DNA from: an archaeon
Lineage (GTDB): Archaea > Hydrothermarchaeota > Hydrothermarchaeia > Hydrothermarchaeales > BMS3B
Direction: 5' to 3'
Assembly (NCBI GenBank): GCA_026989875.1
Contig: JALSIP010000051.1
Span: 1,161-65,160, forward strand
DNA length: 64,000 nt
Shown here: positions 1-64,000 of the stretch, piece by piece
How positions within the stretch are numbered: position 1 is the first letter of the stretch
Layout of the letters: each line of letters begins with the position of its first letter
The notes under the pieces: generated by a model
Seen by the model: only the letters and a program-made list of their open reading frames with translations
The model's database searches: none
What the model was told of the DNA's origin: nothing
Translations under genes and position numbers: made by a program

Positions 1-138
1 CAGCAGGTGCGGTGTATCTTGAGATGTTAATTGCTAAGAGGAGCAGAATAGAGCCTGCGGCGAGATACCAGATGTGTCTGTCTTTCAGAGAGCTGTGCAT
101 GCCGGGTAGGTGTGCATGCCGGTATAAAAACCATGCGG

Positions 139-345
139 TTATGCGGTTTTTCTGCAGCTTATGCTGGCAAGCAGGAAGAACACCGCAAAAACTCCTGATG
201 CTATGGCGTCGTAGAGGTAGAGCTCGGTGCTTATGCCCAGAATCTCAACGCCGAAGAGCATGTTACCCCAGGCGAGCAGGTAGGTGCCTATGCCGCAGAA
301 CACAAATACCCACGAGATTATCCTGAATGCAGCTTCCCCATCCAT
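139..345 (-). CDS. small hypothetical membrane protein, 68 aa with two predicted TM segments
   Basis: GC3-rich codon usage matches the genome. Hydrophobic segments are present. A TATA-like box (tatataaaatta, 366-377) lies about 25 nt upstream on the minus strand, suggesting a leaderless transcript. The antisense ORF 12..326 has an implausible Arg/Cys-rich composition. Confidence 0.35.
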   Translation of the reverse strand: MDGEAAFRIISWVFVFCGIGTYLLAWGNMLFGVEILGISTELYLYDAIASGVFAVFFLLASISCRKTA

Positions 346-679
346 AGAAGAGTGTGAGCGCAGAGGTATATAAAATTATGCCTGGTGCCAGCCGGGGGTG
401 AAATTGGCAGTCACGGGAAGTGCGCAGGGTTTAATAATGTTTAGCGTGGAAGAGAAGAGGGAGCGTGACTGGGGAATAAGAGGGGTATGAGATATGTTTG
501 TTGGCCCATTTTAACCACGGGATGATTCACGGGTCTTCATGCTCTTAGACGATGTGAGATTCTGGTTCACAAACCCCGCATCGCCCGGTGGCCTTTGTCA
601 GAATCGCAGATGGTGGCTTCTGCGACGATGAAAAGCCGCAGAATGAACAAGATAGGGGGGTCCTGCGACCCCTTCATGA

Positions 680-755
680 TAGCGGGGGGTCGATTTGAAC
701 GACCGATCTCCGGGTTATGAGCCCGGCGGGATGGACCTAGCTACCCCACCCCGCT
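680..755 (-). tRNA. tRNA-Met (anticodon CAT), initiator-like
   Basis: Manual fold of the reverse complement: 7-bp acceptor stem AGCGGGG/CCCCGCU with an A1:U72 pair; anticodon stem CCGGG/CCCGG with loop CUCAUAA; T-arm GGUCG-UUCAAAU-CGACC; three G-C pairs at the base of the anticodon stem. These are typical of an archaeal initiator. No CCA is encoded. Confidence 0.8.
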
Positions 756-797
756 GTTATTCTTAATCCTCCCGTACCATCATAAAAAAATCCAGAA

Positions 798-1787
798 TCA
801 CCCAACCTTCCAGCTTCTCGGGTAGGTTCCCGGGGGCATGAGCACCCTGTCCATTCTCACCGCTATGCCCCTGTCAGAGGCGAGCATTTCGGTGGTGTCC
901 ATCTCCGCCACGCCCAGGGCAATAAGCTCGCCCTTCAGCGTCATCACCGCCACCGTGTCCCCCTTTTTAATCTCGGCATCCAGCTTCACCACTCCAGGCA
1001 CGGCGAGAGCTGCACCGTGGCACAGCGCATCCACCGCTGAGTCCCTGACCACGACTCTGGGGAGGTGCCTCACGCTCTCCTCCACGCACCTGACCACCCT
1101 GCGCAGGTATCGCTCGTCTCCATCCTCCTTCCAGAAGTGGTAGGCATCGCAGAGCTCGTGCAGCGTCACAGCCTCCTCGGCGCAGAAGCTGCTGCTTTTG
1201 GTTCTTCTGAGCTCTGTCATGTGGGCGCCTGTTCCCAGCACCTCGCCGATATCGTGGCAGAGCTTGCGTATGTAGGTGCCAGCCTCGCACCCCACCCTGA
1301 ACAGCACGAACCTGCCGTCCATCTCCAGCAGCTCCAAGTAGTAGATTCGCCTCACCCTCAGGCTTCTCTTAACCGCGCTCCTCACCGGCGGACGCTGCAC
1401 GATTTTGCCTGTGAACTCCTCAAAAACCCTCCTCACCTCCTCCTCCCCAGCCTCTGCGTGCAGCCTCATAACCCCCACGTACTCCTTCCCTCCCGTGAGA
1501 AGCACCTGCAGCACCCTGGTGCTCTTCTCCAGTGCCACAGGCAGCACGCCCGAGACCTGAGGGTCCAGCGTGCCCCCGTGCCCCGCCTTCCTCACCTGCA
1601 GCAGCCTCTTAACCCAGGCAACAACCTCGTGCGAGGTGGGTCCCTTGGGCTTGTCCAGGTTTATAATCCCGTACCTCAGGTGCTCCTCAATGCTTCGCTT
1701 CTCCGGAGGTGTGCCGTACTCCGGGCTCGTTCTGGCTCTGGACTTCACCACGAGCTTCCGCTCTCTCTCTGAGGGAAGGCTGCTCAT
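798..1787 (-). CDS. cbf5: H/ACA RNP pseudouridine synthase Cbf5 (TruB family with PUA domain)
   Basis: 329 aa with TruB catalytic motifs (GHGGTLDP) and a C-terminal PUA-like region. It forms an ATGA overlap with the upstream rpl14e. It sits in the conserved archaeal rpl34e-cmk-rpl14e-cbf5 cluster. Confidence 0.9.
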   Translation of the reverse strand: MSSLPSERERKLVVKSRARTSPEYGTPPEKRSIEEHLRYGIINLDKPKGPTSHEVVAWVKRLLQVRKAGHGGTLDPQVSGVLPVALEKSTRVLQVLLTGGKEYVGVMRLHAEAGEEEVRRVFEEFTGKIVQRPPVRSAVKRSLRVRRIYYLELLEMDGRFVLFRVGCEAGTYIRKLCHDIGEVLGTGAHMTELRRTKSSSFCAEEAVTLHELCDAYHFWKEDGDERYLRRVVRCVEESVRHLPRVVVRDSAVDALCHGAALAVPGVVKLDAEIKKGDTVAVMTLKGELIALGVAEMDTTEMLASDRGIAVRMDRVLMPPGTYPRSWKVG

Positions 1788-2017
1788 CCTAAGAGTCCCG
1801 CTTCCTTCATAGCCTTCTCAATCTCTTCCTTGGACGCACCCTCAGCTATCTTCAGCACCACATCCAGAGGCTCAAGGTGCTTCACGTTGCACCTTCTCCT
1901 CTTGATTTCAGGAGAATCAACGAGCACGAAGTTTCTGTCTATCTTCTCAACCACCACAGCCTTCTTGCCCGCCTCTCTGCCAGCAAGCTTAATGCACACT
2001 CTACCCACTTCAAACAT
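1784..2017 (-). CDS. rpl14e: 50S ribosomal protein L14e
   Basis: KOW-type L14e signature VGRVCIKLAGREAGKKAVVV. The likely start is the internal Met at 2017; the longest ORF runs to 2044 and would overlap cmk. Confidence 0.8.
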   Translation of the reverse strand: MFEVGRVCIKLAGREAGKKAVVVEKIDRNFVLVDSPEIKRRRCNVKHLEPLDVVLKIAEGASKEEIEKAMKEAGLLG

Positions 2018-2579
2018 CTCGCTCACACTCCCTGTTAGCTTCAAGTGCTCTGCCGGGTTTTGAGGATGAGATGCAGAGAGAGATTATCTGGATAACGTCA
2101 TCAGCTTCGTAAAGGCTGGTGTTGAGAACTATGTCATAGGGCGAGAGGTCCCACAGGTCTATGCCGTATATCTCCCGGTAGCGCTTTGCCTCGCTCTCCT
2201 CCCTTTTTCTGGTCTCTGCCAGCGCCTGCTCGTAGCTTATACCCTCACGTCTCGCCACCCTCTCTGCCCTCACCTCTATGGGCGCCTTCAGCCAGATTTT
2301 TATCTCAGCTTCGGGTATCAGCCAGGCGGTGAGCCTGCCGTCCACCACCGCGCTTTCTCCGCTTCTGGCAAGCTCAACCTGCGTGCGGTCTATCAGGCGG
2401 TCAATCTCCTCATTCTCTTCCGCATACCTGGAGAACTCATTCAGGCTCATGCCACGCTCCCTGGCGAGCCTCCTGAATACCTCACCCGCACTTATGTGCC
2501 TGAAGCAGAAGCGCTCTGCCAGAGCTCTGGCTACCGTGGTTTTGCCGGAGCCTATGGGACCGCTGACCGTGACTATCAT
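2010..2579 (-). CDS. cmk: cytidylate kinase, archaeal type
   Basis: P-loop MIVTVSGPIGSGKTTVAR and archaeal CMP kinase length. Start is taken at MIVTVSG (2579), giving an ATGA overlap with rpl34e. Confidence 0.85.
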   Translation of the reverse strand: MIVTVSGPIGSGKTTVARALAERFCFRHISAGEVFRRLARERGMSLNEFSRYAEENEEIDRLIDRTQVELARSGESAVVDGRLTAWLIPEAEIKIWLKAPIEVRAERVARREGISYEQALAETRKREESEAKRYREIYGIDLWDLSPYDIVLNTSLYEADDVIQIISLCISSSKPGRALEANRECERDV

Positions 2580-2842
2580 GATGCCCTCACAAGCCTCTTT
2601 ATCTCGGCACGCATGCATGAAGAGCAGAGGTAGCCGCCGTAGGGTCTTGAAACCCTGCGCTGGGAACGCCTCACCCTGCTGAGCTCAGTTCCCCTGCCCC
2701 TTGCAATCCCGTGCAGCTCCCTCTTGCAAAGCGCGCACTTCGCATACCCGGGGCGGCGCTTTCTGAAGTGCATCACCAGCCTGCCGCCAGGGGTGCGCTT
2801 GACCACTCTCTTCAACGACCTGGAACGCTGACTGCGCTTCAT
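2576..2842 (-). CDS. rpl34e: 50S ribosomal protein L34e
   Basis: Arg/Lys-rich small protein with a zinc-ribbon CxxC...CxxC motif (CALCKREL...CSSCMRAEI). L34e family. Confidence 0.8.
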   Translation of the reverse strand: MKRSQRSRSLKRVVKRTPGGRLVMHFRKRRPGYAKCALCKRELHGIARGRGTELSRVRRSQRRVSRPYGGYLCSSCMRAEIKRLVRAS

Positions 2843-2894
2843 AACTCTCACCCACACCTACACCACTTGCTTGCCCCTTTTATTTCTTTCGGTG

Positions 2895-2998
2895 TAAGGG
2901 CGCCGTGCCCGCCCTTAAACCCCTCCTCACCTAAGGGCGCCGCACCCGCCCTTAAACCCTTCCTCACCTGAGGGCGCCGCACGGCGCTGCGCCCTTGC
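2895..2998. repeat. 37-bp direct repeat, 2.8 copies, each unit carrying a 7-bp-stem hairpin (AAGGGCG-N7-CGCCCTT)
   Basis: Unit 1 is 2895-2931 and unit 2 is 2932-2968 (about 92 percent identical). A degenerate unit 3 is 2969-2998. The stems are conserved while the loops vary. The repeat lies in the divergent intergenic region between rpl34e (-) and nuoA (+). Confidence 0.7.
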
Positions 2999-3025
2999 AT
3001 GTTCAACAACGCTTTAACATCTCTG

Positions 3026-3044
3026 CAGAAAAATTTTTATACTA
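3026..3044 (+). promoter_or_regulatory. putative BRE/TATA promoter for the nuo/fqo operon
   Basis: cagaaaaa followed by tttttatact is archaeal BRE+TATA-like. It lies about 45 nt upstream of the nuoA start. Confidence 0.4.
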
Positions 3045-3088
3045 CCTCTGAATCATAATGGAGAGGTTGTCAGCCAGCGGGTGATACC

Positions 3089-3466
3089 TTGAGTGTGAGT
3101 GAGGCTTACCTGACTGTTGGAATATTCGTGCTGGTAGGCGTGCTATTTCCCGCGGTAACCATATTTGTGGCAAGCCTCCTTCGCAGACCTGCAAAGCCAG
3201 AGCCCGGGAAGTACCTCACCTACGAGTGCAGCGTGCTTCCCTTCACCGACGCCAGAATTCAGCACAACGTGGAGTACTACATGTACGCCCTACTCTTCGT
3301 GCTCTTTGACGTTGAGACAGTCTTCCTGTATCCCTGGGCGATGACCTACAGGAGCTTCGGCATTCTCGCAACCGCCGAAGTTATTGTGTTCATAGGCATC
3401 TTAGCCCTCGGTCTGGTTTATGCCTGGAAGAAAGGTGCGCTGGAGTGGATGAAAGGATGGAGGTAA
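3089..3466 (+). CDS. nuoA: NADH/F420H2:quinone oxidoreductase subunit A (NuoA/FpoA/FqoA)
   Basis: Three-TM protein with the NuoA signature YECSV...[15 protein letters not shown]...YPWA. TTG start. Confidence 0.85.
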
Positions 3467-3927
3467 AGCTTCCTAAGGTTATACTCACAAAGCTGGACCG
3501 TCTGGTGTTTGACCAGGCGAGACCCTACACCATGTGGCCCCTTACCTTCGGCTTAGCCTGCTGCGCCATAGAGATGATGGCGACAGGCTGCTCCCGCTAC
3601 GACGCCTTTGAGCGCTTCGGCATGCTCTTCAGGGCAACCCCCAGGCAGGCAGACCTCATGATAGTGGCTGGCACAGTCACCAAGAAGATGGCGCCCAACG
3701 TGAAGAGGCTGTACGAGCAGATGCCCGAGCCCAAGTACGTCATCGCCATGGGCGAGTGCGCCATCTCAGGCGGACCCTTCTACGACAGCTACAGCGTGCT
3801 GAACGGTGTGGACGAGATTATTCCTGTGGACGTCTACGTGCCCGGCTGCCCTCCGAGACCGGAGACGCTGATAGACGCCATAGTGAAGCTCCAGAAGAAG
3901 ATAAAGGAAGGCAGGATAGAGAGGTAG
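3445..3927 (+). CDS. nuoB: complex I-like subunit B (20 kDa, [4Fe-4S] N2)
   Basis: [16 protein letters not shown] ... GCPPRP motifs. The start may be 3445 or 3457. Confidence 0.9.
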
Positions 3928-3928
3928 C

Positions 3929-5554
3929 GTGATGGATGCGGAGCAGAGCGTAGAGCTGGAGGCAGAGCAGAAGCTTGCAGAGGAGCTTGCGGAGAGGTTT
4001 TCAGCGGAGGCAGAGCCCAAGCGCAGGCACAGGGTTGATGTGAGGGTTGACAGGAGCAGCTTCTATCAGCTTGCTGAGCATCTCAGGCATGCTGGATTTG
4101 ACCACCTCTCCTGCATAACCGGCGTTGACCTCGGGGAGAAGCTTGAGGTGGTTTACCACCTGTGGAGGCAGAGGGACAGGGTGCTTGCCGAGGTGCACGT
4201 GGAGCTGCCTGCAGAGAAGCCGGAGATAGAGAGCGTGGTCAGCCTGTGGAAGGCTGCCGACTGGCACGAGCGCGAGACCTACGACATGCTGGGCGTGGTT
4301 TTCACCGGGCATCCAGACCTGAGGCGCATCCTCCTTCCGGAGAGCTTTCAGGGGCACCCGCTGAGAAAGGACTTCAAGCTTGAGCCCCAGCCCTGGTATC
4401 GTCAGGGCAGAGCAGAGCTCTGGGAGACGGAGGTCAGGGTGGAGGCGGCTGAAGATGGAGAAACCGAAACCATGGTGCTCAACATAGGACCCCAGCATCC
4501 ATCCACCCACGGTGTGGCGAGGCTTGTCACAACCCTGAGCGGTGAGACCGTGCTCAAGGTTGAGCCCGTGATAGGCTATCTGCACAGGGGTATAGAGAAG
4601 ATATGCGAGAACCGCACCTATCCTCAGATAGTACCCATCACCGACCGCTTAGACTACATCTCAGCCATGGCAAACAATCTCGGCTACGCGCTTGCTGTGG
4701 AGGAGCTCATGGGCATAAAGGTGCCCGAGCGTGCCGAGTACCTGAGGGTTATTCTTGCGGAGCTGCAGCGCATCGCCAATCATTTAATGTTCATAGCCGC
4801 CTTCGGCGCAGACCTGGGCGCCTGGACGGTGATGATGTACGGCTTCAGGGAGAGGGAGATGGTGCTTGACCTCCTGGAGCAGGTTTCCGGGCAGCGCCTT
4901 CTCTACAACTACATCACCATCGGCGGGCTCAGGCAGGACGTGCCCCAGGGGTGGGAGGACAACGTGCGCATCTTCCTGCAGGAGCTTCCCAGGAGGCTGA
5001 AGGACTACGAGAGGTACTTCTTCAACAACGAAATCTTCCTGCGCAGGTGCAGGGGTGTGGGTGTGCTTGAGCCGGAGCTTGCGATAGAGCTTGGGGTAAC
5101 AGGTCCGATGCTCAGGGCAAGCGGGGTGGCAAGGGACCTCCGCAGGGACGAGCCCTACTCGGTTTATCCGAAGTTTGACTTTGAGGTGGTCACCGAGCAG
5201 GAGGGCGACACGCTGGCGAGGTTTGTCATCAGACTGAAGGAGATTTACGAAAGCCTGCACATAATAGAGCAGGCGCTTGACGACCTGCCGGAGGGTGAGG
5301 TTATGGCTGAAAAGGTGCCCAAGGTGCTGCGACCGCCCAAGGGGCATGCGTACTCCAGGATAGAATCACCAAAGGGAGAGCTTGCCTTCTATGTGGTCAG
5401 CGATGGCTCACCCAAGCCCTACAGGGTGAGAATCAGGAGCCCCGCCTTCTGCAACCTCTCCGCCTTCCCGCACTACTGCACTGGCGAAATTATTCCTGAC
5501 ATGATAATCAACTTCGCCAGCATAGACATTGTGATGGGGGAGATAGACAGATGA
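3929..5554 (+). CDS. nuoCD: fused complex I-like subunits C and D (30 kDa + 49 kDa)
   Basis: 541 aa. The N-terminal part is NuoC-like. The C-terminal part is NuoD/NiFe-hydrogenase-large-subunit-like (GPQHPSTHGVARL ..., C-terminal DIVMGEIDR). Confidence 0.9.
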   Translation: MMDAEQSVELEAEQKLAEELAERFSAEAEPKRRHRVDVRVDRSSFYQLAEHLRHAGFDHLSCITGVDLGEKLEVVYHLWRQRDRVLAEVHVELPAEKPEIESVVSLWKAADWHERETYDMLGVVFTGHPDLRRILLPESFQGHPLRKDFKLEPQPWYRQGRAELWETEVRVEAAEDGETETMVLNIGPQHPSTHGVARLVTTLSGETVLKVEPVIGYLHRGIEKICENRTYPQIVPITDRLDYISAMANNLGYALAVEELMGIKVPERAEYLRVILAELQRIANHLMFIAAFGADLGAWTVMMYGFREREMVLDLLEQVSGQRLLYNYITIGGLRQDVPQGWEDNVRIFLQELPRRLKDYERYFFNNEIFLRRCRGVGVLEPELAIELGVTGPMLRASGVARDLRRDEPYSVYPKFDFEVVTEQEGDTLARFVIRLKEIYESLHIIEQALDDLPEGEVMAEKVPKVLRPPKGHAYSRIESPKGELAFYVVSDGSPKPYRVRIRSPAFCNLSAFPHYCTGEIIPDMIINFASIDIVMGEIDR

Positions 5555-6582
5555 GCGAGCTGGTGTGGAGCATACTGAAGGCGCTGGTGGGTGTGGTGGC
5601 GGTGATACTGTTCCTCTCCCTCAACGTTCTCTTTCTCACCTGGATGGAGAGGAAGGTAATTGCAAGGATTCACGTGCGCTACGGTCCAAACAGAGCAGGA
5701 CCCTTCGGGCTTCTCCAGCCCATAGCCGACATGCTGAAGCTGCTCACCAAGGAGGACATAGTGCCCGAGAAGGCTGACCGCATAGTGTTCAACCTCGCCC
5801 CTATTATGGCGTTCCTCTTCGCCCTGCTGCCTGCTGCGGCGATAGGCATAGGCAGCGGGCTCATAGCGGCAGACCTGCCGGCTGGCGTGCTCTACATAGC
5901 GGCGGTGGCATCGCTCTCAACCATAGCGGTGCTCATGGCTGCCTGGGGCTCAAACAACAAGTACTCCCTTCTCGGCGGGATGCGTACCGCTGCCCAGAGC
6001 CTGAGCTACGAGATACCCCTGGTGCTCAGCATGCTGGGTGTGGTGGCGATAGTGGGCTCGCTGAGCACCCAGGACATAGTTGAGGCGCAGTCCTCAGCCT
6101 GGTTCGGCATAATCCCCAAGTGGTTCATCTTCTACCAGCCCATAGCATTCATCGTGTTCCTCTCGGCGGTGGTTGCGGAGATGGGCAGGATACCCTTTGA
6201 CCTGCCGGAGAGCGAGTCCGAGCTTGTGGCAGGCTTCCACACCGAGTACAGCGGCATGAAGTTTGCCATGTTCATGTTCGCCGAGTACATCCACTTCGTG
6301 GTGGGCTCGGCGCTTCTCGTCACCCTGTTCTTAGGCGGCTGGCATCTGCCGGTGGTAACCCCGCTCGCAGAGAGCCTGGGCGTGCTCAAGTACGTGGTGC
6401 AGGTGGCGGTGTTCGTGGCGAAGATGTATGCTGTAATCTTCCTGCTGATGTGGGTCAGGGGCACGCTCACCAGGACCAAGGTGAACGACATGCTTGGCTT
6501 CGGATGGAAGGGGCTGCTCCCGCTGGCACTCTTCAACGTGGTGCTCACGGGAGTGGTGCTCACCCTGAGGGGTGGTGCGTGA
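5551..6582 (+). CDS. nuoH: complex I-like subunit H (membrane, quinone site)
   Basis: 343 aa, polytopic, with NuoH/ND1 motifs (RVGPNRVGP-like YGPNRAGPFGLLQP). Confidence 0.9.
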   Translation: MSELVWSILKALVGVVAVILFLSLNVLFLTWMERKVIARIHVRYGPNRAGPFGLLQPIADMLKLLTKEDIVPEKADRIVFNLAPIMAFLFALLPAAAIGIGSGLIAADLPAGVLYIAAVASLSTIAVLMAAWGSNNKYSLLGGMRTAAQSLSYEIPLVLSMLGVVAIVGSLSTQDIVEAQSSAWFGIIPKWFIFYQPIAFIVFLSAVVAEMGRIPFDLPESESELVAGFHTEYSGMKFAMFMFAEYIHFVVGSALLVTLFLGGWHLPVVTPLAESLGVLKYVVQVAVFVAKMYAVIFLLMWVRGTLTRTKVNDMLGFGWKGLLPLALFNVVLTGVVLTLRGGA

Positions 6583-7040
6583 TGCTTCAGAAGCTGAAGA
6601 ACCTCTCACACCTGCTGCCCATGAGCGTGACCTTCAAGCACCTCTTCAAGCCCCCCATCACCCTGCAGTACCCCGAACAGAGGCAGCAGCTCAAGCAGAG
6701 GTACAGGTGCCTGCAGAGGCTGGACGTGAAGAAGTGCATAAGCTGCGGCAACTGTGCGAGAGCCTGCCCCAACGGTGCCATCAAGATGAAGGTGGTGGGC
6801 ATAGAGGAGAAGAAGGTGAAGGATAAGGTGGTGAAGAAGGAGAAGAAGCATCCCGAGATTTACTTGGGAAGGTGCATGTTCTGCGGGCTGTGTGTTGATG
6901 CCTGCCCGGTTAAGGCGCTCACCTGGCGCAACGACGTTCTGGAGCTTGCCGAGTACACGAGGGAGGAGCTCTTCTATCCCTGGTGGAAGCTTGCGGGGTA
7001 TGAGGTTGAGCCGGCTAAGGAAGGGGGGAGCGGGCAGTGA
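6582..7040 (+). CDS. nuoI: complex I-like subunit I (2x[4Fe-4S] ferredoxin)
   Basis: Two CxxCxxCxxxCP motifs separated by a Lys-rich insert (EEKKVKDKVVKKEKKH). The ATG at 6582 overlaps the nuoH stop (ATGA). The longer ORF from 6450 is rejected because it overlaps nuoH. Confidence 0.85.
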   Translation: MLQKLKNLSHLLPMSVTFKHLFKPPITLQYPEQRQQLKQRYRCLQRLDVKKCISCGNCARACPNGAIKMKVVGIEEKKVKDKVVKKEKKHPEIYLGRCMFCGLCVDACPVKALTWRNDVLELAEYTREELFYPWWKLAGYEVEPAKEGGSGQ

Positions 7041-7534
7041 TTCAGGAGCTGGTGTTTCTGGTGATATCCCTCTTCGTGATAGCGGGCGCCGCAGGGGTGG
7101 TGTTTGCCCAGCGGCTGTTCCATGCGGTTCTCTCCTTGGCGCTCTGCCTGCTCTCGGTGGCTGCAGTTTACATCACCCTGGGTGCTGAATTTCTCGCGGT
7201 GATACAGGTGCTGGTTTATGCTGGTGGAGTGGTGGTGCTGTTCCTCTTTGCGGTCATGCTCACGAGGAGCGACCTGCAGCTCAGGCGGGAGCCCCTGGAG
7301 AGCTTTGCCCCCGTGTCAGCGGTGCTCTTCGGTGTGCTGGTGCTCTTCTACATCGCAAGAACAGGCTTCGTGCCTCAGGGCGAAAGAGCCCTTGCCCCCG
7401 GGGATGTGGCGAGCGTGGGGCAGGTGATATTCTCACCCAAGGCTTATGCTCTGCCCTTTGAGCTTGTGGGCATACTGCTGCTTGCGGCGATGGTCGGAGC
7501 CATATACCTGGCGAGGAGGGATGAGCGGTGGTAA
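7037..7534 (+). CDS. nuoJ: complex I-like subunit J
   Basis: 165 aa hydrophobic protein. Position and size fit NuoJ. Confidence 0.8.
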   Translation: MIQELVFLVISLFVIAGAAGVVFAQRLFHAVLSLALCLLSVAAVYITLGAEFLAVIQVLVYAGGVVVLFLFAVMLTRSDLQLRREPLESFAPVSAVLFGVLVLFYIARTGFVPQGERALAPGDVASVGQVIFSPKAYALPFELVGILLLAAMVGAIYLARRDERW

Positions 7535-7830
7535 CGGTGTACCACTATGTGTTTCTGGCGGCGGTGCTCTTCATAATAGGCGCCTACGGCATGCTTTCAG
7601 CGAGGAATGCCGTGAGGGTGCTCATGAGCATTGAGCTCATGCTGAACGCTGCAAACATCAACCTGGTTGCCTTCTCCAGCTACTCTGGCACTGTGAGCGG
7701 GCAGGCGCTTGCTTCCTTTGTCATCGCGGTGGCTGCAGCCGAGGCGGGTGTGGGCATAGCCATTCTCTTGGTGCTGTACAGGAGAATGAGAAGCGTGAAC
7801 CTGCGTGAGGCAGTGAGCATGAGGTGGTGA
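7528..7830 (+). CDS. nuoK: complex I-like subunit K
   Basis: 100 aa, three TM segments. NuoK/ND4L-like, with a conserved Glu in a TM segment. Confidence 0.8.
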   Translation: MVTVYHYVFLAAVLFIIGAYGMLSARNAVRVLMSIELMLNAANINLVAFSSYSGTVSGQALASFVIAVAAAEAGVGIAILLVLYRRMRSVNLREAVSMRW

Positions 7831-9671
7831 AGATGGTGGCTGAGTACTCCTGGCTGATACCCGTGTTTCCCCTGGCATCCTTTGTGCTCATCCTGCTCTT
7901 CGGCGGCAGGCTCAGAGAGGGTGGCGGGCACCTGGCTGTTGCTGCAGTGGGTGCGAGCATGCTTCTTTCGCTTGCTGTTATCTCGCACGTGGTGCGCTTT
8001 GGCAGCTATGAGAGCAGGGGCATCTCCTGGTTCGGCAGCGAAGCCTTCAGGTTCGGCGTGCTGGTGGACCCGCTGTCTGCGGTGATGCTGTTCGTGGTGA
8101 GCTTCGTGGGCTTCCTGATAGTGGTTTACTCCCTCGGATACATGCACGGCGACCCGGGGGTGCAGCGCTACTATGCCGAGATCTCCCTCTTCATAGCCAG
8201 CATGCTCTCCTTGGTTATAGCCAACAACCTGGTGTTCATGTTCATAAGCTGGGAGCTGGTGGGGCTCTGCTCCTACCTGCTGATAGGCTACTGGTACCGC
8301 AAGCCCAGTGCTGCCAGCGCAGCCAAGAAGGCGTTTCTCGTAACTAGGGTGGGTGACATCCTCTTCTTGGCTGGAATACTGGTGGTCTACAGGGAGTTCG
8401 GCACCCTGAACCTGAGCGAGGTGTTTGAGCTTGCTCCCGGGGTGGCGACAGCCACGCTCACCTTAGCCTCGCTGCTGCTCTTCGGCGGAGCCGTGGGCAA
8501 GAGCGCCCAGTTCCCGCTGCATGTGTGGCTCCCTGACGCCATGGAGGGTCCCACCACCGTCAGCGCCCTCATACATGCTGCGACGATGGTCAAGGCTGGC
8601 GTTTACTTGGTCGCCAGGATGTACCCCCTCTTCACCCCCGAATCCCTGCACGTGGTTGCCTGGATAGGCGGAATAACCGCCTTCATCGCAGCCAGCATGG
8701 CTGTAGTGATGACGGACCTGAAGAGGGTGATAGCCTACTCCACCGTCTCCCACTTGGGCTTCATGACCCTCGCCCTGGGTGTTGGAGGCTACGCCGCGGG
8801 CATCTTCCACCTGCTCAACCACTCCTTCTTCAAGGCGCTGCTCTTCCTGAGCGCGGGCGCTGTGCTGCATGCTGTGCACTCCCAGGACATACGGGACATG
8901 TCAGGGCTGTGGCGCAGGATGCCTGTAACGGGAACCGCCTTCTTCATAGGCGCCTGGTCGCTTTCAGGTCTGCCCCCCTGGAGCGGCTTCTGGAGCAAGG
9001 ACGAAATCATGGCGGCGGTGCACAGCTACAGCACGCCCCTCTTCTGGCTCACCGCGGTTACGGCGCTTCTCAGCGCGGTGTACATCTGGAGGCTGTTCTT
9101 CATAGTCTTCACGGGCAGGGAGAGCGAGCAGGCTAAGCATGCGCATGAAGCACCCTTGGTGATGCGGATACCCCTGATAATCCTCTCCCTGGGTGCGCTC
9201 TTCTCAGGCTTTGTGGTCTTTGCGGGCTTTGGCGAGTTCGTGCAGGGGGCTCTTGAGCATGCCCCCGAGGCAGCAGAGCACGCCTCCGGCAGCGTGATGC
9301 TGCTGAGCATCCTGCTGGCAGCCACTGGCACGGGGCTTGCGGCACTGACCTACTACCGTCCTGTGATTTCAGCCGCGAGGGTGAGGCGTGCCCTCGCCCC
9401 CGTGCACACCCTGCTGGTCAACCGCTACTACTTGGACCACCTGTACTACTTCTTTGCCACACGAGTGGTTGCGGACAGCGCAAGGGCTCTGAGAGGCGTT
9501 GACGAGTTCATAGTTGACGGCACCGTAAACGGCACGGGCAGGGCGGCGGTGTGCTCGGGCAGGAAGCTGCGTCTTCTGCAGAGTGGAGTGGTGCAGGACT
9601 ACGCCTCCTGGGTGCTTGCGGGTGCCTTCCTGCTGCTTGTGATTGCAGGGCTCATAGGAGGTGGTGTGTAG
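7824..9671 (+). CDS. nuoL: complex I-like antiporter-type subunit L
   Basis: 615 aa. Mrp/NuoL family motifs (WLPDAMEGPTTVSALIHAATMV). Confidence 0.9.
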   Translation: MVKMVAEYSWLIPVFPLASFVLILLFGGRLREGGGHLAVAAVGASMLLSLAVISHVVRFGSYESRGISWFGSEAFRFGVLVDPLSAVMLFVVSFVGFLIVVYSLGYMHGDPGVQRYYAEISLFIASMLSLVIANNLVFMFISWELVGLCSYLLIGYWYRKPSAASAAKKAFLVTRVGDILFLAGILVVYREFGTLNLSEVFELAPGVATATLTLASLLLFGGAVGKSAQFPLHVWLPDAMEGPTTVSALIHAATMVKAGVYLVARMYPLFTPESLHVVAWIGGITAFIAASMAVVMTDLKRVIAYSTVSHLGFMTLALGVGGYAAGIFHLLNHSFFKALLFLSAGAVLHAVHSQDIRDMSGLWRRMPVTGTAFFIGAWSLSGLPPWSGFWSKDEIMAAVHSYSTPLFWLTAVTALLSAVYIWRLFFIVFTGRESEQAKHAHEAPLVMRIPLIILSLGALFSGFVVFAGFGEFVQGALEHAPEAAEHASGSVMLLSILLAATGTGLAALTYYRPVISAARVRRALAPVHTLLVNRYYLDHLYYFFATRVVADSARALRGVDEFIVDGTVNGTGRAAVCSGRKLRLLQSGVVQDYASWVLAGAFLLLVIAGLIGGGV

Positions 9672-11116
9672 TGCTCCAGTACCTCATACTCCTGCCGCTT
9701 GCAGGCGCCATCGCGAGCTATTTCGCCGGCAGGCAGAGCAGCTCAGCCCCCAGGATAGTTGCCCTGGCGGTTAGCGTGGCAACCCTCGGCATAGCGGCGG
9801 CGGTGCTCAGAGCTGCTCCAGCCCAGGGGTTCATGAAGGAGCAGCTCAGCCTGAGCTGGATACCCAGCTTAGACATAGGCTTCACCCTCGGTGCTGATGC
9901 CCTGAGCGCGGCGCTGGTGGGGCTGACTGCACTTCTGGTGCTGGTGTCGGTGCTCGCTTCCTGGGATGTGGAGCACCGCTCCGGAAGCTACCACGCCTAC
10001 CTGCTGTGCATGCTTGCAGGTTTGATGGGCGTTTTCACGGCGCTTGACCTGTTCCTCTTCTTCCTGTTCTGGGAGATTGTGCTCATTCCCGCCTTCATGC
10101 TGGTAAACGGCTGGGGTGGAGAGAACAGGAAGTATGCAGCCATGAAGCTGCTCATCTACACCCACCTGGGCAGCCTGCTCATGCTGGTGGGCTTCCTGCT
10201 GATGTATGCACAGACGCACACCTTCTCCATGCTTGAGATGCGCCAGCTTCTCGGCGGAGAGAGCATGGAGTACAGGACGCTGGTGTTCCTGCTGGTTTTC
10301 GCGGGCTTCGCCTTCAAGATTCCCTTAGTGCCCTTCCACTCCTGGCTTCCGGATGCATACTCCCAGGCACCCACACCTGTGACAATCCTGCTTGCGGGGG
10401 TGCTCTCCAAGATGGGTGCCTACGGTCTTGTGAGGGTGGCTCTCGGCATCCTCCCGGCAGAGTTTGCGGTGTTCGCAAAGGCTATAGCGATAATGGCTCT
10501 GGTCACCGTCTTCTATGCAGCATTCTGCGCCCTTGCCCAGAACGAGGTTAAGCGGCTTCTCGCCTTCTCCAGCCTATCCCACATGGGCTTCCTGGTGCTG
10601 GGTGTGGCGAGCCTCTCCTTCATAGGCATGAAGGGCGCCATATTCCAGATGGTCAGCCACGGGCTGATAATAGCGCTGCTCTTCTTCTGCGCGGGCATGC
10701 TGGCGGCGAGGGGCTACGAGCTCAGAATCTCAAGGCTGGGCGGCGTGCTCAGGAGCTCGCCGCTGCTCGGCTGGGTCATAGTGTTTGCCTCCATGGCTTC
10801 TCTCGGGCTTCCGGGGCTGAGCGGCTTCGTGGCTGAGCTCAGCATTCTGCTGGGTCTGTTCCGTGAGTATCCCGTACTGGCGGGCATAGCTGTGCTCTCC
10901 CTCCCCCTGACAGCCGGCTACTACCTGTGGTTCCTGCAGCGCTCAATATACGGGGGCGATGCCGGGCTCAGGAGGAGCGGCGTAACCATGGTGGAGTTCC
11001 TGCCCGTTGCGGTTCTTGTTGCTCTGATAACCCTGCTCGGCGTTTACCCGGCACCCTTCATGGAGCTGGTTGGCAGCATAGCAGGGCAGCTTGTAAATGC
11101 GGTAGGAGGTGGCTGA
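9671..11116 (+). CDS. nuoM: complex I-like antiporter-type subunit M
   Basis: NuoM/ND4 motifs (FHSWLPDAYSQAPTPVT). Start is taken at the GTG overlapping the nuoL stop. The longer ORF from 9551 is rejected as an N-terminal extension. Confidence 0.85.
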   Translation: MLQYLILLPLAGAIASYFAGRQSSSAPRIVALAVSVATLGIAAAVLRAAPAQGFMKEQLSLSWIPSLDIGFTLGADALSAALVGLTALLVLVSVLASWDVEHRSGSYHAYLLCMLAGLMGVFTALDLFLFFLFWEIVLIPAFMLVNGWGGENRKYAAMKLLIYTHLGSLLMLVGFLLMYAQTHTFSMLEMRQLLGGESMEYRTLVFLLVFAGFAFKIPLVPFHSWLPDAYSQAPTPVTILLAGVLSKMGAYGLVRVALGILPAEFAVFAKAIAIMALVTVFYAAFCALAQNEVKRLLAFSSLSHMGFLVLGVASLSFIGMKGAIFQMVSHGLIIALLFFCAGMLAARGYELRISRLGGVLRSSPLLGWVIVFASMASLGLPGLSGFVAELSILLGLFREYPVLAGIAVLSLPLTAGYYLWFLQRSIYGGDAGLRRSGVTMVEFLPVAVLVALITLLGVYPAPFMELVGSIAGQLVNAVGGG

Positions 11117-12560
11117 AGTGCTGGCGGAGCTTCTTCCGGAGATTCTGCTGATAGGTGCGGCGCTGCTGCTGGTGCTACTCCAGGGCTTCTGCGGCAGGGA
11201 TGCCTGCGCAAAGCTTTCTGGCTACATCTCCTTAGCCGCATGCGGGGGCGCGCTGCTGCTGGTGTCCCTGCACTCTGGAGCGGGTGTTGAGCGCGTGCTC
11301 ATCCCTGAGATAATAAAGCTGGACGCCTTCAGCCTGTTCTTCAAGCTTCTCTTCCTCACCCTGAGCTTCCTGGTGATTCTGGGGTCTCTTGATGCGGTGA
11401 AGCGCTACAGGATGGGCGGCGAGTACTACACCATGCTGCTCTTCACCACCTTCGGCATGCTCATAGCAAGCATGGCGGTTGACCTGGCGGTGCTCTACAT
11501 AGCCGTGGAGCTTGCCACCATCTCAACCTTTGCGCTCGCCGCCTTCAGAAAGGACCGCCAGGGAGCAGAGGCTGGTGTGAAGTACTTCGTGATAGGTGCG
11601 CTCTCCTCGGCGCTGGTGCTCTTCGGCATATCCCTGCTCTACGGCATCGCCGGGAGCACCTCCCTCACCGCCATAGCGGAGGCGCTCGGAAGCTCCTCCG
11701 GTCCGGTGGCAAGCCTGGCGGTGGTCTTCCTCATCGCAGGCTTCGGCTACAAGATTGCGGCGGTGCCCTTCCACATGTGGGCGCCGGACACCTACCAGGG
11801 TGCACCCTCCACCGTCACCGCCTTCCTGGCGGGAGCCACAAAGAAGATGGCGTTCCTGGCGCTCATGCGCATCTTCATCGTGGCGCTCCCCGGGCTGGTG
11901 GAGAGCTGGGCGATGCTGTTTGCGGTGCTCGCGGTGCTCACCATGACCGTAGGCAACCTGGTGGCGCTGGTGCAGAGCAACATAAAGCGCATGCTCGCCT
12001 ACTCCAGCGTTGCCCAGGCAGGCTACGTGCTTGTGGCCTTTGCGGTGCTCTCCTCAAAGGCTGACCTCACCCTCGCCGCGGGGGCGGCGCTGCTGCACAT
12101 GTTCGTGCACGCCATAATGAAGGGCGGCGCCTTCCTGGCGGTGGCGGCGGCGGGCTCGGCAATCGCCGGCAGGGATATCTCCGACTTTGCCGGGCTTGGC
12201 AGGCGCATGCCGGTGACAGCCTTCACCCTGAGCATATTCCTGCTCTCCCTGGCGGGGATACCCTTCTTTGCCGGCTTCGTGAGCAAGTTCCTGATACTCA
12301 TGGCGAGCGTGAGCGCTGGCGGTGCCTACATAGCCCTGGGCGTGCTCCTGGTAATAAACAGCGTCATCTCCCTCTACTACTATGCTAAGGTGATAAGGGT
12401 GATGTACTTTGAGGGAGGGGAGGTGCACAGAGCAGAGGAGCCCGTGATGCTGGTTGCGGCGCTGGTGGTCTCAGCGATAATCGTGCTCTACGTGGGCATC
12501 TTCCCGGAATCTGCAATACAGCTGGCGAAGAGCAGCGCAGCCTCCCTCTTCACCCCCTGA
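11109..12560 (+). CDS. nuoN: complex I-like antiporter-type subunit N
   Basis: 483 aa. NuoN/ND2 motifs (FHMWAPDTYQGAPSTVTAFLA). Confidence 0.85.
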   Translation: MAEVLAELLPEILLIGAALLLVLLQGFCGRDACAKLSGYISLAACGGALLLVSLHSGAGVERVLIPEIIKLDAFSLFFKLLFLTLSFLVILGSLDAVKRYRMGGEYYTMLLFTTFGMLIASMAVDLAVLYIAVELATISTFALAAFRKDRQGAEAGVKYFVIGALSSALVLFGISLLYGIAGSTSLTAIAEALGSSSGPVASLAVVFLIAGFGYKIAAVPFHMWAPDTYQGAPSTVTAFLAGATKKMAFLALMRIFIVALPGLVESWAMLFAVLAVLTMTVGNLVALVQSNIKRMLAYSSVAQAGYVLVAFAVLSSKADLTLAAGAALLHMFVHAIMKGGAFLAVAAAGSAIAGRDISDFAGLGRRMPVTAFTLSIFLLSLAGIPFFAGFVSKFLILMASVSAGGAYIALGVLLVINSVISLYYYAKVIRVMYFEGGEVHRAEEPVMLVAALVVSAIIVLYVGIFPESAIQLAKSSAASLFTP

Positions 12561-13113
12561 GCTTCAGCACCGCCCTGGCAAGCAGCCTCGCGGTCTTCAG
12601 GGGCTCGGGCACGGCACCCTGCAGGGTGAAGCGGTCCAGCAGCCTCTTCACCTCTTCCAGCTCCGCGCCCGCAAACCTCACGAACACCCTGTAGCCGGTG
12701 CCAAGCTCCACGCTCACCCTGCTGCCGAGCCTTCTGTAGGCGCTGAGCCTGCGCTCAGCCTGCTCCCGCTCTCTCAGGAACCTCTCAATCCCGGGGCTGT
12801 CCTCGTAGCTCACGCACACCACGGGCAGGGAGGTTGCAAGGTGGACCTCCTCAAGCTCAACGATGTTGAACATGCTAATTATGCATCCGTTGAGCATTAT
12901 TGCATTGATGTCCCTGCGTCCGAGCGACTCAAAAAGCTCAATCACCGCATCTGTGGCGTCCATGCCTCCGACGGTGACCTCGCCGAGGGCGAAGCCATCA
13001 ATCTGCAGGTCTGCCCGCATGACCACGCCTGCAAGTGCCGCCTTCTCTGAGTTCTTTCTGAAGCTCTCAGCCACTCCCAGCACCCTGATACCCGGCTTCA
13101 GCCTGAGGCGCAT
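12550..13113 (-). CDS. DUF99/UPF0215 family protein (putative nuclease-like)
   Basis: 187 aa. N-terminal KPGIRVLGVAESF and the central motif resemble the archaeal UPF0215 (DUF99) family. The start lies 47 nt inside the 3' end of rad50. Confidence 0.55.
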   Translation of the reverse strand: MRLRLKPGIRVLGVAESFRKNSEKAALAGVVMRADLQIDGFALGEVTVGGMDATDAVIELFESLGRRDINAIMLNGCIISMFNIVELEEVHLATSLPVVCVSYEDSPGIERFLREREQAERRLSAYRRLGSRVSVELGTGYRVFVRFAGAELEEVKRLLDRFTLQGAVPEPLKTARLLARAVLKLRG

Positions 13114-15448
13114 TCACCCGCACCCTTGACACTCCGTTTTTCTTCTCCACCACAATCAGCACATCCGCCGCCTGCTCAAACTCCCAGTCGTGGGTCACCA
13201 CCACGGTCTGGGGCACTGCTGAAAGCTTCCTCACCACCTCCACCAGCTCCTGCCTGCGCTGCACGTCCAGGTGCACCGTGGGCTCGTCCAGCATTATGAG
13301 CTCCATTGCACCCCCAGCAAGCGCTCTGGCTATGCCCAGCCTCAGCGCCAGGGCTAAGGCAACCCTCTCGCCGCCGCTCAGCATGTCAGTGCTCACCATG
13401 CCCAGAGGTCCGTAAAGGGTGACGCTCAGGTCGTCTGAGAGCATCAGCTCGGTGTAGGGCAGGTTGAACTCCTGAAAAATCTCCCGGGTGTGCTGCTCAA
13501 TCAGCGGCATGGCTGCTTCTCTGAGCTCCCTCTGCAGGCAGTCCCTGCTGAACGCCTGGCGAATCTCAGCCAGCAGCTCTATGAACCTCTCAAGTTTCCT
13601 CCTCTCTTCAGCCTTTGAGCGCAGCTCTCCCAGCCTCTCCTCCACCGCCTTCCTCTCCTCCTTCCTGCTGTTGAGCTCCCCCCTGCACTTCCAGATGCTT
13701 CTCTCCAGCTCCCTCAGGCTCCTCTCCGCCTTCTCGCACCTGCTCACAAGGGCGCTCCTGCTCCTCTCCGGCTCCTCGCCCAGCCTCTCCTTCACAGCTT
13801 CAAGCTCCCTCCTGAGGGCATCAGCCTCCCCGGCTAAGCGTTTCAGCCTGTGCTCAATCTCCCTCTTCCTGCCTCCGTAGCGCCTCAGGTACTCCTGGGC
13901 GCTCACGTACCTGCTGTGCGCCTCCTCAAGAGCCTCAATCTCAGCCTCAAGCTTTCTGCGCTGCTCCATCAGCCTCTCAAGCCCCCCGGTGTCTCTTCTG
14001 AGCCTTTCCGCCTCCTTCTCCATATCTTTCACTCTGGTGCTCAGGCTTTCAATCTCCTCAGTGAGCCTCTGAACCTCCTGCACACGGACGCTCATACCCG
14101 CAAGCCTCTTCTCCCGCCTTCTCAGGTACCTCTCCTCCTCCATGCAGCTCTCAAGCTTTCTCCTCCACCTCTCCTCCATCTCCTCAGCATCTCCAATCTT
14201 CTTCAGGTAGCCCTGCGTGAGCTCCTCACGCTTAGCCTCGTCAATCCTGCTCCAGCACAGGGGGCATCTGCTGCCCGCCTGCTCCAGCTCCCTCAGCCTC
14301 TCTGCCAGCTCCCTCTTCTTGGTGCGAGCCTCTGCCACCCTGCGCTCGCACTCCCCCTTCTCCTGCTCCAGCTCCCTCAGCCTCTCTGCCAGCTCCTCCA
14401 TTTTCCTCTCCGCAGCCTTTCTGAACCCTTCGGCGCTCTCCACCCTCACTCCCAGAGCCTCAGATGCCTCCCTCAGTATCCCCATCACCTCCTCCTGCTT
14501 GCGCAGCACATCACCCCTGTATCTCTTCGCATGCTCTTCAATGCTCACCATGCGCGACCTCTTCTCACCCAGCTCCCTTATTCTCGCATCCAGCTCCTTT
14601 GCCTGCTTCTCAGCCTCACGGAATCTGCGCTCCTCATCCTCAAGCCTCATGAGAGTCTGCTCGTACTCCCTTATTCTTCTCAGCTCCTCCTCAGCTCCTT
14701 TCGTCTCGGCTTCAGCCTTCTCAAGTCTCAGCTTCAGCCTGCAGCCTCTCTCTGCCAGCTCCCTCAGCGACCTCAGGGATTCAAGCTCCTCCTCAGCCTT
14801 CTGCTTCTGAGCCTCAAGCACTCTGAGCCTGTCCTCCATCGCCCTTATCTCCCTCCCCAGCACCTCTGCCTTCTTCTCCGCATTCTCAATCTCTCCGTCC
14901 ACCCACCCCAGCTCAGCCAGCTTAGACTCAAAAGCCCTGATAACCTCCCTCATTCTCTCGTAAGCCTGCTCAATACGCTCTATGCCCAGGAGCTTCGCGA
15001 GCATCCGCTTTCTCACCGCGGGGTCATCTGAAAGCAAGGCGTCAATCTCTCCCTGCTGGATGTAAACAGCGCTCTTGAACAGCTTTGCATTCATCCCCGT
15101 AAGCCTCTCAATCTCCTCCGTCACCCTCCTGTCCTGCTCCAGAATGCCACTGCCCTCGCAGTAAAGCCTGCTCCCGCTCCTCGTCCCCGAGCTTCTCACC
15201 ACCCTGTACCTCCTGCCACCGCACAGGAAGCTCACCGAAACCTCCATGCTCTCCTGTCCCCGTGTTATCAGCTCGGCTATGTTGACGCCCCTCGGCTTGT
15301 CCTTGAAGAGCGCAAAGCTTATCGCCTCCAGCAGCGAGCTCTTGCCCGAGCCGTTCTCTCCAACTATGACGCTTATCCCCTCACCCAGCCTGAGCACGGT
15401 GTCACGGTGGGATTTGAAGTTCCTCAGCCTGAGCTCCTCCACCATCAT
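13067..15448 (-). CDS. rad50: DNA double-strand break repair ATPase Rad50
   Basis: N-terminal Walker A (GENGSGKSS), a long coiled coil with a zinc hook CPLCWSRID, a C-terminal signature motif (LSGGER) and Walker B/D-loop (LIMLDEPTVHLD). The ATGA start overlaps the mre11 stop. Confidence 0.9.
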   Translation of the reverse strand: MMVEELRLRNFKSHRDTVLRLGEGISVIVGENGSGKSSLLEAISFALFKDKPRGVNIAELITRGQESMEVSVSFLCGGRRYRVVRSSGTRSGSRLYCEGSGILEQDRRVTEEIERLTGMNAKLFKSAVYIQQGEIDALLSDDPAVRKRMLAKLLGIERIEQAYERMREVIRAFESKLAELGWVDGEIENAEKKAEVLGREIRAMEDRLRVLEAQKQKAEEELESLRSLRELAERGCRLKLRLEKAEAETKGAEEELRRIREYEQTLMRLEDEERRFREAEKQAKELDARIRELGEKRSRMVSIEEHAKRYRGDVLRKQEEVMGILREASEALGVRVESAEGFRKAAERKMEELAERLRELEQEKGECERRVAEARTKKRELAERLRELEQAGSRCPLCWSRIDEAKREELTQGYLKKIGDAEEMEERWRRKLESCMEEERYLRRREKRLAGMSVRVQEVQRLTEEIESLSTRVKDMEKEAERLRRDTGGLERLMEQRRKLEAEIEALEEAHSRYVSAQEYLRRYGGRKREIEHRLKRLAGEADALRRELEAVKERLGEEPERSRSALVSRCEKAERSLRELERSIWKCRGELNSRKEERKAVEERLGELRSKAEERRKLERFIELLAEIRQAFSRDCLQRELREAAMPLIEQHTREIFQEFNLPYTELMLSDDLSVTLYGPLGMVSTDMLSGGERVALALALRLGIARALAGGAMELIMLDEPTVHLDVQRRQELVEVVRKLSAVPQTVVVTHDWEFEQAADVLIVVEKKNGVSRVRVNAPQAEAGYQGAGSG

Positions 15449-16560
15449 CTCCCACCACCCCACCTTCTGCTGAAGAACTCCTCCGCAACCTTTACCGCAT
15501 CCTCGGTTCTTCCATCCTCTAAGAGCCTCAGGAGCTCGGCGGCAAAGCTTCGCTCTGCCTCGCTGCGCTCCCTGAGGTAGCTGCCGAGAAGCTCGTAAAC
15601 GTCCAGCCCCTTAGCCGGCGACGCTCTCCGCTCTTCCTCCTGACTCAGTCTGCGCACATCCACATAAAGCACTCTGTCTGCAAGCCGCCTCATCACCTCC
15701 GAGTATAGCCTCTGAAAGCTCTCAGTCCTGCACTGCAGCTCAAGCCTCACCACGGGCTTGCCGTCGCCAGGCTCTGGAAGCGCCTCCAGCTCCTCTTCGG
15801 AGCTCACCCTGAGCTTCACAAACCTGCGCACGCTCCTGAGCTTCACCCACTCCACCTCCTCCGGCTCCTTCGCCTCTGTGTCAGCCAGGTAGAATCCCTT
15901 GCCCATCTTCTCGTACACTTCAATTTCGTCGCCTCTCCACACCTCAGTTGAGCCTGGATATGCCACGATTCCGCCGGCATAGCTGTCCAGCAGGGGCTTG
16001 TGCACGTGCCCCAGGGCGTAGTAGCTGAATCCCGCGGGCAGCTCGTTCATCCTGAGCTCGTAACCCACACCCAAGTAGCGGTCTATTCCCTGGTGGAGCA
16101 GGAGCACGCTTCTCCTGTGCCTCTCTGCCAGCTTCTCCAGCTCCGCCAGCCTCTCCAGCAGCACCCTGCTGTGGAGCTTTGAGAAGTAGGGCAGACCCGC
16201 TATCAGCACGTCTCCGTGCACCCTGGCGGGCTTTTTCGGTGTAAGAAACTCCATCTCGGGGTACAGCCTGTGGGGCGGCACAGCTCCGCTTCGCATCAGC
16301 AGGTCGTGGTTGCCGGCGATGCAGTAGAACTTTATGCCCTCTTCCCTCAGCCTCTCCAGCTCCTCCCGCACCACCACCAGCGCCTTGACATGGGGGCGGG
16401 GCTCGTCAAACAGGTCGCCGCTGTGCACCACAAACCTGCACCCCTCGTCTATTATCCTGTCAACTGCCTCGCGGAAACTCCTGTAGAAGTCCTCCTCCCG
16501 CTCGTCCAGGTTGTACTGCCTGTAGCCCAGGTGGGTGTCTGCAATGTGCGCAAACAGCAT
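15445..16560 (-). CDS. mre11: DNA repair nuclease Mre11 (calcineurin-like phosphoesterase)
   Basis: Phosphoesterase motifs I-V (HIADTHLG, HSGDLFD, GNHD, GHVH) and Mre11 length. It is directly upstream of rad50. Confidence 0.9.
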   Translation of the reverse strand: MLFAHIADTHLGYRQYNLDEREEDFYRSFREAVDRIIDEGCRFVVHSGDLFDEPRPHVKALVVVREELERLREEGIKFYCIAGNHDLLMRSGAVPPHRLYPEMEFLTPKKPARVHGDVLIAGLPYFSKLHSRVLLERLAELEKLAERHRRSVLLLHQGIDRYLGVGYELRMNELPAGFSYYALGHVHKPLLDSYAGGIVAYPGSTEVWRGDEIEVYEKMGKGFYLADTEAKEPEEVEWVKLRSVRRFVKLRVSSEEELEALPEPGDGKPVVRLELQCRTESFQRLYSEVMRRLADRVLYVDVRRLSQEEERRASPAKGLDVYELLGSYLRERSEAERSFAAELLRLLEDGRTEDAVKVAEEFFSRRWGGGR

Positions 16561-16571
16561 GAAGCTAAGCT

Positions 16572-17342
16572 TTACTCCGCGGAGGTATTAAGATTTTCCT
16601 GTACGAAGGTGGCGTTGGTTACGAGCACCCTGAAGACTGTGTGGTAGCCTATGTCCACGTTTCTCTCCACCACGCCCTCAGCGATGACAACCTCACCCTC
16701 CACCACGCCGGCGCTGCTGCTGGTGAAGATCAGCTCGCTTCCCTCCGGAGCGGAGGTGCCGTCCTGCAGGTGCACCCAGGTGAGGTTCATTATTCCCGGC
16801 AGCACCTTTGTTACAACACCCCTCACCCTCACCACCCTGCCCTCAAGGTCTCCAGCTTTCTGGAGAACCTCAGCCACGGTGTAGCCGTCTTCAAGCTTCG
16901 GGACGCTGGTGTTGAAGGGAAGCTCCTCAATCAGCGAGTCGCTCATCAGCATCACCTCAAGGGTTCTGTTCAGCGCCCCGGCAGAGAAGTCCAGCATCAC
17001 CAGAGCGCCGCTCAGGTTGAGGCGCATGCCCTCCTTAACCGCAGCCCTGGGTCCTGCCACCCAGATGCTGGCGTTCCCGTCTCCCAGCTTCACGTAGGTG
17101 TAGCCCCCTGCCTGAACCACCTGCTCAGCCACACCCGAGGTGCTCACGAGCGTGCCCTCAAGCGCCTGCCCCTGTGCCAGTATCTCGGCAATGCTCAGCT
17201 CCTGTATCTCCGGTGCTATGTCCTGAGCACCTCCGGGCATATTCATCTCGTCCTCAATGCTCAGGTACCTCACCGGCTTTTCAGAGCTCTGGGTGCAGGC
17301 TGAGGCGAGCAGCACGAGCACCAGCAGCATAAAGCCTCTCAA
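16572..17342 (-). CDS. exported (signal peptide/lipobox-like) protein with two tandem OB-fold (BOF/YgiW-like) domains and about seven N-glycosylation sequons
   Basis: N-terminal MRGFMLLVLVLLASAC signal. There are two repeats of the type V.E.L..G...G..V.V.G.V...L.....W..LqDGT. Sequons NAS, NLS, NRT, NTS, NLT, NAT and NTS are present. Confidence 0.55.
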   Translation of the reverse strand: MRGFMLLVLVLLASACTQSSEKPVRYLSIEDEMNMPGGAQDIAPEIQELSIAEILAQGQALEGTLVSTSGVAEQVVQAGGYTYVKLGDGNASIWVAGPRAAVKEGMRLNLSGALVMLDFSAGALNRTLEVMLMSDSLIEELPFNTSVPKLEDGYTVAEVLQKAGDLEGRVVRVRGVVTKVLPGIMNLTWVHLQDGTSAPEGSELIFTSSSAGVVEGEVVIAEGVVERNVDIGYHTVFRVLVTNATFVQENLNTSAE

Positions 17343-18049
17343 AGCTCCAGGTCCTCCTTGGAGTATATGGTGAATCTGCCGTCCTGGTAGAGCAGCGGGA
17401 AGTAGTGGGTGTCGTGATGGGTGGAGCGCATCTTTACCACGCCGATGTACCTCTCTAAGGAGGTCAGTATTCCTCCGCGGCGCTGGAAGAGCAGGTGTAT
17501 TATGCCGTCGCTGAGGAACTCCTCCACGCCGTGCTCGCCGTACCTTCCGCCCCCGGGAGGCATCTCGGATATCAGGAAAGCCGTGAAGTCAAGCTCGCTT
17601 AGCGCCCTGAAGAAGAAGTATATTTCAGCCCTGACGTTCCTGAGGGCGGTGAGGGTGTACATGGCATTCAGAGAGTCAATAACCAGGAGCTCATAACCCT
17701 TCTCCTCCTTTGCCTCGCTGAGATAGCCGGAAATTTTCTTTATCCAGTTCTCTCCGCGGTACCTCTTCATCCGCTCTCGTATGTCATCAAAGCTCACCAC
17801 GTCAACGGCATTCCTCTCCATCTCCAGCCTCTTCATCTGGGTCAGCAGGCTCACCGGGTCCTGCTCCAAGGTTATGTACAGCCCTGCGGCGTCGCTGTAA
17901 ACGGCGTTGTTGTAGAGAATGCTGTAGGCTAAGGAGGACTTCATCGTACCTGCGGTGCCGCAAATCAGAACAACGCTCTTTTTTGGTATGCCTCCCTCAA
18001 GGCGCTCATCCAGCCCCCTTACGAATGTTCTGACCCTCTCAACTTCCAT
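17339..18049 (-). CDS. KaiC/RadA-paralog (aRadC-like) ATPase with a degenerate Walker A
   Basis: The N-terminal motif FVRGLDERLEGGIPKKSVVLICGTAGTMKS is KaiC-like, but the P-loop is GTAGTMKS (Met replaces the conserved Gly). Walker B LLVIDSL is intact. ATGA overlap with the downstream exported-protein gene. Confidence 0.65.
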   Translation of the reverse strand: MEVERVRTFVRGLDERLEGGIPKKSVVLICGTAGTMKSSLAYSILYNNAVYSDAAGLYITLEQDPVSLLTQMKRLEMERNAVDVVSFDDIRERMKRYRGENWIKKISGYLSEAKEEKGYELLVIDSLNAMYTLTALRNVRAEIYFFFRALSELDFTAFLISEMPPGGGRYGEHGVEEFLSDGIIHLLFQRRGGILTSLERYIGVVKMRSTHHDTHYFPLLYQDGRFTIYSKEDLEL

Positions 18050-18062
18050 CCCTCTTAACTTG

Positions 18063-18078
18063 TGGCTACTGGTTTATA
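18063..18078 (-). promoter_or_regulatory. putative TATA box for the aRadC-like/OB-fold/mre11/rad50 operon
   Basis: The reverse complement reads aacaatataaacc. It lies about 20 nt upstream of the 18049 start, suggesting a leaderless transcript. Confidence 0.3.
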
Positions 18079-18297
18079 TTGTTAACGCAGAGGTAAAGAC
18101 GACTGTGGCGGGGTGTATGGTGGTGCATGCCGGGGATGCACTGACATTCTCTTCTCAGCACGTCAGCCCTTTATCACCAGCCCGCTCATACTCTTAGCGA
18201 GCACATGCACCACCCAGCCTGCCCTCACGCTTCAGCTTCTGATAGGCGAGCTTTGCTATTCCGCCGGCGATGTGCACCTCTGGCTTCTCCACCTCCC

Positions 18298-19140
18298 TTA
18301 CTTTTTCTTTATGTACTCCTCTAAGGGGGCGATTATCTCTATAACACCGAGCTCTGTGATTTCAAACACCCAGGTGCGTGAGTCGTGAGGCGCAAGGCGG
18401 CAGCCGTCTATGCGCAGGGTGCGCAGCACACTTCCTACAGGCAGGCGGTACAGCGACACATCCCAGCGGGTCTCAACAATCTTCTTGTCCAGCACTATGG
18501 TGCCGTCCAGGATGTGCGCCACCGCCAGGCCGCCTGCTGCCTCTGCGCTCTCGCTCGCCTGCGCAGAGCGTTTCTGGGAAACCAGCAGTGCCGTCTGGCG
18601 CCACCTTTTCAGAAAGCTGAAGAACTGCCTCACAATCTGCCTTGCCGCCACCTCCCTGTGCTCGTACAAGCCTGTGATGCTGTCTATCACCACGTTTGTA
18701 ATCTTCTTCTCTCTGATCGCATAGCCCATGGTGTCCAGCAGCGCCTTACTTGTTCTGAGCTCCTCGCTGGCTGAAGCATCTATAACCACCACATTCCTCT
18801 CCACCTGCGAGAAGTCTCTGCCCATAGCCTCGCTCTTCTGCTTCAGTGCCGTGTAGAGAAAGTTTGCGGGGCTCTCCACCGTAACGTAAAGCACCCTGTA
18901 GCCGGCGCCCGCCTGGGCGACGGCGAACTGCTCTGCAAGGATGCTCTTGCCGGTGTCGGGAATGCCCGTGACGTTGAGCACCGCTAAGTGGGGTATTCCT
19001 CCGAGAGGTTTTCGCCTGTAGCCTCCGTCAGTCTTCTCAATACTGAAGAATAGCTCATCCAGCCTGGTGCCCGTGGGTATTCCAAACAGCTTAGACGCCT
19101 CATCCCTGAGCTCCCCGAGGCTGAAGTACTCCCCCGCCAT
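18298..19140 (-). CDS. KaiC/RadA-paralog (aRadC-like) ATPase, canonical P-loop
   Basis: LDELF..GG.P...V.NVTGIPDTGKSILAEQF gives Walker A GIPDTGKS, and Walker B is VVIDSI. PF06745-like KaiC family. Confidence 0.7.
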   Translation of the reverse strand: MAGEYFSLGELRDEASKLFGIPTGTRLDELFFSIEKTDGGYRRKPLGGIPHLAVLNVTGIPDTGKSILAEQFAVAQAGAGYRVLYVTVESPANFLYTALKQKSEAMGRDFSQVERNVVVIDASASEELRTSKALLDTMGYAIREKKITNVVIDSITGLYEHREVAARQIVRQFFSFLKRWRQTALLVSQKRSAQASESAEAAGGLAVAHILDGTIVLDKKIVETRWDVSLYRLPVGSVLRTLRIDGCRLAPHDSRTWVFEITELGVIEIIAPLEEYIKKK

Positions 19141-19210
19141 ACGTATTTTCTCAGCCAGCCTAACGTGAAAAACTTACACCCTTGCCCAGGTTACCTGCCA
19201 GCCATGGAGT

Positions 19211-20635
19211 ATGGGCAGGGTTCTCCTCCTCAGCCTTGACGGGGCATGCCGGGAGGCTCTGAGCCTCATGCTTCCCCGCATGCCCGCGCTCAGGAAGCTT
19301 ATTGAGAAGCACGGCTTGCACGGGCTTCGCTCCACCGTGCCCCCCACCACCGCACCAGCGTGGGCAAGCATTCAGACAGGCATGAATCCAGGGAAACACG
19401 GCATAATAGACTTTCTGAGCTACAGCAGGGCAGATGGCAGAACCTCGCTGGTAAACTCCCTTGCGATACGGGGCAGAAGCATGTGGGAGGCAATCACAGC
19501 CTCTGGCATGCGGGTGATTACCGTCAACGTACCCCTGAGCTACCCGCCTGCAAGAGACAGGCGCAGGGTTACCGTCGGCTGCATGCTCTCCCCTAAGGTC
19601 TCGCCTGACATGGTTTATCCTGCGGAGATTTACCCGGTGCTCAGGAGAAACAGCTACACCATCCTCCCCGGCTTCATAGGCAGGGGCATTGCGGTGGGTC
19701 TGGAGAGGTTTGTGGACGAGTGCATACGCGTTGAGGAGAGCAGGTTTGCGGTGGCTGAGGAGCTCATGGAAGCTTACGACTGGGACGTGGCGGCGGTGCA
19801 CAACCAGTGCTTGGATGCGCTGCAGCACTGCTTCTACCACCTGCTGCTCGGCGGCACCGAGGAGGAGCGCGAGGAGCTCGGAAGGTTTTACGCAGCCGCC
19901 GACAGGCTCATTGAGCGGCTGATAAGGCGTGCGGGCAGGGTGAGCATGCTGGCAGTCTTCTCAGACCACGGCTTCACCTTGGCTGAGAGGTACATCAACC
20001 TGAACCTCTGGCTGAAGCGCAGGGGGTACCTGAAGGAGAAGAACTCCGGGCTGGCTTACAGGCTCGCGCTGCTGCTCAGGCGAATGGACGTGCTCAGGCT
20101 GAGAAACCTGCTGCTCAGCAGGCTCTTCAGGAACTCCCTGCCCTTCGTAAAGCTCAGAACAGAGCTCAGCCTCTCAAGAATAGACACGCACAGAAGCAGG
20201 GCGTTCATACCCGTAGGTGCCACCTTCGGCTGCATATACCTGGGCGGGGGCTCTGAGGCAGGGCTGCGCGAGAGGCTGAAGAGGGAGCTTGAGGGCATCA
20301 CAGACCCCGCCAGCGGGAGGAGGGTTATAGCGAGGGTTTACCTGAGGGAGGAGGTTTACCGCGGGGAGCATGCACCCGGGCTTCCCGAGCTGGTTGCAGA
20401 GCCGGCTGAGGGCTACGCCTTCGGTCCGCAGCTTCTGGGGGAGGGCAGGTTTATAAGGGCAGCCAGGCACGGCACCGAGCTCAGCGGCGCCCACGCCATG
20501 CAGGGCGTGCTGGTGATGAACACGAAGCTCATAGCTTCCGAACCCGAGCTCCTGGACATAGCACCCAGCGTGCTGGCGGCTCTCAACCTGCAGGTGCCTG
20601 AGTGGATGGAGGGCAGGGTGCTTCAGGCGCGGTGA
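19211..20635 (+). CDS. alkaline-phosphatase-superfamily type I phosphodiesterase/nucleotide pyrophosphatase family protein
   Basis: N-terminal LLLSLDG...TVPPTTAPAWASIQTGMNPGKHGI is the PF01663-like metal-binding core. Confidence 0.7.
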   Translation: MGRVLLLSLDGACREALSLMLPRMPALRKLIEKHGLHGLRSTVPPTTAPAWASIQTGMNPGKHGIIDFLSYSRADGRTSLVNSLAIRGRSMWEAITASGMRVITVNVPLSYPPARDRRRVTVGCMLSPKVSPDMVYPAEIYPVLRRNSYTILPGFIGRGIAVGLERFVDECIRVEESRFAVAEELMEAYDWDVAAVHNQCLDALQHCFYHLLLGGTEEEREELGRFYAAADRLIERLIRRAGRVSMLAVFSDHGFTLAERYINLNLWLKRRGYLKEKNSGLAYRLALLLRRMDVLRLRNLLLSRLFRNSLPFVKLRTELSLSRIDTHRSRAFIPVGATFGCIYLGGGSEAGLRERLKRELEGITDPASGRRVIARVYLREEVYRGEHAPGLPELVAEPAEGYAFGPQLLGEGRFIRAARHGTELSGAHAMQGVLVMNTKLIASEPELLDIAPSVLAALNLQVPEWMEGRVLQAR

Positions 20636-22230
20636 ACCTCTGTGACCACGCCTATGCCCTTGCTCCTGCCCTCGCGGAAGACAAAGCGCTGCCCCACCTC
20701 CACGTAGTGGGGGTGGTACTTGAATGTCATCCTCACCCTCCCCCTGTCGCCTGCAGCTAAGTACTCCCGCTCTAAGGGCTCAAGCACCACCGCCTCAGAG
20801 ATGGTCTCCAAGTGAACCACGGGCTCGTAGCCGCTTGCTATTCTGGTGGGGTGGTTGAGAACCACGATCTCTGCGGTGAAGGCTCTGGCAGCTTTAAGCT
20901 CTGCAGAGGAGAGCACCATACCCCTTCTGGGCTCCACGGGCGAGCCCTTTATAGCTATTCCCACCACCTCCCCCACCTCCGCGTTCTCAACGCTCAGGTG
21001 GTGCACCTCTATGGAGGTGCTTCTCACCCTGTGGAACTTTCCTTCCCGGTCAGGACCCAGAAACAGGGTCTCCCCGCGCCTTACCGCACCCCGCTTTACG
21101 CTGCCGCTCACCACCATCCCCACGCCCTGAATGCTGTAAATCTTGTCAATGTACATGAGAAAGCTGGCGCTGCGCTCGGGCTGGGATACACGCTTGGGCA
21201 GCATGTAGAGCAGGCGGTCAAGCAGCTCAAGCCCCTCCCCGGTCACCGCAGACACCGCCAGCACCGGCACTAAGGCGCCTGTCTGCCAGAAGCTGCCCAG
21301 CTGCTCCAGGTCTTTCAGAGAGTCTATGAACTTGGGCACCCTGCCGACGACGGCGAGGAGGCGTGCAATCTCCCGCTGCAGCTCCTTCAAGTCCCCAGCC
21401 AGGTCGCACTTGGTTATCACCACTATTACAGGCAGGTCCATGGCAAGCATTATGCCCAGGTGCTCCTTAGTTATGTGGGTTATTCCCTCGTTCCCGGCTA
21501 TGGTGAGGAGCCCGTAGTCAAGCTTCTGCCCCACTATGCCCCTTATGGTGGTTCTCAGCCAGGGCTCGTGCCCGACGGTGTCCACAAAGGACACCACCTT
21601 TGCCGCCTTCCTGACAACCTCCGCCCGCTCCCTCCTGCTGAGGGGGTTTCTCAGCCTCACAGGCTCGCCCGAGCTGGTGAATCCATAGACAGCGTAGCTG
21701 AGCTCGGCGCTGAGCCCGCGCTCTATCTCGTGCTTTCTGGTGTCTAAGTAGCGCCTGGTTTTTCCAGAGCCGTCGTCCGCCTCTCCAGACACGAGGGTGC
21801 CCACCAGAGTGGACTTGCCGTGGTCCACGTGCCCTGCAACGGCTATGAGCAGGTGCTCCTTCTCAAGGCGTGAGCGCTCAAGCACAAGCATGGCACAGTG
21901 CCTGCCGTTTAGAGCATAGTCCTTCCTGCTGGTTATGGCAAAGCCTGCCTCGGCGGCGATTTCTGAGAGCACCTCAACGCTCTCCTCAAGCTCATCACGG
22001 CTGAGCCCCACCACGCTGCCCGAGTCGTCCACCCCGATGAGGTACACCGCCCTGCCGGAGCCGCTGGCTGCACGGTACCTGAGCTGGCAGGCTAAGCTCT
22101 GCTTTCTCTCTCTGCGAAGGTGCACGCTGCGGGAGAGGCGGCGCTTGAACTCAAGGTTGCCCCCCTCACCTCTGCCTGCCAGCCTGAGGAGCTCCTTCAT
22201 CTTCAGAAGCTGCACAGCGTAACATACCAA
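20623..22230 (-). CDS. GTPBP1/EF-Tu-family GTPase with an N-terminal AlbA_2-like (Schlafen-type) domain
   Basis: G1 motif AVAGHVDHGKSTL and G3 DTVGHE, with EF-Tu-like domains 2/3. The N-terminal part carries the GNLEFK...YLIGVDDSGSVVGL AlbA_2 signature. The start may be the internal Met at 22200. Confidence 0.7.
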   Translation of the reverse strand: MVCYAVQLLKMKELLRLAGRGEGGNLEFKRRLSRSVHLRRERKQSLACQLRYRAASGSGRAVYLIGVDDSGSVVGLSRDELEESVEVLSEIAAEAGFAITSRKDYALNGRHCAMLVLERSRLEKEHLLIAVAGHVDHGKSTLVGTLVSGEADDGSGKTRRYLDTRKHEIERGLSAELSYAVYGFTSSGEPVRLRNPLSRRERAEVVRKAAKVVSFVDTVGHEPWLRTTIRGIVGQKLDYGLLTIAGNEGITHITKEHLGIMLAMDLPVIVVITKCDLAGDLKELQREIARLLAVVGRVPKFIDSLKDLEQLGSFWQTGALVPVLAVSAVTGEGLELLDRLLYMLPKRVSQPERSASFLMYIDKIYSIQGVGMVVSGSVKRGAVRRGETLFLGPDREGKFHRVRSTSIEVHHLSVENAEVGEVVGIAIKGSPVEPRRGMVLSSAELKAARAFTAEIVVLNHPTRIASGYEPVVHLETISEAVVLEPLEREYLAAGDRGRVRMTFKYHPHYVEVGQRFVFREGRSKGIGVVTEVHRA

Positions 22231-22287
22231 AAAATTTTAAGTGGTTATTCAGTCAGCACTGGCTGGTTCTGACAGGGAGGCAAGCAA

Positions 22288-22671
22288 GTGGCAAGATGGC
22301 AGGGAAGGTCTGTCAGGAAGGTTACAGGTGGCAGGTACAGGCGTTTCAGAAAGAAGCGCAAGTTTGAGCTTGGCAGGGAGCCTTCTGAAACCAGAGTAGG
22401 GGAGACCAGGCTGAAGGTTATAAGAGCCAGAGGGGGCAACCTGAAGCTGAGGCTGTACAGTGCCAGGTATGCCTGTGTGGCAAACCCGGAGACTGGAGAG
22501 ACGAAGAAGGTTGAGATACTGAAGGTGGTGAAGAACCCCGCAAATCCCCACTACGAGAGGAGGAACATAATAACCAGGGGGGCGGTGATCCTCACGGAGG
22601 CAGGGGAGGCTGTGGTGACCTCACGTCCGGGGCAGGATGGTGTGGTTAACGCTGTGCTCCTGAAGCATTAA
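22288..22671 (+). CDS. rps8e: 30S ribosomal protein S8e
   Basis: [23 protein letters not shown] ... RGGNLKLR is the S8e signature. A TATA-like box, aaaaattttaag, lies at 22236-22247. Confidence 0.9.
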
Positions 22672-22740
22672 ATATATATACTTTGCCAGAGATAGATATG
22701 ATTGCAGAGGGGCAGGCTCTGGCAGGAGGAATAAAGTAAG

Positions 22741-24000
22741 GTGCCTGAAGCGTACCTGTACTTTGAGATGGGAGTTCTGGCATTGCTCTTCCTCCTATCA
22801 GCCTTTTTCTCAGGCTCCGAGACCGCATACCTTTCGGTGAGCAGAGCCAGGATCAGGAAGCTTGCCAGGGAGGGTGACTCAAGGGCGAAGGTGCTGGACA
22901 AACTGCTTGAGATGCCCAACAGGGTTATAATCACCATACTCATCGGCAACAACTTGGTGAACATTCTTGCAGCCTCCATCGCCACCTCCATTGCGATAAA
23001 GGCTTTTGGGAGCACCGGCGTGGGCATAGCCACAGGTGCGGTGACGCTGGTGGTGCTGCTGTTTGGCGAGATTACGCCCAAGAGCTACTCCGCAACGAAC
23101 GCAGAGCGGGTGGCACTGCTGGTGGCTAAGCCCATATACGTGCTCATGAAGCTGCTCACGCCGGTGGTGCTGGTGCTCTCCAGATTTGCAAAGTTCATAG
23201 TCAGCGCCTTCGGCGGCGAGGTGAGGCTCGGTCCATTCATAACCGAAGAAGAGCTCAAGATGCTCGTGGAGGTTGGGGAGGAGCTGGGTGCAATTGAGAA
23301 GGAAGAGAAGGAGATGATATCGGGGATTTTTGATTTTGACAAGATGGATGTTAAGGACATAATGGTTCCGAGGATTGATATGAAGTGCATTGAGGCGAAC
23401 AGCAGCATTGAGGATGCAAAGAAGCTGATACTTGAGACCGGGCACTCCAGGATACCTGTTTACGAGGGGAATGTTGACAACATCATAGGCATACTCTACG
23501 CCAAGGACCTGCTGAAGTTCCTGAATTCGGGAGAGAAGCCCGAGACCCTGCACGGCATCCTGAGACCTGCCCACTTTGTACCTGAGAGCAAGAAGCTGAA
23601 CGAGCTGCTGAACGAGTTCCAGAGGCTGAAGGTGCAGATAGCGATAGTTGTGGATGAGTACGGCGGCACCGCGGGCATGGTCACCTTAGAGGATGTGCTT
23701 GAGGAGATAGTGGGTGAGATAAAGGATGAGTACGACGTGGCTGAGGGGGAGGAGTTCACGATGATAGATGAGAACCAGGCGGTGGTGGATGCCAGGGTGA
23801 GCATTCACGAGGTTAACGAGAAGCTCATGCTTTCGCTGCCCGAGGACAGGGTTGACACCATAGGCGGGCTGCTCTTCAACCTGCTGGGCAGGATACCTGT
23901 GCAGGGGGAGGAGGTGGAGGTGGATGGGGTTGTTCTGAGGGTGGAGAGCATGAGGGGGAGAAGGATTATGAAGGTGAGGGTGATAAAGAAGGAGGCATGA
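22741..24000 (+). CDS. CorC/HlyC-family transporter (DUF21 membrane domain + 2 CBS + CorC_HlyC)
   Basis: Four N-terminal TM segments with GSETAY, a CBS pair, and a C-terminal transporter-associated domain. Confidence 0.8.
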   Translation: MPEAYLYFEMGVLALLFLLSAFFSGSETAYLSVSRARIRKLAREGDSRAKVLDKLLEMPNRVIITILIGNNLVNILAASIATSIAIKAFGSTGVGIATGAVTLVVLLFGEITPKSYSATNAERVALLVAKPIYVLMKLLTPVVLVLSRFAKFIVSAFGGEVRLGPFITEEELKMLVEVGEELGAIEKEEKEMISGIFDFDKMDVKDIMVPRIDMKCIEANSSIEDAKKLILETGHSRIPVYEGNVDNIIGILYAKDLLKFLNSGEKPETLHGILRPAHFVPESKKLNELLNEFQRLKVQIAIVVDEYGGTAGMVTLEDVLEEIVGEIKDEYDVAEGEEFTMIDENQAVVDARVSIHEVNEKLMLSLPEDRVDTIGGLLFNLLGRIPVQGEEVEVDGVVLRVESMRGRRIMKVRVIKKEA

Positions 24001-24932
24001 GGTTGCGCGTGCTCTTGGCGCTGCTTGCAGCCCTCGCCCTGCTCCCCCAGGTTAGCGCTGCCCCCGCGGACGTGGTGCTGGTGAGGAGCGACATCCCCCA
24101 CGAGTTTGCAATAGCGCTGGCTTACTCGCAGAGCACAGGCATACCCGTGGTTGCCACACCCCCTGAGAGGCTGAGCAGGGATGCTGAGGAGATGCTGGCC
24201 GGGTACATTGAGATGGGCTACAGGAGGCTGGTGATAATAGGCGGCGAGGAGGCGGTGAGCAGGGAGGTGCAGCGTCAGGTGGATGCCATGGGCTACATAA
24301 CCCGGAGGATCGGAGAGGCTGACCGCTACGGCACCGCCGCCACCTTCGCCAGGGAGTTCTATTCCTCGCCGGGGGGTGCGGTGCTGGTGTCAGGTGAAGG
24401 CTCATCAAGCCTGCTGACCGCGGTGAGGTTGAGCTCGGCTACAGGCTACCCCATACTGTACGTGAGACGCTCCGGTGTGCCGCCGGCGGTGCTGGAGGCG
24501 CTGAAAAGTCTGAAGGTCAGGAGGGTGCTGGTGATTGAGGGCGACCTGACAGAGGAGGCTCTGAAGCAGCTTGCGGGATACGAGCTCAGGGTGGTGAGAA
24601 GGGGTGAGGAGGTGGGTGGAGGGGACGCAACCAAGGCTTCCAGGCTGCTCGCCGCCTTTGTGCTGGGCGCGGCTTCGGCTGCGCTTGCCATGAGGCTGAG
24701 GAGGCGCAGGCAGAGGCTGCCCGCCGAGATTTTAAGCGAGGACGAGCTTGCTGTGGTGAGGGCGATGATGGAGAAGGGCGGCAGGATTACCCAGGACGTG
24801 CTTCCCGAGATCACGGGGTTCTCAAGACCCAAGGTGAGCAGAATCGTCAAGGAGCTGGTGGAGAGGGGAATAATTGAGAAGGTTCCCAGGGGAAGAACCC
24901 ACGAGCTGGCTCTGAGAAGGCAGTTTGATTAG
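23997..24932 (+). CDS. membrane-anchored putative transcription regulator: signal peptide + extracellular CWB2-like repeats + TM + cytoplasmic winged HTH
   Basis: Signal peptide MRLRVLLALLAALALLPQVSAA. Two cell-wall-binding-2-like repeats (VVLV..D...EFAIALAYS...GIPVV; GEADRYGTAATFA). TM segment LLAAFVLGAASAALAM followed by RLRRRRQR. C-terminal MarR/Lrp-like wHTH (ITQDVLPEITGFSRPKVSRIVKELVERGII). ATGA overlap with the corC-like gene. Confidence 0.6.
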   Translation: MRLRVLLALLAALALLPQVSAAPADVVLVRSDIPHEFAIALAYSQSTGIPVVATPPERLSRDAEEMLAGYIEMGYRRLVIIGGEEAVSREVQRQVDAMGYITRRIGEADRYGTAATFAREFYSSPGGAVLVSGEGSSSLLTAVRLSSATGYPILYVRRSGVPPAVLEALKSLKVRRVLVIEGDLTEEALKQLAGYELRVVRRGEEVGGGDATKASRLLAAFVLGAASAALAMRLRRRRQRLPAEILSEDELAVVRAMMEKGGRITQDVLPEITGFSRPKVSRIVKELVERGIIEKVPRGRTHELALRRQFD

Positions 24933-24934
24933 AG

Positions 24935-25387
24935 CTACCTGCTCACAGCGCCGGGAGCGGGTCTGGGGCTGAAGGCTACGGGTGGCACCGGCGGTGGAAG
25001 CCTCGCCTTCTCTGCAGCCACGCTTATGGCAGGCAGTATGCCTAAGGAGATGGTGTTCTCCACCGCAACCCGGACGTCAAGGGGGAGGCTGTTGTAGCCC
25101 TGAGCACTCCACACGTCGTATATCTGGTGGATGCCCTCTGAGCTGTCGCCGGTGATGTAAACCACGATGCTGCACTCTATTGCCCCGATTTCTGTCCTTC
25201 TCACACCCTCCTCCTCAAAGTAGCCTATGGATATCCTGTGCCTGCTGCGGATTGAGCTGGCGCTGTAGAGCTCGGGCTGCTGGCAGGAGTGGTTGATGTC
25301 TATTCTGATGTTGCGTACAGGCTTGAGGTCGGGTATCTCGTAGCCCGTGCTCACCTCAAGCTTCCTGAGCTGTATCTCAACGCGCAT
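24935..25387 (-). CDS. hypothetical protein (150 aa)
   Basis: Genome-typical codon usage in an otherwise empty interval. It shares a palindromic TATA box with the divergent ABC gene. No recognisable domain. Confidence 0.4.
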   Translation of the reverse strand: MRVEIQLRKLEVSTGYEIPDLKPVRNIRIDINHSCQQPELYSASSIRSRHRISIGYFEEEGVRRTEIGAIECSIVVYITGDSSEGIHQIYDVWSAQGYNSLPLDVRVAVENTISLGILPAISVAAEKARLPPPVPPVAFSPRPAPGAVSR

Positions 25388-25412
25388 CGCTCTATGGTGA
25401 GGTCTGCCAAAG

Positions 25413-25425
25413 TATTATAAAAAGG
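25413..25425. promoter_or_regulatory. shared TATA element of a divergent promoter
   Basis: tattataaaaagg lies 19-31 nt upstream of the ABC ATPase GTG (25444) and 26-38 nt upstream of the minus-strand ORF start (25387). Confidence 0.35.
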
Positions 25426-25443
25426 TTAGCCAGAAGTAGTGGT

Positions 25444-26346
25444 GTGCGGGCAGAGGCGGTGGTGGTAAGCGGGGTGAGGAAGAGCTTTGCAGGAAGGGAG
25501 GTGCTGCGTGGAATGAGCTTCAGCGTTGGCAGGGGTGAGGTTTTCGGAATACTGGGACCCAACGGCGCAGGAAAGACAACGCTGATACGCATTATTGCGG
25601 GTCTCCTGAAGCCTGATGCCGGAGAGGTCAGGCTGAACCTGCCACGCCGGGAGGCGGTGGGCTACCTGCCCGAGGAAAGGGGGGTTTACAGGAGAGCCAG
25701 AGTTGCCGACTTCCTCAGGTACCTGGGAGAGCTCAGGGGGATGGATGCGAAGGAGGCGGAGAGGCGGGCTCTGCACCTGCTTGAGAGGATGGGCATGCTC
25801 AGCCACGCCCGCAGGAGGCTGGAGGAGCTTTCCAAGGGTATGGTGCAGAAGGTGCAGATGGCAGGGGTGCTCATTCACAGCCCGGAGGTGCTGCTGCTGG
25901 ATGAGCCCTTCTCGGGGCTTGACCCGGTTAACACCAGAGAGATGGAGAGGCTGATAGAGGAGCAGAGGGATGCTGGAGCTGCCGTGATTCTCTCCACCCA
26001 CATGATTGAGCGTGCCGAGAGGCTCTGTGAGCGTATCGTGATGATACACAGGGGGATGGCGGTGCTGCAGGGCATGCCTGAGGAGATATGCAGGGCGCAT
26101 TACGGGGGGAGGATAAGGCTGGAGGTGCACGGAGAGCTGCCGGAGATAGAGGGGGCAAGGGTGGTGGGGAGAAGGGGCGGAGAGGTGGTGCTGGAGGTGG
26201 AGGGAGGCACCGCCCCCGCGGATGTGCTGAGGCAGCTCATGAGTGCGGGTGCAGAGCTCAGGAGGTTTGAGGCTGGTGCGGGCTCGCTGAGAGAGGTTTT
26301 TGTCAGAATGGTGGAGGAGAATGAGGGGCGCGCTGGTGGTTGCTAA
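25444..26346 (+). CDS. ABC transporter ATP-binding protein
   Basis: Walker A GPNGAGKTT, signature LSKGMVQK, Walker B LLLDEPFSGLD. Confidence 0.9.
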   Translation: MRAEAVVVSGVRKSFAGREVLRGMSFSVGRGEVFGILGPNGAGKTTLIRIIAGLLKPDAGEVRLNLPRREAVGYLPEERGVYRRARVADFLRYLGELRGMDAKEAERRALHLLERMGMLSHARRRLEELSKGMVQKVQMAGVLIHSPEVLLLDEPFSGLDPVNTREMERLIEEQRDAGAAVILSTHMIERAERLCERIVMIHRGMAVLQGMPEEICRAHYGGRIRLEVHGELPEIEGARVVGRRGGEVVLEVEGGTAPADVLRQLMSAGAELRRFEAGAGSLREVFVRMVEENEGRAGGC

Positions 26347-27517
26347 GTGGGAGTTCTGGTGCACTGTGAGGAGGAAGGAGTACATCCTCGCCACGGTGCT
26401 GACACCCATATTCGCACTCCTCGTGTTTTCGCTGCCATCACTGCTGGTGGAGCACGGAGGTGGCGTGTACACGGTGGGGTATGTGGACCGCACCGGAATG
26501 TTTGAGCTCCCCGGGAGCGCCAGCTCTGGCATGGCAGGCAGGAGCGGCGAGAGCTACGTGTTTGTGAGGTACAGCAGCGAGCAGGAGGCTGAGCGTGAGC
26601 TGCTGGCGGGTGAGCTCAGCATGTACATGGTGATTCCCGAGGACTACATGGAAACCGGGAGGGTTGAGGTGTACACCACCAGGACACTGCCGCTGCTGCC
26701 TGTGGATGTGATTTCACAGAGCCTGGTGAGGCAGATGCTTGAGGGCAGGGTGGAGGATGAACGGCTGGTGGAGAGGGCGAGCAAGCCGGTGGAGCTGAGG
26801 GTGTACAGGCTGGATGAGAGGGGGGAGAGCAGAATGAATCTCGCCTCCTACATGGCTCCGGTAGCCACGGGGATGCTGCTGATGTTGGCGCTGGTTATCT
26901 CTTCTGGCTTCCTGGTGCACAGCATGAATGAGGAGAGGGAGAGCAGAATGCTGGAGGTGCTGCTGTCTTCAGCTTCTGCAGAGCAGGTGGTGGCAGGGAA
27001 GCTGCTGGGACTTGGCAGCGCGGGGCTGCTGCAGATGCTCGCATGGCTGGGCATGCTCTTACCTGTAGCAATAGTGCTTGCGGCTGAGGTTGAGCCTCAG
27101 ATGCTGCTGCTCGTGCTGGGATACTTCCTGCTGGGTTTCCTGCTGTACGCCTCAATAATGCTGGGCGTGGGCGCGGTGTGCTCCTCGCCAAGGGAGGCAC
27201 AGCAGCTCATGGGCGTGCTGGTGCTCAGCGCGGTGCTGCCCTTAGCCTTCGGGTTTATAATCTTCCAGAACACAGAAAGCACAGCCGCCAGAGCGGTGTC
27301 ACTTTTCCCGCTCACAGCACCCGTGAGCATGGTGTACCGCAGCTCCATGGGAGGCGTGCCCCCGGGTGAGCTGGTGCTCAGTGCGGTGCTGCTCCTCGCC
27401 TCCGCAGCGCTCACGCTGAAGCTCTCGGCAAGGCTGCTTATGGCGGGAATGCTGATGCGGGGCAAGGGCATGACAGAGGTGCTGAAGAGCCTGCTGACTC
27501 CGAAAGATTTATATTAA
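26300..27517 (+). CDS. ABC-2 family transporter permease
   Basis: 405 aa with an N-terminal TM, a large extracytoplasmic loop and five C-terminal TM segments. ABC-2/NatB-like topology. It is downstream of the ATPase. The start may be 26324. Confidence 0.75.
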   Translation: MSEWWRRMRGALVVAKWEFWCTVRRKEYILATVLTPIFALLVFSLPSLLVEHGGGVYTVGYVDRTGMFELPGSASSGMAGRSGESYVFVRYSSEQEAERELLAGELSMYMVIPEDYMETGRVEVYTTRTLPLLPVDVISQSLVRQMLEGRVEDERLVERASKPVELRVYRLDERGESRMNLASYMAPVATGMLLMLALVISSGFLVHSMNEERESRMLEVLLSSASAEQVVAGKLLGLGSAGLLQMLAWLGMLLPVAIVLAAEVEPQMLLLVLGYFLLGFLLYASIMLGVGAVCSSPREAQQLMGVLVLSAVLPLAFGFIIFQNTESTAARAVSLFPLTAPVSMVYRSSMGGVPPGELVLSAVLLLASAALTLKLSARLLMAGMLMRGKGMTEVLKSLLTPKDLY

Positions 27518-27542
27518 TGATAAATCATGATAAATCCTGACG

Positions 27543-29024
27543 GTGGTTCTGATGAAGCTTCCGCAGGCATTGCTCAGGTGCAGTGTTGAGCCTCTCATAG
27601 AGGAGAGCAACCTGGTGAGAGAGGCTAAGCAGGTTAAGTCGCTGGCTTACGTGGCGCTGCCGTGTCAGATGCAGGCTGTGAGAAAGGCGCAGCTCATGCT
27701 GCACAGAACACGCCAGGAGTGGCCCAGAAAGGTTAAGCTGGTAATCGGGCTGTTCTGCGCGGAGAGCTTCCCCTATGAGGAGCTGGTGAAGGTTGTGGAG
27801 AGCAAGGGGCTCAGCATGGACAGGATACGAAAGTGGGACATAAAGGGCAAGCTTCTGGGGTATCATGAGGAGGGCGTGCTCAAGATATCCCTGAAGGAGG
27901 CGAAGAAGTTTGCCAGAAGCAACTGCAGGTACTGCACCGACTACACCGCGGAGCTTGCTGACGTGAGCATAGGCGCGGTGGGCTCTGCTAAGGGCTGGAA
28001 CACGGTGATTGTGAGAACCCTGAGGGGGCTGAAGGCTGTCAGGGGCGCCATTGAGGCAGGTTATCTGGAGGTCAGGGAGCCTGACCTGGAGGGCGAGCGC
28101 GGGATACCGCTGCTGCGCAAGCTTGCCAAGCGCAAGCTCAGCACGGCAAAGAAGAACAGGGGCAAGGCTGAGGAGAAGGGCATGCGTGTCATGCACTTAG
28201 AGACCATGCACGAGAGAGACCTGAAGAAGCTTGAGGAGATGACAACAAAGGAGCACCGCATTGATGAGCTCCTCAGGGATGTGGTTGAGCCGGGGCTGTG
28301 CGTTACCTGCGGCGTCTGCGAGGCGGTTTGTGCGGAGAGCATCATAAAGATAGGTGAGGATGGCATGCCCCGCAAGCTCAGGGACTGCGAGTCCACGGAC
28401 TGCGGCAGGTGCTATGCCCTGTGCCCGAGGACCACGCTGCCCGCAGATGCGATTGAGGAGGAGCTCTTCGGAATCAGGAGGGTCAGCTACGAGGCAAGGG
28501 TGCTGGGGCAGTTCATAGAGATTCTGTCCTGCAGGGCTGGCAGGGAGGCTATCAGGAAGGTGGGGCAGGACGGCGGCGCTACAACGGCGCTGCTCGCATA
28601 CCTGCTGGATACCGGAGAGGTAGATGCAGCGGTGAGCGTCACTCAGGGGGAGAAGCCCTGGTATCCGGTGAGCTTTATCTCAACCACCAGCGGAGATGTG
28701 CTGAGATGCGCGGGCACAATTTACAGCACCGCCCCCACCATAGTGGCTGTGAAGCGTGCCCTGAGCCAGCACGAGGACTTCAGGAGGTACCTGAACTTCC
28801 TGCGTGAGAGGGGGCTGCTGCCGGAGCTGGAGCTGGTGGAGAGGCTGGCGAAGCCGCCGCTGGCTGCAGAGACGGCGCAGGTGGATGAGGAGGAGCTGAT
28901 GGCAAGAAGAAGAAAGGTTGAGGCGGCGATTGAGAGGCTGGCAAAGCCGGCGGTGAAGATGATGGTTGAGCAGGGCAAGGCTGAGAGGGCGGTTGAGCTG
29001 GTGGTGAAGGAGGGCGATGCATGA
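27543..29024 (+). CDS. F420-binding FrhB/FpoF-family oxidoreductase with circularly permuted domain order (FrhB_C - 2x[4Fe-4S] - FrhB_N)
   Basis: aa 35-170 carry the FrhB C-domain motifs (ALPCQMQAVRK...GLFC...C.YC.DYTAELADVSIGAVGS...TVIVRT). The middle region has CVTCGVCEAVC and C....CGRCYALCP. aa 330-400 carry the FrhB N-domain motif GQDGGATTALLAYLLDTGEVDAAV. The gene has its own TATA at 27508-27515. Confidence 0.7.
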   Translation: MVLMKLPQALLRCSVEPLIEESNLVREAKQVKSLAYVALPCQMQAVRKAQLMLHRTRQEWPRKVKLVIGLFCAESFPYEELVKVVESKGLSMDRIRKWDIKGKLLGYHEEGVLKISLKEAKKFARSNCRYCTDYTAELADVSIGAVGSAKGWNTVIVRTLRGLKAVRGAIEAGYLEVREPDLEGERGIPLLRKLAKRKLSTAKKNRGKAEEKGMRVMHLETMHERDLKKLEEMTTKEHRIDELLRDVVEPGLCVTCGVCEAVCAESIIKIGEDGMPRKLRDCESTDCGRCYALCPRTTLPADAIEEELFGIRRVSYEARVLGQFIEILSCRAGREAIRKVGQDGGATTALLAYLLDTGEVDAAVSVTQGEKPWYPVSFISTTSGDVLRCAGTIYSTAPTIVAVKRALSQHEDFRRYLNFLRERGLLPELELVERLAKPPLAAETAQVDEEELMARRRKVEAAIERLAKPAVKMMVEQGKAERAVELVVKEGDA

Positions 29025-29821
29025 GGCTGGGTGTGCTGAAGACAGGGAACATAGCCACGTCTCTGGTGCTGGAGCTGCTGCTGGATGAGCGCGCCGACAG
29101 GGAGCTGGAGGTGGATGTTTTTTCCACAGGCGCAAAGATGAGCCCGAAGGATGCTGAGAGGCTGCTGTCCTCGGTGAGGCTTGACAGCTACGCTCTGGTG
29201 GTTTATGTTACTCCAAACCCGGCAACTCCGGGACCGAAGAGGGTTATTGAGGCGCTGGCTGGAAGAAGAGCGGTGGTAATAGGGGATGCGCCGGGGATGA
29301 AGCTCAGGGACTGGCTGGAGGAGCTGGGGCTGGGGTACATCTTCGTGAAGGCGGACGCGATGATAGGCGCGAGGCGGGAGTTCCTGGACCCGAATGAGAT
29401 GGTGCTCTTCAACTCGGACATGCTCAGGGTGCTGGCGGTAACGGGCGCACTGAGGGTTGTGCAGGAGGAGATTGACAGAGCCATTGAGAGCAGCGATTAC
29501 CTGCCACGAGTGGTGGTGGATGCAGAGCTTGCGGCTGAGGCGGCTGGCTTCACCAGCCCCTACGCCAGAGCTAAGGCGATTGCCGCGTACAGGGCGTGCT
29601 CCTTAGTGGCTGAACTGAACACCTCCGCCTGCTTTGGCATGAAGGAGATGGAGAGGTATGTGCAGACCTGCGCTGCCGCCCACGAGCTGCTGCACTCCCT
29701 TGCGGAGATGTGCGATGAGGCGCTGGAGATGGAGAAGCACCAGGATTCGCTGCTCAGAACACCCCACGCCAGGGACGGCAGGAGGCTTAGAAAGCGCAGG
29801 CTGATGGAGAAGCCGGGGTGA
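29021..29821 (+). CDS. mtd: F420-dependent methylene-tetrahydromethanopterin dehydrogenase
   Basis: Strong Mtd signature throughout (GNIATS..LELLLDERADR, TPNPATPGPK, VVIGDAPGMKLRD, GLGYIFVKADAMIGARREFLDPNEM, LRTPHARDG). 266 aa. Confidence 0.9.
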   Translation: MRLGVLKTGNIATSLVLELLLDERADRELEVDVFSTGAKMSPKDAERLLSSVRLDSYALVVYVTPNPATPGPKRVIEALAGRRAVVIGDAPGMKLRDWLEELGLGYIFVKADAMIGARREFLDPNEMVLFNSDMLRVLAVTGALRVVQEEIDRAIESSDYLPRVVVDAELAAEAAGFTSPYARAKAIAAYRACSLVAELNTSACFGMKEMERYVQTCAAAHELLHSLAEMCDEALEMEKHQDSLLRTPHARDGRRLRKRRLMEKPG

Positions 29822-30576
29822 TGCTGACCTTCTCCCTTCCGCTGCCCGCAGGCACCTGCGATGCCTGCGGCGCATGCGTGTATGCCTGTCCGGAAGGCGC
29901 TGTTACGCTGGATGAGAGGCACAGGCTGAGGGTGGAGCATGAGAGGTGCACCCGCTGCCTCAGGTGCGTTGAAGCATGCAGGGACAGGGAGGCGCTCAGG
30001 CCCGAGCTGCACGGCTACCTGCCTGGCTTTGACTGCTCGGAGTGCGGCTATGAGGACTGCGAGAGCTTTGCCGAGGGTGTGACTCAAGCGGAAGAGCTGC
30101 GGAGGTGCCCCCACCTCGGCGGGAGGATGCGCAGGGCGCTGGAGCTGATTCTCAGGAGCGAGCTACTGCCGGAGGTCAGGGTGAGCGACAGCCAGCTTCC
30201 AACGCCTCACGGCGTGTTTCCCGTGGGGAGCCCCGGGAAGCGTTCGCCTGTAATTGCCACCTCCGACTACCTGCACACGGTTATGACGCTCACTGCAGCG
30301 CTTGAGCACTGCAGCATAGACGCTTACTTAGCGGTGGTGCCGGCTGAGGGGTACTGCATGAGGCTTGCGGTTACCCTGGGAACGCTGAGGCTTGAGAGGC
30401 TGCCCGAGATTCTGAGGGAGGTGGAGCACAGGGTTGAGCACAGGGTGGTGATTCTGCCCAGGGCGGTGGAGACAAGACGGGCTGGCAGCTGGAGGGTGGT
30501 GCATGCCCCGAGCAGGGCTGAGGAGCTCCCGGCGTTTCTCTTAGCCTTTTCCAGGGCTTACGGGCTGAGGGTCTGA
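29818..30576 (+). CDS. iron-sulfur protein: 2x[4Fe-4S] ferredoxin + RnfB-N-type Fe-S domain (CxxCGxxxCxxFAE) + uncharacterised C-terminal domain
   Basis: CDACGACVYACP and CTRCLRCVEAC, then DCSECGYEDCESFAEG (PF04060-like). The C-terminal ~130 aa have no recognised homolog. ATGA overlap with mtd. Confidence 0.6.
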   Translation: MMLTFSLPLPAGTCDACGACVYACPEGAVTLDERHRLRVEHERCTRCLRCVEACRDREALRPELHGYLPGFDCSECGYEDCESFAEGVTQAEELRRCPHLGGRMRRALELILRSELLPEVRVSDSQLPTPHGVFPVGSPGKRSPVIATSDYLHTVMTLTAALEHCSIDAYLAVVPAEGYCMRLAVTLGTLRLERLPEILREVEHRVEHRVVILPRAVETRRAGSWRVVHAPSRAEELPAFLLAFSRAYGLRV

Positions 30577-31109
30577 GCTATGTGCTCTGCAAGTGCACCG
30601 AAGCTCCTGCTCCAGTCAGATACCGCAAGCCTCTCCTGCGGGCTCATCTGTGCAAGACTCTTGGAGCTGCCGAGGGGCACGAACAGGGTATCAAGCCAGT
30701 GCTCCGAGCTCCCCACGGGGCGCTCCGCTATGGTGCCGTGAAGCTCGCCCGTGAATATCTTCACCTCCCCGGCAATGCGCACACCTATGGCTGAGCGGAA
30801 GTACGCCTGCTTGGGAAGGGGGGCGAGAAGGCGCAGCAGGTGGCGTGGCTTCAGCACCTGCTGAATGTAGGCGGTGATGGTGCCGGGGAAGCCGCTCAGG
30901 GCGGGAATGAACAGCCCCGAGTCTTCGGCTACTGCGGGCTCGTGAGCGGCAGAGGCTAAGGCATGGCGCACAACCTGCTCGCAGGTGCGTGCCTGAATCT
31001 CGGGTGCTGGCTCTTCCTGAACAATCTCGCACTCTGCTCCTTTCTCTGCAAGCAGAGTGTGCAGCAGCTCTATCTTGCGGGGGTTGCGGGTGTAGAAGTG
31101 GAGCCTCAT
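30558..31109 (-). CDS. non-canonical purine NTP pyrophosphatase (Ham1/ITPase family)
   Basis: N-terminal MRLHFYTRNPRKIEL, EDSGL and FVP motifs of the Ham1/RdgB family. 183 aa. Confidence 0.75.
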   Translation of the reverse strand: MRLHFYTRNPRKIELLHTLLAEKGAECEIVQEEPAPEIQARTCEQVVRHALASAAHEPAVAEDSGLFIPALSGFPGTITAYIQQVLKPRHLLRLLAPLPKQAYFRSAIGVRIAGEVKIFTGELHGTIAERPVGSSEHWLDTLFVPLGSSKSLAQMSPQERLAVSDWSRSFGALAEHIAQTLSP

Positions 31110-31112
31110 CGG

Positions 31113-31646
31113 CTAAAGCACACCTGCCCTGAGGTACATGCCTATTCCTGTGAGCACCGCAAGCACGTAGCTTGCTATACCAAGAATACCTGTCAGAATG
31201 TGGAGCTGCTCGCTCCTGCCCGTGCCGTGCCTGAAGAATCTACCCCTGTTGAGCATGCCCCACAGGAAAGAGGCGGTGAGCAGCAGCGTGGAGAGGGTGA
31301 TGAAGATGACGTGGGGCACGAGCAAGCCGGTGGCTCTGAAGGCTTCCCTGCCCCCGGCTATCTCCAGGGCTATGCCTCGCTCGTAGCCGTAGTACAGCGC
31401 AAGGGCGAGGAGGAAGAGCAGGTAGGCGGCATACATGAGCTGTGGGTGCCTGCTGGGCAGCCTTGCGGGCGAGCGCATGGAAATCATACCATCCACGGCG
31501 CCGGCTATGAAGAGAACCATGGCTGCAAGCAGGATGTAGGGGTGGTAGAGCATGCGATATAGTGGTGCCGCGTGATTTATAAAGGATGCGGTGGCGCAGG
31601 GGGTGCTCTGCAAAGGCTTATATAGCGTGGTGAGGAAAGTCAGCAC
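31113..31646 (-). CDS. small polytopic membrane protein, possibly DUF420-like (cytochrome-oxidase-associated)
   Basis: Four predicted TM segments in about 140-177 aa. It is divergent from the cbb3 oxidase genes. The family assignment is tentative. Confidence 0.35.
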   Translation of the reverse strand: MLTFLTTLYKPLQSTPCATASFINHAAPLYRMLYHPYILLAAMVLFIAGAVDGMISMRSPARLPSRHPQLMYAAYLLFLLALALYYGYERGIALEIAGGREAFRATGLLVPHVIFITLSTLLLTASFLWGMLNRGRFFRHGTGRSEQLHILTGILGIASYVLAVLTGIGMYLRAGVL

Positions 31647-31741
31647 TGCAAGGAGGGAGGTGGCTGAGGCGCAGCACTGCCGCAGGGTGGCTCTTCATCT
31701 CCGCTGCAGCCTGGCTCGGCATAGCGGTCACCTTAGCTCTG

Positions 31742-33025
31742 GTGCTGGCGGTGAAGTTTGTTTACCCTGACTTTCTCTCAGGCTATGCCTGGCTGCAGTT
31801 CGGCAGGCTTCGCCCGGTGCACGTCACCTTAGCTGCCTTCGGCTGGCTCTCCATGGTGCAGGTGGCAATGGCTTACTACGCCGTGCCCCGCCTTGCTAAG
31901 CGGGAGCTGTACAGCGAGAGGCTTGCAAGGCTGAGCGTGCTCCTCTGGAACCTCTTCATCCTCCTCGCCGCCGCAACGCTTCTTGCAGGAATGACGCAGG
32001 GCAGGGAGTATGCAGAGCTTGTCTATCCCCTTGACCTGCTCTTCCTGCTGCTTCTGGGCGTGGTTGCCTACAACCTGGTGCGCACGGTTCTGGCAAGGAG
32101 GGAGGAGAAGCTCTACGTCAGCCTCTGGTACTTCCTGGCGGCGCTGGTGTGGATGCCGGTGGTTTACTTTGTGGGCAACGCCATGTGGGCTGGAGGAGCG
32201 CTCTACGGTGTTAACGACGCCATAGTCAACTGGTTCTACGGGCACAACATCTTAGGGCTGTGGTTCACGCCCCTCGGCGTGGGTGCTGCCTACTACCTGC
32301 TGCCGAAGCTGGTGAGGAAGCCCCTCTACAGCCACAGGCTATCGCTTCTGGGCTTCTGGACGCTGGGGCTCTTCTACCCCTGGGTGGGTACCCACCACCT
32401 GATTTTCGGTCCCGTACCCGTGTGGGCGCAGACGGTTGCAATTGCCGCAAGCGTTGCCATGCTTCTGCCCGTGCTGGCGGTGACGGTGAACTTCTGGAAG
32501 ACCATTGAGGGCAGGTGGCACCTGCTCTCGCAGGCGGAGCAGGGCAGGCGCTTTGCCCAGAGCGACTGCACAGCTTTAAAGTTTCTGGTGCTGGGAGGAG
32601 TGTGGTACCTGCTCACCTGCCTGCAGGGTCCCTTCCAGGCGCTAAGGGCTGTGCAGCCGTATGTGCACTTCACCAACTGGGTTGTGGCACATGCCCACCT
32701 TGCCCTTCTTGGAGCCTTCAGCTTCTGGGGGTTTGCGTGCATCTACTACGTCATGCCCAGGCTGACCGGTAAAGAGCTCAGCCCGCGGCTTGCAAGGGCT
32801 CACTTCTACCTGCTCACCCTCGGCTTGAGCGGCTTCGTGGCGAGCCTCACCATAGCGGGGCTGATTCAGGGTAGCTCGTGGCAGGCGGGTGTGGCTTTCG
32901 TGAAGGTGGTGGCGGCGCTTAAGCCCTACCTAATCGTAAGGCTTGCCTCGGCGGCGCTCATGGTAGCCTCGGTTTATCTCTTCCTGTACGCCTTCTTCAG
33001 CTCGCTGCGGGGGGTGCAGAGGTGA
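31742..33025 (+). CDS. ccoN: cbb3-type (C-family) heme-copper oxidase catalytic subunit CcoN
   Basis: Ligand patterns are R..H...AAFGW (heme b His), WFYGHN (CuB His), GTHHLIFGP (CuB HH) and VVAHAHLALLG (heme b3/b His). Only 427 aa from the first canonical start. An in-frame upstream hydrophobic segment (31634-31741) would supply TM1. Confidence 0.8.
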   Translation: MLAVKFVYPDFLSGYAWLQFGRLRPVHVTLAAFGWLSMVQVAMAYYAVPRLAKRELYSERLARLSVLLWNLFILLAAATLLAGMTQGREYAELVYPLDLLFLLLLGVVAYNLVRTVLARREEKLYVSLWYFLAALVWMPVVYFVGNAMWAGGALYGVNDAIVNWFYGHNILGLWFTPLGVGAAYYLLPKLVRKPLYSHRLSLLGFWTLGLFYPWVGTHHLIFGPVPVWAQTVAIAASVAMLLPVLAVTVNFWKTIEGRWHLLSQAEQGRRFAQSDCTALKFLVLGGVWYLLTCLQGPFQALRAVQPYVHFTNWVVAHAHLALLGAFSFWGFACIYYVMPRLTGKELSPRLARAHFYLLTLGLSGFVASLTIAGLIQGSSWQAGVAFVKVVAALKPYLIVRLASAALMVASVYLFLYAFFSSLRGVQR

Positions 33026-33897
33026 GGGCGCTGAGCATAGCCGCTGGAGTGGCGGCGCTGGTGCTTGCCGCGATTGCCGTTACGGTGCTTTTACCCATGG
33101 GCGACCCCTCGCTGTACCAGCCGTCTCCAGGGGTGAAGCCCCTTAATGAGCTGGAGGAGATGGGAAGGCAGGTGTACATCCGGGAGGGATGCTGGTACTG
33201 CCACACCCAGCAGGTGCGCAACCTGAGCATGGATGTGCAGTACTACGGCAGGGTTTCCTCTCCCGGCGAGTACGCCTATGATTCGCCGGTGCTCCTGGGC
33301 ACGGAGCGCACAGGTCCTGATCTGGCGAGGATTGGCGGGGTTTACACCGACGACTGGCACTTAGCGCACTTCATCAACCCCCGCTACGTGGTGCCAGCTT
33401 CTATAATGCCCAGCTTCTCCTACCTGAGCGATGATGAGCTGGAGGCGCTTATCGCCTACGTGCAGAGCCTGGGCGGTGAGGAGGCGAGGAGAAAGGCTGA
33501 GATGCAGCGCAGGATGAAGCAGGCGATGCTGGAGGCGCAGCGCTTGGGCATAGAAGAGGAGATGATGCAGGCGAGGGTGCCGGCGAGCTACAGGGGGCTT
33601 GAGAATCCGCTGGCAGGCAGAGAGGCGGTGCTTGTGGGGAAGAGGCTGTTCGCCTTCTACTGCAGAGGCTGCCACGGCAGCGCTGGCGCTGGAGATGGTC
33701 CTGCTGCGAGGTACCTTAACCCCAGGCCTGCCAACTTCACCAGCGCGGAGTTCATGGGTAGCGTGGAGGACGGCAGGCTCTACTACTCCATACTGAACGG
33801 TGTGCCGGGCACGGCGATGCACCCCTTTAAAGCCAGGCTGACGGAGCAGGAGGTGTGGAGCTTAGTAGCCTACCTGCGCACGCTTCAGGAGGAGTGA
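33022..33897 (+). CDS. ccoO: cbb3 oxidase cytochrome c subunit: CcoO-like mono-heme domain fused to a second c-type heme domain (CcoP-like)
   Basis: N-terminal TM; GRQVYIREGCWYCHTQ; CcoO signature GTERTGPDLARIGG.Y.D.WH. A second CRGCHG heme site sits in a C-terminal cytochrome c domain. Confidence 0.8.
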   Translation: MRALSIAAGVAALVLAAIAVTVLLPMGDPSLYQPSPGVKPLNELEEMGRQVYIREGCWYCHTQQVRNLSMDVQYYGRVSSPGEYAYDSPVLLGTERTGPDLARIGGVYTDDWHLAHFINPRYVVPASIMPSFSYLSDDELEALIAYVQSLGGEEARRKAEMQRRMKQAMLEAQRLGIEEEMMQARVPASYRGLENPLAGREAVLVGKRLFAFYCRGCHGSAGAGDGPAARYLNPRPANFTSAEFMGSVEDGRLYYSILNGVPGTAMHPFKARLTEQEVWSLVAYLRTLQEE

Positions 33898-33898
33898 G

Positions 33899-34033
33899 AT
33901 GGAGGGCTATGAAGCTGCGATAGCCGCGATGGTGCTCCTGAGTCTGGGCACGGCTCTGGCGCTGCTCTGGGCGGTGAGAGCAAAGCAGTTTGATGAGGAG
34001 CCCAAGTACAGGATGCTTGAGGATAAGGATTAA
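33899..34033 (+). CDS. ccoQ: small single-TM protein, CcoQ/FixQ-like (44 aa)
   Basis: MEGYEAAIAAMVLLSLGTALALLWAVRAKQFDEEPKYRMLEDKD. A strong SD, GGAGGAGTGA, lies 5 nt upstream. The start overlaps the ccoO stop. Not in the ORF track because it is under 60 aa. Confidence 0.5.
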   Translation: MEGYEAAIAAMVLLSLGTALALLWAVRAKQFDEEPKYRMLEDKD

Positions 34034-34132
34034 GTAGCAGGAAATAGTGGATGGGTGAAGGACCACACGCAGGGGGAGAGATTTGCCGGAAGCAATTGTT
34101 TTCAAATGTCACAGTTGTATAGTGGATAAACG

Positions 34133-36853
34133 CTACCCCTCCAGCGCCTCCCTCAGCCTTTTCTCCGCCAGCGCAATCGCCTCCTCCAGCCTGTCCCTGT
34201 TGCTTCCGGCGCCCTGTGCAAACTCCGCCCTGCCGCCTCCGCCTCCGCCGAGAAGAGAGCACACCTCCCGCACAATGCCGGATACATCCAGGCTGAGCTT
34301 CTCTCCTCTGATGCCGGCGACATAGATTTTATCCTCCACCCCAAACAGCACCACTGCACGCTTTGGTGAGGCAAGTGCCTGCGCAGCCTTAACCGTCTCC
34401 TCCATGGTGGCATTCATCTTAGCCACGAGGTACTCGCCCTTCGCCAGGCTCACCACCCGCCTCTCAAGCTCAGCCTTCCTCAGCTCCGCAATCTCTCCGC
34501 GGAGGCGCTCCACCTCCTTTCTCAGCGCCTTCCACTCCCTGAAGAACTTCTCAGCCGCTGCTGGAAGCTGCTCCGGCGAAACGCTCAGCTTTTCCGAAGC
34601 CAGCCTGAGCAGGCGCTCCCTCTCGCGGAGGTACTCAAAGGCAGCTCTGCCTGCGGCAAACTCTATCCTGACAACACCATCCTGAATCTTCGTTGAGCCA
34701 ATGAGCTTGATAAGCCTCGCCTCGCGGGTGTTCTTCAGGTGCGTGCCCCCGCAGGCTTCTGTATCCAGGTCGCCTATCCTCACCACCCTTATAATTTTTC
34801 CCGGCACCGCGCCGCCCTGGTAGAGGCGGAAACCATAGCGCCTCTCTGCGACGTTTCTCGGAAGAAGCATGCTCCTTACGGGGATAGCCCTCGCAACAGC
34901 CTCGTTGGCGAGCTCCTCAATTCGTGAAAGCTCATCCTCGCTCAGGCTCTCGTAGTGGGTGATGTCCAGCCTGGCTTTGCTCAGCGTCTTCTCTGCGCCA
35001 GCCTGCCACACGTGCTCACCCAGCAGCGTCCTCGCGGCGCCATTTATGATGTGCGTAGCCGTGTGGTGCTGTGCCAGCTGAATCCTGCGCTCCGCGTCTA
35101 TGCGGCACATCACGCTGCTCCCCTCCTGCGGCGGCTCGCCCGAGATGCGGTGGAACACTATGCTCCCCTGCCTGAACACGTCCACCACTCTCGCTCTGCC
35201 GAGATAGCCGCGGTCGCACTCCTGACCTCCGCCTGTGGGGTAGAAGGCGGTGCGATCAAGCACCACGTACTTACCCTCATACACGCGAAGCACCCGCGCC
35301 TCAAACTCCAGCAGGAGGTAGTCATCATAGTAAAGTAGCTCGGTTGCGGGCAAACCCGAGGTGTCAAACTCCTTGAACTTCTTAGCCTTGCCTTCTGCTC
35401 TGCTGCGCTCGTGCCGTTCGGCTAAGCGTATATAAAAGTCCTCCGGCACCTCCACTTCAAGCCCAGCCTCTGCAAGCATCTCCGGGCTTATCCCGTGGGA
35501 ATCATAAAGCTCTAAGAGCTTCTCCAACGTAATCTTCCTGCCCCTCAGTCTCACCACGATCTCCCTTGACCTTCGTTTCGTCTCTGCATACTTGCGCTCC
35601 TCTACTGCTAAGATTTTCTCCACATCCTCAAGATGCTCCATCAGCTCCGGATACTGGGGCTTTAAGTAAGCCGCGTGCCAGGCGCAAACCTCGGCTAAGC
35701 TAAGCTCCCATCCATGCCTTGAGATAAAGTCCAGGCTGCGCCTCACCAGAACTCGGAGGTTGTAGCCACCGCCCACGTTGCTCGGCAGGGCGCCGTCTGC
35801 AAGAGCCACGAGCAGGCTTCTCGCGTGGTCGGCAATGGAGTAGAGTGCAGCCAGGGGTAGCACTTTCTCCTTCAGCTCCTCCACCTCCACCCCAAGCCTG
35901 CTCGCCACCTCAGCCCAGGTTCTCTCAATATCTGAGCGCTCATCCACATTCAGCAGCCCGGAGTAGGGCAGGAAGCGCTGTATCAGCTCCCTGTCCGGCT
36001 TTATTCCAGTGCGGGAGTAGAGCTTCTCCACCACCTCTCCGAAAACCGCCTCGTAGCTCGTGCTCGTGGCGCAGGTGAACCAGGCGGGGCGCTCCTGTCC
36101 CATTCCCATGTCCAGCACCTTAATTCTGAGCTCCTTCAGCCCACCTGAGGTGATCTCGTACTGCATGTACACCTGGTTGCCTATCTCCAGCCCTCTGGAG
36201 AAGAACTCCATGCTCGGTCCCAGGTTGCCCCCGCCTGCCCAGGCATCCTCATGGAACTGAATCTCCTGCTTTGGAATCCCCATCCCCTGCGTCAGCCAGA
36301 GGTAGATGTGGTGCAGGTAGTCTTCGGGCGCATACCTCTCGGGAGGCTCAAAGGCGTGCTGACCTATCATCACAAAGCCTGTGTAGTGCCTGCCCGTGAT
36401 TCCAACGTTATCTATGTCGTTGAAGCGCACGCAGAACTGGGGCACAACTAAGGGGTTTGCAGGCGGCTCCACCTCGCCCTTCACCACATAGGGCTGGAAG
36501 TCGTAGATGCTCGCCTGCACAAAGTCGGTGTCGTCCCGCCATCGTGCCGCTATGGGGTAGCGCTTTATGGGTGTGTAGCCCAGCTTCTTGAAAAGCTTGG
36601 AGAACCTCCTCCAGACCTGAATGAAGTCCATCTTAACCTTGGCTGGAGTGTTGCCTATGAAGGTGTAACCCCCCGAGCATGAAGGCTCGCCGCACACCTC
36701 ACGCTGAGATGCGCTCCAGAAGTAGCTGCCGCAGCTTTTGCACTGCCTGCGCTCAAACCCCTCGCTTATGAGGGTCTGCACCGGGTAGTGCTTCTCCGGC
36801 TCCTCCTGCGCCTTCCTGCGGAACTCCTGCTTAATGCGCTTCTCATCCAGCAT
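34133..36853 (-). CDS. alaS: alanyl-tRNA synthetase
   Basis: 906 aa with class II AlaRS catalytic core, an editing domain (HTATHIINGA, CGGTH) and a C-terminal DHHA1-like domain. Confidence 0.9.
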   Translation of the reverse strand: MLDEKRIKQEFRRKAQEEPEKHYPVQTLISEGFERRQCKSCGSYFWSASQREVCGEPSCSGGYTFIGNTPAKVKMDFIQVWRRFSKLFKKLGYTPIKRYPIAARWRDDTDFVQASIYDFQPYVVKGEVEPPANPLVVPQFCVRFNDIDNVGITGRHYTGFVMIGQHAFEPPERYAPEDYLHHIYLWLTQGMGIPKQEIQFHEDAWAGGGNLGPSMEFFSRGLEIGNQVYMQYEITSGGLKELRIKVLDMGMGQERPAWFTCATSTSYEAVFGEVVEKLYSRTGIKPDRELIQRFLPYSGLLNVDERSDIERTWAEVASRLGVEVEELKEKVLPLAALYSIADHARSLLVALADGALPSNVGGGYNLRVLVRRSLDFISRHGWELSLAEVCAWHAAYLKPQYPELMEHLEDVEKILAVEERKYAETKRRSREIVVRLRGRKITLEKLLELYDSHGISPEMLAEAGLEVEVPEDFYIRLAERHERSRAEGKAKKFKEFDTSGLPATELLYYDDYLLLEFEARVLRVYEGKYVVLDRTAFYPTGGGQECDRGYLGRARVVDVFRQGSIVFHRISGEPPQEGSSVMCRIDAERRIQLAQHHTATHIINGAARTLLGEHVWQAGAEKTLSKARLDITHYESLSEDELSRIEELANEAVARAIPVRSMLLPRNVAERRYGFRLYQGGAVPGKIIRVVRIGDLDTEACGGTHLKNTREARLIKLIGSTKIQDGVVRIEFAAGRAAFEYLRERERLLRLASEKLSVSPEQLPAAAEKFFREWKALRKEVERLRGEIAELRKAELERRVVSLAKGEYLVAKMNATMEETVKAAQALASPKRAVVLFGVEDKIYVAGIRGEKLSLDVSGIVREVCSLLGGGGGGRAEFAQGAGSNRDRLEEAIALAEKRLREALEG

Positions 36854-36922
36854 GCCCTAAGCTCGCCACGGCAGGGTTAAAAAGTTAACGCTGGTATGCA
36901 GGTTAAAAGGCTATGGCGGGCG

Positions 36923-38299
36923 CTAAAGACCCGCCGCGCTCCTTACAGCCCAGAAAACCTGTGTGTTGTCCATGGTGCCTCCGAAGTGCTGTGCACCCGA
37001 GCCGGCTGCCTTGAGCACCACGTCCTCGCCGCTGTGGGTTTCGCTCTTCATGGGTATAGCTGCCTCCTGGTGGTAGTCCCTGCTTAGCACCTCGGCATCG
37101 CTCAGATTTGAGCGTCTCTCCGGTCTGTTCTTGCCTGTGGCGAAGGTGAGCACGGTGTAGGTGTTTCCATCCCTGTCCGTCATCAGCTGCCCGCTGGCGT
37201 CTCTGACGAGACCCAGAATGCTGGTGCCTCTTGCAGGATAGCCGTTGATGCTCAGCGTGTGCCCGTGGTCTGCGGTTACCACCACCAGGGTGTCCTGCAG
37301 GTCCACCATCTCCAGCACCTTCCTCACCGTCCTGTCAAACTCGGCAGTTTCCTCAAGCGCTCTCAGGGCATTGGTGGCGTGTAGCGCATGGTCTATGCGT
37401 CCGCCCTCCACCACCAGGAAGTAGCCGTTCCTGCACCTGTCGCTGTTCTCCAGCACCTCAATCGCCTTCTCTGTCATCTCCTCCAAGGAAGGCGCCTCGC
37501 CTCTGCCATCCACCAGGTAGGGCAGGTGGCTCATGGCGAAGAGTCCAAGAAGCTTATCCGTGTTCTCTGGCAGTGCTCTCAACTCCCAGGCGGTGCTGAC
37601 GTAGGTGTAGCCGGCTGCCTGCATCTCCTCAATCAGGTTCCTGCCGTCCTCACGTCTGCCGCCCAGCTCTACGGGCAGAAAGTGTCTTCTTCCGCCTCCC
37701 AGGATAACCTCCACACCATCCCCCAGGGCAGAGTTGTACTCTGAAGTGCCCGGCACGAGCTGCGCTGCTATCTGATTCTCCTTGTCCCTGTTGTCCGCAT
37801 GCGCATAGGCGGCTGCGGGAGTGGCGTGGGTAATCCTGGTGGTGGTGACCACGCCCGTGCACTTTCCCTCTGCCTCTGCAAGCTCAAGCAGCGTGGGAAC
37901 AGGTGTGCCGCTGGTGTAGGCGTCACCAGCCGTGGAGTCGCTGCGCACGGCGTCGGCGCTCAGCGAAATTATGCCGTTCTCCACCTTGGTGCCCGTCATG
38001 TAGGCGGTCATCGCAGCGGCGCTGTCGGTCACCATGTAGTTCTTGGAGTAGGTCTTCACCATGGCTGTGACAGGCATGCTGTCTATGGCAAGGGTGCCGT
38101 TCTCCCCTGCGTAGTAGATGCGAGCTGCGGTGAGCACGGGTATGCCCATGCCATCACCCACCAGAAACACCACATTCTTCGCACGTGCATCGTCATGCTT
38201 CTGCCAGCCTCCACTGGGCATGCCACTGTGCACCATCCCTGCCATCAAGAGCGCAAACACCAGAGCGAGTACGGTCATGGCTCTAATATTGCCCATTTC
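36923..38299 (-). CDS. phoA: alkaline phosphatase (secreted)
   Basis: VVFLVGDGMG ... DSAAAMTAYMTG (the active-site Ser region), with metal ligands (DHGHT, HATNA). A signal peptide lies after the Met at 38299. Confidence 0.85.
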   Translation of the reverse strand, partial: EMGNIRAMTVLALVFALLMAGMVHSGMPSGGWQKHDDARAKNVVFLVGDGMGIPVLTAARIYYAGENGTLAIDSMPVTAMVKTYSKNYMVTDSAAAMTAYMTGTKVENGIISLSADAVRSDSTAGDAYTSGTPVPTLLELAEAEGKCTGVVTTTRITHATPAAAYAHADNRDKENQIAAQLVPGTSEYNSALGDGVEVILGGGRRHFLPVELGGRREDGRNLIEEMQAAGYTYVSTAWELRALPENTDKLLGLFAMSHLPYLVDGRGEAPSLEEMTEKAIEVLENSDRCRNGYFLVVEGGRIDHALHATNALRALEETAEFDRTVRKVLEMVDLQDTLVVVTADHGHTLSINGYPARGTSILGLVRDASGQLMTDRDGNTYTVLTFATGKNRPERRSNLSDAEVLSRDYHQEAAIPMKSETHSGEDVVLKAAGSGAQHFGGTMDNTQVFWAVRSAAGL

Positions 38300-38474
38300 C
38301 GTCACCTCCACCCTGCTTCTTGCACATCTGCGGATAAAACTTGCCAAAATACTCCATATTCATCACCAAAATACAGATAGAATTAGAATGGCACTGAGTC
38401 TATATAGCAACCTCCGGGGTGGTCAGCCCGCCACAGCCTCCATGCGCAGGGGCTGCCTTCTCGGCGGGTGAGGC

Positions 38475-38486
38475 AAATATATTTTA
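38475..38486 (+). promoter_or_regulatory. putative TATA box for rpl10e
   Basis: aaatatatttta lies about 45 nt upstream of the ATG at 38531, with a GGAGGT SD 8 nt before the start. Confidence 0.35.
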
Positions 38487-38530
38487 CTACGGGAAGCTGG
38501 CACAAGATTGGAAAGCTGGAGGTTGTTGTC

Positions 38531-39046
38531 ATGGCAAAGCTCAAACCAGGCAGAATATACCGCATACCCAAGAAGCGTCTTTACACCCGGCGTGAGTACA
38601 TCTCAAGCCTTCCCAACCCCAAGATAACCATATTTGACATGGGCGACGCTGCAGGAAGGGACAGGTTTGAGTATGCCGTGTCCCTCTACGCAAAGGAGCT
38701 TGCCCAGGTGACCCACAATGCCCTTGAGGCTGGCAGGGTTGCAGCCAACCGTTATATAGCCAAGCGTGCCGGCAGGAGCGGCTTCTACATGAAGTTCAGG
38801 GTTTATCCGCATGTGGTGCTGCGGGAGAACAAGATGGCAACCGGTGCGGGCGCCGACAGGGTGAGCGACGGCATGCGCAGGGCTTTCGGCAAGCCAGTGG
38901 GTCTCGCGGCGGTGGTGAAGAAGGGGCAGAAGATAATAACCATATACACCACCGAGGCGCACGTTGAGAATGCCAAGGAGGCACTGCGCAGGGCGGCAAT
39001 GAAGTTCCCCATGCCCTGCGGAGTGCAGATTGAGAAGGTTAAGTAG
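38531..39046 (+). CDS. rpl10e: 50S ribosomal protein L10e (uL16)
   Basis: [10 protein letters not shown] ... [34 protein letters not shown] signature. Start at MAKLKPG. Confidence 0.9.
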
Positions 39047-39051
39047 AGCTG

Positions 39052-39711
39052 ATGCTGCTTCAGGAGTGGCTCAGGATATACCGTGAGATTTGCGAGGAGT
39101 TTGGATTCAGCGAGCAGCTGGACCGGGAGGCGGCGCTTCTGCTCAGGGAGCTGGTGAAACATCCCGCACCTGTGGAGCGGCTTGAGGCACTGATTTCCGG
39201 CAGGAGGGTGAACGTCTTCGGGGCGGGACCGAGCCTGGAGGCGCTTGAGGCGCTTCCCCCTGGCACCGCCATCGCCTGCGACGGAGCCACAAGCTTCCTG
39301 ATGGAGCGCTCCAAGGTGCCTGAAGTTATAGTCACGGACCTGGATGGCAGGGTGGAGGACGTGGTGAGAGCCAGCAGACTTGGCAGTGTGGTGGTTGTGC
39401 ACGCGCATGCCGACAACCTGGAGGCTCTCAGGAGGCATGTACCAGAGCTCAGAAACGTGGTGCCCACCACACAGACCGAGCCTCCGGAGGGGCTCTACAA
39501 CTTCGGCGGCTTCACCGATGGTGACAGGGCGGTGTTTCTGGCACATGAGCTCGGAGCAAGGGAGATAAACCTGTACGGCATGGACTTCGGCACCAGGGTG
39601 GGGAGGTACTCCTTTTCTGAGGCGAGTGAGAGAAAGCTCAGGAAGCTCCGCTGGGGGGAGAGGCTGGTGCGCATGCTTGAGGAGCGGGGAGCGAGGCTGA
39701 GGTGGTGCTGA
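39052..39711 (+). CDS. mptE: 6-hydroxymethyl-7,8-dihydropterin pyrophosphokinase MptE-like (DUF115), methanopterin/folate biosynthesis
   Basis: VFGAGPSL ... ACDGAT ... the DUF115/MptE family pattern. 219 aa. Confidence 0.65.
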   Translation: MLLQEWLRIYREICEEFGFSEQLDREAALLLRELVKHPAPVERLEALISGRRVNVFGAGPSLEALEALPPGTAIACDGATSFLMERSKVPEVIVTDLDGRVEDVVRASRLGSVVVVHAHADNLEALRRHVPELRNVVPTTQTEPPEGLYNFGGFTDGDRAVFLAHELGAREINLYGMDFGTRVGRYSFSEASERKLRKLRWGERLVRMLEERGARLRWC

Positions 39712-39713
39712 TG

Positions 39714-40271
39714 TACTTAGTTATAGCCAACAGGGGGCAGTACAACCACCGCATATACCGCACGCTTCGCTATCTTGACAGAGAGGTCAGGCTGGTGCAG
39801 AACACCCTGACCCCGGAGCAGGTGGAGGAGATGGAGCCAGCGGGTATAGTGGTGGGCGGCGGACCCTACCTGCAGGAGTCGGGAAACTCCGCAGACATAA
39901 TAGCACACTTAGCGGGGAAGGTCCCAATACTGGGAATCTGCCTGGGACACCAGCTCATCGCGCAGGTTTTCGGAGGCACGGTCAGGGAGGCGGAGGTGGG
40001 AGAGTATGCGGAGGAGCTGATAGTGGTTGATGAGGAGGACGAGATTCTTAAAGGGCTTGCACCCAGCTTCACCGCCTGGGTGTCCCACAGGGACGAGGTG
40101 GCAGAGCTGCCTCCGAAGTTCAGGAGGTTAGCCCACAGCGCGAGCTGCGAGATAGAGGCTATGGCTCACGAGAGTCTGCCGGTTTACGGGGTGCAGTTTC
40201 ACCCGGAGGTGGCGCACACACCGAGGGGGGCTGAGGTCTTCAGGAACTTCATAGAGGTGTGCGAGAGGTGA
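39714..40271 (+). CDS. guaA: GMP synthase, glutamine amidotransferase subunit A
   Basis: Class I GATase with ILGICLGHQL (catalytic Cys) and HPE. Stand-alone small subunit, typical of archaea. Confidence 0.85.
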   Translation, partial: YLVIANRGQYNHRIYRTLRYLDREVRLVQNTLTPEQVEEMEPAGIVVGGGPYLQESGNSADIIAHLAGKVPILGICLGHQLIAQVFGGTVREAEVGEYAEELIVVDEEDEILKGLAPSFTAWVSHRDEVAELPPKFRRLAHSASCEIEAMAHESLPVYGVQFHPEVAHTPRGAEVFRNFIEVCER

Positions 40272-41839
40272 GCCGCTGGAGGCTGGCTGACACAGGGCAC
40301 AGAAGCGCCGCCGAGAACATGGCGCTTGATGAAGCCATGCTCACCGCCAGAGCCGAGGGCGCCTCCATGGACACGCTGCGCTTCATGCAGTTTTCACCGC
40401 ACGCCGTGCTGGTGGGAGTGCACCAGAGCGTTGAGCTGGAGGTGCGGGAGGACTTCTGCAGGGAGGCGGGTATTGAGATAAACAGGAGAATCACAGGCGG
40501 CGGTGCGATTTACTTTGACGAGACCCAGCTCGGCTGGGAGGTGATCGCTGACAGGAGGAGCCTGAGGCTCCCGGGGAAGCCCGAGGAGCTGTACAGGGTG
40601 ATGTGTGGAGCTGTGGTGCACGCTCTGAGAGAGCTGGGGATAAATGCCAGCTTCAGACCCAGAAACGACATTGAGGTTGATGGCAGGAAAATCTCAGGCA
40701 CCGGCGGAACCTTTGAGGGGGATGCCTTTCTCTTTCAGGGCACGCTGCTCGTGGACTTTGACCCCGAGGTTATGCTGAGGGCTCTGCGCATACCCGCGGA
40801 GAAGCTGCAGAGCAAGGAGATTGAGTCGGTGAAGGAGCGTGTGACCTGCCTGAAGGAGCAGCTCGGCTACCTGCCGGAGCTCAGTGAGATAAAGGCGGCT
40901 CTGGTGGAGGGGTTTGAGAGGCAGTTCGGGATTGAGCTGGTGCCCGGAGAGCTGACAGAAAGGGAGGAGGAGCTGTTCAGGGAGCTTCTCCCCAGGTTCA
41001 GGTCTGAGGAGTGGATTTACGGGGTGAGAAAGCCCCCGGAGCATAGAGCTGTGCTTCAGGCTGTGAGGAGATGCGATGGCGGGGTGGTAAGAGCCCAGCT
41101 CGTGGTAGATGTGCCGGCTAAGAGGGTGCAGTACGCTTTCATAACCGGCGACTTTTATGCCTTCCCCAGAAGGGCAATCGCAGATCTGGAGGCTAAGCTC
41201 AGGGATGTTGAGGCTGTGCCGGAGAAGCTCGCTGAGGTGGTGCGCAGGTTTTTCCAGGAAAGCGGCGCAGAGGTCCCTGGAGTGGGATGGCGGGGCATAG
41301 CGGAGGCTGTGGCGGCGGCGGTTCAGAAGCTTGAGCTGCTGGAGCATGGGCTGAGAATTGAGGACACCTCCGAGGTGTTCACGGTGCTGGGAAGCTTCGC
41401 GGAGATACCGGAGGCTGAGGTGCTCCTCCTGCCCTACTGCGCAAAGCCCGGATGGTGCGAGTACAGGTACAGGGAGGACTGCGGCAGGTGCGGCAGATGC
41501 AGCGTCGGCAGAGCCTACGAGATTGCGGAGAGGCTGGGAATGAGGGTGATTACCATAACAAACTACGAGCATCTGGAGGAGACGCTGCACAGCCTCAGAA
41601 GGAAGGGCGTCAGGGCGTTCCTGGGGTCGTGCTGCGAGAGCTTCTATGTGAAGCACCAGCAGGACTTTGAGAGATGCGGGGTCAGAGGGGTGCTGGTTGA
41701 TATCCAGAAGACCACCTGCTATGACCTGGGAAGGGTGAGGGAGGCGAAGGCAGGAAGATTCACCGGAGAAACCGAGCTCAACCTGAACCTGCTTGAAAGG
41801 GTGCTCAGGCTGAAGGCACGGCAGAGCGAATCGCCTTGA
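40259..41839 (+). CDS. lplA: lipoate-protein ligase A (N- and C-terminal LplA domains) fused to a C-terminal Cys-rich DUF116-like domain
   Basis: aa 1-340 are LplA-like (RFMQFSPHAVLVGVHQ, GGGAIYFDE, KISGTGG, C-domain GDFYAFP). aa 340-526 carry YCAKPGWCEY..DCGRCGRCSVG ... GSCCESFY, which is DUF116-like. Confidence 0.7.
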   Translation: MREVSRWRLADTGHRSAAENMALDEAMLTARAEGASMDTLRFMQFSPHAVLVGVHQSVELEVREDFCREAGIEINRRITGGGAIYFDETQLGWEVIADRRSLRLPGKPEELYRVMCGAVVHALRELGINASFRPRNDIEVDGRKISGTGGTFEGDAFLFQGTLLVDFDPEVMLRALRIPAEKLQSKEIESVKERVTCLKEQLGYLPELSEIKAALVEGFERQFGIELVPGELTEREEELFRELLPRFRSEEWIYGVRKPPEHRAVLQAVRRCDGGVVRAQLVVDVPAKRVQYAFITGDFYAFPRRAIADLEAKLRDVEAVPEKLAEVVRRFFQESGAEVPGVGWRGIAEAVAAAVQKLELLEHGLRIEDTSEVFTVLGSFAEIPEAEVLLLPYCAKPGWCEYRYREDCGRCGRCSVGRAYEIAERLGMRVITITNYEHLEETLHSLRRKGVRAFLGSCCESFYVKHQQDFERCGVRGVLVDIQKTTCYDLGRVREAKAGRFTGETELNLNLLERVLRLKARQSESP

Positions 41840-42836
41840 CGCACCTGCTCAGCACCAGCTTTGCAGCCTCCTGGGAGGGCCAGCTCCCAAGCCCGCAGTC
41901 GGGTCCTGCAAAGCTCATGCGCTCACCGAACCTTTCGGCAAGCCTCCTGTAAAGCTTCCTGATGTCTTCTTCGCTGTCGGCAAGCTGCTCGGGGGCGGGG
42001 TTTCTTATACCCCTCTGCGCAAGCTCGCCGAGCTTGCGGTCTATGCTGGTGCTCGCCACACCGCCCCTTATGAACCTGTCGTGGGCTTCAAGCTCCTGCC
42101 TGGTTATTAGCTCAATGTTCTCGGGAGAGGAGGCGAATTCGGCGGTTATGACATCCACACCCTCAGCCTGCAGCGGATATTCGGCTGCTTTAAGGGCGTG
42201 CAGGTGAATCTGAACTGTGGCATCAACGCCGCGCACGCTCCTCTCCAGCGCTTTTATTATGCCCTCGGAGTCTATGTTTACCAGGTCAACGTAGCCCAAG
42301 CTGGGCTCGTCTATGCTCACAACCTCGGTGCGAAGGTGCTCCTTTCTGATGATGGAGTTCCTGAGGAAGGCTCGCACGCTCTCTGCCAGATTTAAAAGCA
42401 CCTCCTCGTAGATGTTGAAGCCGAAGGGCGTCTTCAGGTAGAGCTCTATGGCGCCAGTAACGCACACCCTGAGACGCAGCCTCTCCCCGGTCTCCTCGTA
42501 CCGCCGCCTCGCAACGCGCTCCACCGCGTACAGCTCGGGTATCACGGCGTACTTTTCCTGAATCAGGTAGGGCTCACGCGGGTGAGCCTCTATGGGCTGG
42601 AGGAACTGACGGTGCATGTCCTGATGCTGGGGGTAGGTTACAATGTCTATGCCGGTCTCAATTTTTGCCAGCAGAGAACTCTCAACAACCCTGCAGAACT
42701 GCTCAAGCTCAGGAAGCTCCTCAAGCCTCCTGCCCTCGGCAAAGGCTTTCTGGGCTTCCGGGTAGAGGGCTGCAAACTCATCCTTGGTGACCCCGTCTGG
42801 CAGTGGAAAACTGCCTATGTCGTCTATCAGAACCAT
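41805..42836 (-). CDS. metE: cobalamin-independent methionine synthase, short archaeal form (MetE C-terminal-domain-like)
   Basis: PF01717-like: IGSFP, IDEPSLG and Zn ligand motifs (H..C...E, GPDCGLG). 343 aa. Confidence 0.75.
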   Translation of the reverse strand: MVLIDDIGSFPLPDGVTKDEFAALYPEAQKAFAEGRRLEELPELEQFCRVVESSLLAKIETGIDIVTYPQHQDMHRQFLQPIEAHPREPYLIQEKYAVIPELYAVERVARRRYEETGERLRLRVCVTGAIELYLKTPFGFNIYEEVLLNLAESVRAFLRNSIIRKEHLRTEVVSIDEPSLGYVDLVNIDSEGIIKALERSVRGVDATVQIHLHALKAAEYPLQAEGVDVITAEFASSPENIELITRQELEAHDRFIRGGVASTSIDRKLGELAQRGIRNPAPEQLADSEEDIRKLYRRLAERFGERMSFAGPDCGLGSWPSQEAAKLVLSRCVKAIRSAVPSA

Positions 42837-42908
42837 GTAAACTACTGTAGCTTCTTGGGTTATAAATTTTCTGCAGTGTCATTTGATGCTGGCAGGCTGT
42901 AGCCCCCG

Positions 42909-45077
<2,169 letters not shown>

Positions 45078-45289
45078 TCAGTTTTCAATGGGTGACACTC
45101 TTATAAAAAGGTTGCTACGCCTGCGGGATGGTTTAGCAAAGTGTGTGCTGAAGGTACAGGGCGCAGGAAGGAAATACTTAAAGCGATTGATTTGTTAAGC
45201 TTGGCTGACAGCGTCGCACAGTCATCCCAACCTTTAAATACTCCTGCGGGCAGAGGTAATGGAAGATAAGCGAGGATGAAGGGGAGTGA

Positions 45290-47434
45290 ATGAAGGAGCA
45301 TGAAGACCACGCCGGGAGGGAGGAGCGCCATGGAGATGAGCACGGGCATGCGGAGCATGAGGCGCACACCCATGGAGCTGAGCACGGAGCGCATGAGCCG
45401 CAGGCGCATGGCGCTGAATTGCAGGAGCATGCAGAGCACGGCGAGAAGGCTGAGCACGGGCATGCGAAGCACAGCCACGAAGCTCACATAGTTGAGTTCA
45501 GGAAGCGCTTCTTCGTCTGCCTTGCTCTCACCGTGCCCATCCTGGCACTCTCCGAGATGGTTCAGCTCTGGCTGGGCTTTACCATAGAGATACCCTACCA
45601 GCGGCAGGTGCTCTTCCTGCTCTCCTCGGTGGTTTACTTCTATGGCGGAGCGCCCTTCCTGAAAGGCAGCTTTGCCGAGCTCAGGGCGAGGCAGCCAGGG
45701 ATGATGACGCTGATAAGCTCTGCCATCTCTGTAGCCTTCTTCTACTCCTCTGCCACGGTGTTCCTGATAGAGGGCAGGGACTTCTTCTGGGAGCTGGCAA
45801 CGCTTATTGATGTCATGCTCCTCGGGCACTGGATTGAGGCTAAGAGCATTCTTGGTGCTTCGCGTGCCCTTGAGGAGCTGGTTAAGATAATGCCCACTGT
45901 GGCGCACTTGGTTAAGGGGGAGAGCATAGAGGACGTGCCGGTTTCGCAGCTTAAGGCTGGAGATGTGGTGCTGGTTAAGCCGGGGGAGAAGATTCCCGCC
46001 GACGGAGTTGTGGTTGAGGGGGAGAGCTATGTTAACGAGGCGATGCTCACCGGCGAGTCCAAGCCCGTGAGGAAGAAGCCCGGGGATGAGGTGATAGGCG
46101 GGGCAATAAACACCGAGGGCTCGCTGAAGGTTGAGATACAGCGCACGGGCGAGGAGACCTACTTAGCGCAGGTGATTAAGCTGGTGAAGCAGGCGCAGGA
46201 GAGCCGCTCTCGCACGCAGGACTTAGCCAACAGGGCGGCGGCGATGCTCTTCTACGTTGCCATGGCAGTCGGCATAACCACCTACGCGGTGTGGTACTCC
46301 AGGGGGATGCCGGAGTTTGCCTTAGAGCGCGCCGTTACCGTGCTGGTTATAGCCTGTCCTCACGCGCTGGGGCTGGCGATTCCCTTAGTTGTGGCTATCT
46401 CCACCTCCATAACTGCAAAGAGCGGCATACTTATAAGGGACCGCCGTGCCTTTGAGGCGGCGAAGGATTTGAATGCAGTGGTGTTTGACAAGACGGGGAC
46501 GCTGACAGAGGGAAGGTTCGGGGTGAGCGACGTCATATCCTTCATCCCCGAGGAGGAGCTTCTCTCCCTCACCGCCAGCGTTGAGCGCAACTCCGAGCAC
46601 ATAATAGCTAAGGCGATAGTGGAGCATGCGGAGCGTGCTGGGGTTGAGCTCCCGCAGGTGGAGGAGTTCAGAGCCATCCCCGGCAAGGGCGCCTGCGGGA
46701 AGGTTTCCGGCAGGGAGGTGTGCGTGGGCAGCCCCAAGATGCTTGAGGAGCTCGGCATAGCTGTGGAGGACGAGCGCATAAAGGAGTTGCAGAGGCAGGG
46801 CAAGACTGTGGTGTTCACGCTGGTTGAAGGAAAGCTCGCCGGCGCCTTTGCGCTTGCCGACAGGGTGAGGGAGGTCTCAAGGGAAGCGGTGCACGAGCTC
46901 AAGAAGCGGGGTGTTAGGGTGTACATGCTCACCGGCGACGCTGAGGAGGTGGCAAAGTGGGTTTCCAAGGAGCTGGGCATAGACGACTACTTCGCCCAGG
47001 TGCTGCCCCACCAGAAGGCTGAGAAGATTCAGGAGCTTAAGCGCAGAGGCATGCGTGTAGCCATGGTTGGCGATGGCATAAACGATGCCCCCGCCCTGGT
47101 TACGGCAGATGTGGGCGTAGCCATAGGCGCGGGCACGGATGTGGCAATAGAGAGCGCGGACATCATTCTGGTGAAGAACGACCCCCGCGATGTGCCCAGG
47201 GTTATGGAGCTTTCTGCAAAAACCTACGCCAAGATGGTGCAGAACCTCTGGTGGGCTGCAGGCTACAACATCTTCGCCATACCCCTCGCTGCTGGCGTGC
47301 TGTACAGCTACGGCATAGTGGTGAGCCCGGCGATAGGTGCGCTGCTCATGTCCATGAGCACGGTGATAGTGGCGCTCAACAGCCAGACTCTGCGCAGGCT
47401 GGAGGCAGGTGCCGGGGGCACTGAGCAGGCTTAG
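45290..47434 (+). CDS. copB: P1B-type heavy-metal ATPase with His-rich N-terminus and CPH motif (CopB-like, Cu2+ exporter)
   Basis: The N-terminal ~70 aa are His/Glu-rich. The TM motif is CPH (VIACPHALGLA). DKTGTLT, TGD and GDGINDAP are present. Confidence 0.85.
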   Translation: MKEHEDHAGREERHGDEHGHAEHEAHTHGAEHGAHEPQAHGAELQEHAEHGEKAEHGHAKHSHEAHIVEFRKRFFVCLALTVPILALSEMVQLWLGFTIEIPYQRQVLFLLSSVVYFYGGAPFLKGSFAELRARQPGMMTLISSAISVAFFYSSATVFLIEGRDFFWELATLIDVMLLGHWIEAKSILGASRALEELVKIMPTVAHLVKGESIEDVPVSQLKAGDVVLVKPGEKIPADGVVVEGESYVNEAMLTGESKPVRKKPGDEVIGGAINTEGSLKVEIQRTGEETYLAQVIKLVKQAQESRSRTQDLANRAAAMLFYVAMAVGITTYAVWYSRGMPEFALERAVTVLVIACPHALGLAIPLVVAISTSITAKSGILIRDRRAFEAAKDLNAVVFDKTGTLTEGRFGVSDVISFIPEEELLSLTASVERNSEHIIAKAIVEHAERAGVELPQVEEFRAIPGKGACGKVSGREVCVGSPKMLEELGIAVEDERIKELQRQGKTVVFTLVEGKLAGAFALADRVREVSREAVHELKKRGVRVYMLTGDAEEVAKWVSKELGIDDYFAQVLPHQKAEKIQELKRRGMRVAMVGDGINDAPALVTADVGVAIGAGTDVAIESADIILVKNDPRDVPRVMELSAKTYAKMVQNLWWAAGYNIFAIPLAAGVLYSYGIVVSPAIGALLMSMSTVIVALNSQTLRRLEAGAGGTEQA

Positions 47435-47469
47435 CGTTTCCATCGTTAAAAACAGCCCTTAGGGAGTAC

Positions 47470-48069
47470 ATGCGGGTGCTTGCTTCCTGTGATGAGGCGC
47501 TTCGTGAGGCGGTGCGCATCCTAAGGCGGGGTGGCGTGGTCGCCTATCCCACAGACACCCTCTATGCTCTGGGTGTGGATGCCACCAGCGAGAGAGCGGT
47601 GCTGGAGCTCTTCAGGCTTAAGCGCCGTCCGCTGCACAAGCCGGTTTCTGCAGCCTTCTCTGACCTGGAGATGCTCAGGAGGTACTGCATCCTCAGCGAG
47701 GAGGCTGAGAGGCTGGTACGCTGCTTCCTGCCGGGTGAGCTCACCCTGCTGCTTCCGCGCCGCCGGCTCCCTGAGGTGCTCAGCGCAGGCGGCGAGAAGG
47801 TGGCGGTTCGCATACCCGCCAGCAAAACCGCCCTCCGCATGATAGAGATGTTTGGCAAGCCGGTTACCGCCACAAGTGCAAACCTCTCCGGCAGGGCGCC
47901 TGCAAGAAGGGTGGAGGATATTGAGGTTGAGGGTGTTGAGCTTGCCATCGCCACAGATGAGCCCCTCAGCGGCGTTGCGAGCACCATCTACGACCCTGAA
48001 GCCAGGAAGGTGCTCAGAGAAGGCAGAATCAGCCGTGAAGAAATAGAAAGCTGTCTCGGCGAGGGCTGA
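47470..48069 (+). CDS. tsaC: L-threonylcarbamoyladenylate synthase, YrdC/Sua5 domain only
   Basis: VVAYPTDTLYALGVDA ... K.RP..KP, and the YrdC fold length of 199 aa. Confidence 0.75.
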   Translation: MRVLASCDEALREAVRILRRGGVVAYPTDTLYALGVDATSERAVLELFRLKRRPLHKPVSAAFSDLEMLRRYCILSEEAERLVRCFLPGELTLLLPRRRLPEVLSAGGEKVAVRIPASKTALRMIEMFGKPVTATSANLSGRAPARRVEDIEVEGVELAIATDEPLSGVASTIYDPEARKVLREGRISREEIESCLGEG

Positions 48070-48070
48070 A

Positions 48071-48835
48071 TCACCTCACCAGCAGCACACTCTTCTCCGC
48101 ATTCTCAAGCACGTGCAGGGACACATGCCCCATGAGCACCCTCTTCAGCTTGCTCAGACCACGCGGTGCAAGCGCTATAAGCTCATGGGCGGCGCTTTCT
48201 CTGAGTATGACATCCCTCACCCTGCCAGTGGCGAGCTTCTTCTCAAACTCCCCGGAGTAAACCCCTCCCAGCACCTCGCCAGCCTTTTCAAGCGCCTGCC
48301 GGGCACGCTCCGTGTCTCCTTCCTCCCTTGCCACAGAGAGCAGCGCTACCCTGGAGCCAAGCCCCTCTGCAAGCCTGCCCGCAAACCTCACCGCCTTCAG
48401 GGAGTGCTCGCTGCCGTCGGTGCATATAAGGATGCGGGAGAGCTCTTCCGAACCCCTGTGAATCAGCGTGGGCACCTGCGAGTACTCGGCAAGCTTCTTG
48501 GTGAGCCCCTGGTTGATGTCAGAGTAGATGAGCATATCATAACCCTCCTTCTCAATTTCATCAAGCACCTGGGATACAGGCTCTCCGCCTCTGCTCATCC
48601 TTACAACCTCCTCCCCGAGCACCGCCCTCACCTTCTCAAGCACCGCTCGCTCTCCCTCTGCACCTCCGCTCTTCCCGAGCTGAATGCTGAAGGGTGAGTA
48701 GTACTTCTGTGCAATCTCCCTTCTCACACACAGCGCCGTCACCCTGCCATTGAGAGCAGAGGCGACCTTCTTGGTCACGTCCAGCAGGCTTTCCACATCA
48801 TCTCCCACGGGGCATACTAACAGCAGTATTCTCAA
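48071..48835 (-). CDS. universal stress protein, tandem Usp domains
   Basis: Two UspA-like domains, each with an ATP-binding G..G..G...S motif region. 254 aa. Confidence 0.75.
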   Translation of the reverse strand: MRILLLVCPVGDDVESLLDVTKKVASALNGRVTALCVRREIAQKYYSPFSIQLGKSGGAEGERAVLEKVRAVLGEEVVRMSRGGEPVSQVLDEIEKEGYDMLIYSDINQGLTKKLAEYSQVPTLIHRGSEELSRILICTDGSEHSLKAVRFAGRLAEGLGSRVALLSVAREEGDTERARQALEKAGEVLGGVYSGEFEKKLATGRVRDVILRESAAHELIALAPRGLSKLKRVLMGHVSLHVLENAEKSVLLVR

Positions 48836-48893
48836 ACCTTCACCTCCTTTAATAATAAAATTATGCTTTAGCCTAATATAACTTTTCTTAGAA

Positions 48894-49793
48894 TCAGATG
48901 AGCACTTCTCTGAGCAGCCTGGCTATCCTGCACAGTATGTCCCTTCTGGTTATTATGCCGATGGTGCTGCCCTGGTCATCCACCACTATCAGCCTGCTCA
49001 CGTTGTTCTGCTCCATTATGGTGATAGCTGTAGCCAGCGGGGCATCCTTGTGCACCGTTATCAGCGTCTCGCTCATCACGTCCCTGACCCTGCCCCTCTC
49101 AAGCCCCTCTGCAACCGCCCTCATTATGTCGGTGGCGGTCACTATGCCCACCGCCCTCTCGCCGTCCATCACGGGGGCACCCCTTATTCCGAGCCTGGTG
49201 AAGAGCTGTGCAGCCTCCCTTATGGTTGCATCAGGGGAGACGCTCTGCACGGTGTGGGAGGCTATGTCGTAAACAGGCTCCTTTGGCACCGAAGCCATCT
49301 CCAGTATGTCAATAAGCAGCACATTGTCAATGTCATCCCTGCCCACCACCCTGCCCTTTATAGCCAAGCGGTTCACCGGCGTTGGACCGATGAGCACCTC
49401 CTTGCCCACCTCTATTCGTCTGAGGTCGCCCAGAGCGTGCACCGTGGCTCTGCACTTCTCCGGGTCGTGTATGGTCATCAGGTCTATGCCCGTGACCGTG
49501 ACATCCGGCACCGGCTTGCCGTCCACCCTTATCGGCACCGCCACCTCCCGCTCCACCTTCTGGTAGCTCAGTATGGAGTAGCACTCCGCGGTGGGTCTGT
49601 AGCCGCCCTTGGGTCCGGGCACGCCCTCCACCAGCCCCAGGCTGCGCAGGGACTGCATCTGGTTGCGTATGGTGCCAGGGTTCTTGTTGATGAGCTCCGC
49701 TATGTCCTCTCCCTTAACCGCCTCTCCTCCTGATCTGTGGTACAGCTCAACCAGTGCCAGCAGAACCTCCCTCTGGACAGGTGTCAGCTTCAT
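48894..49793 (-). CDS. transcriptional regulator: N-terminal winged HTH + ParBc-like linker + two CBS domains
   Basis: N-terminal VQREVLLALVELYHRSGGEAVKGEDIAELINKNPGTIRNQMQSLRSLGLVEGVPGPKGGYRPT, and a C-terminal CBS pair. A common archaeal architecture. Confidence 0.75.
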   Translation of the reverse strand: MKLTPVQREVLLALVELYHRSGGEAVKGEDIAELINKNPGTIRNQMQSLRSLGLVEGVPGPKGGYRPTAECYSILSYQKVEREVAVPIRVDGKPVPDVTVTGIDLMTIHDPEKCRATVHALGDLRRIEVGKEVLIGPTPVNRLAIKGRVVGRDDIDNVLLIDILEMASVPKEPVYDIASHTVQSVSPDATIREAAQLFTRLGIRGAPVMDGERAVGIVTATDIMRAVAEGLERGRVRDVMSETLITVHKDAPLATAITIMEQNNVSRLIVVDDQGSTIGIITRRDILCRIARLLREVLI

Positions 49794-49889
49794 CTCCTAC
49801 CCCTTGCAGCGCTCATGTAATAGGGTGCACAGCTACCATATAAATATTTATGCGATATGTTTATATGGTGGCGGAGATTAAGGTATAAC

Positions 49890-50066
49890 ATGCTTTCTGA
49901 TGAGAGAGCGCAGGTGAGCATTGAGTTTATTCTGCTTGTTGGCGGGGTTCTCATAGGGGCTCTCACCATCTTCACCCTGCGGGATTCGCTCAAGAATTTT
50001 GCCCAGGTCATAAGCGACTGGGCTGCGCAGGAGAGGAACATCTCCATCTCCCAGGTCACCAGGTAG
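49890..50066 (+). CDS. small archaeal type IV pilin-like protein (class III signal peptide, DUF361-type motif)
   Basis: MLSDERAQVSIEFILLVGGVLIGALTIF has the R-A|Q-x-S-x-E-F prepilin motif followed by a hydrophobic helix. A TATA box, gtttatatgg (49859-49868), lies about 25 nt upstream. Confidence 0.55.
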   Translation: MLSDERAQVSIEFILLVGGVLIGALTIFTLRDSLKNFAQVISDWAAQERNISISQVTR

Positions 50067-50945
50067 TCAGCGGTGGTTCTCGCGGTGGTGTCTGTCAAAG
50101 GGCTCCACGTGCACCGTGACGCTGCTAACCTCCGGCATGTTTTTTGAGATGTTGTTTTCCACCTCGTGGGCAATCCTGTGGGCTTCCCTGAGCTCCAGGT
50201 TTTCGTCAACGCACACGTGCAGGTCAACCTTGCAGTATGCCCCCATGGCATGCACCTTTATTCTGTGCACGTGCACCACTCCCGGAGTAGCTAAGCTGAG
50301 CTTCTCTATCCTCTCCACGATTTCTTGTGAGGGTACGGTGCCCATGAGGTACCTCACATTCTTCCAGCATGTCTCAGCCGCAATTCTCAGCACCAGCAGG
50401 GCTATTGCAATGCCCACCAGCGGGTCAAGCAAGCCAAAGCCTGCCCAGCCTGCGAGCACACCTGCCATCACAGCCAGGGAGGTGTAAACGTCCCCCCGGT
50501 AGTTGGCGACGCTTGCTTCCAGAGCCGGGCTCCGGGTGCGCTCAGCCACCTTGGCTGTGTAGGCTGCAAGCAGGTGCTTGCCGGCTATGTTTAGTAGCAC
50601 GGCTACCGCTGCTATGCCGCCAATCCTCTCCGGGGGATTGAGCAGCCTGCCTGCAGCCGCAACCATGAACTCAACCACCACAAATGCCAGGAAAAGTGAC
50701 GCCACAAGCCCGGCGATGGCTTCTGCATCGTGGTGTCCGTGGGGGTGGGTGCTGTCTGCCGGCTTGGAGCTCACCCTTATCCCCACCAGCGCCACAGTGG
50801 AGAGCAGCACATCTGTGAGGGAGTCAATGGCATGGGCTACGAGGGCGGCGCTTCCGGAGTACAGACCCGCACCTCCCTTCAGCACCGCCAGGCACAGGTT
50901 TGCCGCCACCCCCACCAGAGACGCCTTCTCCCTTTCATCACGCAT
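50067..50945 (-). CDS. cation diffusion facilitator (CDF) family metal efflux transporter
   Basis: Six TM segments with the HxxxD motifs and a C-terminal cytoplasmic domain (HVHVEP). The start is trimmed to the Met at 50945 to avoid the tRNA. Confidence 0.8.
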   Translation of the reverse strand: MRDEREKASLVGVAANLCLAVLKGGAGLYSGSAALVAHAIDSLTDVLLSTVALVGIRVSSKPADSTHPHGHHDAEAIAGLVASLFLAFVVVEFMVAAAGRLLNPPERIGGIAAVAVLLNIAGKHLLAAYTAKVAERTRSPALEASVANYRGDVYTSLAVMAGVLAGWAGFGLLDPLVGIAIALLVLRIAAETCWKNVRYLMGTVPSQEIVERIEKLSLATPGVVHVHRIKVHAMGAYCKVDLHVCVDENLELREAHRIAHEVENNISKNMPEVSSVTVHVEPFDRHHRENHR

Positions 50946-50977
50946 TCCTGGCACGCCCTTAAAATAAAAGAAGTGAG

Positions 50978-51050
50978 CGCCGCCGGACAGACTCGAACTG
51001 TCGACCACCTGGTTAACAGCCAGGCGCTCTACCTACTGAGCTACGGCGGC
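50978..51050 (-). tRNA. tRNA-Asn (anticodon GTT)
   Basis: Manual fold of the reverse complement: acceptor GCCGCCG/CGGCGGC; D-arm GCTC-AGTAGGTA-GAGC; anticodon stem CCTGG/CCAGG with loop CTGTTAA; T-arm GACAG-TTCGAGT-CTGTC; discriminator G. Confidence 0.8.
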
Positions 51051-51082
51051 TGTGGAGCAGTGCTGGCGTTAACGAGGTAAAA

Positions 51083-52444
51083 CTATGCCACAGCCTCCTC
51101 AGCCTGCCTGAGCACCTCCTCAACCAGCCTCTCCAGCTCCCTGAGGTGCTCCTCGGTGGTTGCCTCAATGCTCGCCCTTATTATCGGCGAGGTGTTGCTC
51201 GGTCTCAGCAGAGCCCAGCCGTGCTCCGTCACCACCCTGGCGCCATCAGTGGTGTCTGGAGCATAGCCCATGTCCCTGAAAATCTCCACCACCCTGTCCA
51301 CCACCTCAAACTTCACCCGGTCATCGCAACTGAAGTTGCGGTGCAGCTTGGGATAGCTGGGTATCTCGTCAGCAAGCTCCGAGAGCCTCTCGCCTCTCTC
51401 AGCCAGTATCGTGGCAAGCTTCAGGCTTATAAGGATGGGGTCATCAAAGGGGTGGAAGTCCGGGTAGAAGTAGTGGGCGCTGGTCTCCATGGCAAAGACC
51501 GCATCATGCTCCTTTATAGCCTCGCACACGAACACATCCCCCACCCTGACCCTCTTCACCTCGGCGCCGTACTTTGAGAGCACCTCCTCCACTATTTGCG
51601 AGCACTCCACATTCGCTATTACCACCCCGCCTCCCTTCTCCTTCAGCACCTCCCGGGCGACTATTATGCCTATCTTCTCATTCTGCACCACCCTGCCCAG
51701 GTCGTCAACAAACACCACCCTGTCGGCGTCGCCGTCATAACCTGCCCCGAAGGCGCAGCCCATGGCAGGCACCGCCCTTGCCAGGTCAGCCAGGCTCTCC
51801 GGGGTGGGCTCGCTCTTCCTGCCCGGGAAGGTTCCGTCAGCCTGGGCATTCAGCGTCTTCACCCTGGCGCCAGCCTTTCTGAAGAGCTCCGGAGCCACCA
51901 CCCCGGCGGCGCCGTTGCCAATGTCCAGCACCACGCTGAGCTCCCTCTCTAAGCTCAGCCTCTCCAGCAGGTACGCCTGATAGTCTGCAAGCACGCCCCG
52001 TGTGCTGAGCTGCACGCATTCGCCAACACCGCTCCACTCCGGGGTTATAAACTCTCCCTTCATGAATATCTCCTTCACCCTCTGATTCTCGTGGGTGTAG
52101 CCTGTGCCATCGCTCCTCCTGAACCTCACGCCGTTGTACTCTGGAGGGTTGTGGGAGGCGGTGACGTAGGCGCCTGCATCGTAGCCGTACCTTCCAACCG
52201 CAAAGTTCAGCACCGGGATGGGCAGCATTCCCGTCAGGTGCACCTCCACTCCTGTGGAGCAGAGCCCTGAAACAAAAGCCTGCTCAAACATCACCGAGGT
52301 TACCCGGGGGTCTCTCCCCACCACCACCCTGCCTTTTCCGCGGAGATGAGTACCAAAAGCCCTGCCTATGCCCGCGGCGGTTTCGGCGGTTATATCCCTG
52401 TTTATTATGCCTCTGACATCGTATGCTCTGAATATGTACTCCAT
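51083..52444 (-). CDS. phosphoglucosamine/phosphomannomutase (alpha-D-phosphohexomutase family)
   Basis: Active-site TASHNP and a metal-binding GAGYDGDADR loop, plus a four-domain architecture. 453 aa. Confidence 0.85.
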   Translation of the reverse strand: MEYIFRAYDVRGIINRDITAETAAGIGRAFGTHLRGKGRVVVGRDPRVTSVMFEQAFVSGLCSTGVEVHLTGMLPIPVLNFAVGRYGYDAGAYVTASHNPPEYNGVRFRRSDGTGYTHENQRVKEIFMKGEFITPEWSGVGECVQLSTRGVLADYQAYLLERLSLERELSVVLDIGNGAAGVVAPELFRKAGARVKTLNAQADGTFPGRKSEPTPESLADLARAVPAMGCAFGAGYDGDADRVVFVDDLGRVVQNEKIGIIVAREVLKEKGGGVVIANVECSQIVEEVLSKYGAEVKRVRVGDVFVCEAIKEHDAVFAMETSAHYFYPDFHPFDDPILISLKLATILAERGERLSELADEIPSYPKLHRNFSCDDRVKFEVVDRVVEIFRDMGYAPDTTDGARVVTEHGWALLRPSNTSPIIRASIEATTEEHLRELERLVEEVLRQAEEAVA

Positions 52445-52453
52445 CCAACCACC

Positions 52454-53758
52454 TCACCCTACGTTATCTGCCGGCGCATATTTTACCTTTATCCCGCTGC
52501 AGCTGCCGGAAAGCGGCGCAAACAGCCTCACCTCCACGCACTCCCCCTTCTCCACCCCCTCAGTGTTCTCCGGCACCACAACAAACCCGTCTGCCCTGAG
52601 CATGGAGCTCAGCACCCCCGAGCCCGAGACCCTGACGGGCTCAGCCTCAAAGCCGCCCTCACCCACGCTCACCCTCACCCTGACAAAGTCCCTCCTGCCG
52701 AGCTCGGAGGCTATCTTCCTGCGCAGCACCGCCTTTACCGCGGGATAGGGGCAGTTGACAGGAGTCCCCTGCATGAGCTGCAGCGTTGGTCTGACCAGCG
52801 CCTCAAAGCCGAAGAGGGTGGCGACGGGGTAGCCCGGGAGCATGAACACCAGTGCCCTGCCAGCCCTCCCGAAGCCCGTGGGCTCTCCGGGACGCATGGC
52901 TATGCCGTGCACCAGCACCCTGCCAAGCTCCGCGAACACCTCAGGCACCAAGTCGTGCTCGCCTACGGAGCTGGCACCTGTCACCAGCACCACATCCGCC
53001 TGGGCTGCTGCAGCCCTTAAAGCCTCCTCCAGCGCCTCTCTGCTGTCCTCCACTATGCCCACCCTCTCAGCCTCCGCGCCCGCGCTCCTGCAAAGGTGTA
53101 CCAGCGCATGTCCCGTAGCCTCGTACACCATCCCCTCGCCCAGCTCCTCCCCCGGCTCTGCCAGCTCGTCACCCGTTGCAATCACCTTAACCCCGGGGCG
53201 GGTACTGACCCTCACCCTGGCTCTGCCCAGAGACGCGAGCACCGCCAGCTCCCTGGCTTCAAGCAGTCTGCCAGCGCTCAGCAGCACCTCACCCTTCCTG
53301 TAGTCCTCACCCTGGAGCGCCACGTTCTTTCCAGGAGGCACCGCCCTGAGCACCTCTATCTCACCGCCCAGCACATTCACATGCTCCAGCATCACCACCG
53401 CATCCGCACCCTCAGGAAGAGGCGCACCCGTGCTCACCCTCACCGCCTCACCCTCCCCCAGCACTCCCTGCCAGCCGCTGCCGGCACGTGCCTCACCCTC
53501 CCTGAGCCTGAGGTACCTGGGCGAGGACTGCGACGCTCCGAAGGTGCTGCTCGCCCTGACTGCAAAACCGTCCATGGCAGCTCTGGAGAAGGGTGGACTG
53601 TCCCGCTCAGCTCTCACATCCTCTGCAAGCACGCGCCCCCCAGCCTGCGAGAGGTGCACCTCCTGCGGGGGCAGTCTTTTAACATTCCTCTCAAGCAGCT
53701 CAAGCGCTTCCCCGAGCAGCGTCAGCTCTCTGAATCCCCTGCCTCTGATGCTCCGCAT
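52454..53758 (-). CDS. moeA: molybdopterin molybdenumtransferase
   Basis: MoeA N/linker/MoCF-biosynthesis (GGVSVG-like GASSVGEHD)/C-terminal domains. 434 aa. Confidence 0.8.
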   Translation of the reverse strand: MRSIRGRGFRELTLLGEALELLERNVKRLPPQEVHLSQAGGRVLAEDVRAERDSPPFSRAAMDGFAVRASSTFGASQSSPRYLRLREGEARAGSGWQGVLGEGEAVRVSTGAPLPEGADAVVMLEHVNVLGGEIEVLRAVPPGKNVALQGEDYRKGEVLLSAGRLLEARELAVLASLGRARVRVSTRPGVKVIATGDELAEPGEELGEGMVYEATGHALVHLCRSAGAEAERVGIVEDSREALEEALRAAAAQADVVLVTGASSVGEHDLVPEVFAELGRVLVHGIAMRPGEPTGFGRAGRALVFMLPGYPVATLFGFEALVRPTLQLMQGTPVNCPYPAVKAVLRRKIASELGRRDFVRVRVSVGEGGFEAEPVRVSGSGVLSSMLRADGFVVVPENTEGVEKGECVEVRLFAPLSGSCSGIKVKYAPADNVG

Positions 53759-54330
53759 AGCTCAAGAATCCTCCTGTAGTCCCGGGGTGTGTTCACGTTT
53801 AAAAAGCTTTCAAGCTGCGGGTCTGCCCTTCGCACGGCGCTCTCCGGGAGCACCCTTGCCTCCAGCATCTCCGCAAGCTGATACATGCTTCTTGCCTCTT
53901 TCAGCTCTGCCATAGCGCTTCTCCTGTAGGCGCCGTGGAGCGGCTGCAACCTGCCGTAAGCCTCGGGGATGCAGGCGTTGCCATGCTCAAGCTCGCCGGC
54001 GAGCATGAAGTACAGCTCTGGCTTCACGAGGGGGCAGTCCACCGGCATTGAGAGTATGCACTCGCCGGATGCGTGGGCTGAGGCTGAGAGCAGCGCCATC
54101 GCCGGTCCAGCTCCCGGCGCCGAGTCCAGCACCACTCTGGTGTCGCACAGCCTTCTCACCACCTCAGCCTGCGCCTCAGTTGCCACAGCCACCATCACCT
54201 CATCCCCCACCCTGCAGGCAGCCTCCAGCACATGCTCCAAGAAGCTCCTGCCATTAAGCATGAGCAGCTTTTTATCGCTGCCCATCCTCCTGCTCGCTCC
54301 ACCCGCAAGCACCACGGCGGTGCAGCGCAT
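53722..54330 (-). CDS. mobA: molybdenum cofactor guanylyltransferase
   Basis: AVVLAGGASRRMG.DK is the MobA signature. 202 aa. Confidence 0.8.
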   Translation of the reverse strand: MRCTAVVLAGGASRRMGSDKKLLMLNGRSFLEHVLEAACRVGDEVMVAVATEAQAEVVRRLCDTRVVLDSAPGAGPAMALLSASAHASGECILSMPVDCPLVKPELYFMLAGELEHGNACIPEAYGRLQPLHGAYRRSAMAELKEARSMYQLAEMLEARVLPESAVRRADPQLESFLNVNTPRDYRRILELCGASEAGDSES

Positions 54331-54390
54331 ACCCGCTGGCTTCCGGGTAACGACCCAAAACTTTAAGCAGAGCGCCGCAAAAGCCTGAGC

Positions 54391-54900
54391 GTGCGGGTGC
54401 TGGTGCTACCTGTGTGCAGCGCAGATGCCGGAGCTGCAGAGCAGACGGCTGCAGTCATGGGCAGGCGATTCAGCGTGCACCTGGGCAGAGCGCTCAACCC
54501 CAGGCTGTGCTTCAACTCTCGCAGCCAGGTGGTGGCTGAGCCGCTGCTGGAGGAGCTCTGCAGCCTGGGGCTCAGTCGCTTCAAGCTTCTCGGCGTTACC
54601 GGGCATGACCTCACCGCAGACGGCAGCAGCTACGTCTTCGGGCTTGCGGAGCTGGGCGGCAGGGCAGCGCTGCTTTCAACCTTCAGGCTGAGGTGCGCCG
54701 AGCATGAGAGGTTCATGCTGAGGCTGCTGAAGGAGGCGCTGCACGAGCTGGGGCACACCTTCGGCTTGAAGCACTGCACGCAAAGCTGCGTCATGCGCTT
54801 CTCTGCCGAGGTGCACGAGGTGGATGCCAAGCCTGCATGCTTCTGCAGCTCATGCGCGAGCAGCCTAACAAGGTTTCAATCGTTAGCAGGTAGAATATAG
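54391..54900 (+). CDS. amzA: archaemetzincin
   Basis: HELGHTFGLKHC followed by C....C ... C..C. Archaemetzincin zinc-protease motif. Confidence 0.8.
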   Translation: MRVLVLPVCSADAGAAEQTAAVMGRRFSVHLGRALNPRLCFNSRSQVVAEPLLEELCSLGLSRFKLLGVTGHDLTADGSSYVFGLAELGGRAALLSTFRLRCAEHERFMLRLLKEALHELGHTFGLKHCTQSCVMRFSAEVHEVDAKPACFCSSCASSLTRFQSLAGRI

Positions 54901-54911
54901 CTTAGCCCGAG

Positions 54912-56192
54912 GTGTTATTGATGAGAGAGTATGCTGAAAGGGTAAGGGAGGCTGTAAAGCAGCATCACCGCTGGTTTGAGCACAGCCTTCCGCTAATAGC
55001 GAGCGAGAATGTCACCTCCCTTCTCGTGCGGGAGCTCTGCGCCAGCGACTTCTCCCACAGGTATGCTGAAGGCGAGCCTGGAAGGCGCTACTACCAGGGA
55101 TGCAGGTACATAGATGAGGTTGAGGAGCTCGCCGTTGAGCTCACGAAGAAGCTCTTCAGGGCTCCCTACGTAAATGTGCAGCCGGTCTCAGGCACCGTTG
55201 CAAACCTCGCGTGCTTCGCCGCGCTTGCAGAGGCAGGCGACACCATGCTTGCGCTCACCATCCCCCACGGCGGACACATATCGCATGCAGAGCTCAGCGC
55301 TGCCGGAATAAGGGGGCTCAGGGTTAAGAGCATGCCCTTTGACGCCGAGGAAATGAACATAGACGTGGACAGGGCTGAGAAGAAGATAAGGGAGGTTGAG
55401 CCACGCATAGTGCTCTTCGGTGCCAGCATGTTCCTCTTTCCGCATCCCGTGAGGGAGCTGAGCGAGGCTGCGAAAGAGGTGGGGGCGGTTGTGATGTACG
55501 ATGCCGCCCACGTGCTGGGGCTTATAGCAGGCGGGCGCTTCCAGCAGCCCTTGGAGGAGGGGGCTGATGTGGTCTCAGCCTCAAGGCACAAGACCTTCCC
55601 GGGTCCGCAGGGCGGTCTGATTCTCGCCAGAGAGGAGCTCGGCTCAAGGCTGAGCAGGGCGGTGTTTCCCGGGCTGGTTTCCAACCACCACCTCCACCAC
55701 TTAGCCGGCTATGCCGTTGCGCTTGCGGAGATGCTGGAGTTCGGGGAGAGCTACGCCGAGCAGGTTGTGAGAAACTCAAAGGCACTCGCCGGTGCGCTGG
55801 CAGAGCAGGGGTTCAGGGTGCTCTGCGAGCACAAGGGCTTTACCGAGAGCCATCAGGTGGTGGTGGATGTTTCAGCCCAGGGGGGCGGTGCAAGGGTTGC
55901 GGAGAGGCTTGAGAGAGCCAACATCATACTGAACAAAAACCTCCTGCCCTGGGATGATGTGCACAGGAGCGCCAATCCCAGCGGCATAAGAATCGGCACC
56001 CAGGAGGTCACCAGACTGGGCATGAAGGAGGCAGAGATGGAGCACATCGCCGAGCTCATAGCCAGGGTGGTCAGGGGAGAGAGCACCGGGAAGGTCAGGG
56101 AGGAAGTGGCAGACCTCAGGCGCAGCTTCAACCGCGTGCACTACAGCTTTGACTGCGACGCCAGCGCATACGGATATGTTGAGTTTTGTTAA
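54912..56192 (+). CDS. glyA: serine hydroxymethyltransferase
   Basis: PLP site [14 protein letters not shown], and the SHMT fold over 426 aa. Confidence 0.9.
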
Positions 56193-56266
56193 GCTGCATA
56201 ATATGGGAGAGGTTTACAAAGGTTAGGCTTCAGTTCTATAAAACACCTGCCGCTGGAGAGTCTGAT

Positions 56267-57106
56267 ATGGAGGCGACTTTGGAAGAACTCACAGCGAAAC
56301 GCGACGAGCTTGAGGCTGAAACCAAGCGAATGAAGGAAGAGCTGGTATCAAAGCGCAGGCGACTTCGCGAGCTGAACAGGCGCAAGCGCGACATAATAGA
56401 GGCTATCAAGCGCAAGAATACCGAGGCAAACAGGGCGAGAGAGAAGAGGGACAAGCTGAACGCTGAGATAAAGAAGCTCAAGGCAAAGCGTGAGGAGGCG
56501 AACGCAGAGGTAAAGCGCCTGCTTGAGGAGTACAGGCGTGTCAAGGAGAAGGCGCCAAAGGGCGACTTCAAGAAGCTGCAGCGCGAGAAGAATCGCCTTG
56601 AGTGGAAGCTTCAGACCAGCGTGCTTGAGATAAAGAAGGAGGATGAGCTTGTAAAGCGCATAGCAGAGATTGAAAAGGAGCTTGCAGGCTATGCCGAGCT
56701 CATAAACATAACCAGGGAGCTGGAGAAGAAGCGCAAGACCTCAAAGAAGGTGCACGAGAAGATAATAAAGCTGAGCGACGAATCGCAGAAGTATCACGAA
56801 GCCTTCATAGCGGCAGTGGAGAAGATAAAGGAGCTTGAGGGCAGGCTTGACGAGGTAAACAGGGAGAAGCTTGCCATTACCCAGGAGCTTGACAGGCTGA
56901 ATGCGGAGCTTGATGAGAAGATACCGCAGCTCAAGGAGCTGGAGAAGGAGATACTTGAGTTGGAGACTGGCATTGAGATGCTTCACAGGGAGAAGAGCGA
57001 GAAGGAGCTGCGGGAGGAGGCGAAGGCTATATACGAGCGCTTCAAGCGAGGCGAGAAGCTTGACCTGGAGGACATCTACCTCCTCAGAAGGTTCAACTTA
57101 GTGTAG
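56267..57106 (+). CDS. conserved archaeal coiled-coil protein (COG1340-like)
   Basis: About 280 aa of continuous heptad-rich K/E/R sequence, typical of the uncharacterised archaeal coiled-coil family. The start is placed at MEATLEEL. Confidence 0.55.
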   Translation: MEATLEELTAKRDELEAETKRMKEELVSKRRRLRELNRRKRDIIEAIKRKNTEANRAREKRDKLNAEIKKLKAKREEANAEVKRLLEEYRRVKEKAPKGDFKKLQREKNRLEWKLQTSVLEIKKEDELVKRIAEIEKELAGYAELINITRELEKKRKTSKKVHEKIIKLSDESQKYHEAFIAAVEKIKELEGRLDEVNREKLAITQELDRLNAELDEKIPQLKELEKEILELETGIEMLHREKSEKELREEAKAIYERFKRGEKLDLEDIYLLRRFNLV

Positions 57107-57109
57107 GTT

Positions 57110-58141
57110 ATGCAGAAGATATACGTGATATGCGTTGACAGAGACGCCGACATCACCAGGAAGGTTGGGGAGAGAGGTCCCATCGTAGGGAGAAGCAACA
57201 ACCTCAGGGTTGCTGTGAAGCTGGGGTTAGCTGACCCCACGGAGAGCGACACCAACACGATTTTTGAGGCGGTGAGGCTGCACGACTACTACCAGAAGCT
57301 GGGCAGGGAGGTTAGGGTGGCGACGCTTGTCGGGGACGAGAACGTGGGTGTGGTGAGCGACGAGCTGATAGCGAAGCAGCTTGACGAGATTCTGAGGGAG
57401 TTTCAGCCCGACGGCGTGGTTCTGGTTACTGATGGCGTGGAGGACGAGCACGTGCTGCCCATAATAGAGTCCAGGGCAAAGGTGATCTCGGTCAGCAGGG
57501 TGATAGTGAGGCAGAGCGAGAGGCTGGAGAGCACCTACTACATGATACTTGACTTTCTCAGAAGCATAGCCAGGGACCCAAAGCTCTCCAGGATAGTGAT
57601 AGGCTTACCAGGAGTGGCGCTGGTGCTTTACATGCTGCTCGGTCCGCACAGCTGGCGCATAATCGGCGGGGTTCTCGGCGTGTTCCTGATACTCAAGGGC
57701 TTCAACCTTGAGGGGACGGTGACAAAGAGCATTTCTGAGCTGCGCGACGCCTTAATCTCAGCCAAGCTCTCCTTCTTCACCTACGTGGTGTCTGCGGTGC
57801 TGGCGGTGCTCGGTGTGCTCATAGGCTGGCGCTCCATAGCAGGGATGACGGGCTACCAGGAAATCCTGCCCCAGTTCACAGCCGCCTCCATAGACTTCTT
57901 CATGTTCTCCGCGCTGGTGGCGCTGGGGGGGAAGATAATAGACGCCCTGGTGGAGGGGGAGAGCACGAGCAGGTACTTAGTGCTCATGGTCTTTGTAATC
58001 GCCATACGCCTGGTGCTGGATGCGGTGGCGCTTTACCTGATGGGAAGAATCGCCACCGGCATGTTCGCGCTCTCCGTAACCCTCGGGGTGGTGCTGACGG
58101 TAATAGCCTTCTTTGGAATACGTGGAAGTACCCGGAGGTGA
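57110..58141 (+). CDS. DUF373-family archaeal membrane protein
   Basis: N-terminal soluble domain (IYVICVDRDADI...) followed by six TM segments. 343 aa. Confidence 0.55.
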   Translation: MQKIYVICVDRDADITRKVGERGPIVGRSNNLRVAVKLGLADPTESDTNTIFEAVRLHDYYQKLGREVRVATLVGDENVGVVSDELIAKQLDEILREFQPDGVVLVTDGVEDEHVLPIIESRAKVISVSRVIVRQSERLESTYYMILDFLRSIARDPKLSRIVIGLPGVALVLYMLLGPHSWRIIGGVLGVFLILKGFNLEGTVTKSISELRDALISAKLSFFTYVVSAVLAVLGVLIGWRSIAGMTGYQEILPQFTAASIDFFMFSALVALGGKIIDALVEGESTSRYLVLMVFVIAIRLVLDAVALYLMGRIATGMFALSVTLGVVLTVIAFFGIRGSTRR

Positions 58142-58145
58142 AGCG

Positions 58146-58916
58146 GTGGAAAGGATAGGTGTGATAGGCGGTACTGGGCTGTACGAGGGGGAGGATGTGG
58201 AGGTGAGGCGAATCTCAACACCCTACGGGGATGCATCGCCTGTGGCTATAGCCGAGATACACCGCAGGGGTGTGGTTTTCATGCCGCGCCACGGCACCAG
58301 GCACGAGCTTCCCCCCCACAGGGTGAACTACAGGGCTAACATCTATGCACTTAAGGAGCTCGGGGTTACCAGGATAATCGCCACCAACTCCGTCGGGGGA
58401 ATATCTCCGGAGCTTTCGCCAGGGGATGTGGTGGTGCCCCACGACATAATAGACTTCACCGCCGGAAGGGCGAACACCTTTTACGATACACGGGCGGTGC
58501 ACATTGACATGAGCGAGCCCTACTGCCCCGAGCTCAGGAAGGCGCTTATAGATGCGGGAAGAGAAGTGCTGGGCAGGGTGGTTGAGTCAGGCGTCTATGC
58601 CGTAACCCAGGGTCCCAGGTTTGAGACACCCGCGGAGATACGCATGCTCTCAAAGCTGGGGGCTGACGTGGTGGGCATGACAGCCATGCCGGAGGCGGCG
58701 CTGGCGAGGGAGATGGAGCTGTGCTATGCCAGCATCTGCACCGTTACCAACTACGCCGCTGGCTTGAAGCAGAACAGGCTCACCGCCAGAGAGGTGGTGG
58801 AGGTGGTCAGGGAGAACGAGGACAAGCTGCGCAGGCTGATAGTCAGGGTAATCCACCTCATCCCGGAGGAGAGGAAGTGCAGCTGCTCTCACGCCTTGGT
58901 GGATGCCATGCTCTGA
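58146..58916 (+). CDS. mtnP: S-methyl-5'-thioadenosine phosphorylase
   Basis: IGVIGGTGLY ... RHGTRHELPPHRVNYRANIYALKELGVTRIIATNSVG is the MTAP family. A GGAGGTGA SD lies 6 nt before the GTG at 58146. The longer TTG ORF from 58113 overlaps the DUF373 gene. Confidence 0.85.
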   Translation: MERIGVIGGTGLYEGEDVEVRRISTPYGDASPVAIAEIHRRGVVFMPRHGTRHELPPHRVNYRANIYALKELGVTRIIATNSVGGISPELSPGDVVVPHDIIDFTAGRANTFYDTRAVHIDMSEPYCPELRKALIDAGREVLGRVVESGVYAVTQGPRFETPAEIRMLSKLGADVVGMTAMPEAALAREMELCYASICTVTNYAAGLKQNRLTAREVVEVVRENEDKLRRLIVRVIHLIPEERKCSCSHALVDAML

Positions 58917-60211
58917 AGCCTGAGGCGCATGTGCTCAAACACCTCCGCGGTTCTTTTTACCTGCAGGGGTGAGCTGCACAGCACCGGCACCAGCATGTGC
59001 TCCCTGCCAAGGGAGCCGTGGCTGGCTCTGTGCTCGGGCACTTCAAGGGTTCTGAGATCGTAGCCACGCTGTGCCGTGACCACCAGGTCGCCGCATCGCC
59101 TGCTCCGGAAGAGCTGCATCACCTGCACCACGGAGTCGGGGTAGGGTGTTTTGAGGGTGGCTGCATGCCACTCCTCTTCATCAAGCCACCTGCCCGAGAA
59201 GGGCTCAAGGTGAAGCGGGTCCCCGTGAGCCGCCTCGTACCTGTACCTCTCCTTAGATGCTCTGATGAAGGCGAGCTCATCACCGCTGCGCACCTCAACC
59301 CCCTCACCGCTGCGCAGCAGCACCAGCCCAACACCTCTGAGCCTGCACAGCCTTTCCGCAGCCTCTCCAGCCCTGCGGGTGTCCCTGAAGTACAGGTGAG
59401 CCATGGAGTTGCCGCTCTCCGCAACAAACACCTCACCCTTGCGCAGGCTGAAGGGGTAGCTGCCTGTCCTGAAGCCCATGCGGCGCATCACCCCGACCAG
59501 GTCAATGTGCACATGGGTGTCGCTCATCCCGTGGTCGCTGGCTATTATAAGCTCGTGCTCAATTCCGCATGCCCGCAGGTAGCTCCTGAGCCTCCCCACC
59601 CAGCGGTCAAGCAGCTCGTAGGCACTGAGCGCCTGCCTGCTCCGGCACCCGTACCTGTGGCTGAACTCATCTATCGCCGAGAGCAGCGTGAACACCAGCC
59701 TGTAGCCTCTGGTGGCGCAGATTCTGGTGAGCCTCATGCCCAGGCTGTCAAACTCCAGCCAGGTGTTCAGCGCATGGGAGAAGAAGTGCCCGAAGGGCGG
59801 CACCTTCAGCTCTGCCCCTCTGGTGATGTGGGAGAAGATGCACGCAGAGGGCGCGAGCTGGAAGATGGTCTCCACCTCCTCGCTGAGGTCGCGGTCCATC
59901 TTGCCGTTCGCCAGCAGGCTCACGTAGGTTCTGGAGAACCAGCCCCTGCTCTTGTCCACCCACCTTATGCCCGGAATCTCGCAGTCTCCCGCAAATCTGC
60001 CGGTTATGAAGGGCAGGTGCGCGGGTCCCGTGGTGGTGGGGAAGGTTGAGGTTGCGGTGCACAGGCTGCCCTCCGCAATCAGAGCCTCAAGGTTGGGCAG
60101 CCTGCGCTGAGCCATGAGCTGCTCCAGCAGGTCCAGCCTCATGCCATCGGCGAGCAGGAAGATTATCACAGCCTCGTCCTCAGCAGCTCCCATAGGTCCA
60201 TTCCCAGCCAT
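58889..60211 (-). CDS. alkaline-phosphatase-superfamily type I phosphodiesterase/nucleotide pyrophosphatase family protein (second copy)
   Basis: IIFLLADGMRLD ... TFPTTTGPAHLPFITG ... IIASDHGMSDTH are PF01663-like. Confidence 0.7.
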   Translation of the reverse strand: MAGNGPMGAAEDEAVIIFLLADGMRLDLLEQLMAQRRLPNLEALIAEGSLCTATSTFPTTTGPAHLPFITGRFAGDCEIPGIRWVDKSRGWFSRTYVSLLANGKMDRDLSEEVETIFQLAPSACIFSHITRGAELKVPPFGHFFSHALNTWLEFDSLGMRLTRICATRGYRLVFTLLSAIDEFSHRYGCRSRQALSAYELLDRWVGRLRSYLRACGIEHELIIASDHGMSDTHVHIDLVGVMRRMGFRTGSYPFSLRKGEVFVAESGNSMAHLYFRDTRRAGEAAERLCRLRGVGLVLLRSGEGVEVRSGDELAFIRASKERYRYEAAHGDPLHLEPFSGRWLDEEEWHAATLKTPYPDSVVQVMQLFRSRRCGDLVVTAQRGYDLRTLEVPEHRASHGSLGREHMLVPVLCSSPLQVKRTAEVFEHMRLRLQSMASTKA

Positions 60212-61011
60212 GCCAGTATAAAGTATCTTGAGGTTCTGCCGATGAAAACCGCAAGCCAGTACTTGAGCAGGCTGTAGCGCACGTAGCCTGCAGCCAGCCT
60301 GAAGGGGTCAAAAACAAAGGGCGTGAAGCCCGCGAAGATTATTATGGCGAAGGCGTGCCTCCTGAACCTCTCCAGCACAGGCTTCAGCCTCCTCTCAGCT
60401 TCGCCGTGTGGCAGAATCCTGCCGATGTAGTAGTCAACCGTTGCACCTATGCAGTTCGCCACACCTCCGGCGAGCGCCGCGGTTACCGCGCCGAAGGCTG
60501 CACCTGCAGCGAGCACCGCGGGCGGCGTGGGCAGGGGGAGAATGGTGTTGGACACAGCCATGTACAGGAAGTAGCCCGCAAGCGCATTTGTTCTGAGCAG
60601 GTAGAGCAGCAGAAAGATGCTGCCCACCTCCATGAAAGCAGCCAGCCTCTGCTCCCCATACCTCATCAGCTCCTCCACCCGCAGGGACCTGAGCTCGGTG
60701 TACATGCCCAGGGCGAAGCGTCTTCTGTAGATGGGGTAGAAGAGCATGGCACCCGAGTCTGAGAGCAGGCGGAGCAGCGGATAGCTCAGCAGCCCTGCAA
60801 GAGCCGCCGGGGCAAAGCCCAGGGGTGCCAGCAGAGCTGCAGCCGCGGCTGCGGCGAGCACACTGAGCGCCTCCTGCCTTCCCTTCAGGACGAGCACCCG
60901 CTGGCAGAGCTGGAGCAGCAGCGCCACCGCAATACCTGCTGCATCCCAGCCACCCAGCACCCTGAGCAGCGCCAATGCAAGCATAGCAGGCGCCAGAATC
61001 ACCCTCTCCAC
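60166..61011 (-). CDS. DedA/SNARE-associated (TVP38/TMEM64) family membrane protein with N-terminal hydrophobic extension
   Basis: The C-terminal half carries the DedA motif (GATVDYYIGR ... FAGFTPFVFDPFRLAAGYVRYSLLKY). Confidence 0.6.
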   Translation of the reverse strand: MERVILAPAMLALALLRVLGGWDAAGIAVALLLQLCQRVLVLKGRQEALSVLAAAAAAALLAPLGFAPAALAGLLSYPLLRLLSDSGAMLFYPIYRRRFALGMYTELRSLRVEELMRYGEQRLAAFMEVGSIFLLLYLLRTNALAGYFLYMAVSNTILPLPTPPAVLAAGAAFGAVTAALAGGVANCIGATVDYYIGRILPHGEAERRLKPVLERFRRHAFAIIIFAGFTPFVFDPFRLAAGYVRYSLLKYWLAVFIGRTSRYFILAWLGMDLWELLRTRL

Positions 61012-61661
61012 CTGCCCAGCACCAGCATGTGGTCCCTCTCGTAGGGCTCAAGCCTCATCCGCCTGAGCACCTCCACCCCAGCCTCCCTGAGGCTCTCAAC
61101 CTCCGCAGCAAAAATCTTCTCCGGCTTCTCGGCGCTTATGCTTCTCGCCTTTATCAGGTAGATTATGTGCCCGCCCTTCCTCAGGAAGAGGGAGACGTTC
61201 TTCAGCAGAATCTCGCCCATCTCCGGCTGCGCCACATCCTGGTACACCAGGTCAACCCTCTCAAGCAGGCAGGCGTAATCGCGTGGCGAGGCGGCATCCG
61301 CAAGCACAGGTATGAGGTTGCGCCTGTGCTCGGCTAACCTGATAAGCGAGTACGCAGCCCTCGGCGAAACCTCCACGCAGTACACCACCCCATCCCTGGC
61401 AACATCGCTCACATGCGAGGCGGTGGTGCCCTGGGCGGCGCCTATGTAGAGCACCTTTGAGCTCTGAGCAAGCGGCAGCTCCCTGAGACCCAGCAGAATT
61501 GCCGCAGCCAGCTTGCTTCTTCTGGGATTCCAGAGCCGGAACTCCCTCCCAGCATGCCTCACCAGCCTCTCCCCGTAAACCCGCCTGCCCGGGGTGAGGT
61601 TAACGGTGGCGAGCTCCCTTCCTGCCCTGTATATCCCGGGCATCAGCTCCCTTAGCTTCAT
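60999..61661 (-). CDS. flpA: fibrillarin-like rRNA/tRNA 2'-O-methyltransferase
   Basis: SAM-binding VLYIGAAQGTTASHVSDV, with KAR.I.. catalytic residues. 220 aa. It is downstream of nop5. Confidence 0.9.
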   Translation of the reverse strand: MKLRELMPGIYRAGRELATVNLTPGRRVYGERLVRHAGREFRLWNPRRSKLAAAILLGLRELPLAQSSKVLYIGAAQGTTASHVSDVARDGVVYCVEVSPRAAYSLIRLAEHRRNLIPVLADAASPRDYACLLERVDLVYQDVAQPEMGEILLKNVSLFLRKGGHIIYLIKARSISAEKPEKIFAAEVESLREAGVEVLRRMRLEPYERDHMLVLGRWRG

Positions 61662-62635
61662 TTCAGCACCTTCAGCCTGCTTTCAAGCTCCTCAGCTATG
61701 AACCTGCCGCCGTATGCATCAGCCCTTGCTGCAATGGCGAGCTTGGCTGCAAGCGCTCTTGCGGCTCTACCCCTGCGCTTCTTCGGGGCACCCCTGACTA
61801 AGGGGTGCTGGTAGATGTACCCGTGCTTCGGCGGCTTCGCCCCTCTCGCGAGGTGTCTGAAGAGCGCCCTCTCAGCCCCCAGCACCTGTATCCTGCTGGC
61901 GGGCATCTTAGCGAGCCTCTCTATGCCGCCTGCGGCAGCTATGAGCTTTGCACCTATGTGGGCGCCTGCTAAGTGGCTCAGGTTGGGGGCATGCTCGTGC
62001 ATCACCTCCTCCAGCCTCTCCATCACCCTCTCCCTGAGCCTGCGTAGCTCAAGTATGCCAGAGGCAAACTCCTGCAGCACCTCCAGCTCCTCCTCTCCCA
62101 GCTCTGCACCCGCCGAGTCTTCTGCAAGCTGTCCGAGCTCTCCCGGCATTCTCCCCCTGTGCCCGTACCTCGCCACAATCTCAGCCAGCTCCTCGTGCTC
62201 CGCAGCCTCCGGGAAGTGCAGGAAGTACCACTCCCTCAGCCTGCTGCGCAGCAGGTTCTGCACCTCCTCCAGCTCCTCCACCGCGCTGACAAGCTGCTTT
62301 ATGGTCATGTCCCTGCTCTGCAGCGCCTTCCTCAGCCTCGCCTTGGCAAGCTGCACCGCCGTGCTCCTGAGCATCTCCCTGTACTCCTCCTCGCTCACAC
62401 CCAGCTCCCGCAGCACCTCTGCGAGCCTGCTCCTGAAGAGCTCGCCTCCCTCTGTCGGGAAGCCGTGCACCCCCTCAACCCTCACCTCCCCCAGCCTCTC
62501 TATGAGCTCCCGCTCCTGCGGCGTCAGCCCAGTGGCAAGCACAGCCTCCGGCTTCTCGTACCTGAGCACCTCAACCAGTCTGCCGCTCTCTGAGAAAACC
62601 AGCAGCCCGAGCACCGTTCTCACGGCATGGTACAT
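61658..62635 (-). CDS. nop5: C/D box snoRNP protein Nop5 (Nop56/58 homolog)
   Basis: NOSIC and Nop domains (GAKPPKHGYIYQHPLV). ATGA overlap with flpA. Confidence 0.85.
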   Translation of the reverse strand: MYHAVRTVLGLLVFSESGRLVEVLRYEKPEAVLATGLTPQERELIERLGEVRVEGVHGFPTEGGELFRSRLAEVLRELGVSEEEYREMLRSTAVQLAKARLRKALQSRDMTIKQLVSAVEELEEVQNLLRSRLREWYFLHFPEAAEHEELAEIVARYGHRGRMPGELGQLAEDSAGAELGEEELEVLQEFASGILELRRLRERVMERLEEVMHEHAPNLSHLAGAHIGAKLIAAAGGIERLAKMPASRIQVLGAERALFRHLARGAKPPKHGYIYQHPLVRGAPKKRRGRAARALAAKLAIAARADAYGGRFIAEELESRLKVLK

Positions 62636-64000
62636 TCACACCAGCTCCGCTTCCACGCTGAGAAAAACAGGACCACCCACCTTTATCCTCTTCTCCTTGG
62701 AGGTTATGTAGTTCCTCGCCACCTCGTCAAGCTCAAGATTGATGTCAGCCAAGCTCTTCGCCATCCCCACCCTGTCCCTGAAGCTTCCGCTGCCAGAGGC
62801 TGCGGCTCTCTCCAGTCTGGCTGCAAACCTCATGCTCACCGCCATGGCGCAGCTCACCTTTTCCACCCCCTTTGCCTCCTCCGGCGGGAAAGCCAGCACG
62901 TTGCCATCGTGAACCGCAATCACATTGAGAGCCGCGGGTCCTGCGAGCCTCTTCCCCTCCTCCTGCTCAGCCACCCACACCCTCGCATGCCTGCCCATCA
63001 GCCTGCCCTCGTAGGCGAGAAACCTGCAGGGGGCTGTGGCATGCGCATGCTCGCGCACCGTTCTTGCAATCGCCTGCGCAACCTTCCTGCCCTCCCCGCT
63101 CTCCGGCACCTCAACCAGCCTCAGCATGTCTGCAATCTCCTCATCGCTCAGCCTCCACTCCGAGTAGAACTGCGGATACACCAGCTCCCTCACGTCCTCC
63201 CTGCCGTGGAGCAGCATGGCTATGCGCTCAACCCCCATGCCCAGGTTCATCACCGGCACCTCTATGCCGTACAGCGAGAGCACGGCCGGGGAGTACATTC
63301 CAAAGGTTGCCACCTCCACCCACCCCCTGCCGTGCCTGGCATACACCTCTGTCTGGGTGCCCGGGGCATAGTACTTTGACTGCTTCTCATCTTCCCTGAA
63401 CTTAAGCTCTGTGAAGCCGAGCCTCTCCAGCAGCTTAGCCGCCACCTCTCGCCCTGCTTCAAGCCCCACGTCACCCATGACAACGCAGCTCGCCGAGTGG
63501 TAGCTCCTCAGGTGGGTTGCATCCTCCCGCTGCTCCCTTCTGAAGCACCTGTCAACCGAGAACAGCTTCAGGGGCAGCCTGCGCTTCCCGTATAGCTCCC
63601 GCAGGGTGAGAAACCAGCCGCTGGTCATGTGGCTCCTGAGGGTGAGGCTTCCAGCCACAGGCTTCAGCTCCTGAAGCTCCGGAAAGTGCTCCTGCAGCAG
63701 CCTGAGCGCCCCATCTGCGTCAATGGAGGCAGCCTCCGCAACCCTATAGAGCAGCTCGTCGCCCGTGAATCTGCCCTTCTTGTAGGCGTGAAGCACCTGC
63801 CTGAGCTTCTCAACATCCCTCACCCCCGCCTCTCTGAGCCTCTCCGCACGCTCTGCGCTTATTCCCACATTCGGTCTGGGCAGCCCGGCAAGGTAGAAGC
63901 AGCGGTCAAGCACCGCCATAGCCTCGCCGTCAAACTGCCTCCGCACCTCCTTCTCCTCTATCAGGATGGGGTTCACAACCTCCTCAAACCCCAGCTCTAT
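62636..64000 (-). CDS. sepS: O-phosphoserine--tRNA(Cys) ligase (SepRS), N-terminally truncated by the window edge
   Basis: EAMAVLDRCFYLAGLPRP..G, LTLRSHMTSGWF, FS.DRCFRREQRED, SYHSASCVV and NLGMGVERIAML are class II PheRS-like SepRS motifs. The reading frame is open to position 64000. Confidence 0.8.
   Translation of the reverse strand: MELGFEEVVNPILIEEKEVRRQFDGEAMAVLDRCFYLAGLPRPNVGISAERAERLREAGVRDVEKLRQVLHAYKKGRFTGDELLYRVAEAASIDADGALRLLQEHFPELQELKPVAGSLTLRSHMTSGWFLTLRELYGKRRLPLKLFSVDRCFRREQREDATHLRSYHSASCVVMGDVGLEAGREVAAKLLERLGFTELKFREDEKQSKYYAPGTQTEVYARHGRGWVEVATFGMYSPAVLSLYGIEVPVMNLGMGVERIAMLLHGREDVRELVYPQFYSEWRLSDEEIADMLRLVEVPESGEGRKVAQAIARTVREHAHATAPCRFLAYEGRLMGRHARVWVAEQEEGKRLAGPAALNVIAVHDGNVLAFPPEEAKGVEKVSCAMAVSMRFAARLERAAASGSGSFRDRVGMAKSLADINLELDEVARNYITSKEKRIKVGGPVFLSVEAELV

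What the first reader, a model, noticed from the sequence alone, without database searches (positions are those of the whole stretch)
12550..13113. DUF99/UPF0215 nuclease-like gene translationally coupled to rad50
The ORF starts 47 nt inside the 3' end of rad50 on the same strand, implying co-transcription. The DUF99 family is poorly characterised, and I recall it being proposed as endonuclease-like. A fixed association with Mre11-Rad50 would suggest a role in DNA end or damaged-base processing.
Basis: inference. Interest (0 to 1): 0.5.

Follow-up and report, generated by a model that had tools for sequence, protein, structure and literature searches.

The report
Uracil-DNA endonuclease gene appended to rad50
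The gene is real and belongs to the DUF99 family, shown in 2024 to be 'endonuclease dU', which nicks DNA next to uracil; it overlaps the end of rad50 by 47 bases, but only in this archaeon and one close relative, so this is a local gene arrangement, not a general partnership with Mre11-Rad50.

Summary

The interpretation needs two corrections. First, the family is no longer uncharacterised: Li et al. 2024 (PMC11585767) named it Endonuclease dU, which cleaves 3' of deoxyuridine without metal ions. Second, the Rad50 link is not fixed. Of 90 non-redundant loci encoding relatives (45-75% identity), only this organism and one relative (75% identity, same 47-nt overlap) have rad50/mre11 nearby. The nearest other Rad50 genes (Hydrothermarchaeota-like) have no Endo_dU downstream, and one such assembly carries Endo_dU on another contig.

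The layout therefore reflects a single lineage-specific relocation, which also gave Rad50 a ~14-aa C-terminal tail. Cooperation with Mre11-Rad50 (Mre11 3'-5' exonuclease removing the nicked dU) is attractive but untested. Verdict: ordinary member of a known family in an unreported but narrow operon context; low to moderate interest.

The parts
12550..13113 (-). endo_dU coding sequence (187 aa, ATG 13113..13111, TGA 12552..12550); PF01949 Endonuclease dU / DUF99 / UPF0215
   Evidence: dN/dS is 0.25 against the 75%-identical orthologue, and GC3 (0.80) matches the neighbouring genes.
13067..13113 (-). 47-nt stretch read in two frames: the last 15 sense codons plus the stop of rad50, and the first 15.7 codons of endo_dU
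   Evidence: 40 of 47 nt are identical in the relative L020. In the Rad50 frame it encodes part of a ~14-aa tail (APQAEAGYQGAGSG) that is absent from the nearest other Rad50 proteins.
13121..13127 (-). Shine-Dalgarno-like AAGGGTG, 7 nt upstream of the endo_dU ATG, inside rad50 codons
   Evidence: The relative has a perfect GGAGGTG at the same position. Other internal operon genes here (nuoN, nuoM, nuoL, rad50) carry GGAGGTG or AGGTGG at similar spacing. Function is inferred.
13067..15448 (-). rad50 (793 aa from ATG 15448; the ORF list extends to GTG 15463); 4-nt ATGA overlap with mre11
15445..16560 (-). mre11 (371 aa); a TATA-like TTAATA lies at 16586..16591 upstream
   Evidence: The promoter assignment is inferred from sequence only.
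16572..18049 (-). Probable upstream members of the same transcription unit: a lipoprotein-like 256-aa gene (16572..17342) and a KaiC-like ATPase gene (17339..18049). An AATATAAA box lies at 18073..18080.
   Evidence: The spacings are a 4-nt overlap and an 11-nt gap. Operon membership is inferred.
11109..12560 (+). Convergent nuoN-like gene whose last 11 nt overlap the 3' end of endo_dU; it marks the end of the unit

Best explanation
This is a canonical member of the Endonuclease dU (DUF99/UPF0215, PF01949) family, a small EndoV-like RNase H-fold enzyme. The family's biochemical characterisation reports that it nicks single- or double-stranded DNA immediately 3' of deoxyuridine without needing metal ions, which starts an alternative excision repair of deaminated cytosine or misincorporated uracil.

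In this archaeon and its closest known relative, the gene has been relocated to the 3' end of the mre11-rad50 unit (probably kaiC-like / lipoprotein-like / mre11 / rad50 / endo_dU). The relocation removed the old rad50 stop codon. Rad50 now reads 47 nt into endo_dU and carries a ~14-aa tail.

endo_dU is transcribed as the last cistron of that mRNA. It is translated from ATG 13113 through a Shine-Dalgarno-like element embedded in rad50 codons. Ribosomes finishing rad50 probably help by opening a small hairpin that pairs the SD with codons 2-4.

Shown: gene, family, fold, start codon, overlap, conservation in one relative, absence of the linkage elsewhere. Inferred: co-transcription, the mode of translation, enzymatic activity in this protein, and any functional cooperation with Mre11-Rad50.
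For: Family and fold:
- PF01949 at E 7e-57, full length; NCBIfam 'endonuclease dU' is the best hit.
- The motif III residues G50, D52 and T54 are invariant. R176 sits at the position of AfuEndo_dU H166, which the paper describes as H/R/K.
- Purifying selection: dN/dS 0.25.

Activity of the family: PMC11585767.

Start codon and overlap.

Operon-internal character:
- SD-like AAGGGTG here and GGAGGTG in the relative, 7 nt upstream, as in other internal genes.
- Genes that look like first cistrons (kaiC2, mre11) instead carry TATA-like boxes at -24 to -31.
- The A-rich stretch upstream of endo_dU is not conserved in the relative.
- The same small hairpin over the SD is predicted in both genomes.

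Lineage-specific relocation:
- Only 2 of 90 non-redundant loci carry rad50.
- The next-closest Endo_dU genes follow TP_methylase, CofC or GCHY-1 genes, or stand alone.
- The nearest other rad50 genes end at a convergent gene with no Endo_dU.
- The Rad50 tail is found only in the two linked genomes.
Against: - There are no transcript or protein data, so an internal promoter cannot be excluded from sequence alone.
- The hairpin region folds no better than shuffled sequence (z -0.01 and +1.34).
- The window protein is only 27% identical to the assayed A. fulgidus enzyme.
- It scores below the NCBIfam equivalog cutoffs (175.8 < 200; 104 < 235).
- It has Ala at the position of Afu D10. The paper found D10A alone to be active and says only half the family has this Asp.
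- My own caution about the family's reported biochemistry: it is unusual (EDTA-resistant, and the enzyme from a hyperthermophile is inactivated at 65 C) and rests on one study.
Confidence: 0.7

Rival explanations
1. Endo_dU is a true functional partner of Mre11-Rad50 in this lineage. It nicks 3' of dU, leaving the lesion at or next to a 3' end. The Mre11 3'->5' exonuclease, loaded by Rad50, then removes the uracil-containing stretch before gap filling. Alternatively, Mre11-Rad50 handles the breaks that arise when Endo_dU cuts uracil in single-stranded DNA at forks or resected ends.
For: - Tight physical linkage (47-nt overlap) inside a DNA-repair operon, conserved between two genomes whose Rad50 proteins are only 60% identical.
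- The family acts on DNA and cuts 3' of the lesion, so a 3'->5' exonuclease is the logical next step (PMC11585767).
- A 3'->5' exonuclease activity of Mre11 is established knowledge.
- The downstream steps of the Endo_dU pathway are explicitly unknown.
Against: - The linkage represents one evolutionary event in 90 sampled lineages.
- The whole 16-kb region is syntenic between the two genomes, so conservation of the adjacency carries little extra weight.
- There are 84 different neighbour families across 90 loci. My rough estimate is that one chance landing next to a repair gene is expected.
- Elsewhere the reported partner is UDG.
Confidence: 0.2
2. The DUF99 protein has taken the role of NurA, the RNase H-fold nuclease encoded next to rad50 in many thermophilic archaea, and works in DNA end resection rather than uracil repair.
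For: - It occupies the slot directly after rad50, where nurA sits in Sulfolobus-type herA-mre11-rad50-nurA operons (that gene order is from my own knowledge).
- No NurA or HerA domain was found among the ORFs of the 64-kb window that were scanned.
Against: - The protein is an ordinary PF01949 member with the family's own motifs and lacks a full DEDD set (A15, R176).
- There is no HerA partner nearby.
- NurA/HerA may lie elsewhere in the genome, which was not visible here.
- Orthologues at 60-64% identity sit in unrelated contexts.
Confidence: 0.05
3. The overlap is incidental. endo_dU is transcribed mainly from its own promoter inside the 3' part of rad50 and is regulated independently.
For: - An A-rich stretch (GAAGAAAAAC, about -33 to -23 from the ATG) sits at the distance expected for an archaeal TATA box of a leaderless mRNA.
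- Internal promoters within archaeal operons are common (my own knowledge).
Against: - The A-run is not conserved in the relative (GAAGAAGGAGG), whereas the SD-like element is.
- The stretch lacks the T/A alternation seen upstream of kaiC2 (AATATAAA) and mre11 (TTAATA).
- The gene has an SD, like the internal cistrons, rather than the leaderless layout of the putative first genes.
Confidence: 0.12

Closest known systems
AfuEndo_dU (AF_1433, PDB 2QH9), Endonuclease dU of Archaeoglobus fulgidus (Li et al. 2024, PMC11585767)
   Different: Only 27% identical. Ala replaces D10. The window protein belongs to a different clade, closer to the NCBIfam haloarchaeal model than to PRK00766. Its activity has not been assayed.
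Haloarchaeal Endo_dU-UDG gene pair (Haloferax volcanii, Halobacterium salinarum; PMC11585767)
   Same: Endo_dU is placed in an apparent operon with another DNA-repair gene.
   Different: The partner there is uracil-DNA glycosylase, lying downstream with a 24-27 bp gap. Here the partner is mre11-rad50, lying upstream with a 47-nt overlap. No UDG domain was found among the ORFs of the 64-kb window that were scanned.
Endonuclease V (Nfi, PF04493)
   Different: There is no Pfam EndoV hit. The DEDD tetrad is incomplete. The family cuts at dU rather than dI and is reported to be metal-independent.
NurA in archaeal herA-mre11-rad50-nurA operons
   Different: It is a different family, no HerA is nearby, the linkage is confined to one lineage, and the size differs (187 aa against ~320-400 aa).

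Membership tests
Endonuclease dU (PF01949, DUF99/UPF0215) | Full-length match to the family HMM above the curated threshold | tested here: met
   192.2 bits against a cutoff of 32.7, E 7.1e-57, profile positions 2-181 of 182
Endonuclease dU (PF01949, DUF99/UPF0215) | EndoV-like RNase H fold as in AF_1433 (2QH9) | tested here: met
Endonuclease dU (PF01949, DUF99/UPF0215) | Conserved motifs: G-D-T (motif III) and a positively charged residue (H/R/K) in the last helix at the position of Afu H166 (motif VII) | tested here: met
   G50, D52 and T54 are invariant in alignment A1. R176 aligns with chain H169 (= H166) of 2QH9 and is invariant in A1.
Endonuclease dU (PF01949, DUF99/UPF0215) | First Asp of the DEDD set (Afu D10). 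This is NOT defining: the paper reports it in only about half of the members, and D10A alone is active. | tested here: not met
   Ala15 occupies this position and the neighbouring Glu16 is invariant (paper statements)
Endonuclease dU (PF01949, DUF99/UPF0215) | Cleavage of DNA 3' of deoxyuridine | not testable with these tools
   Known only for five assayed homologues
NCBIfam equivalogs EndoDuHalo (NF052283) / PRK00766 (NF001977) | Score above the equivalog cutoff | tested here: not met
   175.8 < 200 and 104 < 235. The protein is a family member but not an equivalog of either curated subgroup.
Conserved Mre11-Rad50 accessory gene (as claimed by 'fixed association') | Adjacency to rad50/mre11 recurring in independent lineages | tested here: not met
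   Only 2 of 90 non-redundant loci, which are sister genomes, have it. Rad50 relatives at 41-43% identity lack it.
NurA (PF09376) of HerA-NurA | NurA domain match and an adjacent HerA ATPase | tested here: not met
Endonuclease V (PF04493) | Family HMM match and a complete DEDD metal-binding tetrad | tested here: not met

The most novel reading that the evidence does not exclude
In this Hydrothermarchaeota-like lineage, Endo_dU has been recruited as a working partner of Mre11-Rad50. It nicks 3' of uracil, and the Mre11 3'->5' exonuclease excises the lesion. This would identify the missing downstream step of the Endo_dU (and possibly EndoV-type) alternative excision repair pathway.
Probability: 0.15. 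Interest if true: 0.55.

Novelty: new member of a known kind. Interest (0 to 1): 0.25.

Why it matters
The downstream steps of the Endo_dU pathway are unknown (PMC11585767). An operon that joins it to a 3'->5' exonuclease complex gives one concrete, testable candidate for that step. However, the linkage is a single lineage-specific event, so it is a weak lead and not evidence of a general mechanism. The main value of this check is corrective: the family now has a name and an assayed activity, and the Rad50 association is not a family trait.

Tried and rejected
- Mis-called start: rejected. 13113 is the first start codon after the upstream stop, homologues align from the N-terminus, and M32 would remove invariant residues.
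- Sequencing or assembly artefact creating the overlap: rejected. The identical layout appears in independent assemblies of this organism (L022, L023) and of a 75%-identical relative (L020, L021, L029).
- Recent horizontal insertion: no support. GC (0.617) and GC3 (0.80) match the neighbouring genes.
- Bacterial-type promoter and terminator scan: uninformative for an archaeon. It found one promoter-like site inside the 256-aa gene and nothing near the junction.
- RNA structure at the junction: a 7-bp hairpin over the SD is predicted in both genomes, but overall folding is no better than shuffles. It is kept only as a weak hint.
- A recurrent DNA-repair neighbour of this Endo_dU clade: none found. 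The commonest neighbours are TP_methylase (9 loci), cytidylyltransferase (7), TFS-like zinc ribbon (6), GINS (6), TFB (6), RNase III-like (5), GT2 (5) and a Toprim protein (5).
- Second copy in the window: none.
- Further literature: only the 2024 JBC paper describes the family, and it does not mention Rad50 or Mre11.
- Not done: distant Endo_dU clades (Afu-like, TACK, bacterial, haloarchaeal) were barely sampled for context.

Full report
**1. What is there.**
The ORF list shows a 187-aa ORF on the minus strand at 12550..13113, with ATG at 13113..13111 and TGA at 12552..12550.
- On the same strand upstream lie rad50 (13067..15448 from its ATG; the mechanical ORF extends to a GTG at 15463) and mre11 (15445..16560). 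mre11 and rad50 share a 4-nt ATGA overlap.
- The rad50 stop (13069..13067) lies 47 nt downstream of the endo_dU ATG, so the stated overlap is exact.
- The 3' end of endo_dU overlaps by 11 nt the stop region of a convergent nuoN-like gene (11109..12560, plus strand).

**2. Family and fold.**
- Pfam gives one hit: PF01949, now named 'Endo_dU, Endonuclease dU'. E is 7.1e-57 over profile positions 2-181 of 182.
- NCBIfam's best hit is the 'endonuclease dU' model NF052283, at 175.8 bits. This is below its equivalog cutoff of 200.
- The only solved relative by sequence is AF_1433/2QH9 (E 1.7e-16).
- An AlphaFold model built on 17 homologues is confident (pLDDT 93.7, pTM 0.90).
- The rad50 and mre11 assignments are supported by NCBIfam Rad50 and Mre11 models (E 1e-91 and 4e-64, below the equivalog cutoffs) and by Pfam SMC_N and Metallophos hits.

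**3. The start codon and how the gene is probably expressed.**
- The ATG at 13113 is the first start codon after the upstream in-frame stop.
- In an alignment with 16 homologues of 54-75% identity, the N-terminal M-x-L-H-x-x-K-x-G-x-R-x-L-G block is shared. The next Met (M32) would delete invariant residues.
- Seven nucleotides upstream of the ATG, inside rad50 codons, lies AAGGGTG (13127..13121). The closest relative has a perfect GGAGGTG at the same place and uses GTG as its start.
- Other internal cistrons in this region (nuoN, nuoM, nuoL, rad50) have GGAGGTG-type elements at similar spacing.
- Genes that look like first cistrons instead have TATA-like boxes 24-31 nt upstream and no SD: kaiC2 has AATATAAA at 18073..18080, and mre11 has TTAATA at 16586..16591.
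- The A-rich stretch about 23-33 nt upstream of endo_dU comes from Lys codons of Rad50 and is not conserved in the relative.
- I therefore infer that endo_dU is the last cistron of an mre11-rad50 mRNA. That mRNA may start further upstream at the KaiC-like gene, given a 4-nt overlap and an 11-nt gap.
- I also infer that translation uses SD-dependent initiation.
- A 7-bp hairpin pairing the SD with codons 2-4 is predicted in both genomes. The region folds no better than shuffled sequence (z -0.01 and +1.34). Coupling by ribosome unwinding is therefore possible but unproven.

**4. What the family does.**
That has changed.
- Li et al. (J Biol Chem 2024, PMC11585767) purified five DUF99 proteins, from A. 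fulgidus, a Halobacterium, a gammaproteobacterium, and Loki- and Thorarchaeota.
- They reported cleavage immediately 3' of deoxyuridine in ssDNA and in the dU strand of dsDNA.
- They saw no activity on dI, AP sites, mismatches or RNA.
- Activity persisted in EDTA. It was lost in the D10A-H166A double mutant of the A. fulgidus enzyme, whereas D10A alone was active.
- Mapping through the 2QH9 alignment (chain numbering runs three ahead of the paper's), the window protein has Ala15 at D10, Glu16 at the adjacent acidic position, and Arg176 at H166.
- E16 and R176 are invariant among the 17 aligned homologues, as is the G50-x-D52-A-T54 motif.
- This fits the paper's description: only half the family has the first Asp, and motif VII carries H, R or K.
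- Between this genome and its relative, dN/dS is 0.25 for the non-overlapping part of endo_dU, similar to mre11 at 0.29.
- My own caution: the reported biochemistry is unusual, rests on one study, and the hyperthermophile enzyme was heat-labile. Activity in this protein is inferred.

**5. Is the Rad50 association fixed? No.**
- The exact protein and a 75%-identical orthologue (whose Rad50 is 60% and Mre11 69% identical) share the whole layout: two KaiC-like genes, a 256-aa gene, mre11, rad50, endo_dU with the same 47-nt overlap, and a convergent nuo operon.
- I collected 19 loci from species-representative genomes, 80 from metagenomes and several by exact look-up.
- After collapsing at 95% identity, this gave 90 distinct Endo_dU loci at 33-75% identity; all but one (L019) are 45% or higher. 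Of the 108 loci before collapsing, 61 had at least 2.5 kb of upstream sequence.
- tblastn with this Rad50 and Mre11 (E <= 1e-3) found them only in the window's own contigs and in the 75% relative.
- The next-closest orthologues (60-64% identity) follow a TP_methylase gene, stand alone, follow a CofC gene, or follow a GCHY-1 gene.
- In the reverse direction, the closest other Rad50 proteins (36-43% identity, one of them labelled Candidatus Pyrohabitans, Hydrothermarchaeota) sit in 253-263-aa gene / mre11 / rad50 units. Where the downstream flank is visible, the next gene is a convergent one and not Endo_dU (in one search the contig ends inside rad50).
- The Pyrohabitans assembly carries its Endo_dU on another contig, preceded by chorismate synthase and GCHY-1 genes.
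- Compared with those Rad50 proteins, which end ...GVSRVVEVS, the two linked genomes have a ~14-aa extension (APQAEAGYQGAGSG / APKAEAGYQGSGDS). This is the rad50-frame reading of the endo_dU 5' end.
- The simplest history is one relocation of endo_dU onto the end of rad50 in the common ancestor of these two genomes, with loss of the old rad50 stop.
- Immediate neighbours across the 90 loci fall into 84 families. The commonest are TP_methylase, a cytidylyltransferase, TFS, GINS, TFB, an RNase III-like protein, a glycosyltransferase and a Toprim protein.
- The gene is thus a frequent mover. One landing next to a repair operon is about what chance would give (my rough estimate).

**6. Mechanism and rivals.**
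- Best-supported reading (confidence about 0.7): an ordinary Endo_dU that nicks 3' of uracil. In this lineage it is expressed as the terminal cistron of the mre11-rad50 operon.
- Functional cooperation (about 0.2): it is mechanistically attractive, because a nick 3' of the lesion calls for a 3'->5' exonuclease. That is an established activity of Mre11, and the paper states that the downstream steps are unknown. The comparative evidence for it is one evolutionary event.
- Independent internal promoter (about 0.12): it cannot be excluded without transcript data.

**7. Verdict.**
The family and probable co-transcription hold, 'poorly characterised' is outdated, and the 'fixed association' is refuted.
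- The gene is a new member of a known, recently characterised family in a narrow, previously unreported operon context. Interest is low to moderate (0.25).
- The most novel reading still open is a real Endo_dU / Mre11-Rad50 repair partnership. I put it at about 15% probability, and it would be of moderate interest (0.55) if shown.

Noticed in passing
window 16572..17342 (-); homologues at L020:3788-4549, L109:2972-3733, L110:2969-3733, L111:2868-3659: A 256-aa protein with no Pfam or NCBIfam hit, carrying an N-terminal signal peptide and a lipobox-like Cys. Homologues (42-70% identity) sit directly upstream of mre11 in all five related genomes examined. This linkage to mre11-rad50 is far more conserved than that of Endo_dU, which is odd for a predicted secreted lipoprotein.
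   Followed up: partly
window 17339..18049 (-) and 18298..19140 (-): Two KaiC-like ATPase genes (PF06745, E 1e-42 and 8e-53) lie upstream of the mre11-rad50 unit. The proximal one overlaps the 256-aa gene by 4 nt and has an AATATAAA box at 18073..18080. They may be RadA-paralogue-type repair ATPases belonging to the same unit.
   Followed up: partly
window 13067..15448 (-): This Rad50 is short (793 aa, against ~880-915 aa in most archaeal hits). Its zinc-hook match falls below the Pfam threshold (22.9 < 24.3 bits), although a CPLC motif is present. This implies a shortened coiled coil in this lineage and in its Hydrothermarchaeota-like relatives (785-796 aa).
   Followed up: no
window 30558..31109 (-): A Ham1/ITPase-family gene (PF01725, E 3e-29), which cleanses the nucleotide pool of deaminated purine nucleotides, lies about 17 kb from endo_dU. 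It is not linked to it.
   Followed up: no
window 27543..33897: cbb3-type oxidase genes (COX1 at 31742..33025; FixO plus cytochrome c at 33022..33897) lie close to H4MPT/F420-type genes (MTD at 29021..29821; FrhB-like at 27543..29024). A catalase-peroxidase is at 42909..45038. Together these suggest oxygen respiration or tolerance in an archaeon with methanogen-type C1 enzymes.
   Followed up: no
L107:4239-4811, L108:5617-6051, L077:5617-5982, L064:5590-6582: In other lineages of this Endo_dU clade, recurrent neighbours are information-processing genes: GINS (Sld5 domain), a small Toprim protein, TFS and TFB. None is a classical repair gene.
   Followed up: partly

What the first reader, a model, noticed from the sequence alone, without database searches (positions are those of the whole stretch)
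16572..17342. Exported, heavily sequon-decorated tandem OB-fold protein embedded in the mre11-rad50 operon
The ORF has a clear signal peptide (lipobox-like LASAC). It has two BOF/YgiW-like OB-fold repeats. It has seven N-x-S/T sequons. It sits between an aRadC-like ATPase gene (ATGA overlap) and mre11 (11-nt gap). An extracellular OB-fold protein inside a DNA-break-repair operon is unexpected. It could indicate a DNA-uptake or competence link, or a surface receptor co-regulated with repair.
Basis: seen in the sequence. Interest (0 to 1): 0.6.

Follow-up and report, generated by a model that had tools for sequence, protein, structure and literature searches.

The report
Exported tandem OB-fold lipoprotein beside mre11
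This gene encodes a sugar-decorated surface protein from a large, unstudied and mostly bacterial family, and it lies next to the DNA-break-repair genes most probably because it was inserted there once in an ancestor, not because it takes part in repair.

Summary
ORF 16572-17342 (-) encodes a 256-aa protein with a signal peptide ending in a lipobox-type Cys16. It has two OB-fold barrels and seven N-x-S/T sequons. It overlaps a KaiC-like ATPase gene by 4 nt (TTGA, not ATGA) and ends 11 nt before mre11.

It is not a BOF/YgiW member by sequence. It belongs to an unnamed family with 4,036 50%-identity clusters at E<=1e-10, almost all of them bacterial signal-peptide proteins or lipoproteins. The archaeal members form one clade within Hydrothermarchaeota-like archaea.

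The link to mre11-rad50 is kept in two of three archaeal sublineages. However, the nearest relatives that lack the gene have DNA ligase and mre11-rad50 as direct divergent neighbours. The OB gene therefore looks like a single insertion into that intergenic region.

In the sister clade the gene is followed by a T-run, and mre11 keeps promoter-like elements. In the window a TATA-like box persists inside the last OB codons. No bacterial homologue examined is near repair genes, and the protein is acidic.

Most likely it is a surface ligand-binding lipoprotein whose link to repair is positional. Its ligand is unknown; there is a weak lead towards cytochrome c biogenesis.

The parts
16572..17342 (-). 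CDS of the exported tandem OB-fold protein (256 aa, TTG start)
   Evidence: ORF list. 56 homologues were found, the nearest at 70% identity. The profile finds 4,036 50%-identity clusters at E<=1e-10.
17295..17342 (-). Signal peptide ending in a lipobox-type Cys16 (MRGFMLLVLVLLASA|C)
   Evidence: The PS00013-type rule is met here and in all 7 archaeal homologues. It is the only such ORF among 57 in the window. Every archaeal homologue has a single Cys.
16938..17204 (-). Helix plus OB-fold domain 1 (residues 47-135). Invariant Y81-T82-Y83, W94, A96.
16593..16889 (-). Helix plus OB-fold domain 2 (residues 152-250). Invariant V177, W189, H191; near-invariant D194, G195, D230, G232, Y235.
16586..16598 (-). 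A/T-rich TATA/BRE-like element (GAAAATCTTAATA), 26-38 nt upstream of the mre11 ATG and lying inside OB codons E249-T253
   Evidence: An A/T-rich box sits at the same distance before mre11 in all 12 related loci, with or without the OB gene. It is conserved within the window clade. Promoter function is inferred, not shown.
17352..17357 (-). Shine-Dalgarno-like GGAGGA, 9 nt upstream of the TTG start, inside the 3' end of the ATPase gene
   Evidence: Read from the sequence. It is conserved in L001.
17339..18049 (-). KaiC-family (aRadC-like) ATPase gene; its stop overlaps the OB start by 4 nt
   Evidence: Pfam KaiC 1e-42. NCBIfam KaiC models match only below their cut-offs.
18298..19140 (-). Second KaiC-family ATPase gene (TIGR03878 thermo_KaiC_2)
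   Evidence: NCBIfam 384.8 bits against a cut-off of 232.
15445..16560 (-). mre11
   Evidence: Metallophos domain. NF041031 Mre11 4e-64, below its cut-off. Nearest named homologues are Ca. Pyrohabitans and Hydrothermarchaeales.
13067..15463 (-). rad50
   Evidence: SMC_N, Rad50 zinc hook and Rad50 NCBIfam models at 1e-91 to 9e-92.
12550..13113 (-). Endonuclease dU (PF01949) gene, overlapping the rad50 3' end by 47 nt
   Evidence: Pfam 7e-57. It is syntenic in L001, L003, L006 and L092.

Best explanation
What the protein is. The gene encodes a Sec-exported surface protein. It is probably anchored through a lipid-modified Cys16 and N-glycosylated at several of its seven sequons. It is built of two helix-plus-OB-fold modules. 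It is the archaeal branch of a large, unnamed, mainly bacterial family of periplasmic or lipoprotein tandem-OB proteins.

What it probably does (inferred). It binds an extracytoplasmic ligand on the usual OB binding faces. Those faces carry the family's invariant aromatic and His residues: Y-T-Y and W in domain 1, and W-x-H-L-x-D-G plus D-x-G-x-x-Y in domain 2. The ligand is unknown.

Why it sits next to mre11-rad50. The position is best explained by history. An ancestor of one Hydrothermarchaeota-like subclade acquired the gene, probably from bacteria. The gene landed in the divergent intergenic region between DNA ligase and mre11, upstream of mre11's own regulatory region.

What changed in the window's lineage. 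A deletion of about 100 bp removed the T-run and the conserved block that precede mre11 in the sister clade. The OB reading frame now runs into the mre11 TATA-like box, which leaves an 11-nt gap. A rearrangement also put KaiC-like ATPase genes upstream, with a 4-nt overlap. The gene is therefore probably translated from the ATPase transcript.

Shown versus inferred. Shown: the export signals, the fold, the family size and the comparative gene orders. Inferred: lipidation, glycosylation, promoter function, direction of transfer, and the lack of a functional tie to repair.
For: Export.
- The lipobox rule is met in all 8 archaeal sequences, each of which has a single Cys.
- 17 of 49 further hits carry a lipobox. 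The other N-termini printed mostly look like signal peptidase I-type signals by eye.
- Sequons are about 14-fold enriched, and none of 20,000 shuffles reached the observed count.
- Two sequons (N125, N144) are invariant in the archaeal sequences.
- A pentahaem cytochrome c in the sister clade uses the same LLLSGC lipobox, which shows the signal is used for exported proteins in this lineage.

Fold. Both domains are OB folds.

Family.
- There are 5,277 / 4,036 / 2,076 50%-identity clusters at E<=1e-3 / 1e-10 / 1e-30.
79 of the best 80 loci are bacterial, spanning more than 10 phyla.
- No Pfam, NCBIfam or PDB sequence match was found.
- The archaeal members are monophyletic in 100/100 NJ bootstraps.

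Insertion.
- The window clade has KaiC-KaiC-OB-mre11-rad50-EndoDU.
- The Pyrohabitans-like clade has ligase<>OB-mre11-rad50-DUF1786.
- The next-nearest mre11 loci (54, 51 and 46% identity) have ligase<>mre11-rad50 with nothing in between.

Independent signals.
- In the sister clade a T-run follows the OB stop.
- A conserved ACTTTTCC-N3-GCKCT block lies upstream of mre11. It is also present in L135, which lacks the OB gene.
- An A/T-rich box lies about 22-33 nt before the mre11 ATG in all 13 sequences compared, including the window.

No repair context elsewhere.
- Clustering of neighbours in 72 bacterial genome loci gave no SbcCD or competence cluster.
- tblastn with the window's Mre11 and Rad50 found nothing in the bacterial metagenome loci.
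- P0004, an archaeal member nested among the linked ones, is unlinked. It sits 13 nt after a class III signal-peptide (pilin-like) gene.

Charge. pI is 4.4-5.2, with both domains net negative.
Against: - The OB|mre11 adjacency is the only one shared within +/-8 kb between the two archaeal clades, whose Mre11 proteins are 57-59% identical. Such retention is often a sign of selection.
- In the window clade the genes are packed too tightly (4-nt overlap, 11-nt gap) for transcription of the OB gene not to read into mre11.
- DNA ligase, mre11 and rad50 all flank the gene, and the best fold matches are ssDNA binders (RPA32, Stn1).
- No ligand is identified, so 'binds something outside the cell' remains a weak mechanism.
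- Promoter and terminator calls rest on sequence motifs only.
- No dedicated signal-peptide predictor could be run.
Confidence: 0.6

Rival explanations
1. Functional coupling to repair. The surface OB lipoprotein captures extracellular DNA, possibly together with pilus-like structures. It is co-expressed with Mre11-Rad50 and DNA ligase so that imported DNA can be used for recombinational repair.
For: - OB|mre11 adjacency is kept in two of three archaeal sublineages although both flanks were rearranged.
- Packing in the window clade is tight.
- DNA ligase lies divergently upstream in the sister clade.
- The top fold matches are ssDNA-binding OB domains.
- The unlinked homologue P0004 lies 13 nt downstream of a class III signal (type IV pilin-like) gene.
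- Aromatic residues are conserved on the OB faces.
Against: - Both domains are acidic.
- None of the 72 bacterial genome loci clustered shows repair or competence genes as conserved neighbours, and no Mre11/Rad50 match was found in the bacterial metagenome loci.
- The closest mre11 loci do without the gene.
- The sister clade has its own T-run, and mre11 has promoter-like elements.
Confidence: 0.12
2. Envelope haem or cytochrome c role. The family is an extracytoplasmic accessory factor linked to System II cytochrome c maturation (ResB/CcsA) or to c-type cytochromes, for example as a haem- or apocytochrome-binding OB protein functionally analogous to CcmE. The archaeal copy would serve the c-type cytochromes of these archaea, and its place beside mre11 would be accidental.
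For: - CcsA (PF01578, 7e-53) lies directly upstream on the same strand in 5 loci, with ResB (PF05140) before it in several. These loci are from Elusimicrobiota and Bacteroidota.
- P0018 sits between a ResB-CcsA fusion and a CcmH-like TPR gene.
- A tetrahaem c554-type cytochrome lies directly upstream in 5 Bacteroidota loci.
- DsbD and a cytochrome c lie nearby in Sulfurimonas.
- 10 of 43 members give weak CcmE Pfam hits, best E 0.0038.
- His191 is invariant.
- The archaea concerned encode c-type cytochromes.
Against: - CXXCH-containing genes are no more frequent within 2 genes (7.6%) than farther away in the same loci (8.8%).
- Most loci show no such neighbour.
- The CcmE hits are far below threshold, and no HxxxY-type motif was seen by eye in alignment A1.
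- No ccsA or resB was found in any archaeal sequence held, though only 6-64 kb per genome was available.
Confidence: 0.2
3. Cytoplasmic ssDNA-binding partner of Mre11-Rad50. On this view the hydrophobic N-terminus is not a signal peptide, and the protein acts like an RPA- or SSB-type OB protein at DNA ends.
For: RPA32/Stn1-like fold matches and the operon position.
Against: - Signal-peptide architecture with a lipobox Cys is conserved across archaea and bacteria.
- Sequon enrichment is extreme, which only makes sense outside the cell.
- The protein is acidic.
- Bacterial neighbours are periplasmic functions.
Confidence: 0.03

Closest known systems
BOF / YgiW-YdeI family (Pfam PF04076, NCBIfam NF033674), the periplasmic 'bacterial OB-fold' stress proteins
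   Different: - There is no sequence relationship. PF04076 is not among the Pfam matches listed for the 43 members, and NF033674 hits 1/43 at E=0.06.
- This protein has two OB modules, each with an N-terminal helix.
- It carries its own invariant motifs (YTY...W; W-x-H-L-Q-D-G).
KPN03535 of Klebsiella pneumoniae (PDB 3f1z), a putative OB-fold lipoprotein (PMC2954213)
   Different: - It has a single domain.
- Its authors describe it as unique to K. pneumoniae (abstract shown).
- Neither the sequence nor the profile search of PDB detected it.
- Its proposed DNA binding is itself only a prediction.
CcmE, the periplasmic OB-fold haem chaperone of cytochrome c maturation System I (Pfam PF03100)
   Same: A membrane-anchored extracytoplasmic OB-fold protein. 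10 of 43 family members give weak CcmE hits. Some bacterial members sit next to cytochrome c biogenesis genes.
   Different: - The hits are far below threshold.
- This protein is a tandem rather than a single OB.
- No HxxxY-type haem-binding tail was seen by eye.
- The neighbours are System II (ResB/CcsA) genes, not System I.
RPA32 / Stn1 / aspartyl- and asparaginyl-tRNA synthetase anticodon-binding OB domains
   Different: - Sequence identity is only 13-19%.
- Those proteins are cytoplasmic or nuclear nucleic-acid binders.
- This protein is exported, sequon-rich and acidic.
Archaeal lipobox lipoproteins processed by AliA/AliB (PMC12462473)
   Same: An N-terminal signal ending in a lipobox Cys. 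That paper predicts lipoproteins to be prevalent in Euryarchaeota and DPANN.
   Different: - Position -3 is Ala here, not the L/V/I of the motif quoted in that paper. The sister clade has the canonical LSGC.
- Lipidation has been shown only in Haloferax volcanii.
- Whether this genome has AliA was not tested.

Membership tests
BOF / YgiW-YdeI (PF04076; NF033674) | Sequence match to the family model at its curated threshold | tested here: not met
   PF04076 is not among the Pfam matches of the query or the 25 most-matched families of 43 members at E<=1. NF033674 matched 1/43 at E=0.06.
BOF / YgiW-YdeI (PF04076; NF033674) | Single OB-fold domain behind a signal peptide | tested here: not met
   A signal peptide is present, but there are two OB modules. 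Some relatives have three.
OB-fold superfold | Five-stranded closed beta-barrel with OB topology, found twice | tested here: met
Prokaryotic lipobox lipoprotein (PROSITE PS00013/PS51257 rule, recalled from my own knowledge) | K/R in the first 7 residues; 6 uncharged residues; [LIVMFWSTAG]2-[LIVMFYSTAGCQ]-[AGS]-C with Cys at position 15-35 | tested here: met
   Cys16 passes the regex with its rules, as do all 7 archaeal homologues. It is the only one of the window's 57 ORFs to pass.
Prokaryotic lipobox lipoprotein | Canonical [L/V/I] at position -3 (motif as quoted in PMC12462473) | tested here: not met
   The window has A-S-A-C and P0002/P0003 have A-A-A-C. The sister clade has L-S-G-C. ASA|C also fits a signal peptidase I site.
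Prokaryotic lipobox lipoprotein | Thioether lipid on the Cys and cleavage before it | not testable with these tools
   This needs biochemistry (Triton X-114 partitioning, mass spectrometry).
Archaeal N-glycoprotein | N-x-S/T sequons on an exported polypeptide, beyond chance | tested here: met
   7 sequons from 10 Asn. None of 20,000 shuffles reached this count. The density is 14 times that of the window's ORFs. The closest homologues have 8.
Archaeal N-glycoprotein | Glycans actually attached; AglB present in the genome | not tested
   No AglB search was made, and only 64 kb of the genome is available. Occupancy needs glycoproteomics.
Archaeal Mre11-Rad50 (HerA-NurA) break-repair module | Co-oriented and tightly spaced with mre11-rad50 | tested here: met
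   The gap is 11 nt in the window and 9-10 nt by the called genes in its clade. It is 106-130 nt in the sister clade.
Archaeal Mre11-Rad50 (HerA-NurA) break-repair module | Presence beside mre11-rad50 across lineages that have the module | tested here: not met
   The gene is absent from the three next-closest mre11 loci, L135-L137. P0004 is unlinked. No bacterial homologue examined is near sbcCD.
Archaeal Mre11-Rad50 (HerA-NurA) break-repair module | Same cellular compartment as Mre11-Rad50 | tested here: not met
   The export signal and the sequon enrichment place it outside the membrane. This is prediction only.
CcmE haem chaperone (PF03100) | Match to PF03100 at threshold | tested here: not met
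   10 of 43 members gave weak hits, best E 0.0038. The query itself gave none.
ssDNA-binding OB proteins (RPA/SSB type) | Basic or aromatic binding cleft and nucleic-acid binding | tested here: inconclusive
   Conserved aromatics lie on beta2-beta3, but both domains are net negative with pI 4.6-4.8. Binding itself cannot be tested here.

The most novel reading that the evidence does not exclude
A horizontally acquired surface OB-fold lipoprotein has been captured into the mre11-rad50 transcription unit of Hydrothermarchaeota-like archaea. There it would act as the extracellular DNA-binding receptor of a DNA-uptake-for-repair pathway, perhaps with pilin-like proteins as in the P0004 locus. This would be a new kind of archaeal competence or repair coupling.
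Probability: 0.08. Interest if true: 0.8.

Novelty: new variant of a known kind. Interest (0 to 1): 0.4.

Why it matters
- The family is large (4,036 clusters at 50% identity with E<=1e-10). It is exported, has sharply conserved motifs, and has no Pfam or NCBIfam model and no sequence-detectable relative in the PDB. Naming it and finding its ligand would annotate thousands of 'hypothetical lipoproteins' in anaerobic and microaerophilic bacteria.
- The recurrent position next to ResB/CcsA gives a testable lead for a missing extracytoplasmic factor of System II cytochrome c maturation.
- For archaea, this is a clean example of a bacterial envelope gene inserted into a repair-gene promoter region and then absorbed into an operon. 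It is a caution against reading function from adjacency.
- If the repair link were real after all, it would point to an unknown DNA-uptake route in archaea.

Tried and rejected
- **PDB by sequence.** A single-sequence search gave only chance hits (E about 0.8). A profile search gave nothing.
- **NCBIfam.** The query and all 43 aligned members gave nothing meaningful.
- **AlphaFold-database fold search.** The library was not available.
- **Taxon names from cluster members.** None were given. Taxonomy was instead inferred from named Mre11 homologues and from the Ca. Pyrohabitans title.
- **Haem-motif enrichment next to bacterial homologues.** There was no difference between near and far genes. 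The cytochrome lead therefore rests only on the ResB/CcsA adjacency.
- **Internal repeat by sequence.** It is only marginal. The tandem claim rests on structure.
- **Unusually conserved DNA at the OB 3' end in the window clade.** It is conserved (0.8-0.9), but other parts of the gene are equally conserved. This gives no independent support for a dual constraint.
- **ccsA/resB in the archaeal loci held.** None were found.
- **The conserved mre11-upstream block in the window.** It is absent.
- **Rfam and tRNA scans.** Only two tRNAs were found, which do not bear on the finding.
- **Literature searches.** Searches for the family, for OB-fold partners of CcsBA and for Hydrothermarchaeota mre11 returned nothing on this protein.
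- **First NJ script.** It timed out and was rerun with a faster distance routine.
- **The sigma-70 promoter/terminator scanner.** It was not used, because it does not cover archaeal promoters.

Full report

The ORF at 16572..17342 on the minus strand encodes 256 residues. It lies between a KaiC-family ATPase gene (17339..18049; Pfam KaiC 1e-42) and mre11 (15445..16560). These are followed by rad50 (13067..15463) and an endonuclease dU gene (12550..13113). A second KaiC-family gene (18298..19140; TIGR03878 above its cut-off) lies further upstream.

The gap to mre11 is 11 nt. The start is TTG within a TTGA overlap with the ATPase stop, not ATGA. The same TTG and a GGAGGA 9 nt upstream are conserved in relative L001.

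The N-terminus MRGFMLLVLVLLASAC has a basic residue and a hydrophobic core (mean Kyte-Doolittle 2.9). Cys16 meets the PROSITE-type lipobox rule. This is the only one of 57 crude ORFs in the window that does so. Position -3 is Ala, so cleavage by signal peptidase I after A-S-A is an alternative. Either way the protein is exported.

Seven of its ten Asn residues sit in N-x-S/T sequons. That is 2.73 per 100 residues against 0.19 for the window's ORFs, and none of 20,000 shuffles reached seven.

**2. Fold**

An AlphaFold2 model built on 43 sequences has pLDDT 86.8. It shows two five-stranded barrels (residues 65-133 and 170-249), each preceded by a short helix.

By sequence the two halves are only marginally alike. 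Pfam offers only sub-threshold hits (tRNA_anti-codon, GW, DUF5818, CcmE). The BOF/YgiW models do not match. The 'BOF/YgiW-like' label is therefore a resemblance in fold and location, not family membership.

**3. The family**

A word-indexed search found 56 relatives. A full profile search found 5,277 50%-identity clusters at E<=1e-3 and 4,036 at E<=1e-10. Some have three OB stretches.

Of the best 80 loci, 79 are bacterial. They include Campylobacterota, Desulfobacterota, Bacteroidota, Elusimicrobiota, Nitrospirota, Myxococcota, Planctomycetota and Betaproteobacteria.

Of the further hits, 17 of 49 carry a lipobox. Most of the remaining N-termini printed look like ordinary signal peptides by eye.

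The invariant positions are Y81, T82, Y83, W94 and A96 in domain 1, and V177, W189 and H191 in domain 2. Near-invariant are D194, G195, D230, G232 and Y235. These lie on strands 2-3 and loop 4-5, the usual OB binding face.

No Pfam or NCBIfam model covers the family, PDB sequence and profile searches found no relative, and the literature searches found no paper on it.

**4. The archaeal branch and its neighbours**

The archaeal sequences form one clade in 100/100 NJ bootstraps. It has two arms: the window with P0002/P0003 (about 70% identity), and P0004 with P0005-P0007 (42-43%). All have a single Cys in a lipobox, and two sequons are invariant.

The nearest named Mre11 homologues of the window are Ca. 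Pyrohabitans, Hydrothermarchaeaceae and Hydrothermarchaeales. One locus is titled Ca. Pyrohabitans sp. JdFR-17. The window therefore comes from a Hydrothermarchaeota-like archaeon.

The gene orders are:
- Window clade: KaiC-(HTH gene)-KaiC-OB-mre11-rad50-EndoDU.
- Pyrohabitans-like clade, several distinct contigs: ABC2 transporter and DNA ligase on the opposite strand, then OB-mre11-rad50 with a 106-130 nt gap, then DUF1786.
- P0004: unlinked, 13 nt after a class III signal-peptide gene.

The linkage is thus conserved in relatives, and it is the only adjacency shared within +/-8 kb.

**5. Why I read the linkage as historical**

The next-closest mre11 loci (54, 51 and 46% identity) show DNA ligase and mre11-rad50 as direct divergent neighbours, 112-241 nt apart, with no OB gene. 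The Pyrohabitans-like arrangement is exactly this, plus the OB gene dropped between the ligase and mre11's upstream region.

In that clade the OB stop is followed by an oligo-T run. Next comes a conserved block, ACTTTTCC-N3-GCKCT, which also occurs upstream of mre11 in L135, a locus without the OB gene.

All 13 sequences compared have an A/T-rich box about 22-33 nt before the mre11 ATG. That position fits an archaeal TATA box for a leaderless or short-leader mRNA; this is my inference from general knowledge of archaeal promoters.

In the window clade the T-run and the conserved block are gone. The A/T-rich box survives as the codons E-N-L-N-T-S of a C-terminal extension of the OB protein. One of the seven sequons is therefore encoded by this A/T-rich box.

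GC and GC3 of the OB gene equal those of its neighbours, so the acquisition is not recent.

The simplest history is one acquisition, one insertion, one later relocation (P0004), and one compaction and rearrangement in the window clade.

**6. What does it do?**

Evidence against DNA binding:
- The archaeal proteins have pI 4.4-5.2, with both domains net negative.
- The neighbours of bacterial homologues are envelope functions, with no repair or competence genes among them.

The only association that crosses phyla is with System II cytochrome c biogenesis:
- CcsA lies immediately upstream on the same strand in five loci of Elusimicrobiota and Bacteroidota, often preceded by ResB.
- One homologue sits between a ResB-CcsA fusion and a CcmH-like TPR gene.
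- Tetrahaem cytochromes lie upstream in Bacteroidota.

However, haem-motif genes are not enriched next to the gene relative to the rest of each locus, and most loci lack these neighbours. The archaea concerned do encode c-type cytochromes. One is a pentahaem lipoprotein with the same LLLSGC lipobox, 5 kb from the OB gene in the sister clade.

I therefore commit to a surface-anchored, glycosylated ligand-binding protein of the cell envelope that is not part of break repair (confidence about 0.6). A haem or cytochrome-related ligand is the best specific guess (about 0.2). The DNA-capture idea is a minority possibility (about 0.1).

**7. Comparison and novelty**

In location and fold it resembles BOF/YgiW proteins, KPN03535 and CcmE. 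It is a member of none of them by sequence. It differs in being a tandem of helix-plus-OB modules with its own motifs. I rate it a new variant of a known kind, namely exported OB-fold lipoproteins.

The embedding in the mre11-rad50 string is real but is best explained by insertion and inheritance. Interest is moderate. The family deserves a name and a ligand, and the locus is an instructive case of adjacency without shared function. The surprising reading is not supported.

Noticed in passing
window 18212-18295 (-), in the 248-nt spacer between the two KaiC-like genes: This is a remnant (28 aa, 79% identical) of a 200-aa HTH-like gene. The gene is intact between the two KaiC genes in relatives L001, L003 and L006, and has been largely deleted in the window.
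   Followed up: partly
L007 8803-8818, L009 4186-4201, L097 1370-1385, L135 4906-4921 (upstream of mre11): A conserved block ACTTTTCC-N3-GCKCT, followed in the Pyrohabitans-like clade by GTGCATATGCTCCACAGGAAGA, lies upstream of mre11. It is present both with and without the OB gene. It may be an operator or leader element, and it is absent from the window.
   Followed up: partly
L135-L137 and L007/L009/L096/L098: In Hydrothermarchaeales-like contigs the ATP-dependent DNA ligase is the divergent neighbour of mre11-rad50. NurA-HerA lie a few kb beyond it, and one contig also has Ku plus LigD-type primase/ligase downstream. Together these form a repair-gene neighbourhood.
   Followed up: no
window 12550-13113 (-): An endonuclease dU (PF01949) gene overlaps the 3' end of rad50 by 47 nt. 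It is syntenic in the window clade only, so it appears to be an extra repair-type gene fused onto the operon.
   Followed up: no
window 33022-33897 (+): This 291-aa ORF has an N-terminal hydrophobic segment, two CXXCH haem-binding motifs and two sequons. It is a candidate membrane-anchored dihaem c-type cytochrome in an archaeon.
   Followed up: no
L007 2134-2673, L093 69-617, L098 105-713: A pentahaem (5 CXXCH) protein of about 180 aa carries a canonical LLLSGC lipobox, about 5 kb upstream of the OB gene in the Pyrohabitans-like clade. It would be an archaeal cytochrome c lipoprotein.
   Followed up: no
L004 7802-7987: A 61-aa class III signal-peptide (type IV pilin-like) gene lies 13 nt upstream of the only archaeal family member that is not next to mre11.
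   Followed up: partly
L012, L016, L033, L055, L058 and the P0018 contig: Bacterial family members lie directly downstream of ResB/CcsA (System II cytochrome c biogenesis) in at least two phyla.
   Followed up: partly
P0188-P0216: Many top-scoring family members are 320-450 aa with two or three matched stretches. This suggests versions with three OB modules or with extra N-terminal domains.
   Followed up: no
window 23997-24932 (+): This ORF has a clear signal peptide (MRLRVLLALLAALALLPQVSAAP). Its relatives in L001 and L006 carry weak cell-wall-binding (CW_binding_2) and MarR/TrmB-type HTH Pfam hits. That is an odd mix of exported and DNA-binding features.
   Followed up: no

What the first reader, a model, noticed from the sequence alone, without database searches (positions are those of the whole stretch)
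23997..24932. One-component membrane-anchored regulator: extracellular CWB2-like domain, single TM, cytoplasmic winged HTH, co-transcribed with a CorC/HlyC transporter
Topology follows the positive-inside rule (RLRRRRQR after the TM). It places two cell-wall-binding-2-like repeats outside and a MarR/Lrp-like HTH inside. An N-out, HTH-C-in arrangement differs from the better-known bacterial ToxR/CadC type (cytoplasmic N-terminal HTH). The 4-nt overlap with the CBS-containing CorC-like gene suggests a coupled sensing and efflux unit.
Basis: partly seen in the sequence, partly recalled or inferred. Interest (0 to 1): 0.5.

Follow-up and report, generated by a model that had tools for sequence, protein, structure and literature searches.

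The report
Archaeal membrane-anchored regulator with cell-wall-binding sensor
The gene encodes a real but uncharacterised archaeal membrane-tethered DNA-binding protein with a cell-wall-binding-type domain on the outside; in relatives it sits next to surface-sugar synthesis genes rather than the CorC transporter, so it probably monitors the cell envelope.

Summary
Window 23997-24932(+) encodes a 311-aa protein with a Sec-type signal peptide, two CWB2 repeats (PF04122, above Pfam's cutoff), one TM helix followed by RLRRRRQR, and a C-terminal winged HTH (PF24034/DUF7343, MarR_2). Its ATG overlaps the stop codon of a CNNM/CBS/CorC_HlyC gene (ATGA).

The "sensing plus efflux unit" reading is not supported. 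The CorC pairing occurs only in the window and its two closest relatives (at least 80% identity). The family spans about 55 clusters at 50% identity across Hydrothermarchaeota, Undinarchaeota-like DPANN, Methanofastidiosa, Theionarchaea, Korarchaeota and Nitrososphaerota.

The commonest conserved partner lies immediately downstream. It is a nucleotide-sugar dehydrogenase in 15 non-redundant groups, or a DUF354/MraY-like/GT2 glycosyltransferase cluster in 4.

In those loci a conserved DNA array lies between the regulator gene and its downstream neighbour. It has tandem GAAAnnGTT units plus a TGAAAC-N-GTTTCA palindrome abutting a BRE/TATA. This array is absent from the window.

Best reading: a type-I transmembrane transcription regulator that senses an envelope glycopolymer and controls glycan-synthesis genes. 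DNA binding, the ligand and the window copy's targets are inferred, not shown. It is an uncharacterised variant of a known kind. A 2023 census counted 9 transmembrane regulators with CW_binding_2 but did not discuss them.

The parts
22668..22680 (+). TATA-like element TTAAATATATATA at the end of the rpS8e gene. It is a candidate promoter for the CNNM/CorC-regulator pair. A GGAGG at 22725-22729 lies 11 nt before the GTG.
   Evidence: Read from the sequence. Inference only; there is no transcript data.
22741..24000 (+). CNNM/CorC-family gene (DUF21/CNNM TM domain, CBS pair, CorC_HlyC), 419 aa. Its stop codon overlaps the regulator's start codon.
   Evidence: Pfam: CNNM 4e-59, CBS 5e-19, CorC_HlyC 1e-22. 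NCBIfam hits to GldE/CorC/PaeA models are all below their equivalog cutoffs.
23997..24932 (+). The regulator gene, 311 aa. Domain order: signal peptide, 2x CWB2, TM, winged HTH (DUF7343).
23997..24059 (+). Sec-type signal peptide, residues 1-21 (n-region MRLR, h-region, VSA|AP).
   Evidence: Hydropathy. An N-terminal hydrophobic segment is present in most family members. Cleavage is inferred.
24072..24296 (+). CWB2-like repeat 1, residues 26-100. It lacks the leading R-x-x-G-x-D-R-Y helix of a canonical repeat.
   Evidence: Pfam 2 stretches, AF2 secondary structure, alignment to Cwp6 repeats.
24297..24596 (+). CWB2 repeat 2, residues 101-200, with the canonical RRIGEADRYGTA signature.
   Evidence: Best Pfam stretch 104-182. 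Invariant R104, R110, Y111, G112 and T113 in A1. HMM alignment to Cwp6.
24636..24698 (+). Transmembrane helix, residues 214-234. It is rich in Ala/Gly/Ser and poorly conserved in sequence.
   Evidence: KD hydropathy 1.6-1.7, AF2 helix 210-236, Ka/Ks 0.34-0.63 for linker+TM.
24693..24716 (+). Basic cluster RLRRRRQR, residues 233-240, on the cytoplasmic side of the TM.
   Evidence: Most family members have at least 3 K/R within 12 residues after the TM.
24735..24908 (+). Winged helix-turn-helix, residues 247-304. The recognition helix carries FSRPKVSRIVKEL and the wing carries KVPRGRTHE.
   Evidence: PF24034 at 2.5e-13, plus MarR_2 and HTH_24. Invariant F275-S-R-P-K279 and R282. Foldseek hits to ArsR/MarR structures.

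Best explanation
The gene encodes a single-pass, type-I transmembrane transcription regulator from an uncharacterised archaeal family. After Sec export and probable signal-peptide cleavage, a two-repeat CWB2 module faces the cell envelope. One TM helix spans the membrane, and a roughly 70-residue winged HTH (DUF7343) stays at the inner face.

Shown here: the domain composition, conservation of the whole architecture across several archaeal phyla, and purifying selection on both end domains. Also shown: sequence and structural homology of the ectodomain to the clostridial CWB2 anchor, which binds the anionic wall polymer PSII.

Shown for relatives: the gene directly precedes a nucleotide-sugar dehydrogenase (closest to archaeal UDP-ManNAc dehydrogenase) or a DUF354/MraY-like/GT2 glycosyltransferase cluster. 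A conserved array lies in between. It consists of tandem GAAAnnGTT units in 10-nt register, then a TGAAAC-N-GTTTCA palindrome abutting a BRE/TATA promoter.

Inferred: the ectodomain binds an envelope glycopolymer or glycan. The occupancy signal crosses the membrane, by oligomerisation or by proteolytic release. The wHTH then binds the array to tune synthesis of acidic-sugar precursors for the envelope.

In the window's lineage the gene has moved behind a CNNM/CorC gene and is probably co-transcribed with it. The array and the sugar gene are not in the 64-kb window, so this copy's targets are presumably elsewhere in the genome.
For: Architecture. Structural and sequence homology to Cwp6/SlpA/Cwp8 and to ArsR/MarR wHTH.

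Family conservation. There are 14 close homologues with all segments aligned. About 55 full-length clusters at 50% identity keep the SP, TM, basic patch and FS[RK]PK helix. Forty-one genome loci come from Hydrothermarchaeota, Undinarchaeota/Naiadarchaeum, Methanofastidiosa, Theionarchaea, Korarchaeota and Nitrososphaerota.

Neighbourhood. The downstream same-strand gene is a nucleotide-sugar dehydrogenase in 15 non-redundant groups. It scores TIGR03026 432 bits against 189.8, and its best named model is the archaeal UDP-ManNAc dehydrogenase. Four or five DPANN-type loci have GT4 - regulator - DUF354 - MraY-like - GT2.

Cis-element. There are conserved blocks M1 and M2 in alignment A2, and they occur in both the dehydrogenase-type and the DUF354-type loci. 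Tandem and palindrome matches are 18 times denser in the 240 nt after the regulator's stop than in the rest of the loci, 3.4 against 0.18 per kb. M1-to-palindrome spacing is 71-73 nt in 7 loci. The M2 pattern has only 4 exact matches in 241 million metagenome records. All 4 lie directly upstream of a dehydrogenase homologue. Three have a regulator homologue upstream; the fourth is at a contig end.

CWB2 as an envelope module in the same phylum. A 1,756-aa NosD/beta-helix/Ig surface protein in Hydrothermarchaeum profundi ends in the same two-repeat CWB2 module and lies divergent to the regulator homologue.

Selection: Ka/Ks 0.065-0.095 for the ectodomain and 0.10-0.19 for the wHTH.

Literature. 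Transmembrane transcription regulators average about 4 per archaeal genome, and 9 of 50,302 carry CW_binding_2 (PMC10269533). CWB2 anchors proteins to PSII (PMC8881574).
Against: There is no direct evidence of DNA binding. Nothing shows that this protein, rather than another factor, binds the M1/M2 array.

The array and the sugar dehydrogenase are absent from the window. The window copy's target is therefore unknown.

In Korarchaeota, Thermoproteota and Methanofastidiosa loci the downstream genes are housekeeping (a Zn-ribbon ORF and aEF-1beta) and carry no array. The sugar link is therefore not universal.

Canonical CWB2 works as three repeats forming a pseudo-threefold prism. This protein has two, so ligand binding may differ or may need oligomerisation.

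No envelope polymer is known for these uncultured archaea. Topology was inferred without a dedicated predictor.

All 41 genome loci were retrieved with a pattern that includes the recognition helix. Its invariance among those loci is therefore partly by construction.
Confidence: 0.55

Rival explanations
1. The regulator and the CNNM/CorC transporter form a dedicated unit in which the CWB2 domain senses an external cue, for example divalent cations bound to the envelope. The wHTH then controls the corC operon, coupling sensing to Mg/Co efflux.
For: The 4-nt ATGA overlap suggests co-transcription and is kept in L005 and L006. A TATA-like element lies upstream of corC. Both genes are intact and conserved in the three genomes.
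Against: The pairing is restricted to one shallow clade, 3 of 37 non-redundant family members. No CorC homologue lies within up to about 6 kb in any other locus where the contig extends that far. Other lineages have Memo-like or GT4 genes upstream at similarly short distances. No M1/M2-like array occurs near the corC promoter.
Confidence: 0.1
2. The architecture is as described, but the active form is released. Binding or loss of ligand at the CWB2 domain triggers site-1 cleavage and then intramembrane cleavage within the Ala/Gly/Ser-rich TM helix. This frees the wHTH to act as a soluble factor, in the manner of SREBP or RsgI. It is a mechanistic sub-variant of the best explanation.
For: The TM segment is rich in small, helix-destabilising residues (LLAAFVLGAASAALAM). 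G224 is the only invariant TM residue in A1. The juxtamembrane linker is variable and has low pLDDT.
Against: No protease gene is consistently linked to the family. Relaxed selection on the TM (Ka/Ks 0.34-0.63) argues against a sequence-specific cleavage site. Known archaeal membrane-bound regulators such as ArnR act from the membrane (PMC6396743).
Confidence: 0.15
3. The protein is not a transcription factor. It is a structural tether in which the CWB2 module holds an envelope polymer or S-layer component to the membrane. The wHTH then serves protein-protein contacts or non-specific nucleoid attachment.
For: In bacteria CWB2 is an anchoring module, not a sensor. The same two-repeat module ends a giant surface protein in L013. 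The wHTH lacks the dimerisation helices of full-length MarR proteins.
Against: The recognition helix and wing are among the most conserved parts of the protein. A conserved palindrome and direct-repeat array lies next to the gene in two different gene contexts. Such an array is expected for a sequence-specific DNA binder.
Confidence: 0.12
4. The topology is different from that proposed. The N-terminal segment is not a signal peptide or the central segment is not a TM, and the whole protein is a cytoplasmic MarR-like regulator with a ligand-binding alpha/beta domain.
For: No dedicated predictor was run. The TM hydropathy is moderate (1.6-1.7). Foldseek also gives weak hits to periplasmic-binding-protein folds.
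Against: Two hydrophobic segments at the same positions recur across about 55 divergent clusters, with basic residues after the second one. The N-terminus has a classical n-h-c layout with VSA|A. All CWB2 proteins with solved structures are extracellular.
Confidence: 0.03

Closest known systems
Transmembrane transcription regulators (TTRs) as defined by Demey et al. 2023 (PMC10269533); ToxR, CadC and TcpP are the classic cases
   Same: One polypeptide carries a DNA-binding domain and a TM segment, presumably acting at the membrane. It is single-pass, like 56% of TTRs. Archaeal genomes average about 4 TTRs, and 9 catalogued TTRs carry CW_binding_2.
   Different: ToxR and CadC have an N-terminal OmpR-type wHTH inside and a C-terminal periplasmic sensor (established knowledge). 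Here the order is reversed: signal peptide, sensor, TM, then a C-terminal MarR/DUF7343-type wHTH. The CW_binding_2 class was only counted in a supplementary table and never analysed.
ArnR/ArnR1 of Sulfolobus acidocaldarius, the characterised archaeal membrane-bound regulators (PMC6396743)
   Same: These are archaeal one-component regulators tethered to the membrane that bind promoters of cell-surface structure genes.
   Different: ArnR has an N-terminal HTH, HAMP-like and sensor domains in the cytoplasm, and two C-terminal TM helices. It has no extracytoplasmic domain and no signal peptide.
CWB2 cell-wall-binding module of Clostridioides difficile Cwp proteins and SlpA (PF04122; PDB 5j72, 5j6q, 7acy)
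   Same: There is significant sequence homology (E 7.5e-16) and structural homology (Foldseek E 4e-8, about 190-210 aligned columns). The R-x-x-G-x-D-R-Y-x-T signature is shared.
   Different: The bacterial module has three repeats forming an intertwined triangular prism that binds PSII. Here there are two repeats, one lacking its first helix. They sit in an archaeon with no known wall polymer and are fused through a TM to a DNA-binding domain.
MarR/TrmB/Lrs14-type archaeal winged-helix regulators
   Same: The wHTH core matches MarR_2, HTH_24, TrmB, IclR and Lrs14 models over about 50 residues.
   Different: Only the roughly 60-residue wHTH is present. The flanking dimerisation helices of MarR and the sugar-binding domain of TrmB are absent. 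The best match is the separate family DUF7343.
Eukaryote-type Ser/Thr kinases with extracellular wall-binding repeats (PASTA kinases; also the kinase-TM-3xCWB2 protein P0171 seen here)
   Same: A wall-polymer-binding repeat module sits outside, coupled through one TM to a cytoplasmic signalling domain (for P0171; PASTA kinases from general knowledge).
   Different: The output is a DNA-binding domain rather than a kinase, and the topology is type I rather than type II.

Membership tests
Transmembrane transcription regulator (TTR, operational definition of PMC10269533) | Predicted DNA-binding domain | tested here: met
   PF24034 scores 50.1 bits (cutoff 27.6), MarR_2 33.3 (27) and HTH_24 25.3 (21.9). 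Foldseek hits ArsR/MarR structures.
Transmembrane transcription regulator (TTR, operational definition of PMC10269533) | At least one transmembrane region | tested here: met
   Hydropathy segment 214-234 followed by RLRRRRQR. AF2 helix 210-236. Conserved in the family. No dedicated TM predictor was available.
Transmembrane transcription regulator (TTR, operational definition of PMC10269533) | Regulates transcription while membrane-bound | not testable with these tools
   This needs EMSA/ChIP and fractionation. The only support is an adjacent conserved operator-like array in relatives.
CWB2 cell-wall-binding module (PF04122) | Significant match to the CW_binding_2 profile and fold | tested here: met
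   38.6 bits against cutoff 24.9. Cwp6 at E 7.5e-16. Foldseek Cwp6/SlpA/Cwp8 at probability 1.00.
CWB2 cell-wall-binding module (PF04122) | Three tandem repeats forming a pseudo-threefold prism | tested here: not met
   Only two repeats fit in the 185-residue ectodomain. The canonical arrangement is described in PMC8881574. A rare family variant, P0021, does appear to have three.
CWB2 cell-wall-binding module (PF04122) | Binds an anionic secondary wall polymer (PSII in C. difficile) | not testable with these tools
   No ligand is known in these archaea. Indirect support: linkage to nucleotide-sugar dehydrogenase and glycosyltransferase genes.
ToxR/CadC-type regulators | N-terminal cytoplasmic OmpR-type wHTH, TM, C-terminal periplasmic sensor | tested here: not met
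   The domain order is reversed and there is no Trans_reg_C hit.
ArnR/ArnR1 | N-terminal HTH, HAMP/sensor in the cytoplasm, two C-terminal TM helices | tested here: not met
   The architecture differs (compared with PMC6396743).
DUF7343 (PF24034) | Match above Pfam's gathering score | tested here: met
   50.1 bits against 27.6, profile positions 2-59 of 62. All close homologues carry PF24034.
MarR family proper (PF01047) | Full MarR fold with N- and C-terminal dimerisation helices around the wHTH | tested here: not met
   PF01047 scores 16.3 bits, below its cutoff of 24.6. Only about 70 cytoplasmic residues are available.
   A CorC homologue is adjacent only in the window, L005 and L006. It is absent from the other 34 non-redundant loci.

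The most novel reading that the evidence does not exclude
This family is an archaeal envelope-homeostasis circuit carried in a single polypeptide. A two-repeat CWB2 ectodomain reads out the amount or state of an as yet undescribed acidic envelope glycopolymer. This would be the same polymer that anchors CWB2-tailed surface proteins in Hydrothermarchaeota. The membrane-tethered wHTH binds a phased array (direct repeats, a 72-nt spacer, then a palindrome at the BRE) to set transcription of the UDP-sugar dehydrogenase or glycosyltransferase genes that make the polymer. If true, CWB2-mediated wall-polymer anchoring, so far a Firmicutes feature, also operates in several uncultured archaeal phyla.
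Probability: 0.3. Interest if true: 0.65.

Novelty: new variant of a known kind. Interest (0 to 1): 0.45.

Why it matters
Almost nothing is known about how archaea monitor their cell envelope. The only characterised archaeal membrane-bound regulators (ArnR/ArnR1) sense from the cytoplasmic side.

This family would be a sensor with a recognisable extracytoplasmic ligand-binding module and a candidate operator. Its likely target genes are nucleotide-sugar dehydrogenases and glycosyltransferases. That makes envelope-to-gene signalling in archaea directly testable.

It also points to CWB2-dependent anchoring of surface proteins, and hence an unknown envelope polymer, in Hydrothermarchaeota and other uncultured lineages.

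For the window itself the practical lesson is narrower. The CorC adjacency is a recent rearrangement and should not be used to assign function.

Tried and rejected
(1) Exact-sequence look-ups of the window protein and of P0001 found no contig.

(2) A word-indexed homologue search with the 72-aa wHTH alone returned one protein and was uninformative. The profile search with A3 added little beyond database names.

(3) Searches of the window for the M1 and M2 motifs found nothing above chance. M1 gave one 3-mismatch hit at 56206, with 0.18 expected and 16 of 100 shuffles reaching at least one. The window copy therefore cannot be tied to a target.

(4) tblastn of all conserved neighbour families from related loci against the window found no homologue. 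These families were the dehydrogenase, MfnD/E/F-like, DUF354, the GTs and aEF-1beta.

(5) Literature searches for DUF7343 (0 papers) and COG2512 (2 irrelevant papers) gave nothing. The archaeal 'dark matter' paper does not mention the family.

(6) The AFDB Foldseek library was unavailable.

(7) Rfam found no RNA family in 20000-29000.

(8) I considered that M1/M2 are merely generic BRE/TATA promoters. The BRE/TATA part of M2 is generic. The abutting palindrome, the 10-nt-phased repeats and the fixed 71-73-nt spacing are not. In addition, the full M2 pattern occurs only at regulator-dehydrogenase junctions.

(9) Invariance of the recognition helix among genome loci was discounted, because the retrieval pattern included it.
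Full report
1. What is in the window.

The ORF at 23997-24932(+) is real and has the coordinates given. It encodes 311 residues.

- Residues 1-21 form an n-h-c signal-peptide-like segment ending VSA|AP.
- Residues 214-234 form the only other hydrophobic stretch. It is followed by R233-LRRRRQ-R240.
- CW_binding_2 (PF04122) scores E 1.6e-9 in two stretches, above Pfam's gathering score.
- DUF7343 (PF24034) scores E 2.5e-13 over residues 247-304. MarR_2 and HTH_24 also pass their cutoffs.
- NCBIfam gives only sub-threshold wHTH hits (Csa3, Lrs14, Sta1, ArsR).

An AlphaFold2 model built on 14 homologues has mean pLDDT 82. It shows two beta/alpha repeats (26-105 and 110-200), a long helix at 210-236 and a winged helix. 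Foldseek matches the ectodomain to C. difficile Cwp6, SlpA-HMW and Cwp8 (E 4e-8 to 3e-4, 189-211 aligned columns). It matches the C-terminus to ArsR/MarR regulators. A profile search of PDB sequences hits Cwp6 at E 7.5e-16.

The upstream gene 22741-24000 carries CNNM + CBS + CorC_HlyC domains. Its TGA overlaps the regulator's ATG. No Rfam family lies in 20000-29000. The caveat is that topology rests on hydropathy and the positive-inside rule, because no dedicated predictor was available.

2. The family.

The window belongs to an archaeon of, or close to, Candidatus Hydrothermarchaeota. A word-indexed search found 14 full-length homologues at 46-100% identity. Their alignment keeps every segment. 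The ectodomain and wHTH are highly conserved, while the juxtamembrane linker and TM are variable.

An exhaustive profile search of 1.84 billion representatives found about 55 full-length clusters of 290-360 aa. Thousands of bacterial multi-repeat CWB2 proteins followed. The full-length clusters keep the following features:
- an N-terminal hydrophobic segment;
- a TM at about residues 200-265;
- basic residues after the TM;
- an FS[RK]PK recognition helix.

A scan of one genome per species returned 41 loci. They come from Hydrothermarchaeota, Undinarchaeota/Naiadarchaeum and other DPANN, Methanofastidiosa, Theionarchaea, Korarchaeota (Methanodesulfokora) and Nitrososphaerota. All are MAGs or enrichments.

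Database names are generic: 'DUF7343 domain-containing protein', 'MarR family transcriptional regulator', 'putative cell wall-binding protein' and 'uncharacterized membrane protein'.

Ka/Ks against the two closest relatives is 0.13-0.19 overall. It is 0.065-0.095 in the ectodomain, 0.10-0.19 in the wHTH and 0.34-0.63 in the linker and TM.

3. The CorC link does not hold up.

tblastn of the window's CorC protein against all loci finds it next to the regulator only in L005 (86% identity) and L006 (80%). Both share the whole local synteny of the window. After collapsing to 36 non-redundant loci, no other locus has a CorC homologue within up to about 6 kb where the contig extends that far.

The upstream neighbour varies. 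It is a Memo-like gene at 8 nt in one clade, a GT4 glycosyltransferase at 14-39 nt in another, and CorC here. Co-transcription with corC in the window is likely, because the ATGA/GTGA overlap is kept in all three genomes. A dedicated sensing-efflux unit is not supported.

4. What is conserved instead.

The gene immediately downstream on the same strand is a nucleotide-sugar dehydrogenase in 15 non-redundant groups. It passes TIGR03026 at 432 bits. Its best-scoring named model is the archaeal UDP-N-acetyl-D-mannosamine dehydrogenase, below that model's equivalog cutoff. It is often followed by MfnD/F/E-like genes.

In four or five DPANN-type loci the order is GT4 glycosyltransferase - regulator - DUF354 - MraY/WecA-like transferase - GT2 polyprenyl-phosphate sugar synthase.

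In Korarchaeota, Thermoproteota and Methanofastidiosa the downstream genes are a small Zn-ribbon ORF and aEF-1beta, which carry no functional hint.

None of these neighbour families has a homologue in the 64-kb window.

5. A conserved cis-element follows the gene.

The intergenic DNA after the regulator's stop codon has two conserved blocks.
- M1 is about ATGGAAAnGTTwGAAAAGGTT. It consists of two to four GAAAnnGTT units in 10-nt register.
- M2 is TGAAAyCGTTTCAyCGGAAAGCTTAAAATA. It is a 13-bp palindrome abutting a BRE/TATA that faces the downstream gene.

The spacer is not conserved in sequence. It does keep M1 and the palindrome 71-73 nt apart in seven loci. In two DPANN loci the blocks are contiguous.

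The array occurs in front of both the dehydrogenase and the DUF354 cluster. It therefore travels with the regulator, not with one target. Tandem or palindrome matches are 18 times denser in the 240 nt after the regulator than elsewhere in the loci.

The exact M2 pattern has four matches in 241 million metagenome records. All four lie directly upstream of a dehydrogenase homologue. Three have a regulator homologue upstream; the fourth is cut by a contig end.

The window has no such array. That the regulator binds the array is an inference from linkage only.

6. CWB2 as an envelope module in these archaea.

In Hydrothermarchaeum profundi (L013) the regulator homologue lies divergent to a 1,756-aa secreted protein. 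That protein has NosD/beta-helix and Ig-like domains. It ends in the same two-repeat CWB2 arrangement, without a TM. The two-repeat module therefore probably attaches surface proteins to something in the envelope of this phylum. The regulator's ectodomain would bind the same component.

In C. difficile, three CWB2 repeats form an intertwined prism that binds the anionic polymer PSII (PMC8881574). The archaeal module has two repeats, so that defining feature of the bacterial module is not met. A rare family variant (P0021, 448 aa) appears to have three repeats. A bacterial-looking protein (P0171) couples a Ser/Thr kinase through one TM to three CWB2 repeats. This shows that CWB2 can also sit in a sensor-type architecture.

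7. Mechanism proposed.

Shown:
- the architecture and its conservation;
- homology of both end domains;
- purifying selection;
- linkage to sugar and glycan genes in two of the three main neighbourhood types;
- the adjacent conserved DNA array.

Inferred:
- The ectodomain binds an envelope glycopolymer or glycan.
- Occupancy changes the oligomeric state of the membrane-tethered wHTH, or leads to its release.
- The wHTH binds the palindrome at the BRE and the phased repeats, and so controls transcription of the nucleotide-sugar dehydrogenase or glycosyltransferase genes.

For the window copy, the gene has been relocated behind corC and its targets must lie outside the window. I give the overall reading a confidence of 0.55. 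The rivals are a CorC-coupled unit (0.10), proteolytic release as the mode of signalling (0.15, a sub-variant), a non-regulatory tether (0.12) and a wrong topology (0.03).

8. Comparison with what is known.

By the operational definition of Demey et al. 2023, this is a transmembrane transcription regulator. That census found about 4 per archaeal genome. It listed CW_binding_2 in 9 of 50,302 such proteins, in a supplementary table and without discussion (PMC10269533).

It is not a ToxR/CadC-type protein, because the order and the wHTH class are reversed. It is not ArnR-like either: ArnR has an N-terminal HTH, cytoplasmic sensing and two C-terminal TMs (PMC6396743). It is not a full MarR, since PF01047 is below its cutoff and there are no dimerisation helices. 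No paper mentions DUF7343.

I therefore class it as a new variant of a known kind. The architecture is catalogued but uncharacterised. Its genomic context and candidate operator are, as far as the searches made here could tell, undescribed.

9. Verdict.

The finding is real and moderately interesting (0.45). The functional part, the CorC coupling, should be replaced by an envelope-glycan hypothesis. That hypothesis is supported for the family but not demonstrable for this particular copy.

Noticed in passing
L001 7037-7140; L010 6938-7040; L021 1835-1935; L023 6968-7010; L042 6995-7100 (alignment A2): A conserved DNA array lies directly after the regulator gene in relatives. It has tandem GAAAnnGTT units in 10-nt register (M1), then a TGAAAC-N-GTTTCA palindrome abutting a BRE/TATA (M2). 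M1 and the palindrome are a constant 71-73 nt apart despite an unconserved spacer. The array is absent from the window.
   Followed up: yes
L013 585-5855 (-): This ORF encodes a 1,756-aa secreted protein of Hydrothermarchaeum profundi with NosD/beta-helix and Ig-like domains. It ends in the same two-repeat CWB2 module, has no TM, and lies divergent to the regulator homologue. It looks like a CWB2-anchored archaeal surface protein.
   Followed up: partly
protein P0171 (627 aa) and fragment P0170: This protein has a Ser/Thr protein kinase domain, one TM and three extracellular CWB2 repeats. It is a PASTA-kinase-like layout that uses CWB2 instead. Its composition looks bacterial; the organism is unknown.
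   Followed up: no
protein P0021 (448 aa): A variant of the regulator family with a longer ectodomain that appears to hold three CWB2 repeats, before the TM and wHTH.
   Followed up: no
window 24935-25387 (-): A 150-aa ORF convergent with the regulator; the two stop codons are only 2 nt apart. It is conserved at 83-90% in L005 and L006, with no Pfam or NCBIfam hit and a Pro-rich C-terminus. Function unknown.
   Followed up: partly
window 25444-27517 (+): An ABC-2 type transporter pair: a DrrA-like ATPase and an ABC2_membrane_3 permease, with ORFs overlapping by 47 nt. It starts 57 nt from the divergent 150-aa ORF. Syntenic in L006.
   Followed up: no
L035-L041, about 10-200 nt after the regulator stop; also L026 and L034: In Korarchaeota, Thermoproteota and Methanofastidiosa loci the regulator is followed by a small four-Cys Zn-ribbon ORF (about 55-60 aa, missed by the 80-aa ORF cutoff) and then aEF-1beta. 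A FEN1-like gene lies nearby.
   Followed up: no
L028 about 4440-4560; L031 about 7080-7190; L032 about 7070-7180: A conserved non-coding block downstream of the regulator in Theionarchaea and Thermococci-like loci. A promoter-like GGGCCTTTAAAAAGCCCAAAGYTTATATAG is followed by GCATTTGTGTCCGGAATGCGATCTTTCACCCCCC. This may be a small RNA gene.
   Followed up: no
window 14001-16000: A strong local GC skew of -0.40, against about +/-0.2 elsewhere in the window. Not examined.
   Followed up: no
window 20623-22230 (-): An EF-Tu-like GTPase (GTP_EFTU plus domains 2 and 3) with an N-terminal extension of about 120 residues. It is divergent from rpS8e (22288-22671), conserved in L005 and L006, and 45% identical in a Methanofastidiosum locus (L034).
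   Followed up: no
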